Source of the DNA: Pseudomonadota bacterium
Lineage (GTDB): Bacteria > Pseudomonadota > Alphaproteobacteria > Sphingomonadales > CAKZYD01
Reading direction: 5' to 3'
Assembly (NCBI GenBank): GCA_039026755.1
Contig: JBCCLR010000003.1
Coordinates: forward strand, 1-56,903
Length of the DNA: 56,903 bases
Translations under genes and position numbers: made by a program
In this document: in pieces, positions 1 to 56,903 of the stretch
Numbering within the stretch: position 1 is the first letter of the stretch
Layout: each line of letters starts with the position of its first letter
Notes under the pieces: model-generated
What the model saw: only the letters and a program-made list of their open reading frames with translations
Database searches by the model: none
What the model was told of the DNA's origin: nothing

Positions 1-1
1 C

Positions 2-1777
2 TCCCTCTTAGGCGGGGATAGCTTTGAGTTCGGCACCACGGCGCTGATGATGCTGAAATGCGTCATGGCGAAGAACTGCAACGTCAAGTGCCCGGCAGGC
101 CTGACCACCAATCCGGAGGTGTTTGACGGCGACCCGCGTGCGCTGGCGCAATATCTTTTAAACATTGCCCATGAGGTGCGTGAAATCCTTGCATCGCTTG
201 GTCTAAAATCCCTGGATGAAGCGCGCGGCCGTGCAGATTTGCTACATCTGCTGGATCACCCGTCTTCAGTAGGCCAGCTGAACTTGCGCGATATGCTGTT
301 CAACATGCCTGAGGTTAAGGTCGAGAACCCGAGCTATATCGAACGTGACTACGCGGTTGATGACAGCTTGGTCGATATGGTCAAAACAGCGCTGTTTGAC
401 GATAAGCGCGAAAGCGTGAAAATTGGCGGCAACCTGAGCCTCAACAATCGCAACAAAAGCGTCGGCGGACAGCTTGCGATTGATATTGAGCGTACACTCA
501 ACCATGAGCTTGAGGACATTTCTGACCTGGCAGCAGTGTGCGAAGATGATCGCGGGCGCCGGTTCTTAAAGCCGCGCGCCATTCAGGTCTCAACGCACGG
601 GTCAGCTGGACAGAGCTTTGGTGCGTTCTGTAATGATGGCATGGTCATGGAGCACCGCGGCACCTGTAATGACGGTGTTGGCAAAGGCGCCTGCGGCGGC
701 GAAATCATCGTCAAGTCGCCCAAAGGCGGCGGTTCCGGCTACGGCGATAACGTGCTCATCGGCAATTTCGCGCTGTTTGGCGCTACCGGCGGCAGGACAT
801 TTATTTCCGGCCAAGCCGGCGACCGCTTTGCCGTGCGTAATTCTGGCGCTACGGCGGTAGTTGAAGGCGTTGGCGATTTCTGCGCGGAATATATGACCAA
901 TGGCGCCGTGCTGAATCTGGGCGGTTTTTCAAAAGGCTTCGGCAACGGCATGTCGGGCGGCTTTGCTTATCAGTACGATCCGGAAAATCACCTTGGCAAG
1001 GCGGTAAGCCATGATTCGGTTCTGGTTTCAGACGTCAATGATGACGATCCTTACGCGCAGATCCATGCAGCAGCTATTCACCAGCTATTAGAATGGCATC
1101 TTGCTGCGACGCAGTCGCCGCTAGCGGACCAGATGCTGAATGATTGGGACCGTAAAAAAGGCCACTTTAAGTGGGTCATGCCGCGGGCGCTTTTGCAATA
1201 TCAAGACGCTGATGAAATCCTCGCCGCTTCCAGCCGCAAAGCGCTGGTTGAAGAGCTTGCAACAGCGCTTGCAGCACATCAGGTTGAAAAGCTTAAAATT
1301 GCTTGGAAAGATGGCATTCCGGTGCATCGCGGCGCAGTGCCGCAGTTTGGCGAGACCGATACCGAAGACATGTTTGACCTGATCAACAGCTGGACCGTGC
1401 TGGAAACCGCACAGGCACTGGCGCGCAAACGCACAGGTGGCAAAGATGGTGATTTGGCCGTGTTAAAAGCCACACGCAACTTGGTGCTGACGGAAGACTT
1501 TGGCCTGATGAGCCAGCTTGCCAAACATGCGCGCACAGCGATTGCCGATTATGATGACCGCGACCTATCCGCGCTCGTGGCCAACAAACGATTGTCTGAT
1601 TTTAAGCGAGCGCTATCCATGCGCAACGTGTTGTCTATGGATAGTCCTGGCACCTATGGTTGGATATGGCACCAGTCACAGCGCAATCGTGAGATTTTAG
1701 GTCGTATCCCAAGCTTTGATGAATTATTTGCGCACAACGCACTGCCCGACATGGCCGCTCAATTTGCGGCAGAGTGA
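2..1777 (+). CDS. gltB: Glutamate synthase large subunit-like protein, 5'-truncated by the window, with a ~195 aa C-terminal extension
   Basis: Frame is open from nt 2. 3Fe-4S cysteines (CVMAKNCNVKCPAG) and GXGXG beta-helix motifs (GSAGQSFGAF, GNFALFGATGG, GDRFAVRNSGA, EYMTNG, GMSGG). Confidence 0.9.
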   Translation, partial: SLLGGDSFEFGTTALMMLKCVMAKNCNVKCPAGLTTNPEVFDGDPRALAQYLLNIAHEVREILASLGLKSLDEARGRADLLHLLDHPSSVGQLNLRDMLFNMPEVKVENPSYIERDYAVDDSLVDMVKTALFDDKRESVKIGGNLSLNNRNKSVGGQLAIDIERTLNHELEDISDLAAVCEDDRGRRFLKPRAIQVSTHGSAGQSFGAFCNDGMVMEHRGTCNDGVGKGACGGEIIVKSPKGGGSGYGDNVLIGNFALFGATGGRTFISGQAGDRFAVRNSGATAVVEGVGDFCAEYMTNGAVLNLGGFSKGFGNGMSGGFAYQYDPENHLGKAVSHDSVLVSDVNDDDPYAQIHAAAIHQLLEWHLAATQSPLADQMLNDWDRKKGHFKWVMPRALLQYQDADEILAASSRKALVEELATALAAHQVEKLKIAWKDGIPVHRGAVPQFGETDTEDMFDLINSWTVLETAQALARKRTGGKDGDLAVLKATRNLVLTEDFGLMSQLAKHARTAIADYDDRDLSALVANKRLSDFKRALSMRNVLSMDSPGTYGWIWHQSQRNREILGRIPSFDELFAHNALPDMAAQFAAE

Positions 1778-3588
1778 GTGAGATGAAGATACCTTATATT
1801 CCTGAAGATGCCCCCTTCTCTGAAGATCAGCGGTCTTGGCTGGCTGGCTTTCTAGCAGGCCTGCATTCACGCACGGCCATGGGCGACGCGAGCGCTGGCG
1901 CAGCAACGTTAGAAGCACCAAAAGACACTGCAGCGCCTGAAAAGACAGTGCCTACAGCGCCTGTTGACATCCTGTATGGAACACAGACCGGCAATGCGGA
2001 ATTTGTTGCATCTGAAGCAATGGAGGTTGCCCAAGCCGAAGGCCTGCAAGCAAACATGCACGACATGGACGCCGTCGATATGGACGCGCTCGCGAAGATG
2101 GAAAAAATCCTGTTCGTCGTGTCAACCTATGGTGAAGGCGAAATGCCGGACAACGCAGAACTGTTTTGGGACGCCGTGTCCGGCCCCACCGCGCCGCGCA
2201 TGGAAAATACACGCTTTGGTGTGATTGCCCTAGGGGATACCGGATACGACCAGTTCTGCCAGGCTGGCAAACTGATTGACATGCGCATGGAGCAGCTTGG
2301 CGCGACGCGAATTGCAGACCGGGTCGATTGCGACGTGGACTTTGAAGAGCCATCACATGACTGGATTGTCGCCAACGTGCCGCTGTTTAAGGCAGAGCCT
2401 GAAAGCGCGCCGGAGCCGGTAGCTCCTGAGCCTGAGCCGGTAAAGGTTGCAGACAAGCCGGCAGCGAAGCCGGTGTGGAACCGCAAAAATCCTTATTCAT
2501 CAACCGTCGTTGAAAACCGCCTGATGTCGGGCGCAACGTCGAAAAAAGAAATCCGCCATTTCGCCTTTTCGTTAGGGGATAGTGGTCTGTCCTATGAGGT
2601 CGGTGATGCCATGGGCATCATGCCGACCAATCAGCAGGCCCTTGTTGATGGTATTATTGGCCGCTTGGGCGTTAAGCCGGACGCCATGATTGATGGTCAC
2701 GAGGTGCCGCTGGCAGGGCTGCTGACGTCGCAATATGAGATCCGCACGCCATCAAAAAACCTGATCACGGCCATTGAAGAGCTCGCCGGGCATGATGAAT
2801 TTAGCCATGTCGTCAGCAATAATGATAAAGAAGCCTTGGATGCCTTCATGTGGGGCCGTGATGCGCTCGACCTGTTGAACCTTAACCCGGACCTGGCTAT
2901 CGATCCGGCTGAGTTTATCAGTTGGCTCAAGCCGCTCCAGCACCGCGCCTATTCAATCTCTTCGAGCCCGAAGAAGCATGTTGGTGAAGTCCATACCACA
3001 GTTGCAGCCGTGCGCTGGGACCGGGAAGGCCGCGAACATATGGGTGTGGCGTCAACCTATTTATCTGACATGTGCCCACAAGGTGCCTTGGCGCCCATTT
3101 TCATGTCGCCCAATAAAAATTTCCGACTGCCGACGGATTTGAGCCTGCCGATCATCATGGTCGGCCCTGGTACCGGCATTGCGCCCTTCAGGGCGTTTCT
3201 GGAAGAGCGCCGCGAAACAGGGGCAACAGGTAAAAACTGGCTGTTCTTTGGTGACCAGCACCGCGCCAGCGATTTCTTTTATGAAGATGATATTGGTGAG
3301 ATGTCGCGTGTGGGTTTGCTCACACGGCTCGACCTTGCATTCTCCCGCGATCAGGATGAAAAGGTTTATGTGCAGCACCGGATGCTGGAAAACGGCAAAG
3401 AGTTGTTTGCTTGGCTTGACGAAGGGGGCACCTTCTATGTCTGCGGTGATGCAACCTATATGGCTAAGGACGTTGATGCGGCTTTAACGCAAATCATCCG
3501 CGAAGAAGGCGGTTTTTCAGATGATCAAACCACCGCGTATATCTCAAACCTAAAGCGTGAAAAGCGGTATTTGCGGGACGTTTATTAG
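1774..3588 (+). CDS. Diflavin (FMN/FAD/NADPH) reductase, sulfite reductase flavoprotein alpha (CysJ)-like
   Basis: Flavodoxin motifs YGTQTGNAE and STYGEGEMPDN; FNR motifs RAYSISSS, MVGPGTGIAPFR, YVCGDA and C-terminal RYLRDVY; GTG start overlaps the gltB stop. Confidence 0.9.
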   Translation: MSEMKIPYIPEDAPFSEDQRSWLAGFLAGLHSRTAMGDASAGAATLEAPKDTAAPEKTVPTAPVDILYGTQTGNAEFVASEAMEVAQAEGLQANMHDMDAVDMDALAKMEKILFVVSTYGEGEMPDNAELFWDAVSGPTAPRMENTRFGVIALGDTGYDQFCQAGKLIDMRMEQLGATRIADRVDCDVDFEEPSHDWIVANVPLFKAEPESAPEPVAPEPEPVKVADKPAAKPVWNRKNPYSSTVVENRLMSGATSKKEIRHFAFSLGDSGLSYEVGDAMGIMPTNQQALVDGIIGRLGVKPDAMIDGHEVPLAGLLTSQYEIRTPSKNLITAIEELAGHDEFSHVVSNNDKEALDAFMWGRDALDLLNLNPDLAIDPAEFISWLKPLQHRAYSISSSPKKHVGEVHTTVAAVRWDREGREHMGVASTYLSDMCPQGALAPIFMSPNKNFRLPTDLSLPIIMVGPGTGIAPFRAFLEERRETGATGKNWLFFGDQHRASDFFYEDDIGEMSRVGLLTRLDLAFSRDQDEKVYVQHRMLENGKELFAWLDEGGTFYVCGDATYMAKDVDAALTQIIREEGGFSDDQTTAYISNLKREKRYLRDVY

Positions 3589-3629
3589 TCAGCCGCGCGG
3601 TGCTGATGCGGTAGAGCCGTTCAGCATCC

Positions 3630-4097
3630 TTAACGCAAAAATAAATTGCGATTTTGGTATAAGCCAACCACTGCGCATATGCCGGTGAGAATCAGCAATC
3701 CCCAAACGCTTGTCCAACTTGCATATGTTGGCCGCAAGTCAGACACATGCTTGTCCGGCGAACTGGGCAGATAGGTCAGGCGAAACCGTCTGCCCACTTG
3801 TGCTGGGTACTTATAGTTTTTTGATCGACGCAACGTGTCCTTTTCAACGACACCCGTTGCAGTCGTAAAATGATAGTCAATGATTTCAGAGCGCCCACCA
3901 CGTCGGCGGCGGCGAAACCAACGGTCATCGTCGCGAACGGCTTCAATTGTTGCCGTGGTCGACACGCCTTGTGCCTCAATCTGGTGCTGTACCGGCATGC
4001 GCACGGCAATAATCCATGCGCACATGCACAGCAGGAGCGGCACAAGTCCTATGAAAAAGTACTGCTTGTAGAATGTGAAGACGCTCTGCATCAACAC
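3630..4097 (-). CDS. Two-TM membrane protein, DUF3592-like
   Basis: N- and C-terminal hydrophobic helices flank a beta-rich domain (GVSTTATI...YHFTT...VG...YLPSSP). Confidence 0.6.
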   Translation of the reverse strand: MLMQSVFTFYKQYFFIGLVPLLLCMCAWIIAVRMPVQHQIEAQGVSTTATIEAVRDDDRWFRRRRRGGRSEIIDYHFTTATGVVEKDTLRRSKNYKYPAQVGRRFRLTYLPSSPDKHVSDLRPTYASWTSVWGLLILTGICAVVGLYQNRNLFLR

Positions 4098-4187
4098 AAA
4101 CTAGCGCCCGCTGCTGAATACAAAAAATCAAATTTTAGTCAAATCTGAAGCGCCGCGTCTACACGTCAAATTTTAAGCTGCCTACCT

Positions 4188-5000
4188 CTAGGACGCTGCG
4201 GGCGCTGCATCTGCCCCGATGCCCATCTCATTGGGCACCATGGTTTGAAACAGCGATAGCGAGAATAAATGCGCGTGTAAGACAGCAAGCGTACCATTTT
4301 TATTCAGCTCTGCTGCATGCTTTTGCTTCAGCTCACGCAGTTTATTTTCATCGACGATACGAAAGCCAGAGAACCTGGTGGACTTGTCGCCGCGTTCAAC
4401 GACCGCTTCGCCAGGCTGCAGAAGTTCGAGTTCATTGAGCTTATCGCAGAACATCCGGGTCTGCTGGGCACCACGCTCATAGCGCTCGCAGAAGGTGAGA
4501 ATGTCCTTGGTCAGCTGCGACCCATCATCGCCATCAAAAAGCTTTCGTGCACCGGTTTTTTGCACAATCTTTGCCGTCGGATCGAGACACAGGCTGAGCT
4601 TTTCATCCTCCGGGCGCAGCTTGGCAAGCATGAACGGGTAGCGCCGGACATAGGCCGGGATGTAAACATCTTTCTTCCAGCCGCCGTCGTCCTCCACATA
4701 GCTGTTCACGCCTTGACGTAGGCCCATAATCGCAATCGGTTGGCCAACGCCTTGACTGTCAAACACGATTGGAAAAAAGCGCTGCGCGACGGGGAATTCC
4801 TCAGCCAAAAGCGGCACGAGATGCGCATCTTTGGCAAAGCCGAAATGCGGCGTGTCTGACAAGCATATGTCACCATGATCGCGCAGATTTAGCGGCTCGA
4901 GCGTATTGAAGAACATCGGCAAACGCGGTGCCTCTCCATTTGCGTCAGTGCTTGGCACTGCCGGTGCATCTATCGTTTTCTCTTTGTCCGCCATGCCCAA
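4188..5000 (-). CDS. SapC family protein
   Basis: EF..AQRFFPIVF, YIPAYVRRYPF, GF.IVDE.KL and AHLFSL motifs; RBS AGGAG upstream. Confidence 0.85.
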   Translation of the reverse strand: MGMADKEKTIDAPAVPSTDANGEAPRLPMFFNTLEPLNLRDHGDICLSDTPHFGFAKDAHLVPLLAEEFPVAQRFFPIVFDSQGVGQPIAIMGLRQGVNSYVEDDGGWKKDVYIPAYVRRYPFMLAKLRPEDEKLSLCLDPTAKIVQKTGARKLFDGDDGSQLTKDILTFCERYERGAQQTRMFCDKLNELELLQPGEAVVERGDKSTRFSGFRIVDENKLRELKQKHAAELNKNGTLAVLHAHLFSLSLFQTMVPNEMGIGADAAPAAS

Positions 5001-5206
5001 TAGGCTCCTTCTTAAAACAACTCTATTTTTTTACCCGTGCCGGTACGTCTCAGCGTGTGTGGCTAGCGTGTTAGCGCGTTTAAAGAGATTTGACCACGGC
5101 AAATCGGGGTTTTTTATCGCCTAAGGCGGTGATGGCGAGGACAAAAGGTACTGCTACCGGCATGAAATCGATGTGATATCAAGCAGCGTTTGCCAAATGC
5201 GCCTGG

Positions 5207-6046
5207 CTATGGCGCCTGCGACCTATTAAGCGCTCTGATATAATGGCGCAAGTTTTCGATGAAGCGCGTGGTCAAAACGGCGCCAAAAGCTGCATGGCCC
5301 GCTTCGCTTTGGCCGGTCTGTGGATCTTGCGCGCAGCCAATCGGCGTGGCGGTGTCGCGCGCCGTTGCAACCAAGATCATCCCAACTGCTGGCGCATGGC
5401 CCGGCTTCAGCACGTAGATGGGGCTACCCGACTGGCCGGGGCGGGCACCAGGCGTTAGCCGAATTTTGCGGCTGAGGCCCAACGAGCGGTTGAGGCGCAG
5501 ATATTGGCCGCTTAAGGCCACGTGCTCAGGTCCGCGATGCGCCCGCCCGTCGCACGGATAGCCGACGGTTTTCATGGCTTTCAGATCACTAAATTCGAGC
5601 GCACGAAGCTGATCTAAGGGCAAAGAGGTATGCGTTGGGCATTCCGAGAGGCGCAGCACCGCAAGGTCTGCATCCAAGTTTCCCGCGACAGCATCTGCGC
5701 GCTTTTCTGGCCAAATAGCGCGCGCTTCGGGCGCGTTTACAACATCGACCACGCGGCCACGAATCTGTGGGGAGTAGACCTCCAGCGCGCTGGGTTGAAA
5801 CCCGTTTGGCCCTTCCGCCACATGCCGCGCCGTCACGAGCACATCACAGCGACCAACAAGCAGGCCCGTACCGCTGCCATACTGGCCATGGCTGGCATAA
5901 TAGTTCGCCATGACACGCACAACCGGACGCGATAGCGGGCTAGAGAGCAGATATTGACGCTCCGCGTGCGCAGCATTGGTCGTCAGCAGCACATGGGCCA
6001 GGGAAAAAATGACAGCGGCGCGTGCTACAGCAGGCAATTTTACCAA
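5207..6046 (-). CDS. Secreted trypsin-like serine protease
   Basis: Signal peptide (...NAAHA-E); triad motifs VTARHV, DLAVLRL and GQSGSP; TTG start at 6046 overlaps the yciI-like stop (start is inferred). Confidence 0.75.
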   Translation of the reverse strand: MVKLPAVARAAVIFSLAHVLLTTNAAHAERQYLLSSPLSRPVVRVMANYYASHGQYGSGTGLLVGRCDVLVTARHVAEGPNGFQPSALEVYSPQIRGRVVDVVNAPEARAIWPEKRADAVAGNLDADLAVLRLSECPTHTSLPLDQLRALEFSDLKAMKTVGYPCDGRAHRGPEHVALSGQYLRLNRSLGLSRKIRLTPGARPGQSGSPIYVLKPGHAPAVGMILVATARDTATPIGCAQDPQTGQSEAGHAAFGAVLTTRFIENLRHYIRALNRSQAP

Positions 6047-6354
6047 GTCTTGCCGCCGACCCAATCGCCCGCAGCGCCGACAAACCGGCGCGCTTCCATG
6101 CTGGCCCATATGCCCGCTTCATAATAGGGGTCTTGTTTGGCCATCTCGAGCGCCTGTTCAGCGCTGTCCGCCTTAAAAATCAGCAGCGAGCCGACGACTT
6201 TGTCCGCATCGAATAATGGGCCGGCCAGCCACAGGCTATCTACTGTTTTTTCAATATGCGCCAAATGGTTCGGCATCAATTGATCTCGAATTTTGGCTGC
6301 TTCATCGCCTGGTTTATCTTTGCACAGGACAGAATATGCGATCACGCGTTCCAT
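6040..6354 (-). CDS. YciI family protein
   Basis: DKPG...R..HL.H, AGPL, GSL.I, DPYY.AG motifs; RBS GGGAG. Confidence 0.85.
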   Translation of the reverse strand: MERVIAYSVLCKDKPGDEAAKIRDQLMPNHLAHIEKTVDSLWLAGPLFDADKVVGSLLIFKADSAEQALEMAKQDPYYEAGIWASMEARRFVGAAGDWVGGKTW

Positions 6355-6400
6355 CTCATTTCTCCCTTTGTCGACCTGCCAATATCATCTTGGCCGGACG

Positions 6401-7222
6401 CTACATTGCTGTCCAGCCGCCATCCACGCTTATGGCGCGGCCGGTCATCGACTGGCCGGCCTCAGTGCATAAAAACAGTGCAAGACCGGCAAGTTCGTCA
6501 ACGTCGACAAAGCGCTTATTGGGCTGGCGCGCCAGCATAACTTCGCGGACGACATCGTCTTCCGTCATATTATGCGCTTTGGCTTGATCGGCAATTTGAC
6601 CTTCAACCATCGGTGTTTTGACATAGCCTGGGCAAATCGCGTTCACGGTAATATTCTCTTCAGCCGTTTCGAGCGCAATGGTCTTGGTGAGGCCAAGTAC
6701 GCCGTGCTTGGCGGTTACATAGGCACTCTTATAGGGCGAGGCGGATAGGCCGTGCGCTGATGCAATGTTGATAATCCTGCCATAACCGCGGCGCTTCATC
6801 CCTGGCAGCGCTGCTTTGATCGCATAGAAATTAGAAGACAGGTTGATCGCCAAAACAGCTTCCCACTTTGCGTCGGGAAAATCTTCGACCTTTTCGACAT
6901 ATTGGATGCCAGCATTGTTCACCAAGATGTCGACCGCACCAAAGGCCTCTTGTGCTTCAGAAATAAGCGCATTGATGGCCTCTGGCTTGGTCATATCTGC
7001 TGGATTGTAGAGCGCTTTAACACCAGCAGCTTCCAGCGCGGCGCGACTGGCTTCAATCTCGCTTGCATCGCCAAAACCATTAATCGCAACATTGATGCCG
7101 GCGCTGGCGAAGGCCTGAGCAATACCAAGGCCAATGCCGCTTGTTGAGCCGGTCACAACCGCGCTTTTGCCTTTTAACGTCTCGAATCCTGCAATGTCTA
7201 AGACCCGACTAATGCTGCTCAT
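6401..7222 (-). CDS. bdhA: D-3-hydroxybutyrate dehydrogenase (SDR)
   Basis: TGSTSGIG, NNAGIQY, ASAHG, YVTAKHG, ICPGYVKTP; ATG at 7222 preceded by GGAGGAG. Confidence 0.92.
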   Translation of the reverse strand: MSSISRVLDIAGFETLKGKSAVVTGSTSGIGLGIAQAFASAGINVAINGFGDASEIEASRAALEAAGVKALYNPADMTKPEAINALISEAQEAFGAVDILVNNAGIQYVEKVEDFPDAKWEAVLAINLSSNFYAIKAALPGMKRRGYGRIINIASAHGLSASPYKSAYVTAKHGVLGLTKTIALETAEENITVNAICPGYVKTPMVEGQIADQAKAHNMTEDDVVREVMLARQPNKRFVDVDELAGLALFLCTEAGQSMTGRAISVDGGWTAM

Positions 7223-7377
7223 CGCCAACTCCTCCATCAAAACGCCAACTTAAAGACTATGATAAAAAGCCTATCATAGAATAAAAAATTGCTGGTTAAG
7301 GTAAATATTCATAATCTTATTTCAAAAAAAAGCTCTATTTCGTTATCAAATTATTAGGCTGGGGTTGCTTTCCTTGA

Positions 7378-7420
7378 AAAATGCTGCGCACAATATATTT
7401 ATTGTGCATTGCCGCATTTT
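7378..7420. promoter_or_regulatory. TGC/GCA-rich inverted repeat, candidate PhaR operator
   Basis: AAAATGC..GCACAATA-N4-TATTGTGC..GCATTTT between the divergent bdhA and phaZ genes; resembles TGC-rich alphaproteobacterial PhaR sites. Confidence 0.5.
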
Positions 7421-7496
7421 ATTGGCTTTCGCACGCGCGTCAAACAACAACGCAAAAAAAACGTTTGACCGATACAAAGACTGAGGGAACACGCAG

Positions 7497-8714
7497 ATGC
7501 TTTATTCATTCTACGAGATGCAGCGCCGTGCTTTTGCGCCGATGCGCATGATGATTGACCAGGGTCAGCACTTTTTTTCCAACCCGATGAACCCGGCGTC
7601 CTACACGCCCGGCGGCAAAGCGCTGGCAGCGGCGTTTGACGTCATTGAAACGTCAACACGGCCATACGGAAAGCCCGCTTTTGGCATCGACCGAACGGAA
7701 ATAAATGGCCAAGAGGTGGCGATTGAAGAAACCATTCCGCTGCGTTTGCCATTTGGCCAGCTCAAACGCTTTAAACGGCTTGAGAAAACCAGTGACCCAA
7801 AGCTCCTCATCGTCGCGCCGCTGTCTGGCCATTATGCGACGCTGCTGCGCGGTACAGTACATGAAATGGTCAAAGACCATGACGTTTATATTAGCGATTG
7901 GCGTGATGCGAAGACGATCCCGCTGTTTGAAGGGGAATTCACGCTCAACACCTATATCGACTATGTGATTGAGTTTTTGGAGTTTTTAGGACCTGACACA
8001 CATGTGCTAGCAGTCTGCCAGCCCTCCGTACCCGTGCTTGCCGCGATTGCGCGGATGCATGAAGCGGGCAATCCAAACATCCCCAAATCACTGGCCATGA
8101 TGGGCGGGCCAATTGATACCCGCGTCAACCCCACGGCCGTCAACGAGCACGCGACACGCAAGCCCTTGGCGTGGTTTAAACAGAATGTCATTACGCCGGT
8201 GCCGCCCCCCCATGCCGGCTTTATGCGCCGCGTATATCCAGGTTTTATGCAGCTGGCCGGCTTTATGAGCATGAATTTGGGCAATCATGTGGTTAAGCAC
8301 TATGACATGTTCAAACATCTCTTCGAGGGCGCGGAAGAGAATGCAGATGCAACACGGGAATTCTACGAAGAATATCTGGCTGTTATGGATATGACAGCGG
8401 AATTTTATCTGCAGACTGTCGAAGAGGTGTTTCAAACCCACCTGCTGCCAAAGGGTGAAATGATGCATGATGGTGCGCCGATTGATTTGGCCGCAATTGA
8501 TAAAACCGCGATTTTATCAATTGAAGGCGAGCGTGATGATATCACCGGCCTTGGGCAAACCTATGCAGTGCATGATTTGACACCAAACCTACCTGCTGCC
8601 AAGCACTACCACTATGAGCAAGCCGGGGTTGGCCATTATGGCGTGTTTAACGGCAGCAAATGGCGCAAATACATCTCTCATGAGGTGCGCCAGGTCATCC
8701 GCGAGAACGCCTAA
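7497..8714 (+). CDS. phaZ: Intracellular polyhydroxyalkanoate depolymerase
   Basis: IVAPLSGHYATLLR, AVCQP (Cys nucleophile), GGPID, EGERDDI, GHYGVF. Confidence 0.93.
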   Translation: MLYSFYEMQRRAFAPMRMMIDQGQHFFSNPMNPASYTPGGKALAAAFDVIETSTRPYGKPAFGIDRTEINGQEVAIEETIPLRLPFGQLKRFKRLEKTSDPKLLIVAPLSGHYATLLRGTVHEMVKDHDVYISDWRDAKTIPLFEGEFTLNTYIDYVIEFLEFLGPDTHVLAVCQPSVPVLAAIARMHEAGNPNIPKSLAMMGGPIDTRVNPTAVNEHATRKPLAWFKQNVITPVPPPHAGFMRRVYPGFMQLAGFMSMNLGNHVVKHYDMFKHLFEGAEENADATREFYEEYLAVMDMTAEFYLQTVEEVFQTHLLPKGEMMHDGAPIDLAAIDKTAILSIEGERDDITGLGQTYAVHDLTPNLPAAKHYHYEQAGVGHYGVFNGSKWRKYISHEVRQVIRENA

Positions 8715-8724
8715 TCCGCTTGCA

Positions 8725-9444
8725 TTAAGGGGAACCGGTCGCCTCAAGGACCTCGTCAACGAAAACGGGCACCAGCGTGCCCGCCGGTCCGTGCCTGCAT
8801 TCGTGGAACTGCGATGCGCCGAGTGAGGGTTCAAGGTTGATTTCCAAAGTATGCGCCTGGCCATAATGCCGCGCCATACTGACAAAGCCCGCAGCGGGAT
8901 AAACATTGCCGGATGTGCCAATGGAAATAAACAAATCGCACCGGGCGAGCGCGTCCTCGATCGTGCGCATCCCGTGAGGCATTTCGCCGAACCAAACGAT
9001 ATCCGGCCGAAGCGCCGGGGCAGCGCCACATGATGGGCATTGCGTAGCTTGGGTTAAATCATCTTCCCATTCAAACCCAGCGCCGCAGACAGTACACCGC
9101 ACCTTTTTTAGCGCGCCATGCATATGCAGTAGGTTCTTACTACCGCCGCGCTCATGCAGATCGTCAACATTTTGCGTCACCAGGAGCACATCGCCGCTGA
9201 ACTGGGCTTCCAGCCGGGCAAGCGCCGTGTGGGCAGGGTTCGGTGCAACCGTCTTCAGTGCAGCGCGGCGCATGTTGTAAAATGTTTGTACAAGGTCGGG
9301 ATCGCGGGCAAATGCTTCGGGCGTTGCCACGTCTTCAACCCGGTGGCCCTCCCACAGCCCGTCAGGCCCGCGAAAGGTCTGCACGCCGCTTTCGGCAGAG
9401 ACCCCTGCGCCGGTGAGGATGACAATGCTGCGATAGTGTGCCAT
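8725..9444 (-). CDS. cobB: NAD-dependent protein deacylase (sirtuin)
   Basis: GAGVSAESG..TFR, TQNVDDLHER, HG, two CxxC pairs, IVWFGE, GTSG.VYPA. Confidence 0.93.
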   Translation of the reverse strand: MAHYRSIVILTGAGVSAESGVQTFRGPDGLWEGHRVEDVATPEAFARDPDLVQTFYNMRRAALKTVAPNPAHTALARLEAQFSGDVLLVTQNVDDLHERGGSKNLLHMHGALKKVRCTVCGAGFEWEDDLTQATQCPSCGAAPALRPDIVWFGEMPHGMRTIEDALARCDLFISIGTSGNVYPAAGFVSMARHYGQAHTLEINLEPSLGASQFHECRHGPAGTLVPVFVDEVLEATGSP

Positions 9445-9469
9445 GCCGTGTTATACGGAGGAACATGCT

Positions 9470-9937
9470 GTGACGTCAGTGTTATTTGTATGCCTGGGCA
9501 ATATTTGTCGCTCACCCGCGGCGCATGGGGTGTTTCTCAATCAGCTTGCAACCGCGGGGTTGACCCAGGCAATCGAGGTTGATTCCGCCGGAACAGGCAG
9601 TTGGCACATTGGCTGCCCACCCGACGAACGCATGACAGCGGCGGCAGCGCAGCGCGGCGTTGACTTAAGCCCACTGCGCGCGCGCAAAGTCATACCGGAA
9701 GATTTTGACCGCTACACGCATATCTTTGCCATGGATTTGCAAAACCTGGCGACGATGCAGCAAATGGCCAGCGGTAAACCCTATCAGCCACAGCTGTTTT
9801 TAGATTTGATTGCGCCAGGGGAAAACCGGGAGGTTCCAGACCCCTATTATGGCGGTGATGAGGGCTTTGAGACCGTGCTCGATATGGTAGATGCCGCCTG
9901 CGCTGCGCTTATCAGTCGCCTGCAGAAACAAATATAA
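9470..9937 (+). CDS. Low-molecular-weight protein-tyrosine phosphatase
   Basis: P-loop VCLGNICRS, DSAGT and DPYY motifs; GTG start after GGAGG. Confidence 0.92.
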   Translation: MTSVLFVCLGNICRSPAAHGVFLNQLATAGLTQAIEVDSAGTGSWHIGCPPDERMTAAAAQRGVDLSPLRARKVIPEDFDRYTHIFAMDLQNLATMQQMASGKPYQPQLFLDLIAPGENREVPDPYYGGDEGFETVLDMVDAACAALISRLQKQI

Positions 9938-10493
9938 ATCTATCATCCAACAGGGGTGCACCGTCGCCAAAATGGGCGATTGGGGTATAGTGTGCGCCCT
10001 GCGTTCCAAGTGTACTCATAAATAAAGTGAAGTGGTCCACCCGCCATGTCGGCGTTTTAAAGCCGCATGCCGCTTGTAAAAAACTATCCAGAGAACCGTG
10101 GCGACCGCTAAACCGGGCAAGCGTGATGTGTGGTTCAAACTGCCGACGATCTGGCGCTATGTCGGCCCGCGATAACAGCGCTTGGTCTATTTTGTTGTGT
10201 AGTGCAGTGAGCGCTATGCGCGGTTTCACGCCTGCCCAAAGCGCCCGCGCTTTACTAAGTTTACCAAACAGCCCTACGCCTTCGCCGTACACGTCAAATG
10301 GCGCGAAAGACACCCGGTCTAATGCGCTTTCCACGTCGCTTGCGACAGCACCATCCACATCGCCGATAAAACGCAAGGTCATGTGCAGCTGGTCTGCGCT
10401 TTGCCAGCGTGCCTTCGTGACACCGCCTTGTGTCCACAGGAGTGTTTGTTTGATATTCTCGGGAATGGCGAGCCCAACAAATAAACGTGGCAT
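9912..10493 (-). CDS. thpR: RNA 2',3'-cyclic phosphodiesterase (2H family)
   Basis: MPRLFVG start; two HxT motifs (HMTLRF, HITLAR); RBS GGAGG-like. Confidence 0.88.
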   Translation of the reverse strand: MPRLFVGLAIPENIKQTLLWTQGGVTKARWQSADQLHMTLRFIGDVDGAVASDVESALDRVSFAPFDVYGEGVGLFGKLSKARALWAGVKPRIALTALHNKIDQALLSRADIAPDRRQFEPHITLARFSGRHGSLDSFLQAACGFKTPTWRVDHFTLFMSTLGTQGAHYTPIAHFGDGAPLLDDRFIFVSAGD

Positions 10494-10518
10494 GGCGACC
10501 TCTTGGCGATAACGCAGG

Positions 10519-12438
10519 TTATTGCATTGAGCGTGATGCGGTATCACTTTCCTGTAAAGCATTAAATGCGCGCCGGTCTGCGCGCAGTAAGGGTGCCGGG
10601 TTTTCACCTGCTTGCGCCGCTGCGATAAAATCCCCCCAGAGCCGTGCCGGCATGCCGCCGCCGGTGAGACCTTTGACCGATTTGTTATCGTCACGACCAA
10701 TCCAAACCGCCGCAGTAAGGCGGTCTGAGAATCCCACAAACCAGCCATCTTGGCCGTTTTGCGTGGTGCCCGTCTTGCCTGCGATGGGCCGCCCGGCGGT
10801 GCGCGCATTTCTGCCCGTCCCTTGCTCAACAGCAAGCTGCATCAGCCGCGCCATCTGCCAGGCAATCCGGCGTTCAAGCACGCGCGTGCCTTGGTCATCC
10901 ATGGGGACTTCAACCGGCTGAATGACGCCGCCGCGCGGACCGCGCACTTGGGCAATCGCATAGGGCCGCACTTTCATGCCGCCATTGGCAATGACTGCAT
11001 AGGCTGCCGCAAGTTCGACCACATGCACTTCAGATGTGCCGAGCGCAATACTCGGCTCGACCACAATCGGCGTGGTCAGGCCAAGGCGGCGGGCCATGCT
11101 TGCAACCTTGGGCCGGTCAACGCGCTCACCAAGCTTAACAGCGATGGTGTTGACGGACCGGGAATAAGCATCAGCAAGCGTAATCAGCCGCCCGGAATAT
11201 CCGCCGCCATAGTTCTTTGGCGCATAAGAGCCCAGCTGGATGGGCGTATCGCGCAGCTTACTGGCGGGCTCTAGGCCGTTTTCAAGCGCGGCAAGATACA
11301 CAAATGTTTTAAACGCTGAGCCGGGCTGGCGCACGGCTTGCGTCGCCCGGTTATAGCTGCTTCTGGTGTAATCACGTCCACCCACCAGCGCGCGTACGGC
11401 GCCAGTATCGTCAAGTGCCGCTAGCGCCACTTGCAACGCAGCGGTTGGCGCATGCCCTTCCGGCAAGTGAGCTTTTACGGCATTTTGTGCAGCCGCCTGG
11501 GCCTTAAGATCGAGCGTCGTTTTCACCTTAAGGCGCATATCGCCCGCCGGATAGCGCGATCGCACCCGCGCGGAGACCCAATCGGTAAAATAGCGCAGCT
11601 GGGGGTCGCCCGCCGTCTGCACAAGGTTAATTGGAATTGCGGCAACCAGCTTTGCCTCACTGGCGGAAATAAAACCTTCTTCAGCCATTGCGGCAAGCAC
11701 CAGTGCGCGCCGATCAAGCGCTGCCTGCAAATCCACTTTTGGCGATAACCGTGATGGTGCTTTGACAATGCCGGCGAGCAATGCTGCTTCGCCAAGCGAC
11801 AAATTTCGGGCAGTTTTGCCGAAGAAGCGGAAACTGGCCGCCTCAATGCCATAGGCCCCAGACCCAAGATAAACCCGGTTCAGATACGCCGCGAGAATAT
11901 CCTGCTTAGAATACCGATGTTCCAGCGCAATCGACATCATCGCCTCGCGCAGCTTGCGGGTAAGCGTTCGGCTCGGGTCGAGATATAGGTTTTTTGCCAG
12001 TTGCTGAGTGATGGTGCTGCCACCTTCGGTAACGGCGCCAGCGCGAAAATTGCTGAGTGCTGCTCTGGCAATACTGCGAAAATCAAGCCCGCCATGCTGG
12101 AAGAACCGTCGGTCTTCAATAGCGATCATCGCGTCAATCATATCTGGCGGAATATCGGCATAGTCCACCCAATCACCTTGGTTAGGCCCATAATTGGCCA
12201 GCACCTCGCCAGTACTCGCAACAATTTGGACTGGCGCAGCGCCACTTGCCACCAGCGCCTCTTTCGGGTCAGTCAGGGTGCCTGACAGGTATAAAATCAT
12301 GGCGTAGGTGGCGACCAGGCAGGCCGCGCAGCCAATGATGCCGTAGACAAAAACCCATTTGAAAATAGCCCACAACCAGCCGCCGGAGGCAGCCTGTGGT
12401 GCAGGTTTCTTAGCGGTTTTTTTTACTCGTCTTGTCAA
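10519..12438 (-). CDS. Class A penicillin-binding protein (transglycosylase/transpeptidase)
   Basis: EDRRFFQHGG, GGSTITQQLAKN and RKLRE motifs; SAFK (SxxK), SVN and KTGT. Confidence 0.92.
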   Translation of the reverse strand: MTRRVKKTAKKPAPQAASGGWLWAIFKWVFVYGIIGCAACLVATYAMILYLSGTLTDPKEALVASGAAPVQIVASTGEVLANYGPNQGDWVDYADIPPDMIDAMIAIEDRRFFQHGGLDFRSIARAALSNFRAGAVTEGGSTITQQLAKNLYLDPSRTLTRKLREAMMSIALEHRYSKQDILAAYLNRVYLGSGAYGIEAASFRFFGKTARNLSLGEAALLAGIVKAPSRLSPKVDLQAALDRRALVLAAMAEEGFISASEAKLVAAIPINLVQTAGDPQLRYFTDWVSARVRSRYPAGDMRLKVKTTLDLKAQAAAQNAVKAHLPEGHAPTAALQVALAALDDTGAVRALVGGRDYTRSSYNRATQAVRQPGSAFKTFVYLAALENGLEPASKLRDTPIQLGSYAPKNYGGGYSGRLITLADAYSRSVNTIAVKLGERVDRPKVASMARRLGLTTPIVVEPSIALGTSEVHVVELAAAYAVIANGGMKVRPYAIAQVRGPRGGVIQPVEVPMDDQGTRVLERRIAWQMARLMQLAVEQGTGRNARTAGRPIAGKTGTTQNGQDGWFVGFSDRLTAAVWIGRDDNKSVKGLTGGGMPARLWGDFIAAAQAGENPAPLLRADRRAFNALQESDTASRSMQ

Positions 12439-12596
12439 AGCGCAAGCCCATGTTTTGCGCGGCCATTTGAGCCTTCATAGAGTATCTTGCCGTGCAATGG
12501 CACCCCCGCTGGCCCACTCTCCTTGAAAAGCCATGGCAACTGAGCTGCTTTTCACGCTAGGGTGTGCGCGCAAAAAACTGACCTAGGGGGACAGTC

Positions 12597-13142
12597 GTGG
12601 CTCAAAAACCGCCGCGCGCACGGGCCGTACAAGCGATGAAGCAGGTGTTTGCGCAACATGGTTATGAAGGCGCCAGTTTAACAGCCCTAGGCAAAGCCGG
12701 CGGACTTAGCAAAGCGGGCCTATATCATCATTTCCCTGGCGGCAAGGCAGACATGGCCAGCCAAGTCCTGGTGGCGTCAGGAAAAGATTTCACCCGGCTC
12801 GTCCTGGCGCCGCTGCGCTCCAAGGATCCGGCGGCGGAACGCTTGTACGCAATGCTCGATGGGCTCAATACATACTATCAAAGCGGCACAATCAATTGTT
12901 TGATGAACACACTCGCCTTGGGTGAAGGATTGCCGGCTTTTGGGCCCAATATAAAAGCGGCGATCAGCGCGTGGCTTGCCGCACTTACGCCAACGCTTGA
13001 AGAGCTTGGTGAAGCCGATGGGGCGCATGCCGCGCGCACCTTGGTCGCAACCGTGCATGGCGCACTTATTCAGACACGGCTGTTTGACGACCCGGGCTTT
13101 TTTACCGAAATGCTCACCACCTATCGCCGCCGCTACCGTTAA
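12597..13142 (+). CDS. TetR/AcrR family transcriptional regulator
   Basis: N-terminal HTH: F..HGYEGASL...GLSKAGLYHHFPGGK. Confidence 0.88.
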   Translation: MAQKPPRARAVQAMKQVFAQHGYEGASLTALGKAGGLSKAGLYHHFPGGKADMASQVLVASGKDFTRLVLAPLRSKDPAAERLYAMLDGLNTYYQSGTINCLMNTLALGEGLPAFGPNIKAAISAWLAALTPTLEELGEADGAHAARTLVATVHGALIQTRLFDDPGFFTEMLTTYRRRYR

Positions 13143-14515
13143 CGCGGCCAGTGGGCGTGATGCGCATCAATGACAAACGCATGCGCATGGCGCACCGGCG
13201 CATGGTAATGCGGATGGGCATGCGGCTCTGGGCCTTCCCAGCCCTCATGCGCATGTTGGTGATGGGCGTCATGCACATGCAAATGCGTATGGTCGAGCGC
13301 ACAGTGCTGGTGCTCCAGGGTCTCTGGGTCCCGCGCCGGCCAGACGCGCGAGGCACACAGCATTGCCACACACGCAATGCCAGCAAGCATAAGAAAGGCC
13401 GTTGGTAGGCCAAAATCCGCGCCGAGCCAGCCGGCAAGCACATAGGTCAGCAAAAAGCAGGCGTGTGATAGCGAAAATTGCGCGGCGAAGAAAGCAGGCC
13501 GATCGCCTTGCTGAGCCGAGCGCCGCAGTAATCTGCCACTTGGTGTAGTGATCGCCGCGTAACCTGCGCCAAGGATGACCCATATCGCCAGTGCCGGGGC
13601 AAAACCAGGCATGACAGCGCCGCAGCATAAGCCTATGAGCATCGCGGCGCCGCCACTAAGCATGACAGTTCGGTCCGGCAGGCGCTGCAAAAGACGGGGC
13701 AGCAAAAATGCCATGCAGATAGAGCCAGTGCCATAGGCCGCAAGCAACGCAGCGAGGTAGCCTTCCCCGAGGCCAAGCGAACCGCGCACATACACGACAG
13801 AATTGACAATCACCATCGCGCCGCCACTTGCCGCGGCTAAAGACATGGCAAAGAGGCCGCGCAGCCGCGGCGTCGCCAAAAAACTGCGCAAGCCAAAAAG
13901 CGCCTGCGCTGCCGTGCTGCGGGCCGCAAACACGGGTGCTTGCAGCGGCAGTTTCGACCAAACAATAAGCGCTGCTGAGATAAGAAAAGCAGTGGCATTC
14001 AATGTGAAGAGGGCGTCAAAACTGACCAGGAGAAGCGCGGCGCCAGCCAATGCCGGGCTCACCAGAGCCTCAAAATCATAGGCCAAACGCGACAGCGAAA
14101 GCGCCTTGGTATAGCGCGCTTCATCCTCAAACACATCAGGAATAACGGCCTGGAACGTGGGCGTAAAACACGCAGAACACGCCTGCATGAAAAAGATAAG
14201 CGCATATATGTGCCAGAGTTGCGACACGAACGGCAGCGTGCCCACGCATATGGCCCGCAACAGGTCCAGACCAATCAAAAGGCGCTTGCGCGGCAGCATG
14301 GTCGTGAGGCTGGAGGCAAGCGGCGAGAGCATTACGTAAGCCACCATCTTAATCGCGAGCGCTGTACCCAGAACTTTCCCGGCCTCAGCGCCGGCAAGCT
14401 GAAAAGCGAGCAAAGCGAGCGCGACCGTCGTCAGGCCGGTACCCAGCAAGGCAATGACTTGCGCAGCAAATAAGCGCGCATAGAGCGGGTTGCGCAGTGG
14501 CTCAAACATCGACAT
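13139..14515 (-). CDS. MFS transporter with His-rich C-terminal tail (NreB-like metal exporter)
   Basis: About 12 TM segments; tail HQH..HTHLHVHDAHHQHAH..HAHPHYH..HAHAFVIDAHHAHWP. Confidence 0.8.
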   Translation of the reverse strand: MSMFEPLRNPLYARLFAAQVIALLGTGLTTVALALLAFQLAGAEAGKVLGTALAIKMVAYVMLSPLASSLTTMLPRKRLLIGLDLLRAICVGTLPFVSQLWHIYALIFFMQACSACFTPTFQAVIPDVFEDEARYTKALSLSRLAYDFEALVSPALAGAALLLVSFDALFTLNATAFLISAALIVWSKLPLQAPVFAARSTAAQALFGLRSFLATPRLRGLFAMSLAAASGGAMVIVNSVVYVRGSLGLGEGYLAALLAAYGTGSICMAFLLPRLLQRLPDRTVMLSGGAAMLIGLCCGAVMPGFAPALAIWVILGAGYAAITTPSGRLLRRSAQQGDRPAFFAAQFSLSHACFLLTYVLAGWLGADFGLPTAFLMLAGIACVAMLCASRVWPARDPETLEHQHCALDHTHLHVHDAHHQHAHEGWEGPEPHAHPHYHAPVRHAHAFVIDAHHAHWPR

Positions 14516-14605
14516 GTTACGTAGCGGATGGCGCTAGGCAGCGCAACGCCGCGCAGCGGTGCAGGCCAGAGAAACCGAAGGGCCACAAGGACGGGGGGAA
14601 AAGAC

Positions 14606-15733
14606 ATGCAGAAGTGGGTATCAATCGCGGCACTAACGACAGCGGCGGCGTTAGCCGGTTGCAGCGGAGATGCCGGACGACCGTTCTCAAGCGCACAAAC
14701 CGGCGGGGATACGCCGGTGCTGGTGCAGCCAGACGGCAGCTACCCGACGCGGCCGCTGGAAAAAGATACCGTGGTCGTAAAGGTATTGCAGACCACTGTG
14801 AGCTCTTTGCAAGACGCGCCAAGCATCCAACAGGGCCTGGATCAAAACCTGGCACATATGGAAGAGATGGCGGAAAAAGCCTGTTCAACCGGTAAAAAGC
14901 CAGACTTTCTCTTGTATCATGAGTTTCCCCTGACCGGGTATTCCAGCGGGACGCGCGATGAAAAGCTGAAATATACGGTGCAAATTCCCGGGCCGGAAAC
15001 GGACCGCTTAGGCAAGGTTGCAAAAGCCTGTGACAGCTACCTGATCTTCGGAACCTATGCCACCGACGCTGATTGGCCGGGCCATATTCTGTCGATCAAC
15101 GCCGTAATCAACCGGGACGGCATGGTCGTTAAAAAGTTCTGGAAATCCAGAAATATCAAAAATTACTCTGAGAAAACCGAGATCCCAACAACAACGGTTG
15201 AAAATGTACGCGACAAATATCGCGCCATGTATGGCATTGATGAAGAATTTCCCGTGCTGCAAACCGAATATGGCAACATTGCCGTCTCGACCGTGCAATG
15301 GGATCCGTTTGTGTTTGCCGCCTTTGCCATGAAAGGCACGGAAATCATGTTCCGAACCGCTACGCTGTTTCAAGAAAATGATGTGACAGCCATGGCCAAA
15401 GCCAATGACTTTTACTCGACCATGGCCAATATCGCCTTTGATGTCCCCGGCTATAAAGCGGGCGAAAGCGTGATCGTCGATAACAAAGGCAAGCTGATGG
15501 CTAAATCGCTGTCAAAGACCGAGGATGACATTATTGAAGCCGAAATACCTATTGCCGCGTTCCGAAAAAACCGGCGTTTGCCCAGCTTCGCTCTTGAAAT
15601 GTCGATGCCCGTGATCAGCCAATACGTGCAAGAACACCCCCTCAACCACCTTGACTTACCGGCGGGCGAATTGCCGCAAACTGGTGAGGATATGAAGGCT
15701 CTGCTAAACGGCGTAAGCCGTTACGACAACTGA
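14606..15733 (+). CDS. Lipoprotein of the carbon-nitrogen hydrolase (nitrilase) superfamily
   Basis: Lipobox LAGC; HEFPLTG (catalytic Glu), K.WK (Lys) and G.S.IVD..G fold motifs; ATG at 14606 after a purine-rich RBS. Confidence 0.75.
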   Translation: MQKWVSIAALTTAAALAGCSGDAGRPFSSAQTGGDTPVLVQPDGSYPTRPLEKDTVVVKVLQTTVSSLQDAPSIQQGLDQNLAHMEEMAEKACSTGKKPDFLLYHEFPLTGYSSGTRDEKLKYTVQIPGPETDRLGKVAKACDSYLIFGTYATDADWPGHILSINAVINRDGMVVKKFWKSRNIKNYSEKTEIPTTTVENVRDKYRAMYGIDEEFPVLQTEYGNIAVSTVQWDPFVFAAFAMKGTEIMFRTATLFQENDVTAMAKANDFYSTMANIAFDVPGYKAGESVIVDNKGKLMAKSLSKTEDDIIEAEIPIAAFRKNRRLPSFALEMSMPVISQYVQEHPLNHLDLPAGELPQTGEDMKALLNGVSRYDN

Positions 15734-15802
15734 GCAGTGCCCGCAGATAACGGGCCTGCATGCGTCTGGCCTCATGTTTGACAAAAGGCGTCTAACCTTG
15801 TG

Positions 15803-16690
15803 TTACCGCGTCGGCTCGGGCTCGCCATCAACCCGGTAATCATAAAAGCCCCGGCTGGTTTTTTGTCCAAGCCAGCCGGCCTCAACATATTTAACCAGCA
15901 GTGGGCATGGCCGATATTTTGAATCCGCCAAGCCCTCATAGAGCACCTGCATGATCGCTAGGCAGGTATCAAGCCCAATGAAATCGGCGAGCTGCAGCGG
16001 GCCCATGGGGTGGTTGGCGCCGAGCTTCATTGCTGCATCAATGGCCGCGACCGAGCCGACGCCTTCATACAGCGTATACACCGCTTCATTGATCATCGGC
16101 ACCAAGATGCGGTTCACAATAAACGCGGGAAAGTCCTCAGAATTTACCACGACCTTGCCGAGGTTTTTCGCCAGGCCGGTTACGCTTTCAAAGGTTGCTT
16201 GGTCCGTTTGAATGCCGCGAATAACCTCCACCAGCTTCATCAGCGGCACAGGGTTCATGAAGTGCATCCCCATGAACTTTTCCGGCCGGTCTGTGACTGA
16301 TGCAAGCCGGGTGATCGACAGCGAAGAGGTATTCGTGGCGATCAGCGCGTCTTTATTCAGGTCTTGGCACAGCGTTTCTAAAATTTGCTTTTTGACCGCC
16401 TCTTGTTCCGTGGCGGCCTCAACGGCAATATCAACATCTTTAAGCTGATCAAGACTATCACTTGGCGTAATCCGCTTGAGCGCCGCCGCCATGTCCGTGA
16501 CAGAGATTTGGTTCTTTGCCACCTGGCGCTGCATATTGCGCTCAATCCGGCCAATGCCTGCGCCGGCGCGCTCTATATCAACATCTGAGATGATAACATC
16601 CAGCCCCGACAAGGCGGCCACATGGGCGATGCCATTGCCCATTTGCCCTGCCCCGATAACCCCCATCGATTTCATGCCTTTATACTCCAT
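15803..16690 (-). CDS. hbd: 3-hydroxybutyryl-CoA dehydrogenase
   Basis: GAGQMG, VEAATE, NTSS, MHFMNP, FIVNR, PMGPLQLAD; start may be 16690 or 16675. Confidence 0.9.
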   Translation of the reverse strand: MEYKGMKSMGVIGAGQMGNGIAHVAALSGLDVIISDVDIERAGAGIGRIERNMQRQVAKNQISVTDMAAALKRITPSDSLDQLKDVDIAVEAATEQEAVKKQILETLCQDLNKDALIATNTSSLSITRLASVTDRPEKFMGMHFMNPVPLMKLVEVIRGIQTDQATFESVTGLAKNLGKVVVNSEDFPAFIVNRILVPMINEAVYTLYEGVGSVAAIDAAMKLGANHPMGPLQLADFIGLDTCLAIMQVLYEGLADSKYRPCPLLVKYVEAGWLGQKTSRGFYDYRVDGEPEPTR

Positions 16691-16734
16691 TTGCTGCAGC
16701 GCACCCTCCGCGCGCAGCACTGCGTTAGCTACAT

Positions 16735-16774
16735 ACAAAATAGGCTAGACCAGCGATAGCGCCAATCTAGCCTA
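16735..16774 (-). terminator. Stem-loop between etfA and hbd, possible terminator or processing site
   Basis: TAGGCTAGA...TCTAGCCTA inverted repeat followed by TTTTGT on the minus strand. Confidence 0.45.
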
Positions 16775-16823
16775 ATATATTGAATTTTCCGCAACACCCT
16801 TGATGCTGCGGCCAGTAATCCGC

Positions 16824-17753
16824 TTAGACTTTGTTGGTCAATTCGGGAATTGCCTCAAACAAATCGGCGACAAGACCGTAGTCAGCAACAGAAAAGATCG
16901 GCGCTTCTTCATCCTTGTTGATCGCCACGATGACCTTCGAGTCCTTCATGCCAGCCAGATGCTGAATGGCGCCGGAGATGCCAACTGCGATATACAGGTT
17001 AGGCGCTACAATTTTACCGGTTTGACCGACTTGATAGTCATTGGGCACATAGCCTGCATCCACTGCCGCGCGTGATGCGCCAACAGCAGCATTGAGTTTA
17101 TCGGCCAGCGCTTCAATGATATCGAAGTTTTCACCCGAGCCCATGCCGCGGCCGCCTGATACGATAATATCGGCTGACGTAAGCTCTGGACGGTCAGATT
17201 TAGACAGTTCCTCACCAATAAAGCTGGACTTTCCGCTGTCACCCGCGCCGGACACTGCTTCGACAGCAGCGCTGCCGCCTTCTGCGGCAGCTTTATCAAA
17301 ACCGGTGGTGCGCACGGTAATGACTTTTTTGCCACTTCCCACTTGGACTGTTGCAATAGCATTACCCGCGTAAATAGGGCGCTCAAACGTACTTGCGTCA
17401 ATCACAGCGGTAATGTCGGAGATCTGCGGCACATCCAGTTTCGCAGCAACGCGCGGCATGATGTTTTTACCGGTTGTGTTCGCTGCGGCCAAAACGCCGT
17501 CATAGCCATCCATCAATCCGAGAATAAGCGGTGCGACATTTTCCGCCATAGCGTGTTCATAGGCAGCATCATCGGCAAGCAAAACTTTCGATACGCCCGA
17601 CACTTGAGCCGCGGCATCGGCGGCAGCGCTGCAGTTGGTGCCCGCAACCAGAACATGCACGTCACTATCCACTGCCGCTGCAGCGGTGACGACATTAAGC
17701 GTGCTATCACGCAGCGCCTGATTATCATGATCTGCAAAAACCAAAACGGTCAT
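16824..17753 (-). CDS. etfA: Electron transfer flavoprotein alpha subunit
   Basis: [39 protein letters not shown]. Confidence 0.96.
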
Positions 17754-17755
17754 GG

Positions 17756-18505
17756 CTAGAGTACTCCCTCATTTTTTAGTGCGTCTACCAGCGCGTCTAC
17801 GGTTTCTACTTTAATGCCCGCCTCGCGCTTGGGCGGCTCTGTCACCTTCACAATGGTCAATTGCGGAGTGAGGTCAACGCCGTAATCCGCCGCAGTCTTC
17901 TCATCAATCGGCTTTTTCTTGGCTTTCATGATATTGGGCAACGATGCATAGCGTGGCTCATTCAGGCGCAGGTCGGTCGTCACGATGGCTGGCAAGCTGA
18001 GCTTGATGGTTTGCAGCCCGCCATCAATTTCGCGCGTCACGGTCACGTCGCCATCGCCGGGATTAACTTCAGATGCGAACGTTGCCTGCGGATAATCCAG
18101 TAAAGCGGCAAGCATCTGGCCAGTTTGGTTAGCGTCATTATCAATCGCTTGCTTGCCAAGAATGATGAGTTCCGGGGCTTCATCCCCGACGATGCCTTTC
18201 AGCACTTTGGCAACCGCCAATGGCTCCACATCGGCATCGTCTGCAAGCACCAGAATGCCGCGATCAGCCCCCATGGCAAGCCCGGTGCGAATTGTCTCCT
18301 GCGCCTGTTTCGGCCCAATCGACACCAAGATGATTTCACTTACCGCGCCTTTTTCTTTGAGGCGTACAGCTTCTTCAACCGCAATTTCATCAAACGGGTT
18401 CATTGACATTTTAACGTTTGCAAGCTCGACACCGCTTTGATCCGGCTTGACCCGAACCTTCACATTGTAGTCTACCACCCGCTTGACCGGGACCAGAACC
18501 TTCAT
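17756..18505 (-). CDS. etfB: Electron transfer flavoprotein beta subunit
   Basis: [31 protein letters not shown]. Confidence 0.96.
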
Positions 18506-18668
18506 CCTGTTATTCTCCTAATTTGCATGTCTCACCAGGCTGCAGCGGGCCGTGGCAAAAAACCTTCACCTGTCGTTATGGACCTGTGATTAGCGTAGTC
18601 GTATTTAGGGAGTCAATTAACGCTTATGCTGGTTTTTAGCGCAATTCTCAAAATGCCGCAGGGCAGCT

Positions 18669-19235
18669 TTAACGATTGGCGCCAGGCACCCACAGAACAT
18701 CGCCGCTGCCGCGTGCATTGATATAGCGGCTGAGCACGAAAAAGTGGTCAGACAGCCGGTTCATATAGCGCAGCGCCGCTGGATTGATGGCTTCATCCTG
18801 CATCGCAAGCGTAATGCCGCGTTCCGCCCGGCGTGCCACCGTGCGGGCCAGGTGCAAATAAGAGGACGCCGCATCGCCGCCCGGCAGCACGAAGGATTTC
18901 AGTGGCTCCAGCTCTTCATTCATGGCGTCGATTTCGCTTTCAAGGCGATCAACCTGGCTGGCCTGGACGCGCAATTCCATTTCGCCGCCCGCGAAATTCT
19001 CCCCCGGCGTTGCCAAATCCGCGCCCACGTCAAACAGGTCATTTTGGATGCGCGAGAGCATGTCATCAATGTCGCCGCTGGTGTGCAGCCTGGCGATACC
19101 AACAACTGAATTGGTCTCATCCACCGTGCCATAGGCATCAATACGCGGCGCATGCTTTGGGCGGCGCGAGCCATCCACCAGCGATGTCTCGCCTTTATCG
19201 CCGCCGCGGGTGTAAATTTTTGTCAGTGTAACCAT
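18669..19235 (-). CDS. ATP:cob(I)alamin adenosyltransferase (PduO type)
   Basis: KIYTRGGDKG.T, YGTVDE.N, Q.DLFD.G, R...RRAER, NRLSD. Confidence 0.92.
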   Translation of the reverse strand: MVTLTKIYTRGGDKGETSLVDGSRRPKHAPRIDAYGTVDETNSVVGIARLHTSGDIDDMLSRIQNDLFDVGADLATPGENFAGGEMELRVQASQVDRLESEIDAMNEELEPLKSFVLPGGDAASSYLHLARTVARRAERGITLAMQDEAINPAALRYMNRLSDHFFVLSRYINARGSGDVLWVPGANR

Positions 19236-19248
19236 ATGGCGCCTTGCC

Positions 19249-19443
19249 TTAATCCGCTGCGATCGCAAGCATGATGAGAACCAACACGACCGTCGCCGCC
19301 TGAGCCACTACCCGCGCTTGCATCATTTTATTGGATTGCTTGCCGGTGATGTCACTGCCGCGCGCCATGGTTATAATCCCAGTGATTAAGATGCCCGCCG
19401 TCAAAATGGCAAAGACAATAACCAATATCAGCATCACGTTCAT
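19249..19443 (-). CDS. Twin transmembrane helix small protein (HIG1-like)
   Basis: Two TM helices with SNKMMQARV..Q; usual position upstream of pduO-etfB. Confidence 0.85.
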   Translation of the reverse strand: MNVMLILVIVFAILTAGILITGIITMARGSDITGKQSNKMMQARVVAQAATVVLVLIMLAIAAD

Positions 19444-19621
19444 GGTGGGCCGCTTTCCTCACGGATAACAAAAGTGCTGGCACAGTGCGCTGTACCGAGG
19501 CTCTCCCCTATGTAGCCTTCCTAACAGTACTGTCTAGACATCCGTGCGTATTGCACACATAACGCTGGCGCGACGATCTGCCTCGGTCAGCTGCACCTAT
19601 TGCAATAAAAGCTTCGCCATT

Positions 19622-19650
19622 TGGTCATGTTGCTGTCATCGCAATGCCCA
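19622..19650 (+). promoter_or_regulatory. Candidate Pho box
   Basis: TGGTCAT-N4-CTGTCAT with an 11-bp period, upstream of the TBDR-phoD-glpQ operon. Confidence 0.6.
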
Positions 19651-19716
19651 ACACGTGGGCCCAACGTGCTAGCGCGACATCGCCGTGCGGCTATAAATCG
19701 TAGAGGACGCACTCAC

Positions 19717-22140
19717 ATGACCACCACCATTCGCCAGAGTTGGCTCAGCACCAGCGTTTTACTCGCCGTGGCAACAGCGCCGGATCTGGCCTTTGCACAA
19801 GCCGAAGAGACACTCGCGGAGGAAATCATTGTGACCGCGCAAAAGCGCGCGCAGCCGATCAAAGACGTGCCGGTTACAATTTCTGCGTTGAGCGGGGATT
19901 TTCTGCAGAAAATTGATGCAACCGAGTTTGACGAAATCGCGCTGTTTACACCGGGCCTGACAGTGCAGGAGCAAAGCCCAAACAATCCAGGCTTTGTGAT
20001 TAGGGGCATTACCTCTGATTCAGGCAGCGCACAAATCGCGCCGCGTGTGTCGATCTATTACAATGGCGTCGACGTCAGCCGCTCGCGCGGCTCGTATTTT
20101 GACCTCGTGGATATCGAGCGCATCGAAGTGGTTAAAGGCCCGCAATCGACGTTGTTTGGCACGGCTGCGGCCATTGGGGCAGTCTCAGTGATCACCAATA
20201 AAGCGCAGCCCGGTTTAAGCGCGCAGGCCAGCTTGGCCTATGGAAATTTTGACTATTTGGAAAGCCAAGGCTTTATCAATGTGGGAAATGAGGTCATCGC
20301 CGGACGCCTGGCATGGACCTATAAGGACCGTGAAGGCTTCATCGAAAACGTGTTTGACGGCCCCGGCAGTCTGCCAGATGGCCAGCAAGGCCGCGCGCTC
20401 AACGGTCAAGATGTCTTAGGCCTGCGCGGGACGATTACATTTACGCCCAGCGACGTATTTCGGGCTGACTTGATTGTGTCTTACGACGAACAAAACCCGC
20501 CAGGCACATCGTTTAAATCGGGCACCTTCGCACCGCCGGGCGGCGACACCAGCCCGTTTACCTTTGCCAGCTTATCTGGCGCGCCCAATAGCAACGAGAC
20601 GCTGGATGGCCCCGAGCCTGGCTTGGAGCGGGAGGTTTTGGATATCAACCTGACTATGCGCTACAGCGTGAATGATCAATGGTCCATCACGTCAATCACC
20701 GGCTACCGGGAATTTGATAGCGTTGAAGTGTTTGACGCCGATGGCTCGCCTGCGCCGTTTCTCGAATTTACCGAAGATGCGGTTGGCGACCAATGGAGCC
20801 AAGAAATCCGGGTCAACTACACCGCCGATGATCTGGCGGTGTTCTTCGGCGGCAGCTTCTTCCACGAAGATGGCACCCAGCGTATTCCATTTTCAACCGA
20901 GGAAGGCCTGCTGCTCGAGTGCTTAACCGGCGCCCTGCAGCTTGGCTGCGTCGCACCCGATGGCTCCGTGCCTGCACTTGGCGCGACCGCAGCCTTCACG
21001 GGCGGCGCACTCACGTCCATTCCGTATAGCCAGGTGATTGGCAATACCGGCGATTTTGATATTTGGACCGTTTATGCCGATGCGACGGTTGACCTCACCG
21101 AGCGCTGGCAAGTCAGCTTGGGCGGCAGGTTTGTGAGCGAATCGCGAACCTCTGGTGCGTTTAATGAAGCGCCGCCATCCCAACTCGCTCCTCTCTTATT
21201 GGGGTCCGGTGTACCGGCGCTGCAAGGGCTTGGCGGCTTTTTAAACGGCTTTTTGCCCCTCGCCGGGCCAGGTACGGACGGCAGAACGTTTACCGCCGAT
21301 GCCAATTATAGTGATTGGCTGGTCCGCGCCAATGTGCTGTACCGGCTCACGGACGACGTCAATCTCTATGCCACCATTGGGCGCGGTCGGCGCTCAGACG
21401 TGATTACCTTAGCGCTGAATAATACGCGCACTATCAATGGTGTTGTCACGCCTGTCCCAGTGTTCGCCGAGCCAACATTTGTGCCTGCCGAAATCATTTG
21501 GAACTATGAAGCGGGCGTGAAAGGCAACTTCTTTGACGGGCGGATGTTTGCAAGCGCTGCCATCTTTTATCAGGACTACAGCAACTTCCAAACAACCGTG
21601 GCGCAGGTCGATCAAAACGGCAATCCAACCGGCCAATTTATTACCGATGGTATCGGCAGTGCGACCAATGTTGGCGCCGAAGCGGAGGTGTCGGCACAAA
21701 TCACCGATGGGCTGCAAGTGTTTGGCAATGTCGCCTATATCGATGCGCAAATTGACGATGACCCGGCTGTCAACGGCGACCTCGCCGGCAATCGCTTCCG
21801 TTTGCAGCCCGAATGGGCCGCATCCGCTGGTGTGCTTTATGAGCAAGGCATTACCGACGACCTGGTCGGTTTCACGACGCTCACGTGGACATATGAAGGG
21901 CAAAAATTCTTCGAAGAAGACAATCAACCTGGCATCGAAGAAGATGCCTATTCGCTGGTTAACCTGCGCGTTGGGCTAAAAGCCACTGATGAGCGCTGGC
22001 AAGTTGATGCGTTTGCGAGCAACCTGTTTAACAAGCGCTACGTTATTGATGCGGGCAATACCGGCGGCGCCTTTGGCATACCCACATTCATAGCTGGCAA
22101 TCCGCGGTTCTATGGGGTGCGGCTCACAGGGCGCTACTAA
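19717..22140 (+). CDS. TonB-dependent receptor
   Basis: Signal peptide, TonB box EEIIVTAQKR, plug motif IEVVKGPQSTLFG, C-terminal PRFYGVRLTGRY. Confidence 0.93.
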   Translation: MTTTIRQSWLSTSVLLAVATAPDLAFAQAEETLAEEIIVTAQKRAQPIKDVPVTISALSGDFLQKIDATEFDEIALFTPGLTVQEQSPNNPGFVIRGITSDSGSAQIAPRVSIYYNGVDVSRSRGSYFDLVDIERIEVVKGPQSTLFGTAAAIGAVSVITNKAQPGLSAQASLAYGNFDYLESQGFINVGNEVIAGRLAWTYKDREGFIENVFDGPGSLPDGQQGRALNGQDVLGLRGTITFTPSDVFRADLIVSYDEQNPPGTSFKSGTFAPPGGDTSPFTFASLSGAPNSNETLDGPEPGLEREVLDINLTMRYSVNDQWSITSITGYREFDSVEVFDADGSPAPFLEFTEDAVGDQWSQEIRVNYTADDLAVFFGGSFFHEDGTQRIPFSTEEGLLLECLTGALQLGCVAPDGSVPALGATAAFTGGALTSIPYSQVIGNTGDFDIWTVYADATVDLTERWQVSLGGRFVSESRTSGAFNEAPPSQLAPLLLGSGVPALQGLGGFLNGFLPLAGPGTDGRTFTADANYSDWLVRANVLYRLTDDVNLYATIGRGRRSDVITLALNNTRTINGVVTPVPVFAEPTFVPAEIIWNYEAGVKGNFFDGRMFASAAIFYQDYSNFQTTVAQVDQNGNPTGQFITDGIGSATNVGAEAEVSAQITDGLQVFGNVAYIDAQIDDDPAVNGDLAGNRFRLQPEWAASAGVLYEQGITDDLVGFTTLTWTYEGQKFFEEDNQPGIEEDAYSLVNLRVGLKATDERWQVDAFASNLFNKRYVIDAGNTGGAFGIPTFIAGNPRFYGVRLTGRY

Positions 22141-22158
22141 AGGATAAACAGGGGTAAC

Positions 22159-24015
22159 ATGGCAGATAAAGCAGACCGCTTAACCATAAAGCGCCGCGCT
22201 GCGCTGAAGTCATTTGGCATCGGCCTTATGGCAAGTGCCGTAGACGCGCCGCTGCGCGCACAAGAGGCAGGCAGCCCGTTCCAGCATGGCGTTGCCAGTG
22301 GTGACCCCCTCGCCGACCGCGTAATCTTATGGACCCGGGTGACGCCGCCGCCTGGGCAATCAGGCCCAGTCCTCGTGAACTGGCAAATCAGCCCCCTTAA
22401 TCGCCAAGAGGAAGTAGCGGCGAGCGGCACTCAGGAAGCGGTAGCCGCCAAAGACTTTACGGTAAAAGTTGATGCCACCGGCTTGGTGCCGGGCCAGCGC
22501 TATCAATATAGTTTTAAAACCGGCGACTTTACCTCGCCCACTGGCCGCACCCGCACGCTCCCTGTGGGCGACGTTGAGCGCATGACCTTGGGCATTTGCT
22601 CTTGCTCAAATTATCCTTACGGATTTTTCAACGTCTATAAAGAGATCGCCGAAAACACCGATATTGATGTGGTGCTGCACCTTGGCGACTATATCTATGA
22701 GTATGCCGCCGGCAAATATTCGGCGCCTGATATTGAAGCGGCAGGCCGCACTGCCGACCCAGCCAATGAAATCGTCAGCGTCAGCGATTATCGCCAGCGC
22801 TACGCGCTGTATCGCACGGACCCGGACCTCCAGGCCGTGCACGCCGTGCACCCCTTTATCACCATCTGGGATGATCATGAGTTCAGCAACGACACCTGGA
22901 GCGGCGGCGCGGAAAATCACCAACCAGAACAGGAAGGACTGTTTACTCAGCGGCGCGAAAATGCGCTGAAGGTCTATGCGGAATGGATGCCAACGCGCGC
23001 GGACATGCGGCGCCCGTGGCGCAGTTTTGACTTTGGTAACCTGGCCCGCATCATCATGCTGGATACGCGCATTTGGGGCCGCGACAAACAGCTGGATTAC
23101 GCCGCAGATTTTCAGCCACGGACCATTCCTTTCGATGTCACGGACCCGAAAAACCCCAAACCCCTGGCCACACCAAATGCCCGCGCGAGCTATGCCGCTG
23201 AAGACATAAAGCGCCTGCCCGTACCGTTTGACTTTCGCCAAGACCCGCCAAAGCCGGTCATGGATTACACCACATTATCAACGTTTGACCCGAAAACAGC
23301 GCCGCAATATTTGGCCTATTTACCGGATGTCGGAGCATTCAAGGAGCAATTAGAAAGCCCGGGTCGATCCTTGCTAGGCGAAGAGCAGGAAGCCTGGCTT
23401 GGTCCGCAGCTGCAAGGCTCTAAAAAACGCGGCCAACCATGGCAAATCATCGGCCAGCAAGTGGTGATGGGCAATATTGTAATTCCGCCGGATTTGGCGG
23501 ACGTGGTCGAAGGGCAAACAGGTGAAGTTGCTGATGCTATTCGCAGCGTTGCACGCCTTGCGCCCTATAAGCTGCCAACGAATTTAGATGCCTGGGATGG
23601 CTATCCGGCCGCCCGCGCGCGCCTCTATGCGCAGCTGCGCCAATACGCGCGCAATGGCATTGTGATCTCCGGCGATAGCCATAATGCCTGGCTGAATGAA
23701 TTGGCTGATGACAAAGGGAAAGTGGGCTATGAATTTGCAGTCCCGTCGGTGTCGTCCCCCGGCTATGAGGGCTATATCGGCACGTCAGCAAAGCAGTTGG
23801 AAAGCAGCTTAGCGGCTGCTTCACCTGGCCTTCAATGGATGGATGCGCGCCACCGCGGCTATGTTACGCTTCATGTGACGCAAGATCAGGTTGAAGCGAC
23901 CTATCACCGAATTTCAACGGCAAAATCGCGCGACTATGAGCAATTACCCAAAAAACGTTTTACTGTGCGCGCGGGCGAAAGCCCTGCGGATGCAGCTCTA
24001 AGTGATTTAGGCTAA
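22159..24015 (+). CDS. phoD: Alkaline phosphatase D family, Tat-exported
   Basis: RRAALK twin-Arg signal; FQHGVASGDP, HLGDYIYE, WDDHEF.N, LDTR, D.WDGY, GDSH. Confidence 0.93.
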   Translation: MADKADRLTIKRRAALKSFGIGLMASAVDAPLRAQEAGSPFQHGVASGDPLADRVILWTRVTPPPGQSGPVLVNWQISPLNRQEEVAASGTQEAVAAKDFTVKVDATGLVPGQRYQYSFKTGDFTSPTGRTRTLPVGDVERMTLGICSCSNYPYGFFNVYKEIAENTDIDVVLHLGDYIYEYAAGKYSAPDIEAAGRTADPANEIVSVSDYRQRYALYRTDPDLQAVHAVHPFITIWDDHEFSNDTWSGGAENHQPEQEGLFTQRRENALKVYAEWMPTRADMRRPWRSFDFGNLARIIMLDTRIWGRDKQLDYAADFQPRTIPFDVTDPKNPKPLATPNARASYAAEDIKRLPVPFDFRQDPPKPVMDYTTLSTFDPKTAPQYLAYLPDVGAFKEQLESPGRSLLGEEQEAWLGPQLQGSKKRGQPWQIIGQQVVMGNIVIPPDLADVVEGQTGEVADAIRSVARLAPYKLPTNLDAWDGYPAARARLYAQLRQYARNGIVISGDSHNAWLNELADDKGKVGYEFAVPSVSSPGYEGYIGTSAKQLESSLAAASPGLQWMDARHRGYVTLHVTQDQVEATYHRISTAKSRDYEQLPKKRFTVRAGESPADAALSDLG

Positions 24016-24962
24016 TGCGCAGACGTGCGGTGCTGGGCGGCATTGCTGCACTATCCACATATACAGCACCTCAAAGATCGACCGCAGCGCCAAATCTCCC
24101 ACTCATCATCGCCCATCGCGGCGCGAGCGGAGTGCTGCCTGAACACACCCTTGAAAGCTATACCCGTGCGCATGGGATGGGCGCGGATGTCATCGAAGCT
24201 GACCTTGTATTTACCAAAGACGGCCATCTTATCTGTCGCCACGACCGGTATTTATCGACGACAACAAATGTGTCTGACATCGCCGCGTTCAAATCTAAGC
24301 AGACGGTCAAAGCAGGCGCAAAAAAACCCGACTGGTTTGCCGAAGACTTTAAATTAGACGAGATTAAAAGCTTGAAAGCGCGCCAAGCGTTCTCGGGCCG
24401 CAGCACCGCGTTTGATGACAGCTTTGAAATTCCAACATTCGCAGAGCTGCTGAGCGTGGCCACGCAATATAAGTGGTGTCTCTATCCAGAGATAAAGGCG
24501 CCCGCGATTGCGCTGCGTAATGGTCATGACATTCTCGCGGCGCTTGCACCCTTTCGGCGGGCTGCTGCAGATGGTGCAATCGGGCCTAGCTTCTTGCAGT
24601 GCTTTGACCCGGCATTTCTTAAGCCGCTCGACCCGATGAAAAATATAAAGCGCATTCAACTCCTCTATCAAACCACACCAGATGTATCTGTATTGGCGCG
24701 TATCGCTAAATATGCAGATGGTGTTGGCCCAAACAAAACCGCACTCTTATCCAAAACGTCAAGCAGCGGCTTTATCGAAGCAGCGCATGCGCTTGGCCTC
24801 AGCGTTCATCCGTGGACCTTTCGCGATGATGATGTGCTTGAGGGCTTTGCCGATGCAGCTGATGAATTGCAGCGGTTTTTTGAGCTCGGCGTCGATGGCG
24901 TCTTCACCGATTTTACCGATACCGCGCTTAAGGTGCGGGCGCGCTGGTCTCAAAGGCGCTGA
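24015..24962 (+). CDS. glpQ: Glycerophosphodiester phosphodiesterase, Tat-exported
   Basis: MRRRAVL signal; IAHRGASG..PEHT, IEADL..TKDG..ICRHD, DGVFTDF; TAATG coupling with phoD. Confidence 0.88.
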   Translation: MRRRAVLGGIAALSTYTAPQRSTAAPNLPLIIAHRGASGVLPEHTLESYTRAHGMGADVIEADLVFTKDGHLICRHDRYLSTTTNVSDIAAFKSKQTVKAGAKKPDWFAEDFKLDEIKSLKARQAFSGRSTAFDDSFEIPTFAELLSVATQYKWCLYPEIKAPAIALRNGHDILAALAPFRRAAADGAIGPSFLQCFDPAFLKPLDPMKNIKRIQLLYQTTPDVSVLARIAKYADGVGPNKTALLSKTSSSGFIEAAHALGLSVHPWTFRDDDVLEGFADAADELQRFFELGVDGVFTDFTDTALKVRARWSQRR

Positions 24963-26502
24963 TCTTTGCGCGCATCGCGGCGACATCCGGAACAGTCTGC
25001 GCCGCTAAGAGTTTGCACGTATAAGGGTCACTGCTGCGTTCATAAATATCGTCTACGCTGCCCTCTTCGACCAAGCGGCCGTCTTTTAAAATCACCACTC
25101 GGTCGGCTATGGCGCGCACGACATCTAGATCGTGACTGATAAAGAGCATGGAGAGGTTCTTCTCCCGTTTGAGCTTGGCGAGCAACGCAAGCACTTGCGT
25201 TTGCGTGGTTTTATCAAGCGCGCTTAAGGTTTCATCACAAATCAAAATATCCGGTGCACAGGCAAGTGCCCGGGCAATGGCGGCGCGCTGGTTTTGCCCG
25301 CCAGAGGCTTCATGCGGATATTTTGCGGCAAAGTCTGGCGGCAAACCGACATCGGCCAAAAGCGCGGTTACGCTGCTATGAGAGTGGTGCATATCGATCG
25401 CATCTTGAATGGAGGCACCTAAGCTGCGCTGCGGATCAAAGCTGGCGAAGGGGTCTTGAAAGATGGGCTGCACTTTGGTGCGCGCAGCGCGTAATTGAGC
25501 GGCGCTTAGCTGGGCGATATCTGCCCCATCCCACGTCACCCGGCCCACACTTGGCTGTTCCAGGCCTAAGATCAGCTTTGCAAGCGTTGATTTGCCCGAC
25601 CCGCTTTCGCCCACGATCGCCAGCGTTTCGCCGTCATGCAGCGTAACATCGATAGGGTGGAGCGCTGTGATGCTGCGGCGCTGGGCAAAGAGGTCGCCGC
25701 CCAGTCGGTAGGTTTTGGAAAGACCCTGCACTGCGATGCGCGGCGTTTTTGCAGGATTGTGCCGACATGTGCTTTGCGCCTTAATCACGCTGGCCGCGAT
25801 AAGCTCTCGTGTATAGTCGTGCTGCGGCGCAGTAAGCACGGTTTCGGCTGGTCCTGCCTCTACAACCGCGCCCGATTTCATGACCATGACGTCGTCGGCA
25901 AGCCCTGCAACGACGCCAATATCATGACTGATCAGCATGATTGCCGTGCCCGCTTGTTTGATCTTCACAAACTCTTGCAACAGCTCCATCTGGACGGTCG
26001 CATCGAGCGCAGTGGTTGGTTCGTCAGCGATAATGAGGTCCGGCTGGCGTGCCAGCGCCATGGCCAGCATGGCGCGCTGGCGCATACCGCCCGACAGCGC
26101 GTGCGGATAAGCCTTGGCCACGCGCGTTGGGTCGGGTAGGCCGGCGCGGCGCAGCGCGGCTTCAATCTTATCAGCCGCGGGGTGTGCCATGCCTTCGGCA
26201 AGCTGCGCGGCAATGCGCATATGCGGGGTGAGAGACGACTGCGGGTCTTGATACACCATGGCAATGCGCTCACGGCGCTGTGCGCCAGACACGCTGAGCC
26301 CACCAAAACGAATTGCACCCGACACGTTTGCCGCTTTTGGCAGCAGCCCCATCAGCGCAAGGCCGGTTTGACTTTTGCCTGAGCCACTTTCGCCCACAAT
26401 GCCTAAGCACCCGCCCGGCTGCAGTGATAACGACAGGCCCGCAACAGCAATGATATCGCCATAGCGGATTGTTAAATCCGTCAGTTCGACAATCGCAGTC
26501 AT
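24928..26502 (-). CDS. Peptide ABC transporter, fused double ATPase (OppD/OppF-like)
   Basis: Two GESGSGKS Walker A motifs; LSGGMRQR and ASGGQNQR signatures. Confidence 0.92.
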
Positions 26503-27326
26503 AGCCCAGCGCTCGCGCGTTTATCGAGAGCGTCGCGAATGGCATCGCCCAGCACGGTCAGGCAGATTAATGTGACCGCCAGGATAACCGCCGGGGACAC
26601 CAGTAACCACGGCGCAAATTCCATATCGACCACACCGGATTTGATCATGCTGCCCCAACTGGTCATCGGCTCTTGAACGCCGAGCCCCAAAAAGGACAGA
26701 AAACTCTCAATCATGATCGCCTGCGGGATCGATAAGGTCGCAAACACAATCACTGGGCTGCGCAAGTTGGGCACGATATGGCGCAGCAAAATGCGCCAAG
26801 GCGGCAAGCCAAGCGCTCTGGCGGCTTGGATGAACTCCATCTGTTTAAGCGAGACGGTTTGGCCGCGTACAATGCGCGCCATAGTGAGCCATTCAACGGC
26901 AGCAATCGCGATAAAAATAAGCCACATATGGCGGCCAATGACGACCATCAGCACGATCACAAAAAACAAAAAGGGCAGCGCATAGACCACGTCAACAAAG
27001 CGCATCATGGCCTGATCGGTCCAGCCGCCGCGGTAGCCGGCAAGCGCGCCGTAGCTGATGCCAATAAAGCTGCTGGCCAGCGTCGCGGCCAATCCCACCG
27101 CAAGCGAGATGCGCCCTGCGGCGAGCAGCCGGGCAAGCACGTCCCGGCCCAAGGCATCCGTGCCGAGTGGATGCGCCAGCGACGGCGCAGCATAGGTATC
27201 CAGCAGGTCCATTTGTTCAGCCGTATAGGGCATGATGAAGGGCCCAAAGAGACAGGCAAGAACGATAACGCTCAAGACGGCCATCGGCGCGCGCGGCAAG
27301 GACGTCATGGCGTTTGTGGCTGTCAT
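26499..27326 (-). CDS. oppC: Oligopeptide ABC permease
   Basis: HPLGTDALGRD; EAA-like loop EFIQAARALG; ESFLSFLGLG. Confidence 0.88.
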   Translation of the reverse strand: MTATNAMTSLPRAPMAVLSVIVLACLFGPFIMPYTAEQMDLLDTYAAPSLAHPLGTDALGRDVLARLLAAGRISLAVGLAATLASSFIGISYGALAGYRGGWTDQAMMRFVDVVYALPFLFFVIVLMVVIGRHMWLIFIAIAAVEWLTMARIVRGQTVSLKQMEFIQAARALGLPPWRILLRHIVPNLRSPVIVFATLSIPQAIMIESFLSFLGLGVQEPMTSWGSMIKSGVVDMEFAPWLLVSPAVILAVTLICLTVLGDAIRDALDKRASAGL

Positions 27327-27331
27327 GGGCG

Positions 27332-28255
27332 TTACGTGCTTTGGCCGCGCGTGCGCGGGTCAAGCCATTGCAGCGCGATATCAACAATCAAATTAAACAC
27401 GATGATCAGCGCCGCGTAGACAATCACCACGCCCATCACGAGGGTAAAGTCGCGGTTGAGGGCGCCCTGCACGAAATACCGCCCAATGCCTGGAATTTGA
27501 AAAATCGTCTCAATCACCACGGAGCCAGTGAGAATACCAGCCGCAGCGGGACCAAGATAGCTGACCACAGGCATCAGCGCGCGCGGCAAGATATGGCGCC
27601 ATAACAGCCGCGTTTGGGAGATATTTTTGCCCCGGGCGGTGCGCACAAATGGCGCGCTGGAGACTTCAACAACGCCGGCGCGCGTGAGCCGCGCAATACT
27701 GGCCGCATACGGGACCGCCAGCGCGATGACCGGCAAAATAAGGTTGCCCGGCCCGCCCCAGCCGGCCACCGGCACCCACCGCAGCGCAACGCCGAACACC
27801 AGCGCAAGCAGTGGGGCGATGACAAAGCTCGGCAGCGCCAGGCCGGTGGCTGCAGCGGCCATAACCAGGCGATCAGCCAGTCTTCCCGCGCGCTGCGCCG
27901 CCCACACGCCAAGCCCTAGGCCGGCGCCAAGCGCGCACAACAACGCTATACCGCCAACCAATATGCTGGCAGGCAAGCCTTGTCGGATAAGCCCGGTAAC
28001 GCTTTGATCGCGGTATTGAAATGAAGGCCCGAAATCGCCGCGCGCAACCCCGCCAACATAGTGCGCATATTGCTCTAAAAGCGGGCGATCGAGTTTGTAT
28101 TGGCGGTTTAGATTGTCCTGCACCGCTTTTGAGAGCGCGCGCTCTCCGTCAAACGGGCCGCCCGGCGCCACCTTGATCATCGCAAAGGCAAGCGTGATGA
28201 TCACAAATAGGGTTGGGACGGCAATGATAAGCCGCTGAAAAATCATGCGTAGCAT
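27332..28255 (-). CDS. oppB: Oligopeptide ABC permease
   Basis: APGGPF, GDFGPS, FVRTARGK, ETIFQIPGIG. Confidence 0.9.
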   Translation of the reverse strand: MLRMIFQRLIIAVPTLFVIITLAFAMIKVAPGGPFDGERALSKAVQDNLNRQYKLDRPLLEQYAHYVGGVARGDFGPSFQYRDQSVTGLIRQGLPASILVGGIALLCALGAGLGLGVWAAQRAGRLADRLVMAAAATGLALPSFVIAPLLALVFGVALRWVPVAGWGGPGNLILPVIALAVPYAASIARLTRAGVVEVSSAPFVRTARGKNISQTRLLWRHILPRALMPVVSYLGPAAAGILTGSVVIETIFQIPGIGRYFVQGALNRDFTLVMGVVIVYAALIIVFNLIVDIALQWLDPRTRGQST

Positions 28256-29844
28256 TATTTAAACCGGAACCAGCGGCTGCGGTGCCGATCACGCAGATTG
28301 TCTGACCAGCCATCAATGTCGCTGGCAACGAGTTTCTTCGACACATAATAAAACAGCGGAATAATAGGGCTATCTGCCAACAACTGCGCTTCAGCCTGGC
28401 GCATGAAATCCATGCGTTGTGTGGTGTCAGAGGCAGCTTGGCCTTGCGTGACCAACGCATCATAGCGCGGGCTGTTATAGCGCGCGTAATTCAGTCCTTC
28501 GTTGTCTGATAGGAAGATGAAAAGAAAATTATCCACGGCATTATAATCCGCCACCCAGCCCGCGCGCGCGAGCTTGAAATTGCCCTTGCGCAGGTCCGCA
28601 AAGTGCACGGCCGCCTCGGTATTAAACAGGGAGACATTAATGCCAAGCGGTTGCCACATCTGGGCAATGGCCAGTGCAATGCGCTGATGCGTATCGGATG
28701 TATTGATCCTGATTTCGATATCCAAGGGTGTTTGCGGCGTAATTCCCGTACGGGCAAGCAGCTTTGCCGCCTCCGTGCGGCGTTCTTCGATGGTCCATGT
28801 GGCCCAATCCGGCTGGCTTGGCGCGCCATAAAAGCCGGTATCGGGCGGCACCATGGCAAGCGCTTTGCGATACCCAGAACGCAGGATGGAATCGACCAGC
28901 GGCTGGCGATCAACAGCCATCGATAGCGCGCGCCGGACCGCTGGATTATCAAAGGGCGGCTTTTGTGTGTGAAACACGTAATAATATGTCGCTTGGTTGA
29001 CCGTGACGCGCACTTGCGTGCCCAGTTGTTCCTTCAATACCGGCCCCATCTGGTCTGGAAAGGTCGGCACAATATCCACTTCGCCAGCACGAAACCTGCG
29101 CACTGCCGTCATTTCATCGCTAATGGGCAGATAGATGAGCGTCTCTAACGCGACCGTGTCGGCATCAATGAAACGCGGGTTTTTCTTCAGCACCATCTGC
29201 GCCTGACGCTGCCAGCTTTGCATGGTAAACGCGCCGTTGGAGACGATGTTTTCCGGCCGTGACCAGGCATCGCCATGCATGTCGATGACGTGTTTTGGCA
29301 CCGGCACCAAAGCAGCAATCGCGACAACTTCTGGAAAGACCGGCTGCGGCGCGGTGAGCTGGATGACCACAGTGCGCGGCCCTTCGGCAAACACGCCAAG
29401 CGTGTCTGGCGCAGCAGCCCCATTTAAAATCTCCGGCGCGCCCTCAATGAGCATCAAAAGATTTGCATAGGGGCTCGCGGTCGCTGGATTGATGATGCGG
29501 CGGAAGGAATACACAAAATCATCTGCGGTGATCGGCGTCCCATCCGACCACATAAGACCGCCGCGCAACTCAAAGGTCCAGCGCAGGCCATCATCGCTGA
29601 CACGCCAGGCTTTGGCCTGGCCCGGAATGGGCTTGGCGTCTGGGCCAAGATCCGTTAGGCCCTGAAACTGATCTGCAGCAACATTGGAATCCGACACCAC
29701 ACTGATTTTATGTGGGTCAAGCGCGCGGATCTCATCAAAATTAACGCGGACAAGCCTGGTTTTATCTGTCCGCTCAGGGCGTTCAATAGGGCCTGAGCAC
29801 GCTACGGCCGTTAGCGCGGCAGCGCCGCACACCACACCACGCAT
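28255..29844 (-). CDS. oppA: Oligopeptide ABC substrate-binding lipoprotein
   Basis: Lipobox AVAC; WSDGTPITADDFVYS, SNGAF, VRRALSMA, GWVADY; start inferred at 29844. Confidence 0.88.
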   Translation of the reverse strand: MRGVVCGAAALTAVACSGPIERPERTDKTRLVRVNFDEIRALDPHKISVVSDSNVAADQFQGLTDLGPDAKPIPGQAKAWRVSDDGLRWTFELRGGLMWSDGTPITADDFVYSFRRIINPATASPYANLLMLIEGAPEILNGAAAPDTLGVFAEGPRTVVIQLTAPQPVFPEVVAIAALVPVPKHVIDMHGDAWSRPENIVSNGAFTMQSWQRQAQMVLKKNPRFIDADTVALETLIYLPISDEMTAVRRFRAGEVDIVPTFPDQMGPVLKEQLGTQVRVTVNQATYYYVFHTQKPPFDNPAVRRALSMAVDRQPLVDSILRSGYRKALAMVPPDTGFYGAPSQPDWATWTIEERRTEAAKLLARTGITPQTPLDIEIRINTSDTHQRIALAIAQMWQPLGINVSLFNTEAAVHFADLRKGNFKLARAGWVADYNAVDNFLFIFLSDNEGLNYARYNSPRYDALVTQGQAASDTTQRMDFMRQAEAQLLADSPIIPLFYYVSKKLVASDIDGWSDNLRDRHRSRWFRFK

Positions 29845-30107
29845 CACTGCGGCACATTCCCTAACGCTCATAGCGCTGTTGTGGCATGCCAAACCTCGTC
29901 TGCAAACCCCTTCATCGAAGAAACCGCTCACAGTTATTTCTGTTTCTAATTGATGCTCACTTATGGCTCACACAAGTGTGATTGTTCAGTGATCAAGAAC
30001 TATCCTATCTCACTTATATGGCTTCTGACCACGGCCACACCCGGCTATATGACGAGACATAGACGCGCCAAACCCGGCGCAGACGAGAGGAAAAAGAGAG
30101 ATAGACC

Positions 30108-30458
30108 ATGGCACACACATTTAACCCCACCCGCCCTGGCACCCATGTCAGCATGAGCGCCGCAATCGCCCGCCTCATTCGCGATAACGTTTTGCGCGTT
30201 GGCTTGGTTCTCGTCGGCATGACCTTGTTTATCGCAGCTGCCGAAGCGAATACGCAAACGGATCAAATCGACCTAACAAACCTGCCGCAGTTGGTCACGC
30301 AGGTGGCAAACCAGAGCGCCCTACCAGACCAAGCAAATGCCGATCGGCCCTATATTGCGCGGCAGTATCTTGCCAGTGATGATTATGCGGCCGGCGTTGC
30401 ACAAAGCAATCTGCTCAACAGCCCAGCAGCGCGGTTTTTGGCGAAGCAGCTGAATTAG
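30108..30458 (+). CDS. Small hypothetical exported or membrane protein
   Basis: 116-aa ORF with purine-rich leader and one hydrophobic segment, followed by a terminator. Confidence 0.6.
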   Translation: MAHTFNPTRPGTHVSMSAAIARLIRDNVLRVGLVLVGMTLFIAAAEANTQTDQIDLTNLPQLVTQVANQSALPDQANADRPYIARQYLASDDYAAGVAQSNLLNSPAARFLAKQLN

Positions 30459-30487
30459 CTACTCTATCAACGCCCGAACTTCCCCAT

Positions 30488-30522
30488 GCGGCCTGCGAAA
30501 TTTTTTCGTGGGCCGCTTTTTT
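30488..30522 (+). terminator. Rho-independent terminator
   Basis: GCGGCCTGCGAAA-TTT-TTTCGTGGGCCGC hairpin followed by TTTTTT. Confidence 0.8.
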
Positions 30523-30552
30523 ATAACACGTGGGCCGCTTTTTTAATAACAC
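30508..30552. repeat. Tandem duplication of the terminator 3' half (22/23 bp)
   Basis: GTGGGCCGCTTTTTTATAACAC followed by GTGGGCCGCTTTTTTAATAACAC. Confidence 0.85.
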
Positions 30553-30748
30553 AAGGAAACGTTGGGCAGGATTTGACCCCACTGCTTACATCCGATAACA
30601 AAAATTCAGCTGCTCTAGGTCACCGTGGACTGCTTACTTGGTAATCGCAAAGTGCGCTTTCGGTGTTTCGGGAAAACCAACGACAGATTGTTAGATGTCC
30701 TGAAGTCGTATTTGGATAAGCGAAACTGAATGTCTCAAATTCACCGCC

Positions 30749-30847
30749 CGCCTACATCTGATCATCCACCAAAATCTCCCGCTTACCAGCATGGTTGGCG
30801 GCAGAAATAAGCCCCTCGGTTTCCATGCGCTCGATCAGGTTGGCGGC
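30749..30847 (-). repeat. Orphan copy of the ftsK 3' end (direct repeat of 32881-32979)
   Basis: 99-bp match with 5 mismatches; encodes [31 protein letters not shown] versus ...EGVISA... in ftsK. Confidence 0.95.
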
Positions 30848-31046
30848 TCAAACGAGACCGTTCCATAATTTGGCGTGGCTGTTTTGATACTCCGCACCAA
30901 TTGTACTAAGTCAGTAATTCGTTGGATTGAGTTTTGCATTACGCGCAGCAAGCGTAGTCTAGTCCACCACCTAGGCGCGTTGACATGGTCCCGCGATGGT
31001 TGCAAAACTCTAAAATCAGGTGGTTATTTCGAGTGTTTACAGTGCA

Positions 31047-32771
31047 ATGGCAGACGTCTTTATTAGCTATAAATCCGATCGCCGCGCCGCCGCGCATCAT
31101 TTAGCGCAAATCCTCACCGCATATGGTTATAGCGTATGGTATGACTATCAACTCGCCTCGGGTGACGACTTCGCTGAAAATATAGATAAACAGCTGCGCG
31201 CTGCCAAAGCCGTCGTCGTTCTATGGTGCGCTCGTTCGGTGGCCAGCGTGTGGGTACAGCATGAAGCGCGGCTGGCGGTAAAGCGCGGCAGCTACATCTC
31301 GACCTGGATCCAAAAAGCGCCTCTACCGCAAGATTTAAGCAACCTACAGACCCTTGATCTTACCGATTGGACTGGCGACCCGCAAAGCAACACCTTAAAT
31401 CCGCTGGTGACGGCCGTCGCAAACAAAGTGCGCCGCAAGCCAGCACTTGATTTTGACGCGCTCGCAGGGCTAACGCAAACGTGGAAGGACTTCAAATCGC
31501 CGCGCATGCTTGAGTTCCCAGAAGATGGCAATGAACTCGGCAAACTTGACGACAGTTGGACAGCAAATCCACCCACCGGCGTCTCGGAGGTGCAAGAAAA
31601 AAAAGGCTTTGACTACGCTAAGGGGAGCGCCGTCGCCACTATTGTCGTAGCAGTTGTTACCACGTTAGCATTTGCCTTGGACCTGGTGCCGCAATCCATA
31701 AGCCCAACACAGCTGCCGGAAGGCAAATCCACTAAGCTTACCTCACCGATAATCCCAAACGCTCCGGCGGCGCCTATTGTTGCCCAAGACGTTGCCTCGA
31801 AAGAAAACCTAGATACCACTAAGGCTGCTGATTTGGCTGAAGTCAATGGCATCGGTGCGGAAAATAACCAGCCTAAATTAGCGTATGCGGACGAAAAAAG
31901 CGCTTTTGATGCTGCGAAAGCAACGCGGCGCATCAAGCCTTTGGTTGATTTCATTAAAAGCTACCCCAAAACAAGCTTTTACGCTGAAGCTGACGACGCC
32001 GCATGGGCGTCGGTAGAACGGCAAAACAAACTCTATGGTACACCAGCGGCGTTAGAAGCATATCTGCAAGGGTTTGCGCTGGGAAAGCATCGACGCAAGG
32101 CTGAAGAATTACTTGCAGAACGCTATTATGAGGACAAGGACTATGCCAGATCGCTACCGCTTGCGCGCAGGCTTTGCGAGACTGACAGTGCAGAGGGGTG
32201 TTATGTTTTTGGCAGCCATGCTTATTTTGGCCGTGGTCTCTCTATTGACGAGTCTTTGGCCGCAAATGCCTATGAACTAGGGTGTGACGAAGGTAGTGCC
32301 CGCGCTTGCGGCAAGGCTGGCTACATTTACCTTTTTGGAAAAGGTGTAGATGAAGACGAAGTCAAAGCAGCTAAATTTTTAAATAAAGGGTGTGATGGTA
32401 GCATCGCAGAGGCATGCTACCATTTAGGTCGGGCTTATCATCTGGGTTATGGCGTTGCCATAGACTACGATGCGGCCTTTCTTTACTATCGAAAATCGTG
32501 TTTGGGAGGCGCTCCAGCAGGATGTAATAGTCTAGGCTATATGTATCACGAAGGTAAGGGCATCGGAAGAGATTACAATTCCGCAATTATTTATTATCGC
32601 AAAGCCTGCGACAGTGATGTGTTTGTCGCGTGTAGCAATCTCGGTTTGTCATACGAGTCTGGAGACGGTGTGACTAGAGACTTGGCTGAGGCTAAACGGT
32701 TCTTCAAGAAAGCGTGTGATGGTAATTATAAGATGGCCTGCCGTTATTTGGCAGATCTAGAAGAAAACTGA
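31047..32771 (+). CDS. TIR domain - TM - Sel1-like repeat protein
   Basis: MADVFISY..D, VW.D, S..S.WV..EA (TIR catalytic Glu); central hydrophobic helix; multiple Cys-paired Sel1 repeats (C..LG..Y..G.GV..D...A...Y.KAC). Confidence 0.88.
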   Translation: MADVFISYKSDRRAAAHHLAQILTAYGYSVWYDYQLASGDDFAENIDKQLRAAKAVVVLWCARSVASVWVQHEARLAVKRGSYISTWIQKAPLPQDLSNLQTLDLTDWTGDPQSNTLNPLVTAVANKVRRKPALDFDALAGLTQTWKDFKSPRMLEFPEDGNELGKLDDSWTANPPTGVSEVQEKKGFDYAKGSAVATIVVAVVTTLAFALDLVPQSISPTQLPEGKSTKLTSPIIPNAPAAPIVAQDVASKENLDTTKAADLAEVNGIGAENNQPKLAYADEKSAFDAAKATRRIKPLVDFIKSYPKTSFYAEADDAAWASVERQNKLYGTPAALEAYLQGFALGKHRRKAEELLAERYYEDKDYARSLPLARRLCETDSAEGCYVFGSHAYFGRGLSIDESLAANAYELGCDEGSARACGKAGYIYLFGKGVDEDEVKAAKFLNKGCDGSIAEACYHLGRAYHLGYGVAIDYDAAFLYYRKSCLGGAPAGCNSLGYMYHEGKGIGRDYNSAIIYYRKACDSDVFVACSNLGLSYESGDGVTRDLAEAKRFFKKACDGNYKMACRYLADLEEN

Positions 32772-32883
32772 TCGGTAACTTGCAAGCAATTTGATCTTGC
32801 CGTTTTTTTAGGGAGGCGCACAACTCAAAACGCAGATAGCCCAAATTCTTTCTACCTCATAAAACCTTACAAATGCGGCTCGC

Positions 32884-35259
32884 CTACATCTGATCATCCA
32901 CCAAAATCTCCCGCTTACCAGCATGGTTGGCGGCGGAGATGACGCCCTCGGTTTCCATGCGCTCGATCAGGTTGGCGGCGCGGTTGTAGCCGATTGAAAG
33001 TTTGCGCTGGATGTAACTGGTTGATGCTTTGCGGTCGGTGAGGACGATGTGGACGGCGCGGTCGTAGAGGTCATTGCCGCCATTACTATCGCCGCTCGCC
33101 ATAAGAATGTCCCCGCCATCCTCTTCGGTTTCGGTGGTCACCGCGTCTTGATAATCGGGCCGGCCTTGTTTTTTCAGGTGCGCGACGACTTTTTCAACCT
33201 CATCATCAGAGACGAATGGCCCGTGCACCCGGGTAATCTTCTTGCCCTTTTCCATGAACAGCATGTCGCCTTTGCCAAGCAACTGTTCCGCGCCCATCTG
33301 CTCTAAGATGGTGCGGCTGTCGACTTTTGAGGTTACCTGGAAAGAAATGCGCGTTGGCAGATTGGCTTTGATCACGCCGGTGATGACATCCACGCTGGGC
33401 CGCTGGGTGGCCATGATCAGGTGGATGCCGGCAGCGCGGGCCATTTGCGCTAGGCGCTGGATGCCGCCTTCCACGTCCTTACCCGCGACAACCATGAGAT
33501 CCGCCAGTTCATCAACGATCACGACGATGAGCGGCAGCTCTTCAAAGTCGAGCTCTTCGACATCCGTGCGCACTTCGCCGGTTTCTTTATCGTAGGACTG
33601 GGTTTCGCGGGCCAGTGGCGCTCCTGAAGCGGCGGCGGCGGAGACCTTCTGATTAAACGCTTCCAGGTTGCGCACGCCGATCTTAGCCATCTTGGCATAG
33701 CGGTCTTCCATCTCCCGTACCGTCCATTTGAGCGCGACGACGGCTTTTTTCGGGTCTGTGACGACCGGGGCAAGCAAATGCGGGATATCGTCATAGACCG
33801 ATAGCTCCAGCATCTTGGGGTCAATCATGATGAACCGGCACTGCGCGGGCGATAGCTTATAGAGCAGCGATAGGATCATGGCGTTGAGACCAACGGATTT
33901 GCCCGAACCGGTGGTTCCGGCCATGAGAAGGTGCGGCATGGGCGCCAAATCAGTCACGACGGCGCCGCCGCCTATGTCTTTGCCCAATACCACAGGCAGC
34001 TTCGCGCGCGTGTCTTGGAAGCTGTCGCTGCCGATCATATCGCGGAACGATACCATTTCGCGCAGGGCATTGGGCAGTTCGATGCCGATGACCGTGCGGC
34101 CGGGCACCACAGCGATGCGGGCCGATACGGCACTCATGGAACGCGCAATATCATCAGCCAGGCCGATCACCCGGCTTGCCTTGATGCCGGCGGCGGGCTC
34201 AAGCTCATAAAGCGTGACCACCGGGCCGGGTTTAACGCCCACGATATCACCCTTGATGCCAAAATCCGCCAGCACCGTTTCAAGCAGCCTGGCGTTTTGT
34301 TCAAGCGCCTCGCGGCTAAGCGATGGATCGCGGCTTTGCGCTTTAGATTTGGTGAGCAGATCGATATCCGGCAACCGGTAGCCATCGCCAAAATCCATGC
34401 TGACTTGGCGCGGTTTTTGCGCTTTTGTTTTCGCGCTTGGCATATCCACCAAGATGGGTGCCCGGCGCGGCTCTTTTTCCGCCGCGGGTGCGGCACGGCG
34501 CGGCGTTTTTTGTTTGACCTGCGTCGGCGCGTCGGCGGCCTGCCGCGCCGCAATTGCGGAAAAGTTAGCGCGCAGCATGCGTGTCGCAGATGACAGCGCC
34601 CGGGCGAATTTGAGCGCGCCAAGCCGGGCCACTGCGCCTGAGAAAAACACACCGCGCAGGCCGATGCCAAGGCCAAGCGCCCAGGTAAATAGCCCTAAAA
34701 TGAGCCCTGCCCATGCAAATGGTGCCGACGGCAAGGCAAAACCAGCGGCACCGGCGAACCAGGTGCCAAGCTGGGCGCCGGCTGCCCCAAGCATCGTGCC
34801 AAACAGCCCAGATAGGCCAACGGCGTAAGGCCAGCCTTGCGGTGCCGCCAGGCCAGACAAACCGGCCGCCATCACCGTGATGCCTATAGCCAACACCGCG
34901 AGCGTGCGCTGCCAATAGACCCAATTGAGGCCCCATAAAAATCGCAGACCGTGCGTACATAGCGGAAATAGCGCGAAGGCGGCGACAATGCCCAAACCCT
35001 GCAAACTAAGATCGGCAGCACGCGCACCAACGGGTCCAAGCAGGTTTTGAACCACGTTGCCGGTGGCGTGATTAAAGCTCGGGTCACCCGGGTGGAAACT
35101 TAACAGCGCTAAAAGACCGCCGCCACCAAGCAGCAGCATCGACAGCCCTAAAACCCGCAGCAGCAGACCTTTTAAGCTGCGCTTGAATGCGCTGGGCAGC
35201 AGCGGTGGTGGCTGCACCCGCGTTTTTACAACACTTCTGCCTGCACTGCGCGACGCCAT
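32884..35259 (-). CDS. ftsK: DNA translocase FtsK
   Basis: N-terminal 4TM region; [30 protein letters not shown]; gamma domain [16 protein letters not shown]. Confidence 0.96.
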
Positions 35260-35296
35260 AGGCACCTCATCAATCGATGTTCACGTGCGCCGCGCG

Positions 35297-36439
35297 TTAC
35301 AGGGCGGAGGCAAGCTGCGTCAGGGCAGCGCGCGTATCCTCCAGACCATCAACCAGTGCGACGCGAATATAGTCTGTGCCGGGATTCTGGCTTTTTTCCG
35401 ACTCGCTGGCAAGATAGGGGCCCGGCAAAACCCGAACACCGTGCTGTTTCCACAACATTTGTGTGGTTTTTTCTGCATTTTTGACTGGCAACCATAGGAA
35501 AAAACCACCATCGGGCCGTTTGATACCAAGCAACTGCTCTGCCAGCGTGAACTTTTGCGCATAAAGTGCGCGCGCCTGGGCCACGTGATCTTGATCGCGC
35601 CAGAGCGCTGCCGAAGCCGCCTGCACTGGCAACGGCATGGTTGGCCCGCCATAAGAGCGCAGCTTTTCAAACGCGGCAATGACGCGGGCATCTCCGGCAA
35701 TAAAACCGCTGCGCAGGCCCGGTGCATTCGAGCGCTTTGATAGCGAATGCAGCACCACCAAGTTATCAAAATCAGACGCGATCTCAAGCGCACCGACGGG
35801 CGCCGTTTGCGTCCAGATCTCCGCATAGCATTCATCGACGGCAAGTACGAAGCCATAGCGGCGGGCGAGCTCCAGTGCATATTTTAAATAATCACGGCTG
35901 GCGGCAGCGCCTTGTGGATTGCTTGGGCTACAGAGAAACATCAGAGCTGTCCGGTTCAGCACGGCTGGTGAAAGCGCAGTCAGGTCCGGTAAAAAGCCGG
36001 TAGAGTGATCGGCAGTCATCGCCACCGGCTCGGCGTTCATGGTCAACGCAGCAGCACTATAGGCGGGATAAAACGGGTTGGGCAGCAGGACCTTATCGCG
36101 CCCTGGCCGCACCAAAATATGCGCCAGCATATAGAGGCCTTCGCGCGTGCCAACCAGCGGCAGAATTTGCGCTGGCGCAACCGCCGCTCTAAATCGCATT
36201 GCCAGCCATTCTGCCACTGCTGCTTTAAAGTCCGGCGTGCCAGCAATCGGCGGATACCGGCCATAGTCCGCAGCATTCTGCTGCAAGACGTCGGCCAGAA
36301 ATGGCGGTGGTGGCTGCTTGGGCGCGCCTATGGTCAGGTCGAATGTCGCTGGAGCGTCGGTCTCGATACCGGCCAGCAAAGCGCGCAGCCGCGGGAACGG
36401 ATAGTCCGGCAATGCCGCATGAGAGGGATTAAACTGCAT
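35297..36439 (-). CDS. Class I/II PLP aminotransferase (DapC-like)
   Basis: YPFPRL, GTREG, CSPSNPQG, DECYAE, SLSKRS..PGLRSG. Confidence 0.88.
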   Translation of the reverse strand: MQFNPSHAALPDYPFPRLRALLAGIETDAPATFDLTIGAPKQPPPPFLADVLQQNAADYGRYPPIAGTPDFKAAVAEWLAMRFRAAVAPAQILPLVGTREGLYMLAHILVRPGRDKVLLPNPFYPAYSAAALTMNAEPVAMTADHSTGFLPDLTALSPAVLNRTALMFLCSPSNPQGAAASRDYLKYALELARRYGFVLAVDECYAEIWTQTAPVGALEIASDFDNLVVLHSLSKRSNAPGLRSGFIAGDARVIAAFEKLRSYGGPTMPLPVQAASAALWRDQDHVAQARALYAQKFTLAEQLLGIKRPDGGFFLWLPVKNAEKTTQMLWKQHGVRVLPGPYLASESEKSQNPGTDYIRVALVDGLEDTRAALTQLASAL

Positions 36440-36483
36440 GGCAGCGGTCTATCAGCTAAGCGGGCCAAGCGCTATCGCCCAGC

Positions 36484-36517
36484 GCCCTTGCCGCAGATAA
36501 GCCCTTGCCGCAGATAA
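36484..36517. repeat. Perfect 17-bp tandem duplication
   Basis: GCCCTTGCCGCAGATAA x2. Confidence 0.9.
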
Positions 36518-36574
36518 ATTGTGCTTGAGACAAAAGATATCGCGGCGCCGAGACAGGTCGCTAATGCTGCAACC

Positions 36575-36614
36575 AAAATAAAAAAAGTCGGCTCACTAAT
36601 GAAAGGAGCCGACT
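36575..36614 (-). terminator. Rho-independent terminator, minus strand, with no upstream CDS
   Basis: AGTCGGCTC...GAGCCGACT stem followed by TTTTTTATTTT on the minus strand. Confidence 0.75.
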
Positions 36615-36757
36615 AAAGTAGGACCCGCAAAGGACCCTGAGGGAGCTCGTCTACGCACGGTGTTGCATTACGATGCACTCATGCGTGAAAAACCGAAAAA
36701 GGCGTGAAATTTTTTGCTGGGTTGCGTCTTCCCTTTTGTAGCATGTTTTTTCGTTTG
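36578..36757 (-). ncRNA. Candidate small RNA
   Basis: Lies between a sigma54-like promoter and a strong terminator; CU-rich anti-SD-like motifs (CUCCCUC, GUCCU x2, CUCCU); ends are approximate. Confidence 0.4.
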
Positions 36758-36767
36758 CTCTTAGATA

Positions 36768-36784
36768 TTCAAGAAGCATGCCAA
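36768..36784 (-). promoter_or_regulatory. Candidate sigma54 (-24/-12) promoter
   Basis: Minus strand TTGGCATGCTTCTTGAA has TGGCA-N6-TTG spacing, with GA instead of GC at -12. Confidence 0.45.
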
Positions 36785-36974
36785 TTCTAACCAGCACAGA
36801 TATTTGGCCATTTGTTTTCGCGTTTACACTGATTTCACAGGCCTCCGCCCTATGATATGCTAAAAATTTAGGCAGTGAATACAAACTGTTTAATTTTTAG
36901 GCAACTTATGGGCGCACAAAGCGCGGCGCATTGTGGTCTGGACAAATGCGCCGCAGCAGCGCATCACTCGGGCC

Positions 36975-38180
36975 ATGGCACAGACACATTATGATATCGC
37001 CGTCGTTGGTGGCGGCTTGGCCGGCAAAACGCTTGCCGCAGCGCTGAGCGCGCAGGACTTTGATGTCGTCCTGATAGAACGTGAAAGCACGGCTGCGGCG
37101 GATAACCGTGTAACATCGCTCAATATGTCGACGGTGCAGATGTACCGCAATATTGGTGCATGGCAGCATATGAAAGCGCACGCGCAGGCCATGGCGGACA
37201 TCCGCGTTGTCGATGGACCAGCCGGGCCCTCAATTTCTTTCGAGACGCTATCTACGTTCGGCGAGGCCCATGGCTATGTGGTGCACAATGAGGTGATTGT
37301 CGCGGCACTAGATAAGACCTTGAAGGGGACCAAATCTGTCATGACCGTGCACGGCACGGCAGCAGCTTTGGGCCAGGCTCTGGCCGGGAGCCAGCAGCTC
37401 AACCTCTCAAATGGCAAAACGATTGATGCGTCGCTCATATGCGCCTGCGATGGCGCGCGCAGCCCACTGCGCAGTGCGCTGGGCATTGAGACCAGCATGA
37501 CCGATTATCGGCAGGCCAATATTACCGCGACCTTGGACCACGCCAATGATCATGCCGGTGTCGGGTTCCAGCGGTTTATGCCGGGCGGGCCGGTCGCGTT
37601 CATTCCCATGCAAGGACAGCAAAGTTCGCTCGCGTGGACGCTGCCCAAAGCGCAGGCGCGCGCGGTGATGGCGCTCGATGACGATGCATTCATGGCGCTG
37701 CTTTCAGATCAAATTTTCCGCGGGGATAACGCTGATGCGCGCGGGCCGTTTACAGCGGCAAGCGCGCGCAGCACATACCCGCTTAGAGCGCAGATTGCCG
37801 AACGGCTCGATGGACCACGCTGCGTACTGGTTGGAGATGCGGCGCATACCATTCATCCATTGGCAGGTCAGGGCTTTAATCTCACGGCCCGAGACATTGC
37901 AGCATTGACCGATATTTTGCTGGCAGCGCGCAGCGTAGGCGAAGATATCGGCAGCGCCCGCCATGGACACTCTTACACCCGCGCCCGCCGCGCTGACATT
38001 CTCGCGCTGTTTGTTGCAACGGATCAGCTCAATCGGCTGTTTTCAAGCCGCCGGTTTGGCCCGCGCGCGCTGCGCCGCGCGATCATGGCGGCTGGTCGTA
38101 TTTTACCGAAAGTGGGAACTGGCTTTGCGCTGCAAGCACAAGGCGCGCTGCTCGGGCTACCGTCGCTAATGCGCGGCTGA
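36975..38180 (+). CDS. UbiH/UbiF/UbiL family FAD-dependent hydroxylase
   Basis: VVGGGLAG, CDGARS.LR, GDAAHTIHPLAGQGFNL. Confidence 0.9.
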   Translation: MAQTHYDIAVVGGGLAGKTLAAALSAQDFDVVLIERESTAAADNRVTSLNMSTVQMYRNIGAWQHMKAHAQAMADIRVVDGPAGPSISFETLSTFGEAHGYVVHNEVIVAALDKTLKGTKSVMTVHGTAAALGQALAGSQQLNLSNGKTIDASLICACDGARSPLRSALGIETSMTDYRQANITATLDHANDHAGVGFQRFMPGGPVAFIPMQGQQSSLAWTLPKAQARAVMALDDDAFMALLSDQIFRGDNADARGPFTAASARSTYPLRAQIAERLDGPRCVLVGDAAHTIHPLAGQGFNLTARDIAALTDILLAARSVGEDIGSARHGHSYTRARRADILALFVATDQLNRLFSSRRFGPRALRRAIMAAGRILPKVGTGFALQAQGALLGLPSLMRG

Positions 38181-38194
38181 TCGGACCGCCTGCT

Positions 38195-39112
38195 TTAAGG
38201 CGCAGAGCTTGCGGGCTGAGAGCACGCATGGATCACGCCGCGGAACCAGTCATAGGCTGGATGACTGGTGAGTTTCCTGTTCCAAATAAGAACGGATTGG
38301 GTGACGTAGCCTGACGTACCAAATGGCACATCGCGCATCACCAAATTGGCAAGCCGGGCATGCATTTCGGCAAATCGGCGCGGCGTTGAAAACAGCATAT
38401 CCGTCGCCGCGACAATGGGAATCCCTGCAGCAAAGCTGTTCACAGTCATCGCGATCCGGCGCTGCGTATTTCGTTTTGCCAAAACATCATCAACAAACGA
38501 GTGCGCACTGCCATCAAATGTGACCATCAGATGCGGGAATGTCACATAGTCTTCAAGGCGCAGAGGCCGTTTGCTAAGCGGGTGATTGCGGCGCATAAGC
38601 ACGCAAAACTCGATTGGGCCCAGCGGCAGTTTGCCAAACCGCTCGGGTACATCCATGTCCGGTAGCAAGCCAAAATCCACAATGTGCTGGTCGAGCATCT
38701 CAAGCGAACCGCCGCGCGCTGGATAGAGCCGCAGATTTATGCCAGGCGCAGAACTGGCAAGGGTGCTGGCTATGCGTGGCAGCAGCGCGCTGGTCCCAAT
38801 ATCAACCGCAACAAGCCGAAATGTGCGATCAGATGTCGCTGGATCAAAACCGCCTACGTCTAAGCTGTCGGCCAGCATTCGCAAAACCTGGCCAATCGTC
38901 GGCGCCAGCTCAAGCGCGCGCGCTGTGGCCACCATGCCTTGCGCCTGGCGAATAAACAGCTCGTCTTTCAAATGCACACGCAGCCGCGCGAGCGCCTTTG
39001 ACACTGCCGGCTGCGATAAGCCAAGGCGCGATGCGGCTTTGGTCACATTGCGCTCGTGCATCATCGCATCAAACACCTTGAGCAAATTCAGATCCATCGT
39101 TTCTAAATTCAT
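38195..39112 (-). CDS. LysR family transcriptional regulator (NodD/NahR-like)
   Basis: DLNLLKVF, NVTKAA.RLGLSQPAVS.AL.RLR...DELF.R. Confidence 0.92.
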   Translation of the reverse strand: MNLETMDLNLLKVFDAMMHERNVTKAASRLGLSQPAVSKALARLRVHLKDELFIRQAQGMVATARALELAPTIGQVLRMLADSLDVGGFDPATSDRTFRLVAVDIGTSALLPRIASTLASSAPGINLRLYPARGGSLEMLDQHIVDFGLLPDMDVPERFGKLPLGPIEFCVLMRRNHPLSKRPLRLEDYVTFPHLMVTFDGSAHSFVDDVLAKRNTQRRIAMTVNSFAAGIPIVAATDMLFSTPRRFAEMHARLANLVMRDVPFGTSGYVTQSVLIWNRKLTSHPAYDWFRGVIHACSQPASSAP

Positions 39113-39121
39113 ATTTGGAAT
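39107..39121. promoter_or_regulatory. LTTR box (T-N11-A)
   Basis: ATTC-N7-GAAT overlapping the LysR start, in an AT-rich divergent promoter region. Confidence 0.55.
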
Positions 39122-39202
39122 ACTATATATGTAAATTATGAATTTCAATTATATGATGACGACGCGTACGGAGAAGGCATTACCTATTTATGAGGATGCC
39201 CC

Positions 39203-39520
39203 ATGTTAAAAATGTCGATCAGTTTAGCTGGCCTACTCAGTGTCGCGGCCATATCTCCAGCAACGGGTGGCGCCATGCGAGATATGGACACGGCCTGTAA
39301 GCTGGAAATTGAAAACCGAATTGGTGGCTTTAGCGATGGTCGCTCCGCCCGCTTCAAAAAACAACGGGGGTCGGGCCGAATCAAACGGTTCATTTACTCG
39401 CTAACTTATGCAAACGACCGCTCAGACGTACTCTGCTTGGTATCGCGCAACGGCGTTGAAAACATAGAGTTCGATGCGGGCCTTGCAGCACGCATTGCCG
39501 CCGCTAAAACCAACGAGTAG
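39203..39520 (+). CDS. Small secreted protein with two Cys
   Basis: RBS GAGG, signal peptide, divergent from the LysR gene. Confidence 0.65.
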   Translation: MLKMSISLAGLLSVAAISPATGGAMRDMDTACKLEIENRIGGFSDGRSARFKKQRGSGRIKRFIYSLTYANDRSDVLCLVSRNGVENIEFDAGLAARIAAAKTNE

Positions 39521-39678
39521 TTTTTTGCGCTGCATGCGCAGGCGCATTCTTTCTCCTGCTGCACGGGCGTCAAGGCCACCCTGTCCTTCTCAAGCTTGAT
39601 AGCTTGCTGCTGACACTATTCCCTAAGTACGTCTAAGCACTATAATTCGATATAAAACAGAACTTGGGGAGGACTTTT

Positions 39679-41568
39679 GTGCGGCATTTGATCGTGCTCG
39701 CGCTCTTTTTGAGCGTCATAGGGCTAGGCCACGCCGATGGCATCGGCAGCGATGGCGCCCCGGGGGACAGTGACGCGTCCGAATTCGGCAACGGCGATTA
39801 TTCTCCCGCAACTGGACGGGACTATCCAACGCGGCTGCTTTGGGGCGATACCCACCTGCATAGTCGCAACTCTGCTGATGCGTATTCGCTTGGCAATATG
39901 AACCTGTCTCCGGCCGATGCCTATCGGTTTGCACGTGGCCAAGTGCTCACTGCCCATAACGGCCAAAAGGTAAAATTACGCCGACCACTGGATTTCCTTG
40001 TGGTGTCTGATCATGCCGAATATTTGGGCGGAAACTATCGCTTTGCGGTCAATGATCCGCTGCTTAAAGACATTGAAATTGCGAAACGGTGGCGCGAGTA
40101 TATTGCCAATGGAGAGGGCTTTAAAGTCGTTGTCTCGTTCGTTGATAGCGTGACCAATCCGCAGCGCACGCCGCCATTTCCCAAGCCCTTACAACGCACC
40201 ATTTGGCAAGAAGCGGTGCAAACAGCCGATGACTATAATAACCCCGGCACATTCACAGCCCTGCCCGGCTATGAATGGACATCGATGATCAATGGCAACA
40301 ACCTGCACCGGGTCGTCATTTTTAAACAGGGGATGGGATACGCGGATAAAATTGCGCCGTTCACCGCGCAAGACAGCACCGACCCCCAGGCTTTATGGAA
40401 GGCACTGGAAGACTATGAACAGCGCACCGGCGGCGCGGTCCTGGCCATCGCGCACAATGGCAACTTATCAAACGGCATGATGTTTCCAGAGCGCACAGTG
40501 GACGGCAAAAAGCTTGGCAAAACCTATGCCCAAATGCGCACGCGGTGGGAGCCTTTGTACGAAGTCAGCCAGGTGAAAGGCGATGGCGAGGCACACCCGA
40601 AACTTTCACCAGAGGATGAATTTGCTGATTATGAAACATGGGATAAAGACAATATCGGACGCAGCGCGGCAAAGCAGGATTGGATGCTCAAACATGAGTA
40701 TGCACGCAGCGCGTTAAAGTTGGGTCTGCAGCATCAAGCCAAGCTGGGCGCAAATCCCTTTAAATTTGGCATGATCGCATCAACCGACGGGCACAACACG
40801 TTCTCAACCACCGAAGAGGACAATTTTTTTGGCAAGTTTCCGGAATCTGAGCCAAGTGCGACGCGCATGACCACCGAAATGGCCCAAGGCGCCCTGTGGC
40901 AGAACTGGCGGATTGTCGCCTCAGGGTACGCCGCTGTATGGGCGCGTGAGAATACCAGGGCGGCAATTTTCGATGCCATGCAGCGCCGCGAAGTCTATGG
41001 CACGACCGGCTCGCGCATTATGGTGCGGTTGTTTGCCGGGTGGGACTTTCAGCCCAGTGATATCGACCGGCCCAATTATGTGGACATCGGTTATGAAAAA
41101 GGCGTGCCCATGGGCAGTGACTTGCCTGCGCCGCCGCGCGGCAGTGTCCCCAAATTCCTTGTTGTGGCAGCCAAAGACCCCATTGGCGCCAATCTGGACC
41201 GGGTTCAAATCATCAAAGGCTGGCGCGAGAAAGACGGTGGCCTCAAGGAAAAGGTTTATGATGTCGCTTGGTCTGGCACGCGCCAACCGGGCAAAGACGG
41301 CAAGCTACCGCCGGTCGGTTCCACGGTTAATGTAACCAATGCCAGCTATAGCAATACCATTGGCGCGGCGCAGCTTGCCACCTATTGGCAAGACCCTGAC
41401 TTTGATCCGAAACAGCATGCGTTTTACTATGTGCGCGTCCTTGAGATACCCAAGCCTCGCTGGACGGCTTATGATGTCAAATACTTCAGGATTAAAGATG
41501 CTGCAAAGGACATACCGATGACGGTGCAAGACCGCGCCTATAGCTCCCCGATTTGGTATACACCGTAG
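39679..41568 (+). CDS. DUF3604 domain protein (secreted, PHP-like metallohydrolase)
   Basis: WGDTHLHS..S.DA, VSDHAE, YEWTS..NLHR, HNGNLS, TDGHN, DRAYSSPIWY; GTG start after GGAGG. Confidence 0.85.
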   Translation: MRHLIVLALFLSVIGLGHADGIGSDGAPGDSDASEFGNGDYSPATGRDYPTRLLWGDTHLHSRNSADAYSLGNMNLSPADAYRFARGQVLTAHNGQKVKLRRPLDFLVVSDHAEYLGGNYRFAVNDPLLKDIEIAKRWREYIANGEGFKVVVSFVDSVTNPQRTPPFPKPLQRTIWQEAVQTADDYNNPGTFTALPGYEWTSMINGNNLHRVVIFKQGMGYADKIAPFTAQDSTDPQALWKALEDYEQRTGGAVLAIAHNGNLSNGMMFPERTVDGKKLGKTYAQMRTRWEPLYEVSQVKGDGEAHPKLSPEDEFADYETWDKDNIGRSAAKQDWMLKHEYARSALKLGLQHQAKLGANPFKFGMIASTDGHNTFSTTEEDNFFGKFPESEPSATRMTTEMAQGALWQNWRIVASGYAAVWARENTRAAIFDAMQRREVYGTTGSRIMVRLFAGWDFQPSDIDRPNYVDIGYEKGVPMGSDLPAPPRGSVPKFLVVAAKDPIGANLDRVQIIKGWREKDGGLKEKVYDVAWSGTRQPGKDGKLPPVGSTVNVTNASYSNTIGAAQLATYWQDPDFDPKQHAFYYVRVLEIPKPRWTAYDVKYFRIKDAAKDIPMTVQDRAYSSPIWYTP

Positions 41569-41579
41569 CGTCGCCGTTT

Positions 41580-42392
41580 ATGGTGCCTTGGTATCGACAG
41601 CCCCTGGTGCATTTTTGCATCTTCGGCGCGCTCTTTTACGCAGCGGTAGAGCTGCTGAGGCCGCCACCGGACGCGGACGATACAATCCGCCTCACACGCG
41701 CCGGGCTTATCACCTTTATCGAGCGGCGCAGTCAGATATTTCAGCCACTTTTTGCAGCTGCAAAACTCGACGCCATGTCGGCCGATGAACTGGCTGCCTT
41801 AAAGGCAGAATACATTGAAGAAGAAGCTATGTTCCGCGCCGCTACGCAGCTTGGTCTTGATATCCAGGATTATGTCATCCGCCGCCGCATGGTGCAGAAA
41901 ATGGACTATGCCGCAACCGGTGAAACGACGGATCTCGCGCTGAGCGAGGAGGCCCTCAAAGCCTATTATACGGCCAATCAAAGCCGCTACCGCACGCCCG
42001 CGCGGCTGAGCTTTAAACACGTCTTTTTCAGCACCATAGAAGATGCTGAGCTGAACGCATTTGGTACGCCGTCGAGCGTGGGCGAACGCTTTGCCTATGG
42101 CACAACATTCGATAACATCGCGCAGCAAGATGTGGCGGATATCTTTGGCGCTGACTTTAGTGCCGCCTTGATGGCTCCATCGGCAGCGCTGGGCCGCTGG
42201 TTAGGGCCCATTGCCTCACGCAGCGGATTTCATTTGGTAAAACTGCGCCAACGCACGCCGGCAACAACCGCCGATTTCGCCGCCGTACGCCAGCAAGTGG
42301 AAATCGATATCCGCTATGACCAAAACCAAGCTGCACGTGCCGAAGCTATTGCTGACATTATAGCCGCTTTCAATGTGCGTGATGAGTTTTAG
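41580..42392 (+). CDS. PpiC/parvulin-like (rotamase_2) membrane-anchored protein
   Basis: QPLVHF...G, GLD..D.VIRRRM.QKM, FG..F, WLGPI.SRSGFHLV. Confidence 0.75.
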   Translation: MVPWYRQPLVHFCIFGALFYAAVELLRPPPDADDTIRLTRAGLITFIERRSQIFQPLFAAAKLDAMSADELAALKAEYIEEEAMFRAATQLGLDIQDYVIRRRMVQKMDYAATGETTDLALSEEALKAYYTANQSRYRTPARLSFKHVFFSTIEDAELNAFGTPSSVGERFAYGTTFDNIAQQDVADIFGADFSAALMAPSAALGRWLGPIASRSGFHLVKLRQRTPATTADFAAVRQQVEIDIRYDQNQAARAEAIADIIAAFNVRDEF

Positions 42393-43371
42393 AGCTGCGC
42401 TCATTTTTTGGATCTGGCTGTTCTGCGCTGCGCCTGCCGACGCGCACGATAGCCGCGTCGTCTATGTAAAAATCGAGGCTCAGAATCAGGCTGATGACAC
42501 ACAACCAACCGAGTATATTGTCTCATGGCGCATGCCAACGGTGCCAGGCACGCAGCTCATTGATGCATCTTTAGGGCCCAATTGCAGGGGAGAAGAAAAA
42601 CCTATTTCTTATGGCCCAAAGCACTTCAACTGCCGCGCAGACCCGGCTCAGCTTAGGCTTGTCTATTCAAAATTTGCGCCGCCGCTAGCTGTCCTGCTGC
42701 GGATCAAGTTTGCGCCCAACCAAATACAACAAGTGAGCTTTCCCGCCGGTGAAACCAGTTTAACGTTACCGCGCCGCGAACGCTGGCCAGGCATTGTGGA
42801 AGGCTATAGTGCGCTCGGCTTCTGGCACATTTTAGCAGGCTGGGACCACTTGCTAATGCTGCTTGGTCTGGTGGCACTCACCCAAAACGCAGGTGGCTGG
42901 CGGCAGCTCATCGTCGTTATTTCTGGCTTTACACTCGGCCATTCGGTGAGCCTTGCCGGCGGCGCGATTGGCGCAATAACCGTCAATATCAGCGCTGTCG
43001 AAGTGCTGATTGCGCTTAGCCTCTTGGTGCTTGCCGCTGAATTGATGCAGCCTGGCCGGGCCACCTGGGCTTGGCGCTATCCCATCAGTTTGTCGATTGG
43101 CTTTGGCCTGTTACACGGCCTGGGCTTTGCCTCTGCCTTGCGCAACATTGGCCTGCCGCAAACACATATTCTTTCCGCATTGCTGAGTTTCAACCTTGGC
43201 GTTGAATGCGGCCAATTGGTTTTCATTGCCGGCCTCGCCGCAATGGCAAAAGCAATGCAGGCAATACATTTGAAAGCTCTGCTAAATCGGCCAGCGCTCT
43301 ATGCCTACCCAATTGGCATCGCAGCAGCTTATTGGACGATTGAGCGGGCCGTCGGCATATGGATGCTATAG
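42382..43371 (+). CDS. HupE/UreJ family membrane protein
   Basis: LG..HIL.G.DHL, FTLGHS, FGLLHGLGFA, FNLGVE.GQL. Confidence 0.85.
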   Translation: MSFRAALIFWIWLFCAAPADAHDSRVVYVKIEAQNQADDTQPTEYIVSWRMPTVPGTQLIDASLGPNCRGEEKPISYGPKHFNCRADPAQLRLVYSKFAPPLAVLLRIKFAPNQIQQVSFPAGETSLTLPRRERWPGIVEGYSALGFWHILAGWDHLLMLLGLVALTQNAGGWRQLIVVISGFTLGHSVSLAGGAIGAITVNISAVEVLIALSLLVLAAELMQPGRATWAWRYPISLSIGFGLLHGLGFASALRNIGLPQTHILSALLSFNLGVECGQLVFIAGLAAMAKAMQAIHLKALLNRPALYAYPIGIAAAYWTIERAVGIWML

Positions 43372-43683
43372 CGCGCTGAGTTCGCGTAAATAAGCCCAGG
43401 TATAAAGCCCGCTATCGTGGCCATCGTCAAAGATGAGGCGTACGGCATAGCGGCCAATCGGCGCCATGCGAATAATCTGCACGTCTTCTTTGCCGGTGAT
43501 GCTGGGGCGCGGCTGGTCTGGCGATGCTGCGCCATGGCCACGCACTTCAGCACTCGGGCTATGTTCACGCAGGCGCTGCGCAGAAATGCTATACTGCGCG
43601 CCAGCCACAGTGGTCACATTCAGTCTGCGCGCAGCACTGTCATACCGTAGCTCTTCTGGCCAAATTGCCTTCAGGTCAGGCAT
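43366..43683 (-). CDS. DUF971 / gamma-butyrobetaine hydroxylase N-terminal-like protein
   Basis: [16 protein letters not shown]...[13 protein letters not shown]. Confidence 0.85.
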
Positions 43684-43903
43684 TCGGGGTCTTTTTTCGC
43701 TGAGCGTCGAGAGCGTCTTGCTCAGCGTCCGTTAATTGCCGGGCCGCGTCACTGCACAGCATGGGGATGCCATCACGGATGGGAAAGGCCAGGCCCGCGC
43801 GTGGGCTGATCAGTTCTCCGTTGGCTTTGTCATATGTCAAAGCAGATTTGGTGAACGGACACACAAGCATATCAAGCAGCGCGGGATTGATCTCATCAGC
43901 CAT
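43676..43903 (-). CDS. Trm112 family protein (YcaR-like)
   Basis: LL..LVCP.TK..L, A.PIRDGIP. Confidence 0.88.
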
Positions 43904-43962
43904 GGCAGGGCAAATACCGTAAACGGATATACAATGCACCCGCTTTACGCGCCAAAGTACCG

Positions 43963-44628
43963 CTAATGGGGTTTTTGCTGACCCGGCGTCTCATGTGATG
44001 CAATGTCGAATTCCAGCAGGCTGGTGAGCAATGTTGCCCGTTGATAGAGGTCTTGCGCCTCGAGCAGCGCTTGTTTTTCCGGCGGCTGGAACGGCGCAAT
44101 CATGCAGATGCCGTTGACCAAACTTTCATCATCAGCGGCCTCTACCGCATCCCAATCGCAGGCCAACTCTCGCTTTTTAAGGTATTGATCCAGCGCGCTA
44201 ATCAGCTGTTTTCGGTCACTCAAAAACTGTCCATTGGTTGCCTTAAGATCGGTTTCATCAAAACCGGTATAGTCCACCATCATTTGCCGAAACGGCGTCG
44301 TCACTGGCAGCTCTTCTTCAACCTTAAACCGGCACAAACCGCTCAAGGCAATAAGATACCGGCCATCGTCAAGTTCTGCATATTCTGAAATTTTACCCAC
44401 ACAGCCGACATCATAGCACAGCGGTTTTTGGCCCGGCTCGCGCGGCTGTATCATACCAATCATGCCGTTCTTGGCCATCGCTGCATCAACCATCGCCAAA
44501 TAGCGAGGCTCAAAAATGTTAAGCGGCAGCTGACTGTTTGGCAGCAGCAAAGCACCAGCCAGCGGAAATACAGGAATAGCCGTTTCCAATAGCCGGTCCG
44601 GATTATTGTTAGAAGCCGTCAGGGTCAT
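43963..44628 (-). CDS. LON peptidase substrate-binding domain protein
   Basis: [36 protein letters not shown]. Confidence 0.9.
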
Positions 44629-44686
44629 CAATGAGGAACTTTTCACAGCAGCGATACTCAAGAAGTAGGGTGATCACCTTATTCGC

Positions 44687-45613
44687 CTATGAAAAAAGAA
44701 TGGATGATAGTTTTCTGCGACCTTTCAGCACAACTGGATTATCGGCCCCCAAGCTCTCAAACAGTTGCAAAAGCTTAGCCCGTGCCGCGCCGTCATTCCA
44801 CTCCCGGTCGGCGGTAATAATTGTCATGAGATGGTCAATAGCGGCCACATGATCGCCGGTGGCAAATAGCGCGACGGCAAGTTCAAAGCGGGCCGCGTGG
44901 TCTGCATGGTCTTTCTCAACAGCGGCCTGAAAGCCAGCCATGTGCGCCACTTTCTCCGCCGCCTCACGCGCCAATGCAAGATTGGCCTGCAGCGACTGCA
45001 CCTGCGGGTCCTTGGCTTTATCGGGCGGAATAATTGCCAAGATCTGCTCTGCCTGATCCAGATTTCCGGTTTGAATATGGCATGTCGCCAGGCCCACCAG
45101 GGCAGGCAAATTGGTTTGATCGGCTTGGGCAATTTGGCTGTAAATATTGGCTGCTTGCGCCACATCGCCGGCATCGAGTGCCTGCTTGGCCATCTCTAGA
45201 TATTGTTCAATCTGCGCGGCTTGCGGATCTTCACCACCTGGCGCTGCACTAAGCAGCTTATCGATAAAGGCTTTGACCTGGCTTTCCGGCTGCGCCCCTT
45301 GAAAAGCGTCAACGGGCTGGCCCCCAACAAAGGCATAGACCGTCGGTACCGATTGCACTTGCATCTGCTGCGCCAGCATCTGATTTTTATCAAGGTCAAC
45401 CTTGACCAGCTTGACCTTACCGCCGGTCGCCGCAACAGCGCGCTCTAAAACTGGGGTGAGGGTTTTGCAAGGCTGGCACCATGTCGCCCAAAAATCGACC
45501 AGCACGGGGCGTTTCTGGCTTTCTTCAATGACCTCCGCTACAAAAGTTTGCGCTGTGGCATCAACCGGCGCTTCTGCCGGCCCGGCAGCACCGCCGCCTA
45601 TCAGTGGTTCCAT
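44687..45613 (-). CDS. cnoX: Thioredoxin-TPR chaperedoxin (CnoX/YbbN)
   Basis: DFWATWCQPCK, TPR region, C-terminal RRKLSSILFS. Confidence 0.85.
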   Translation of the reverse strand: MEPLIGGGAAGPAEAPVDATAQTFVAEVIEESQKRPVLVDFWATWCQPCKTLTPVLERAVAATGGKVKLVKVDLDKNQMLAQQMQVQSVPTVYAFVGGQPVDAFQGAQPESQVKAFIDKLLSAAPGGEDPQAAQIEQYLEMAKQALDAGDVAQAANIYSQIAQADQTNLPALVGLATCHIQTGNLDQAEQILAIIPPDKAKDPQVQSLQANLALAREAAEKVAHMAGFQAAVEKDHADHAARFELAVALFATGDHVAAIDHLMTIITADREWNDGAARAKLLQLFESLGADNPVVLKGRRKLSSILFS

Positions 45614-45894
45614 ATCTGCTTCTTATCCATCTTGTGCAGTGCGCCGCGGTCCGGGTGCGTGAAGTGCCCGCTTACAGACAACCCGCGCCAGCCGCAAAAG
45701 CACGTATTTCTACAGTCGTGTATGTAACGCATCTGCTGATAAACGCAACGCAGCGTCAAACAAACACACAAAAAGACACGCACATATCCGCTGAGAAAAA
45801 GCCTGCGGCTTTTGACTTGAAATTAATGTGCCATCGCGTATAGACACCTGGCCTACAGCGCTTATCACTTGCGCAGTAAGCAACAGCATCGGAT

Positions 45895-45969
45895 GCGGGC
45901 GTAGCTCAGGGGTAGAGCACAACCTTGCCAAGGTTGGGGTCGTGAGTTCGAATCTCATCGCCCGCTCCA
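45895..45969 (+). tRNA. tRNA-Gly (GCC)
   Basis: 75-nt cloverleaf GCGGGCG...CGCCCGC-T-CCA; anticodon arm CAACC-TTGCCAA-GGTTG; T-loop GTTCGAATC. Confidence 0.97.
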
Positions 45970-45970
45970 G
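45922..45970 (+). repeat. att core (tRNA side), 49 bp
   Basis: Identical to 55501-55549. Confidence 0.95.
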
Positions 45971-46114
45971 ATTTCTCAAGATAATTCAGTGAGTTAAGAC
46001 AACCGCCTCTGGCGGGATTTCTGGCCGAGTAACTTCCAGGTAACTTTAAGAGATACCTTTCGGGTCACATTCTAGGTCTGAGTCATCGTCTTGCGGCGAT
46101 AGCCTTAAACAAGT

Positions 46115-46843
46115 TCAGGTTCCAAATTTTGAGAAAACGTTGAGCACGAGCGTTTCGACGTGTGCGGCCACTGTGTTTTCAGCAAGCTTATAGCTGTTCG
46201 GATGCCCGCAACCATTTCGTCGGTCCAAGCACTGGGCAAGATCCTTCTTTACATTTTTTCCAATGACCGAGATTGCCTGTAAGACATCCAAAAAATCAGT
46301 TTCCTTCATAAGGCCCAAATCATCAGAAGTCTTTGCAGGCTTCCATTTTGAATTCCGTCGGCTCGCTTCGGCGTTGAATGTGGTCAGATGATTTTTAACT
46401 ACTTCCTCGTGCAAAACAGCTACTGCGCCCAACCAGGACATGACTACCGCCGATCTATACAGCTTAGATTCGTGACAGCTAATTGCCTCTTCAACAAACT
46501 CTCGTACCCGCTCACTAGAGATAACGGAGGCATGCTGCCGGAGTTCTCGAGCAACCCGATGGACGGCGGGATTGCCAGAAACCACACCGATGTTTGCAAG
46601 ATGCTCTTTTCCTGTGTCAGACAATTCCCACCCACTGGGAGTTCGGATCGCTTTGCCTTTTGATCGCGCTAATAGGGATGAGACGTTCCAACCTTTCGGG
46701 ACTCTAAATCCCGCTTGAGTTGCGCGGTCTTTCAAATCCTTTATCTGGCAAGCCGCTTCCATAGAGGAAAGTAAGAATAATAACTTATCAGTCGCGTCAA
46801 AGTCTTTATGCAGCAAACGCTTGAGATCAGCCAAGTTCAGCAA
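46115..46843 (-). CDS. wHTH + HEPN-like (DUF4145-like) putative RNase effector
   Basis: N-terminal wHTH-like segment (NVSSLL...WELSDTG); C-terminal EEA..C....YRSAVV and RxxxxH motif RNGCGH; TTG start overlaps the upstream gene. Confidence 0.7.
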   Translation of the reverse strand: MLNLADLKRLLHKDFDATDKLLFLLSSMEAACQIKDLKDRATQAGFRVPKGWNVSSLLARSKGKAIRTPSGWELSDTGKEHLANIGVVSGNPAVHRVARELRQHASVISSERVREFVEEAISCHESKLYRSAVVMSWLGAVAVLHEEVVKNHLTTFNAEASRRNSKWKPAKTSDDLGLMKETDFLDVLQAISVIGKNVKKDLAQCLDRRNGCGHPNSYKLAENTVAAHVETLVLNVFSKFGT

Positions 46844-47345
46844 GATTTTTCAGTGCCTCATTTCTAGCATCCATGGACAGCGCATACTTTCCTGATGATC
46901 GCCCCAAAAGTTTGCCAGTTTTTAATAACGAGTTCAGGGTGTGGGTCAGGTTATTTCCAATAGTCTTCTTGTAGTAAGCTGTGGCAAGTTTCGCAGCTTC
47001 TAAGATGTCCGATCGACCAAACTCAGGCTTTTCTTCAACGAAGTGCAGATACGTGCAGGCTGCCAAGATAACATCTGCCGCGCTTTCGTGCCCCATATGT
47101 GTAATTAGCGTTTCGACCGAAAAGTCGTACGTTTTAGTCTCGGCAACGCCAGCCGAGTTGTCCTCGAGGACCAGAGCATCTTGGTGCTCGATAGGTTGCG
47201 GAGCTAATTCCACAGAGTGGGAGGAGGGTACCAGTTCCACCATACCCTTGAGGATATCGAAAGCCTCTTCATGCAGTTTGTCTTGATCTCCTTCGATCTC
47301 GACTTCCGCCAGCCCAAGTTTCAATTTCACTCGTCGCTTGGCCAT
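46827..47345 (-). CDS. Hypothetical protein, N-terminal beta-hairpin (VKLKLG..EVEIEG) + C-terminal wHTH-like domain
   Basis: RBS GAGG; NNLTHTLNSL...GKYALS; overlaps both neighbours. Confidence 0.7.
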   Translation of the reverse strand: MAKRRVKLKLGLAEVEIEGDQDKLHEEAFDILKGMVELVPSSHSVELAPQPIEHQDALVLEDNSAGVAETKTYDFSVETLITHMGHESAADVILAACTYLHFVEEKPEFGRSDILEAAKLATAYYKKTIGNNLTHTLNSLLKTGKLLGRSSGKYALSMDARNEALKNLAELG

Positions 47346-47869
47346 GCCGCACCTCTTTCGCCGATCATGTTCTTTATAGCGTTAGAGCCCGCCACAGTGA
47401 CTTTGTAGGTCTTGCGAGACTGTTGGCTGGACCCGCTCTTTTTCAGCTGAAGAACCAGTGCTGGCTTTTGCTCCTTTAGCGATGTCAATGCAGCAGTGAC
47501 GTTCGCCAATCCATGGCCCAAGTTCTTCAAAAGCGAATTTGCTGACTGTGAGTCGAAGGCTTCATGGCCCTCGTGATTCTGGAGCCAATACCCCGCAACA
47601 AGTGCCTTGTCAGCATTTGTGCCGGGGTCCGCGCTATCGAAAAGCTCCGCGAATGAATCGAATTCCCCGGGGGCGTCTTCAGCTTCCGCTTCACTACTAG
47701 TAGGCTGAGCGTGTGTTACCTTTGGTGACGCGCCGTGTAGGTCGATCTCGAGGAGATTGACCAAGTAGTTCAAAACGCGTGATCGAGCCTCTGGTGCGAG
47801 TAGCTCTAATTCATCATGTACTTTTTTGATCGCAGCAAATTCGTCAACTGCGGATTTTTCGGTGTCCAC
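47327..47869 (-). CDS. Hypothetical protein, N-terminal helical hairpin + C-terminal wHTH-like domain
   Basis: GTG start after GGAG; NVTAAL.SL...TYKVT..G. Confidence 0.7.
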   Translation of the reverse strand: MDTEKSAVDEFAAIKKVHDELELLAPEARSRVLNYLVNLLEIDLHGASPKVTHAQPTSSEAEAEDAPGEFDSFAELFDSADPGTNADKALVAGYWLQNHEGHEAFDSQSANSLLKNLGHGLANVTAALTSLKEQKPALVLQLKKSGSSQQSRKTYKVTVAGSNAIKNMIGERGAAWPSDE

Positions 47870-48020
47870 TGTCTATCACTCCATTCAAGTGACAGATAAA
47901 TGGTGACTGATTCTTGAAGTTCAAGAGTTATGAATCTTTTAGTAAAAGAATCATATTTTCCGCATTAGACGTAACAGAGCTCAGCTTTTTCCAAGATGCG
48001 TGATACAAGGCCAACTTACG

Positions 48021-48356
48021 TTAGAACTGTACTTGTGATGCCTGCCGCGCAACCGTCTTGCATATCGCTAGGCCAAACATCACCTCCCGGTCTGTGGGAC
48101 GGTTCGGCTTACCGATACCATTGAAGACACTGTAATAGGCCCTGCGATTTGGGCGATCTTCTTTCGCCGTTAGCCAGCCCATCACTGCCAGGACCGGAGC
48201 AGGCCTAGCGCCCAGTGCTTTAGCGATTTCTGTGATCTCGCGAGGTACCAATGTTCGGTCCAGAGCGATTGCCGCTGACGCACAAGCGGCTGCCGCAGCC
48301 CTCGTTTCTTTGGAAAGCTGTTCGATTGCTGCTCCCAAAAAGATCTCGTCGTCCAT
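48021..48356 (-). CDS. Hypothetical protein
   Basis: RBS GGAG; co-oriented downstream of the packaging genes. Confidence 0.6.
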   Translation of the reverse strand: MDDEIFLGAAIEQLSKETRAAAAACASAAIALDRTLVPREITEIAKALGARPAPVLAVMGWLTAKEDRPNRRAYYSVFNGIGKPNRPTDREVMFGLAICKTVARQASQVQF

Positions 48357-48372
48357 ATCGATCTCCGTTAGC

Positions 48373-49035
48373 TCAGGCCGCAGCCGCTTTTCTCAAGGCG
48401 TCCATCTGCGTGGGCTGAGCGTTTCCCCAGGAATGGAGTTTGGAAGCCAGCACGGCAGTGGCGTGGGACCCCATCCGCTCCATCAGGGAAAGAGCCAGTT
48501 CGGCCTCGTGTTTTTGCGCGCCCAGCTCGGGGGCATGGGCCGCTATCGCTGCTGCTTTGAGCCTTTCTTGCTCGTCTTGGGTAACGCCGGAGAGTGACGC
48601 TGGCCCGGACAGAACCGCCGAAGAAATGCGGGGGTCCTCGCGCACCATTAACAACGCCTTGGCAGGGTCACTGCGGACGAGCGACCTGATCTCGGCAGCC
48701 ATTTGAGGAGAGATGGTCGGCTGGACCACGTCTCTTATCTTGCCGTCTGTAAATGCGATCTGCTTGCGCACCGTCTCGTGCGCGTTGTCCATCGCCTTCA
48801 ATCCGCGCTTCAGCGCCCGGTCGCCAACCTTAGTCAGCTCCGAGAGCTCGACCTCTGTGTTCTTGGCTGCATCCGAGATGAGCGTCCAAGTTTCGTGGAG
48901 CGTGCGCAGCGCTGCACGAGCCGTCTCCGCGCTGGGCCCATCACCCTTCACGGCCAGCATGTCGATTGGCGCGTTGGGCACCTCTCGCCGCTTCATCCGC
49001 TGGGCCAGGGCTGGGTCTGAGTAAGTTTGGGTCAT
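48373..49035 (-). CDS. Hypothetical alpha-helical protein
   Basis: Strong RBS AAGGAG just after the terL stop; Ala/Leu/charged helical composition. Confidence 0.7.
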   Translation of the reverse strand: MTQTYSDPALAQRMKRREVPNAPIDMLAVKGDGPSAETARAALRTLHETWTLISDAAKNTEVELSELTKVGDRALKRGLKAMDNAHETVRKQIAFTDGKIRDVVQPTISPQMAAEIRSLVRSDPAKALLMVREDPRISSAVLSGPASLSGVTQDEQERLKAAAIAAHAPELGAQKHEAELALSLMERMGSHATAVLASKLHSWGNAQPTQMDALRKAAAA

Positions 49036-49050
49036 GATCTGTCTCCTTAT

Positions 49051-50442
49051 TTAGAGGCCTACGGTTCTTCTGATCGTCGCGCGTTGGACGCGTTGCTCGG
49101 CAAGCATGTATGTGCACGCATCCAACGGGTGGTCTGGGCAGTGTGGGGTATCCGCGACATCATCTGGGTCGCGCTCGTCCCTGACCGAGTTGGCCAGCGC
49201 GTGGATCAGGAAACGACACCTGTTGCTGATGTAGAGATGCGGACGGTTACTCCGCTCAATGGTCGCAGCGAGCATGGAGCCCATGAGGGTCCAACGCTCC
49301 GCCCGCCGACCCTTCTTCGGGAGGGACAGTGACCAGAATTGACCAGTCTGCTGCATGATCTGCAGGACGTCGTCGCCCTGTAGGCCGCGCTGATTGTCGA
49401 CCACCCCACTGGGTTGGCGGACACCGTAGTTGGCGCACATATTGGCGACGCGCTCCGCGAGGCGATCTGCCTGCCACTCAGATGACGTGTTAAGGTTGTC
49501 CTCGGTCCAGATGACATCGGTCACCTCGTCGACCACGATCACGCTGTCGCGTGGCAGTATACGCCCGTCCGGGAAGGTAAGGTCACGCTTGGCCCGGATA
49601 CCCAAATGACCCACCGAGGGGGCGGAAATCCCAAAGTCGATGCCGACGCGCGTGTCGAACTTGTCCCGGTCGAAGTGGTGGTCCCATTTGATAACGTGCA
49701 CCTCGGGGTCGAACATCGGCCACATCAAGCCCTCGCCCCGCGTCCAGTCGCCAAACAGCCACTGTTGCAAGCGCACCGGGTCTCCGTGGCAGGCCTCGCG
49801 GAGCCGCCGGATATACGCCTGCTGGTCTATGAAAGGGTTGTCGGCTGGGCCGGACTTGATCGTGATCCAGGGTTCCTGCGCCTCAGTCCCGTCGATCTTT
49901 AGGTGATATGGTTCGTGGTCCCGGCGGTTCTTGATGTGGCGCTCGAAGATGCGCCCATGGAGCGGTCCGCCAGGGTTGCCCACGTAAACGACGCGCGTCG
50001 GTACACCATCGGGCGCGCGCAGGTTACTCCTCAGCAACCGGAGCACCTTCTCGCTGCTGTGCTGGGTGATCTCCTCCACGATGAGCAGAGTAAAGTTCTT
50101 GCCTTGAAGTTTGTCGTAGTCCGCCGTCCGCTCTATCGCGGCGAGCGTGATCGACCCGCCGTTCCAGCGCAGTATCTTCTCCGCCCGGTTGTAGCTGTGG
50201 GACCCGAAGGAGAAGCCCGAGGTTATCAGGCGTAGCAGGTCGTCCTCGAAGTCTGACAGCGCTCGCAACGTGCGGCGGACTATTAGGACGCTGGCGTTCG
50301 GTCCGTGCTCCTGAAGGTGGAGCGCAGCCAGTGCCACCGCCGCGATTGTCTTCCCGCCACCCCTTGCGCCCAGGAGGGCGAGGTTCACCCCCTCGGGTGC
50401 TTCGAGAACGGACTGCTGAAAGGGGGATATGCGCTCAAGCAT
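49051..50442 (-). CDS. terL: Terminase large subunit
   Basis: Walker A GARGGGKT, Walker B LLIVEE, coupling motif GNPGG, RNase H-like nuclease motifs GIDFG and DHPLDA..Y. Confidence 0.85.
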   Translation of the reverse strand: MLERISPFQQSVLEAPEGVNLALLGARGGGKTIAAVALAALHLQEHGPNASVLIVRRTLRALSDFEDDLLRLITSGFSFGSHSYNRAEKILRWNGGSITLAAIERTADYDKLQGKNFTLLIVEEITQHSSEKVLRLLRSNLRAPDGVPTRVVYVGNPGGPLHGRIFERHIKNRRDHEPYHLKIDGTEAQEPWITIKSGPADNPFIDQQAYIRRLREACHGDPVRLQQWLFGDWTRGEGLMWPMFDPEVHVIKWDHHFDRDKFDTRVGIDFGISAPSVGHLGIRAKRDLTFPDGRILPRDSVIVVDEVTDVIWTEDNLNTSSEWQADRLAERVANMCANYGVRQPSGVVDNQRGLQGDDVLQIMQQTGQFWSLSLPKKGRRAERWTLMGSMLAATIERSNRPHLYISNRCRFLIHALANSVRDERDPDDVADTPHCPDHPLDACTYMLAEQRVQRATIRRTVGL

Positions 50443-50881
50443 CCTGCGCCTCCGGGAGATAGCGACGGCGGTACTCGTCCATGTCGAGCTTGCTGGGGAG
50501 CTGTATGGTCTGCTGTCGGTTGTCGTTGATCGTTATGTGGGCCGGGGTGCGTGTCCCCTCGTAGCCTCGGCGGGCCTTGAGGAGGAAGATGGCCGCTGTT
50601 ACCGCGCCTGGAGTGTCGCCCAGGGCGGTGCGGTAGAGACGGCTGACGAGGGCATCCTCCATGCTACTGTAGCCACGGTCCAGTGCCTCGCAGACCTCAG
50701 GCTGGCGCTTCTTGATCTCCCTGAAGGTCGAGGCCGCTACGCGGAGTTGCTTGGCTATGCTGGTTTCTGAGCAACCGTTGGCTGCCATCTCCTCGACGAT
50801 CTGAAGCCCGCGTGTACCGACGCGTCTGGTATGGCCACCCTCGTTGCGGATGACCGGCGGCTCAGCCGGGTGATCTGCCAC
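50435..50881 (-). CDS. terS: Terminase small subunit-like HTH protein
   Basis: G.S...IA..L.V...T.....K..PE..EA...G and A.IF.LK pattern; overlaps the terL start. Confidence 0.7.
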   Translation of the reverse strand: MADHPAEPPVIRNEGGHTRRVGTRGLQIVEEMAANGCSETSIAKQLRVAASTFREIKKRQPEVCEALDRGYSSMEDALVSRLYRTALGDTPGAVTAAIFLLKARRGYEGTRTPAHITINDNRQQTIQLPSKLDMDEYRRRYLPEAQDA

Positions 50882-51090
50882 TGCAAGTTACCTGCAAAGT
50901 TACCTCTCGACTTAACAGTCTGATCTTGCCGGGTTTTCCTGCCCAGGCCCTTACCTCTACAGGGTTGGGTCTTTTTGGAGCGAGTAATCCGCCGGATCGT
51001 TTTCAAATTAGGCTGAACTGGAGGAGAAGGCTCGCACCAAATCGTTCATCTGCGGCTTCGTTTCTGAACTTTCGCGAGGACTTGCTCATG

Positions 51091-51275
51091 AGGGGGGGGC
51101 GGGGGGTCCGGGTATCTGGCCTTTTTCCTTGTCGTCCTATCGATAGATATACATCTATCGCTTCAGACCTTTTTACCTAAAACCCGGACCCCACGGACCC
51201 CAACAAAATTATTGTTTAATTTCAATTCCATAACAAAAATGGAAGCATTGTAAAACACGCCCCCCAAACGCCCCC
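51091..51275. other. Candidate replication origin or packaging site of the island
   Basis: GGGGTCCGGGT / ACCCGGACCCC inverted repeat, an extra CGGACCCC copy, central palindrome CGATAGAT-N4-ATCTATCG, AT-rich tract, ACGCCCCC x2. Confidence 0.5.
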
Positions 51276-51303
51276 TCCTGCCTATGCCGAAAACCAATGT
51301 GCC

Positions 51304-52629
51304 TTAAAATGGGGGCTCAGGGCGAGAGATAAGCTTGATGCCCCGGTAGACCCGGGGTTCGCGCAAGTGCAATTGTTTGTCGATCCACGGGCCCTTAGCC
51401 TGTCTCACGTTGTAGCTTGCCTGCAAGACACTGGTTAGCTTCCCAAGGGGAACAGGCTTGGACCCGTTGCCGTCACACCACCGCCTATAGGCCTGGTAAA
51501 GCGCCTGTTTGTCCACATTTGCGTCGGGATCAAGCCCGCAACACTCATCCAAGAAACCGGTCAGCGGAGAGGCAGCCGCCCGAGTAGCCTCCAAGACTTC
51601 CTCTCCCGAAGGAGGTTGCCTGATCATCCCGCCATCGGATTTCAATAAGCGCCAACCTTCGATACCCCACTTGAGTATTGCTCCTCGCTCTGTCCTGAGT
51701 CGTCTTTTGAGCCCGAGATCTTCTTTCCCTTTGAAGGATCTCGTCATTGGTAATACAATTAATCGGCTCAAAAGTGCACTGGTATCGTCGGCAAGTTCCA
51801 GTGGCTCGTTTGTTTGAATGACGATTCGAGAAGTAAGGACACCTTCCCAAGCTTCTTTGTGTTTCCGGTCGATAGTGAAGTGATCTTCGCCGGTGACCCG
51901 CAGGAGGACATCGGTAATCGCGCCCCGGTTGGTTGTTCGCCCATCTAGGCGAGCCTCCGATAGCAACATAAGCTGTTTGCCAATGGCCGGGGACAAACCG
52001 AAGTTACCAGCGATGTTTTGAAGTGACGGTGAGCAGACATTTTTTCTGCCGATCACTTCGGCCATCACGTCGCCTATAGTCCCTTTGCCGGAACGAGGCG
52101 GACCCATGAGCTGGAACATCCGGTGCATACTGGTATCTGTTGAGAGAAGATAGCCAAAGATTCGTTGCAGCACTTGGATGCACTCTGGATCATCGTCCCA
52201 AAGGCTATTGAGAAATTTCAGCCATTCGGTTGGTTCACCGGCGTCAGGATCATAATCGTAGTCCAGCGCATTCAAGTTGATGTATTCTGGCGTATGGGGA
52301 AACGTGTTTCCAGTATCCAGATCTACCAGTAGGTTCCGGCACGATAGGATGTTCTCTGCCAGTGGCTTACCCTTCCATGTTGGAAGACTTACAGCCGCCT
52401 GAGCGCGCAAAGAAATCAGGTGCGACCTGATTGTGTTGATCAACCCCGAGCCCGGCTTCTTCCCTCGATCCACCAACCACATTGCCAACATCTTCTGCAA
52501 GAGGTCCTTGTCCAACTCTTGGTAACATGGCCCAACCCAAAGGAACCATTGACCAGTCATTCGGAATAAGTGGTGTTCTCGAGCGAAGTCTTGTGCAAGG
52601 GCCCAGGTGTCAATTTGTTCCTCAGACAT
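51304..52629 (-). CDS. D5/P4-family SF3 helicase (phage/plasmid primase C-terminal type)
   Basis: D5_N-like region (NLLVDL.TG...PHTPE), W..FL, Walker A GPPRSGKGT, TGED...DRK.K, TNE. Confidence 0.88.
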   Translation of the reverse strand: MSEEQIDTWALAQDFAREHHLFRMTGQWFLWVGPCYQELDKDLLQKMLAMWLVDRGKKPGSGLINTIRSHLISLRAQAAVSLPTWKGKPLAENILSCRNLLVDLDTGNTFPHTPEYINLNALDYDYDPDAGEPTEWLKFLNSLWDDDPECIQVLQRIFGYLLSTDTSMHRMFQLMGPPRSGKGTIGDVMAEVIGRKNVCSPSLQNIAGNFGLSPAIGKQLMLLSEARLDGRTTNRGAITDVLLRVTGEDHFTIDRKHKEAWEGVLTSRIVIQTNEPLELADDTSALLSRLIVLPMTRSFKGKEDLGLKRRLRTERGAILKWGIEGWRLLKSDGGMIRQPPSGEEVLEATRAAASPLTGFLDECCGLDPDANVDKQALYQAYRRWCDGNGSKPVPLGKLTSVLQASYNVRQAKGPWIDKQLHLREPRVYRGIKLISRPEPPF

Positions 52630-53644
52630 CGGCTGCCTCCTTGGCAAGGTAAGAGCCGATCTGCCGGAGTGCATGGACCTCAGGGTTTTTTCTGGGCTTA
52701 TACTTGTTTTTGACCTTGGCCCAATGGGTTCGGTGCGAGACGAGGTGGGTGTCTTCTAGACCCGCTGGCATGAGGAGTAGGTCGCGTATCCGCTCATTCG
52801 GCAACTCGGCCCGCACGCATGCACCTATGAAGGCCCACTCATGCTCGCTGCGAGATCTAAACCTCTTTCCTTCAGCGTTCGTTGGGTTTTTGCGCAATCC
52901 TACCACCCACGGCGGTAAGAACTCCCAGAGATTTTCCTCTTCGATTATCTGACTAGGCTCTAAAGTTAGATCGACTGATCGGCGTCTCGGCGCAGGGTCA
53001 ACTTGCCCGGCTTCTTCAACTGGTAAAACCGCGCTCCAATTTTCTCGATAGACGTAGCAAAGTCGATTGTCGCGACCATGTTTTCGATTTCGGGTCCCTG
53101 GTAGGCGGAAAACATGTTCGCAAGAATGAGTGCTGTCAGGTGACAGGTCCTCGAACTCGCTTTGGAGCCACACTGCTATGGCTTCGCCTTCCTTTTTAGA
53201 AACAGGAGCGCTGAGACGCCACATGGCCTGCCAACCTCCGCCGGTAAACGCTACATAAGTTGGGGGCCAACCAAAGCGATCCAGTTCGTCGACGACTGCT
53301 GGGTCAGGGTCATCTATGTCCAAAAAAACTGCCCGGACACGAATGATGTTCTTCTTTTTTCGAGATAGCCCAGAAAGGCGATTTCGTTTTGGGGTATTTG
53401 CCAAGAAGTAAACGCAGCCTTCTTGGTTAGCTCGAATAGCGGCCTCTACCGCGTCGTCGAGATCGTCAAACGTGTAGCCGGGCCAATGGATTGCAGGGCA
53501 GATATGCCATGGCCCACCCAGCTTCTCAAGAAAGCTGGTTATTTGGTTTCGATCAGGCTGAGGAAGAGCTAGGTTACTATTCTCGTCTGTACCTAGGTCT
53601 TGGGTCCTCGCCGGTTCTTGCTCAACTCGGCGGGGACTTTCCAT
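52622..53644 (-). CDS. RepB-type DNA primase (AEP superfamily)
   Basis: FLDID, PT....TGGGWQA.WRL, FRLPGT.N.K; TAATG coupling with alpA. Confidence 0.8.
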   Translation of the reverse strand: MESPRRVEQEPARTQDLGTDENSNLALPQPDRNQITSFLEKLGGPWHICPAIHWPGYTFDDLDDAVEAAIRANQEGCVYFLANTPKRNRLSGLSRKKKNIIRVRAVFLDIDDPDPAVVDELDRFGWPPTYVAFTGGGWQAMWRLSAPVSKKEGEAIAVWLQSEFEDLSPDSTHSCEHVFRLPGTRNRKHGRDNRLCYVYRENWSAVLPVEEAGQVDPAPRRRSVDLTLEPSQIIEEENLWEFLPPWVVGLRKNPTNAEGKRFRSRSEHEWAFIGACVRAELPNERIRDLLLMPAGLEDTHLVSHRTHWAKVKNKYKPRKNPEVHALRQIGSYLAKEAADV

Positions 53645-53913
53645 TATGATCCCCCTCCCCGTTGACGTTTGTCTAGCCAAGCAAGTACGTCGCCACGCCG
53701 ATATAGGACACGACGCCCGACCTTAACGTAGGGCGGCAACCCTGTGTTGCCGGAGCTGCGGCCAATCTCAAAGAAACCGATCGACAGAGTTGTCAACTTC
53801 GACACTTCCTCGGTGGTCAAAAGTTGATCTGGGTCGGCTGTCGAGGACTTCGGTGGAATGAGCTTAGACAGCTCGTCGCGGACTAAAGCCCGCACAGTGT
53901 TTTCCAATTCCAT
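53644..53913 (-). CDS. AlpA/excisionase-like HTH protein
   Basis: LLTTEEV...., PPYVKVGRRVLYRR.DV..WL; RBS AGGAG. Confidence 0.88.
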   Translation of the reverse strand: MELENTVRALVRDELSKLIPPKSSTADPDQLLTTEEVSKLTTLSIGFFEIGRSSGNTGLPPYVKVGRRVLYRRGDVLAWLDKRQRGGGS

Positions 53914-54309
53914 AGTGTTCTCCTAGCGAGCGCAGGTGAGTTTCCAGACGCTCGAAAGTAGGCAAAAGGGGAGTGTTTGCGCCCAGAGCATAGTTTCTAG
54001 GCACATTTTTCATGTAGATTTCTGGAAATTTCGGCTCCCGCCGTCACAAATCGCCTTCGCTTTGTCTCCTACAGCGATGATTTGCGAAAGCAGCTCAACC
54101 TTACTTCTCGTCAGAAAGTACTTTACTTCTCGTCTGAAGTAAGTTTACATCAGGCTCACGATTACAGAGATGTAAGAGTCAAAATTTAGAAATATCAATA
54201 GCATGTCTTCCAAGCTACTATTGATCTAAAAATATGACTTATCGCTTACCGGGACTTCCGCTTTCGTTATCAACAAACTAAATCATTTATAGCTTGGTTT
54301 AGGTACTGC

Positions 54310-55383
54310 CTAAACCCCAAAAATTTTCATTAAGCGGAAACCGATCTTTTCAGCCCATTCTGCTACTGCGGCGGTCGGAATTTCACGCTGACCGTAGACG
54401 TCGGTGACACCTCTTCTGTCCCTGTGGTTGAGCAGTTTCTGGACAATCGGAAAGGGGCAACCGACCTCTACCTCTGCCACGTACTTCCAGTGGTGACGCA
54501 GTGCATGTTCCGAGCAAAGGTGTCTCAGCGACGGTGGTTTGGGATTGGATATGTGTTGCCCTGGTTTGTTGCCCGGAAACACCCAGTCTGCTTGCCTTGG
54601 AAGGGCGGTGATCACATTTAGCGCGGCGGATGAAAGCGGGAGGTCAAAAGCGCGAGTTGGACCCCCTTTCGGGCAGGGAAGATGGAGCCAACCATCCTTG
54701 AGCATGGACCACCGCGCGGTCTTGGCGTCGTTCTCCCTGAGCCCAGTGAGGGCCACGAAGAGCCAATAGGCGCGAACGATAGGGGACTCAGCGGCCTGTA
54801 TAGACTGCCACCACACTGCTGGATCGCCCACGGTCTTGCGCTTTGGTGCCTCGACTATCTTAAGCGGGCGTATGGTCTGGCCGGGCCAGGGGTCCGACGT
54901 GGCCGTCCGGTAGACCGTTCCGAGATGCCTGAGCATGTCGTTTGCTGCGTGCTTGGACTGCTCACCCACGCGCATCTGCATCCTTACCAGCCCAGCGTGG
55001 GTGATGGAGGTAAGCGGTTTTTCCATGAGTTCGTCGACATGTTTCTGGAACTGCATGCGCCTGTTTTTGACCGTCGCCTCGGAACCACCGTTGAGCAGGC
55101 AACGTTCGGCCCAGATGTCGAGCGCTTCTCGGAGTGTCGCTGCGCGCTGGCTCCGCCCCCTATGGGCTAGGTCCGCGGCCCTGTCCCTAGCCGCGCGAAG
55201 TCCCACGTCGGGCCACCGGCCTAGCGTCAGACGGTTGCCACCGCTGCGCTGGAATACCCAGCTCTTGGTCCCTGTCTTACCGACCCTGCACCCCAAACCG
55301 GGATTTCGTTGGCACCAATAAAGGCCCGGCTTCTGCCCGCGATCCATCCAGGCTTCGGATAACGTAACAGAGCTTCGGGCCAT
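54310..55383 (-). CDS. int: Tyrosine integrase with N-terminal arm-binding domain
   Basis: GL..RV...GTKSW...LG.WP; catalytic residues in TGLR, K, HALRH, LLNH and VY. Confidence 0.92.
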   Translation of the reverse strand: MARSSVTLSEAWMDRGQKPGLYWCQRNPGLGCRVGKTGTKSWVFQRSGGNRLTLGRWPDVGLRAARDRAADLAHRGRSQRAATLREALDIWAERCLLNGGSEATVKNRRMQFQKHVDELMEKPLTSITHAGLVRMQMRVGEQSKHAANDMLRHLGTVYRTATSDPWPGQTIRPLKIVEAPKRKTVGDPAVWWQSIQAAESPIVRAYWLFVALTGLRENDAKTARWSMLKDGWLHLPCPKGGPTRAFDLPLSSAALNVITALPRQADWVFPGNKPGQHISNPKPPSLRHLCSEHALRHHWKYVAEVEVGCPFPIVQKLLNHRDRRGVTDVYGQREIPTAAVAEWAEKIGFRLMKIFGV

Positions 55384-55500
55384 GAAAGTAACTTCCTGGG
55401 TAACTTCTAGCGTATAACCCAGCTTAGCCCTGATAGGCAGAAAAGTAAATCAAATCAACATGATAGTCGAAACAATAAGTCTCAAAAAGTGAGCCATGTT

Positions 55501-55549
55501 ACCTTGCCAAGGTTGGGGTCGTGAGTTCGAATCTCATCGCCCGCTCCAG
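55501..55549 (+). repeat. att core (distal), 3' fragment of tRNA-Gly
   Basis: Identical to 45922-45970; lacks the tRNA 5' half. Confidence 0.95.
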
Positions 55550-55652
55550 TGTCTGTCTCAAACGCAGCCATCATTTGTAAACGTATAATTTCAGGCTGCA
55601 ATGCCAGGTTTGTCATATACGCCTGCTGTTAACGTTCCGGGGTGCAATCCTG

Positions 55653-56903
55653 CTAAATCTGCTCCAGCTCTTGCACTGCGCGGTGGGCCTCATCCACGGC
55701 GTTATCAAGCAAGGCGATCGCGGCACTGTCTGAGTTGGCGACAGTGATGCGCCCGATGGGTTGGCGGGCGATGACGTGCGGCATGCGTGGGTCATTCCAA
55801 TCCTCGTAGGTGTCGTCAAACAGGTCGGAATAGGAATAGGCATAGCCGTGCGCCCAGCGGTTCACGGTGATGGCGGCGATATCCTCCGCGGGGTCGAAGC
55901 CACCTGGGCCGAGTATGCCTGCGAGCTGGGCGCGGATGTTGTATTCGATGTCTTCAAAGGGCGTGCCTAGCAATTCATAGCGGCCGGCGCGGCATTGCTC
56001 GCGTTTGCTCAGCCCTTCATTGTTTACATGCGGGAAGCGCTCCATGTGCACCAGCGCCGGCTGGCTCGGATCATCGGGGTATTTATAACCGCCAATGCTG
56101 ACTGGGAAATCCAAAGTCGCGTGGATGTGATAGCTACCAGGCGCATAAACTGCGCCGATGCCGATATTTTTAAAGGCCTGCCAATGTCTAATGGCAATTG
56201 TATTGTATAGGATTGGCACGCGCTCAGGAAACGCAAACGCGTCACGCTGCTCGTCGCTGAGTTCCGGGCACAGATAAGGCACGATAGAGTGGTTGCAGGC
56301 CAGTATACAGCGCGCGCCTGTGGCGCGTATGGCCTGCCCGTCCTTCACATAGGTCACGGCAACACCGCTCGCCGTGTTGGCGACGTTCACTGCTGTGGCT
56401 TCCAGCCGCAACCGCACTGGCGCATCGGCAAGATCCAGCTTGGAATAATCAAGCTTTGTCGTGACAATCTGTTCAGCCTTGGTCCGCTTGGTCCAGCCGG
56501 GCGCGACACCTGGAATAAGGGCGCGCACCATGAGCCGGGCGATGCTGGCGTTGCCGTCAGGGAAATGGTGAATGTAATTTTCAAACGGCTCAGCGTCGCC
56601 AATCCCTGCCGCCTCCCAGCCCGGCAAACCGCCATAGCTCAGTGCCGAAAACGCCGACACCGCTTCGATCCCCACACCAGCATCCCCGAACAGGTTTTGC
56701 AGGACCTTGAAAACCTCCGGTTCGGTGATGCCCATCGCGTCTGTTAAAAAGTCGCGGTAGCTGGCTTCGTAAAGGTATTCGTATTTTTCATCCTCCGACA
56801 GGTCGCTGAGCTGATCGGATTTTAGCGTCAACAGCCGCGCCATCTGAGCTTGTGCGGGCGGGGAAATCGGCATCATGCGCGCCGCCTCCGCCGGGCCTAC
56901 GCC
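55653..56903 (-). CDS. FAD-dependent oxidoreductase, spermidine dehydrogenase-like, 5'-truncated by the window
   Basis: HFPDGNASIARL, ITVNRWAHGYAY, GRI..ANSD; frame is open to the window edge. Confidence 0.75.
   Translation of the reverse strand, partial: GVGPAEAARMMPISPPAQAQMARLLTLKSDQLSDLSEDEKYEYLYEASYRDFLTDAMGITEPEVFKVLQNLFGDAGVGIEAVSAFSALSYGGLPGWEAAGIGDAEPFENYIHHFPDGNASIARLMVRALIPGVAPGWTKRTKAEQIVTTKLDYSKLDLADAPVRLRLEATAVNVANTASGVAVTYVKDGQAIRATGARCILACNHSIVPYLCPELSDEQRDAFAFPERVPILYNTIAIRHWQAFKNIGIGAVYAPGSYHIHATLDFPVSIGGYKYPDDPSQPALVHMERFPHVNNEGLSKREQCRAGRYELLGTPFEDIEYNIRAQLAGILGPGGFDPAEDIAAITVNRWAHGYAYSYSDLFDDTYEDWNDPRMPHVIARQPIGRITVANSDSAAIALLDNAVDEAHRAVQELEQI

Follow-up and report, generated by a model that had tools for sequence, protein, structure and literature searches.

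The window analysed here, a stretch of 56,903 nt from contig JBCCLR010000003.1 of a pseudomonadotal assembly, contains an integrated element whose features are listed in Table 1. Its ends are two perfect 49-nt direct repeats (100% identical), located by repeat search at a start-to-start distance of 9,579 bp. The element consists of 11 ORFs, all intact and all on the minus strand. They encode an integrase, an AlpA-like HTH protein, a RepB-type primase, a D5-type helicase and the terminase subunits TerS and TerL, plus five proteins without assignment (orf220, orf111, orf180, orf172 and orf242). A preliminary description of this DNA had reported intact att repeats and co-oriented int, alpA, primase, helicase, terS and terL genes without decay, and our analysis agrees on these points. 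Its count of two hypothetical genes has to be corrected to five.

Table 1 Features of the element and its integration site
Feature	Position	Strand	Evidence
tRNA-Gly(GCC), integration target	45895-45969	+	ARAGORN
attL	45922-45970		49-nt direct repeat, 3′ part of tRNA-Gly(GCC)
orf242, low-GC cargo, AF_1680/DUF4145-like	46115-46843	-	phrog_27609 4.4e-11
orf172, cargo	46827-47345	-	no family match; overlaps both neighbours by 17-19 nt
orf180, cargo	47327-47869	-	no family match (Pfam, PHROGs, NCBIfam)
orf111, small helical protein of packaging operon	48021-48356	-	homologues after orf220 in 7 relatives' loci
orf220, hallmark all-helical protein linked to terminase genes	48373-49035	-	conserved directly after terL in L001-L006, L018
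TerL, full-length terminase large subunit	49051-50442	-	Terminase_6N 2.5e-10; phrog_2 5e-28 over residues 7-454
TerS, terminase small subunit	50435-50881	-	phrog_309 2.8e-18; overlaps terL by 8 nt
Repeat-rich intergenic region, candidate replication origin and/or packaging site	50882-51303		repeats, inverted arms, palindrome, AT-rich stretch
D5-type (superfamily 3) replicative helicase	51304-52674	-	DUF5906 1e-12; D5_N 3.9e-8; Pox_D5 2.5e-4; phrog_6088 1.3e-61
RepB-type primase	52622-53680	-	RepB_primase 3.1e-8; phrog_10514 2.6e-10
AlpA/Xis-like HTH regulator	53644-53913	-	HTH_17 3.1e-6; phrog_66 'excisionase and transcriptional regulator' 0.0018
Candidate operator upstream of alpA	54098-54141		two tandem 22-nt repeats, internal dyad symmetry
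int, tyrosine integrase with arm-binding domain	54310-55383	-	Arm-DNA-bind_3 4.3e-10; Phage_integrase 3.6e-5
attR	55501-55549		second 49-nt repeat copy

Within modules, neighbouring genes overlap or lie 15-16 nt apart, and capsid, portal or repressor genes could not be concealed in the short non-coding gaps, which measure 144, 151, 422, 396 and 117 bp. None of the six small ORFs in or beside these gaps matches Pfam at E ≤ 0.1. As far as tested, the reported lack of capsid, portal and repressor genes holds: Pfam, PHROGs and NCBIfam searches placed 0/5 unassigned ORFs in a family of head proteins, portals or regulators. None of the 11 ORFs hit families of tail, holin, portal or head-tail proteins, nor an HNH family (Pfam, PHROGs). 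The largest unassigned ORF has 242 aa, and no portal, prohead protease or head-tail connector family was matched. The element contains no pseudogene fragments, and its proteins have no paralogues elsewhere in the 3.73-Mb assembly.

The Phage_integrase match of int reaches 24 bits, below the Pfam cut-off of 27.1, and the protein is 76% identical to the integrase of the relative L003. For the AlpA-like ORF, the HTH_17 score is 27.8 bits at a cut-off of 27, while Pfam's own AlpA family gave no match. The intergenic region downstream of the helicase gene contains CGGACCCCA twice at 51185-51202, 20-nt inverted arms at 51094-51113 and 51182-51201, an 8-nt palindrome and an AT-rich stretch. An iteron-like, repeat-rich region occupies the same position, just after the replicase genes, in the element and in all five relatives examined.

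The terminase lineage and related elements

The element's TerS matched none of the Pfam TerS families; it is 52-84% identical across seven relatives. For TerL, tblastn alignments on annotated phage TerLs span 90-98% of the protein, and the columns of the ATPase and nuclease motifs (G25-K31, E124, D269, D349, D437, H438 and D441) are invariant in 7/7 TerL sequences. Judged by sequence comparison, this TerL lineage is set apart from known phages. Matches occurred in 274 of 50,697 phage records, all below 60% identity and at best 26-28% among the matches listed, and a TerL search of IMG/VR gave best matches at 23-30% identity. In a quick tree (41 rows) the TerL clade was monophyletic, with an SH-aLRT of 100 and a stem of 1.77. 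At the BLAST level the protein is unrelated to both TerLs of its own genome.

Close relatives were found via TerL at seven loci in genome contigs (L001-L007) and on one marine metagenome contig (L018). The terS-terL pair is kept at 7/7 genome-contig loci, orf220 follows terL directly at six (L001-L006), and int-alpA-primase was detected upstream by tblastn at five (L002-L006). L001 is truncated by its contig end; in L007, genes for primase and helicase are present and TerL has an internal stop; L018 repeats the element's gene order. Seven relatives, with TerLs 62-71% identical to the element's, have the order int-alpA-primase-terS-terL-orf220(-orf111) in common. The family is spread over at least five bacterial families, all alphaproteobacterial, with att repeats of the relatives located at tRNA-Val(CAC), Gly(GCC) (twice), Gly(CCC), Leu(GAG) and Val(GAC). 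Relatives with both att ends measure 9,794-10,658 bp versus 9,579 bp for the element, giving a size of 9.6-10.7 kb in all seven elements delimited in this way. The preliminary description had suggested a search for the same synteny and considered that close relatives might carry portal or capsid genes that were deleted here. The architecture does recur in the close relatives, as expected of a conserved type and not of an accident of decay, and in none of the eight was a capsid or portal gene detected, nor is there space to accommodate one. The element is a member of a conserved and apparently undescribed family of islands of about 10 kb. The existence of cultured carriers, by record name Labrenzia/Roseibium alba CECT 7551, Altererythrobacter lutimaris JGD-16 and Parvularcula marina, makes this family accessible to bench study.

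The AF2 model of orf220 has a pLDDT of 88.7 and shows helices throughout. The protein has homologues in 185 cluster representatives at E ≤ 1e-10 and no match in Pfam, PHROGs, PDB or BFVD. Its profile matched 2 of 400 other alphaproteobacterial genomes sampled; the family is therefore rare. The model of orf111 is likewise helical (pLDDT 78), without a fold match (Foldseek best E 1.9, VIA best Z 4.4). No capsid-modification homologue was found among the element's ORFs, orf111 also lacking matches in the four databases searched with orf220. We propose that orf220 acts at the interface of capsid and terminase, where it may redirect helper capsid assembly, form a bridge to the helper portal or block the helper terminase.

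A wider TerL family in IMG/VR, at 30-43% identity, includes similar small capsid-less elements from hosts without assignment, so that the earlier designation as a distinct alphaproteobacterial type needs correction. In L066, a 123-nt terminal repeat closes the contig into a circle of 7,743 bp that carries int, two small ORFs, primase, terS and terL, its orf220-like gene crossing the junction. The same gene set, circularly permuted, makes up L083. In L048 and L065, an orf220-like gene immediately precedes a small ORF and terL, and in L065 it is itself preceded by terS. A major head protein gene is present in 7/44 IMG/VR loci of the wider family, a call made by scanning the representative from L062 (phrog_247, 6.8e-94), with the other six belonging to the same BLAST cluster. 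The order in L062 is int-primase-terS-terL-181 aa-head protein, and its identities to L066 are 66% for int, 80% for TerS and 71% for TerL. Hence, capsid-bearing and capsid-less forms can be close kin.

This kinship, as well as the TerL stop in L007, which demonstrates that members do decay, would be compatible with a degraded cf-PICI-like satellite or a small prophage stripped of head genes, in which the terminase genes are a leftover and which is now immobile or limited to excision and reintegration. We consider such an origin unlikely because head and portal genes are missing from all eight close relatives, while size and gene order are held across the families despite the turnover of cargo. 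Moreover, TerL is the best-kept gene across close relatives, with 60-71% identity versus 26-34% for the primase and 32-76% for int, and every motif column is intact. The short gaps and the lack of pseudogene fragments argue in the same direction, as does the capsid-less L066, a member of a viral collection that circularises via its terminal repeat.

Candidate helpers, cargo and a proposed cycle

According to the reading we favour, the element is probably a PICI-like integrative satellite that depends on a helper, equipped with a complete terminase of its own and the orf220/orf111 pair and devoid of capsid, portal and tail genes. Since it lacks the head genes of cf-PICIs, it would have to take heads and tails from a helper, and the family most likely travels inside the capsids of another phage. 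The same assembly contains two candidate helpers, a prophage-like head-tail cluster on contig C49 and, on contig C73, a GTA-like cluster with an Sf6-like TerS, a Terminase_6N/6C TerL, a portal, an S78 protease, an HK97 capsid and GTA-gp10. The portal, capsid and TerL proteins of this genome found no match at the loci that encode the distantly related TerLs. The element itself was rejected as an RcGTA-type gene transfer agent, as it has an integrase gene and att sites but lacks structural genes, and the GTA-like cluster lies elsewhere.

Docking onto GTA proheads had been suggested in the preliminary description. The element would then ride the RcGTA-like agent of its host, its own terminase loading DNA into GTA heads, in line with the GTA-like cluster in the same genome and with the Terminase_6N match shared by both TerLs. 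We judge this to be very improbable. The element's TerL is not similar to the GTA TerL (best BLASTP E 0.28), and the PF04860 portal is absent from 3/5 host genomes of close relatives, including Altererythrobacter lutimaris, whose locus is on a contig of 2.94 Mb in an assembly of roughly 3.0 Mb. In addition, the capacity of RcGTA-type heads is given as about 4-4.5 kb in PMC13669383, far below 10 kb and the 9.6 kb of the element.

For the helper-dependent satellite, we envisage that infection by or induction of a helper phage would switch on alpA, whereupon the element would excise at its 49-nt att sites and replicate from the iteron-like stretch that separates the helicase gene from terS. Its TerS-TerL would recognise and cut the satellite DNA and pump it into procapsids made by the helper. 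The resulting particle would inject into a new cell, where Int would insert the element into tRNA-Gly. We infer that the satellite TerL would dock on the helper portal; we know of no phage whose portal accepts a TerL as remote as this one. The narrow size range of the family suggests that packaging constrains length, through a small redirected capsid or through a headful of which the element fills a fixed fraction. The assembled contigs of bulk metagenome runs yielded no reliable excision joint. In the one run that covers the element well, none of the joints listed (sides < 30 nt) joined the two att copies, and the depth of the element's contigs was 13.8-14.0 versus 18.4-19.1 for the flanks. 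Being below its flanks, the element was not amplified in that sample.

Beyond orf111, the genes show no similarity between the elements of the family. The stretch of orf180 has a GC content of 47-48% compared to 54.8% for the genome. The orf242 product has a weak PD-T7-3 match (3.6e-5 over 39 residues) and an Atlas feature score of 0.98 with AF_1680 clusters. It includes an Rx4H motif, which we presume may mark a HEPN-type protein. This variable cargo slot of 2-3 kb may move defence genes. Low GC, variability and the lack of assignments, together with the AF_1680/DUF4145-like orf242, could be taken to indicate a mobile defence island in which TerS/TerL and orf220 chiefly sabotage the packaging of invading phages, as a decoy or competing terminase, and the distal genes are defence cargo; interference of known satellites with helper packaging is described in PMC11417361. 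There is only a small chance that this is the main role. The satellites described in the literature consulted combine interference with self-transfer, which makes defence a by-function and not an alternative, and the constant size, like the recovery of a circular relative among viral contigs, speaks for packaging of the element itself. Among the cargo ORFs of the relatives, 0/10 have a firm Pfam match.

Comparison with known satellites

[quoted passage not shown] Compared by description only, the element differs from them by its two packaging genes. P4-like satellites have the core genes Psu, Delta, Sid and Ash, to which none of the five unassigned ORFs showed homology with general Pfam and PHROG profiles.

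The PICI model of SatelliteFinder has five core parts, of which at least four are needed, forbids tail, holin, portal and head-tail genes and allows terL, according to its description in PMC10085698. The element has an integrase, an AlpA-type regulator next to int, a primase-replicase and a small terminase, and going by this description it may well pass the model. In common with Gram-negative PICIs such as EcCICFT073, it has a dedicated integration site, the succession of int, alpA-type regulator and primase/replicase with an adjacent origin-like region, terS, no tail, lysis, portal or connector genes, a size near 10 kb and variable accessory genes at the far end. It adds a full-length TerL and the conserved orf220/orf111 pair, and the hosts of its family are marine Alphaproteobacteria.

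TerL is treated as a cf-PICI-specific part in the SatelliteFinder paper, whose cf-PICI model is described with 11 core parts and a minimum of nine (PMC10085698). The element was rejected as a cf-PICI because it has at most 5/11 of these; as the preliminary description had it, it falls outside both cf-PICIs and PICMIs. With the cf-PICI EcCIEDL933, as presented in bioRxiv 10.1101/2022.09.08.507074, it shares int-alpA-rep and its own TerS and TerL, and cf-PICI TerLs likewise sit on long branches from their phage homologues in that account. Capsid, protease, portal, head-tail connector and HNH genes are lacking from the element, which measures 9.6 compared to 15.4 kb. None of its ORFs matches a head-protein family that could stand for the cf-PICI major capsid protein, and the orf220 model is all-helical.

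Marine VEIMEs resemble the element, as far as their description by Eppley et al. 2022 (PMC9618062) goes, in their marine hosts including Alphaproteobacteria, in integrase, AlpA and primase/helicase genes and in the lack of a major capsid gene. Some are described there with TerS and 'motor-like ATPases', at sizes from under 5 to 16.8 kb. VEIMEs, compared here by description only, are defined by their recovery as concatemers inside virions, with TerL assumed to come from the helper (PMC9618062).

Tentatively, and at somewhat less than even odds, the family might constitute a deep, unnamed satellite class in which a private complete terminase and the hallmark helical orf220 replace the head genes. 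If so, the satellite motor must engage portals of unrelated helper phages, implying that TerL-portal recognition is looser than assumed or that orf220/orf111 serve as adaptor or capsid redirector. Sister elements would have either a 'scaffold-like ORF + head protein' or orf220 behind a 71-72% identical terminase, as in L062 versus L066, and the family would provide a natural series between capsid-forming and capsid-stealing satellites. Described satellites, in the accounts consulted, borrow the large terminase of the helper (PICI, VEIME) or bring a whole head (cf-PICI). A motor-only family raises the question of how a foreign TerL, with about 28% identity to phages at the best match listed, uses a helper portal, a step for which orf220 and orf111 are conserved candidates, and it adds marine Alphaproteobacteria to the hosts of satellites that have packaging genes.

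Anatomy and gene content of the element

The element is inserted at the tRNA-Gly(GCC) gene, which ARAGORN identified as the sole tRNA of the window. Its ends are formed by a 49-nt direct repeat consisting of the last 48 nt of this tRNA and one more base, with a perfect second copy 9,579 bp downstream. Eleven ORFs lie between the att repeats, all on the minus strand, and the assigned genes from int to terL are followed in transcription order by five unassigned ORFs, named by their length in amino acids: orf220, orf111, orf180, orf172 and orf242. A preliminary description made from the sequence alone had counted two hypothetical genes instead of these five; its remaining description of the element was accurate. 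The GC content is mosaic, with ~57–65% in terS, terL, orf220 and most of orf111, ~51–56% in the replication genes and ~47–53% in the last three ORFs, at a genome GC of 54.8%. There was no second copy of any element protein in the 3.73-Mb assembly of 330 contigs.

The core of the preliminary description, a 9.6-kb element with TerS and TerL and with no recognizable capsid, portal or repressor, was confirmed. None of the five unassigned ORFs matched head, portal, protease, connector or regulator families in Pfam, PHROGs or NCBIfam, and no Pfam match at E ≤ 0.1 was obtained for six small ORFs situated within or next to the gaps. The biggest gap in the element measures 422 bp and is located downstream of the helicase gene. 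It contains two tandem CGGACCCCA words, 20-nt inverted arms, a CGATAGAT/ATCTATCG palindrome and an AT-rich run. In all five relatives examined the same gap is repeat-rich, with words particular to each, for example a perfect 24-nt inverted repeat with arms 84 nt apart in locus L002. By analogy with the iteron origins that adjoin PICI replicases, the gap is a candidate replication origin, possibly combined with a packaging site. Upstream of alpA, a 22-nt repeat with dyad symmetry occurs twice in tandem and is a candidate operator.

Coordinates of features of the element in the window
Feature	Position	Strand	Matches and remarks
tRNA-Gly(GCC)	45895-45969	+	
Element	45922-55549		
Second copy of the 49-nt repeat	55501-55549		
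int	54310-55383	-	Arm-DNA-bind_3, 4.3e-10; Phage_integrase, 3.6e-5
Tandem 22-nt repeats	54098-54141		upstream of alpA
AlpA/Xis-kind HTH_17 protein	53644-53913	-	89 aa
RepB-type primase	52622-53680	-	
D5-type helicase	51304-52674	-	
Tandem CGGACCCCA words	51185-51202		gap downstream of helicase gene
20-nt inverted arms	51094-51113 and 51182-51201		same gap
TerS	50435-50881	-	phrog_309, 2.8e-18
TerL	49051-50442	-	Terminase_6N, 2.5e-10; phrog_2, 5e-28 over residues 7-454
Cargo operon orf180, orf172, orf242	46115-47869	-	three genes, low GC, overlapping stops and starts

Within the cargo operon, the orf242 product resembles AF_1680/DUF4145 proteins (language-model features, 0.98), matches PD-T7-3 weakly and has an R-x4-H motif close to the C-terminus. 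The three genes may constitute a defence or toxin-like module.

A family of elements with a conserved terminase

The preliminary description had asked after elements of the same synteny at tRNA-Gly. A TerL-based scan covering one genome per species in 185,579 species yielded seven loci, in a Hyphomonadaceae MAG, Labrenzia alba, Altererythrobacter lutimaris, Hyphomonas sp., Actibacterium atlanticum and two unclassified Pseudomonadota MAGs. The terS gene is located immediately upstream of terL in all seven, an orf220 homologue immediately downstream in six, and int, alpA and primase genes are found upstream in the same order in five. One locus (L001) is truncated by the contig end; another, L007, possesses the primase and helicase genes. 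A marine metagenome contig (L018) provided a further independent copy of the architecture, while loci L021 and L022 were identical to L005. Homologues of orf111 follow orf220 in seven loci. The relatives are bounded by att repeats of 18–51 nt, and their tRNA targets include tRNA-Val and tRNA-Leu besides tRNA-Gly (two anticodons). In the Actibacterium atlanticum locus (L007:10001-11404), the TerL reading frame has one internal stop at about residue 176 and is without an orf220 homologue after it; either the copy is decaying or the sequence contains an error.

The seven elements for which both ends were seen measure 9,579, 9,794, 9,990, 10,158, 10,440, 10,483 and 10,658 bp. The 2–3 kb after orf111 differ in every element, all ORFs there being singletons in an all-against-all BLAST comparison, and ten cargo ORFs of the relatives matched no Pfam family above threshold, apart from one weak PadR match. 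A packaging limit would keep the length steady while the cargo changes, as is seen here. By these sequence comparisons, the architecture represents a family and not an accident.

TerL is the most conserved protein of the element, with 60–71% identity among the relatives; the other values are TerS (52–84%), integrase (32–76%), the orf220 product (32–53%) and primase (26–34%). In an alignment of seven sequences the invariant TerL columns comprise G25-K31 (GARGGGK), E124, D269, D349, D437, H438 and D441, which we take to be the Walker A, Walker B and nuclease acidic residues. The terminase looks functional and old. Among 50,697 phage records, 274 matched TerL, all below 60% identity; the best of the matches listed reached 26–28% over 90–98% of the protein, and marine HMO-2011-type podophages of Roseobacter, Pelagibacter and Puniceispirillum were among the matching records. 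The best IMG/VR match to the patterns of the TerL clade was 23–30%, and a TerL profile had no match in the PDB at E ≤ 0.01. A collection of 5.8 billion proteins held 45 TerL clusters (P0155-P0199) that are 51–72% identical over the full length, beyond which full-length identity falls to at most 43%. The longest contig measured 9.0–13.1 kb in 11 of these 45 clusters, which is a slight indication that the element often assembles separately. In the TerL phylogeny suggested by the preliminary description, here a quick maximum-likelihood search with 41 rows from which L007 and TerL ORFs shorter than 430 aa were excluded, the eight close TerLs group as a single clade (SH-aLRT 100) whose stem measures 1.77 changes per site.

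The orf220 family and sister architectures

One way in which the capsid-less reading could fail was that the 220-aa ORF encodes a capsid or portal protein. Folded together with nine relatives, the orf220 product gave a confident all-helical model (pLDDT 88.7), and because this predicted structure has neither the HK97 fold nor a portal fold, the protein is probably not a capsid or portal. Foldseek found no match for it in the PDB or BFVD at E ≤ 0.001, and the best hits in a wide VIA-align search were designed or generic helical bundles (Z 11.4, below the bar of ~13 for helical proteins). The sequence profile returned nothing but coiled-coil noise from the PDB, and matches in the Atlas were limited to unnamed clusters. 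The orf111 model consists of five helices and a disordered loop (pLDDT 78); its best matches were 2ao9, a Bacillus prophage protein, in Foldseek (E 1.9) and a Z of 4.4 in VIA.

A profile of nine orf220 sequences matched 185 cluster representatives, mostly of 205–250 aa, among 1.84 billion at E ≤ 1e-10. The family is rare in genomes, with matches in 2 of 400 other Alphaproteobacteria and in 4 of 400 other Pseudomonadota sampled, all four of the latter being Alphaproteobacteria. No named PHROG family was found for 72 members beyond four single weak matches, one of which, to a head scaffolding protein (0.0051), we did not rely on. An origin of orf220 from a scaffold gene was also considered by comparing it with two ORFs chosen as preceding a head gene, and hhalign gave no support (probability 0.4 against the 181-aa ORF of L062 and 0.1 against the 190-aa ORF of L047). 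The gene is a hallmark of capsid-less elements of this kind.

In the next tier of TerL proteins, 30–38% identical to that of the element, alignment retrieved 44 IMG/VR loci of mixed content. Five of them (L057, L059, L070, L080, L081) have an ORF of 503–521 aa after TerL; the copy in L059, the one that was scanned, is a portal (phrog_145, 5.9e-97), and the other four were assigned by membership of its BLAST cluster. A major head protein gene occurs in 7 of the 44 loci (phrog_247, 6.8e-94, for the representative L062). Genes of the orf220 family were detected by local hmmsearch in L083, L048, L065 and L066 (1.6e-17 to 2.6e-10), located in L048 and L065 immediately 5′ of a small ORF and terL, with terS before it in L065. 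The 7,866-bp contig of L066 has a 123-nt terminal repeat and closes to a circle of 7,743 bp that contains int, two small ORFs, primase, terS, terL and, over the junction, a 228-aa orf220-like ORF, and nothing more. L066 is a minimal version of the capsid-less terminase architecture, and the gene set of L083 is a circular permutation of it.

The sisters of L066, namely L062 and L060 (TerL 71–72% identical), carry after terL a coiled-coil ORF of 175–181 aa and the phrog_247 head protein, without a portal in the 10.3 kb covered, and look like its capsid-bearing counterpart. L066 and L062 share 66% identity in the integrase, 80% in TerS and 71% in TerL and were grouped with support 100; therefore, the 181-aa ORF with the head protein and the orf220-like gene fill the same slot after terL in one sub-lineage. 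This comes nearest to the alternative considered in the preliminary description, in which relatives would carry capsid genes simply deleted in the element, but it concerns a remote sub-lineage with ~31–33% TerL identity to the element and not the eight close relatives. As judged from these sequences, the exchange could represent either gain or loss of capsid genes.

Another IMG/VR contig with int, primase, terS and terL (L045, 11,881 bp) encodes a 774-aa protein after TerL (8935-11259) that matches tail tape-measure families (phrog_2854, 1.8e-77), which is odd at such an element size.

Two smaller islands at tRNA-Lys, L031 (~8094-16270) and L042 (~4241-13960), have an orf220-like gene and no TerS or TerL homologue. 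L042 consists of genes for an integrase, an AlpA-like protein, a primase-helicase, the orf220-like protein, a phrog_9747 protein and a small ORF; L031 has an integrase, an AAA_25 ATPase, the orf220-like protein, a DUF5681/phrog_9747 protein and a small ORF. With the element they have the hallmark gene orf220 in common, and they represent a sister architecture. No similarity was found between orf111 and their small ORFs or between TerS and their phrog_9747 protein.

Possible helpers and relation to known satellites

The genome carrying the element contains two head gene clusters. The first (contig C73, ~5017-15013) is RcGTA-like and encodes an Sf6-like TerS, a Terminase_6N/6C TerL, a PF04860 portal, an S78 protease, an HK97 capsid, a gp6-like connector and GTA-gp10. 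The second (C49, ~1723-17206) is a head-tail cluster of prophage-like kind that encodes TerL_ATPase/TerL_nuclease, a portal, a capsid and a lambda-like tape measure of 586 aa and contains an ORF of 1,383 aa; it is a possible resident helper. The TerL of the element resembles neither of the two TerLs, and the portals, capsids and TerLs of this genome had no BLASTP match in the distant-relative loci. Docking onto GTA proheads, as the preliminary description had considered, is not favored. Among the host genomes of close relatives, only two of five had any PF04860 portal, so a resident RcGTA-type agent cannot be a general requirement, and the head capacity of 4–4.5 kb stated in the accessible part of PMC13669383 would be too small for an element of 9.6 kb. 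A tailed phage, either infecting or resident, is the most likely helper.

Within one study, two marine metagenome runs contained the stretch, and one of them may be where this DNA came from. Among the joints listed for the run contigs covering the element (sides of 21–27 nt), none reliably connected the att copies, and these contigs showed no amplification. In one run the per-contig depth was 13.8–14.0 for the element (45946-55530) and 18.4–19.1 for flanking host contigs, at most a weak hint that part of the population may be without it. The same run contained two contig variants of a 214-bp terL stretch (49696-49909) that differ at nine positions and have depths of 11.4 and 5.2; the element or its host is represented by two strains in this sample. 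In a genome of the same genus the right-flank gene (72% identical) was without an adjacent tRNA, and an empty site was not seen.

Anatomy and conservation make a satellite that brings its own packaging motor the best, and a fairly probable, explanation of the element. It appears to be a PICI-like satellite with terS-terL-orf220(-orf111) as its predicted hijack module. In the full-text literature searched we did not find a satellite family described that has TerS and TerL but lacks head genes; the supplementary datasets on VEIMEs might contain some. According to the available parts of the sources, the defining genes of cf-PICIs are those for capsid, protease, portal, connectors, HNH, TerS and TerL, and a cf-PICI must have 9 of the 11 core parts (PMC10085698; 10.1101/2022.09.08.507074), whereas the element has at most five. 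The PICI model of SatelliteFinder, as far as PMC10085698 sets it out, demands at least four of five core parts and allows no tail, holin, portal or head-tail genes; since it does not bar terL, the element may be callable as a type B PICI. VEIMEs resemble the element in being marine and in having no capsid genes but, in the part of PMC9618062 available, are expected to obtain TerL from the helper, whereas the element carries its own. The mini HK97 genomes (2026, PMC13669383), as portrayed in the accessible text, are its mirror image, with head protein and scaffold and without terminase.
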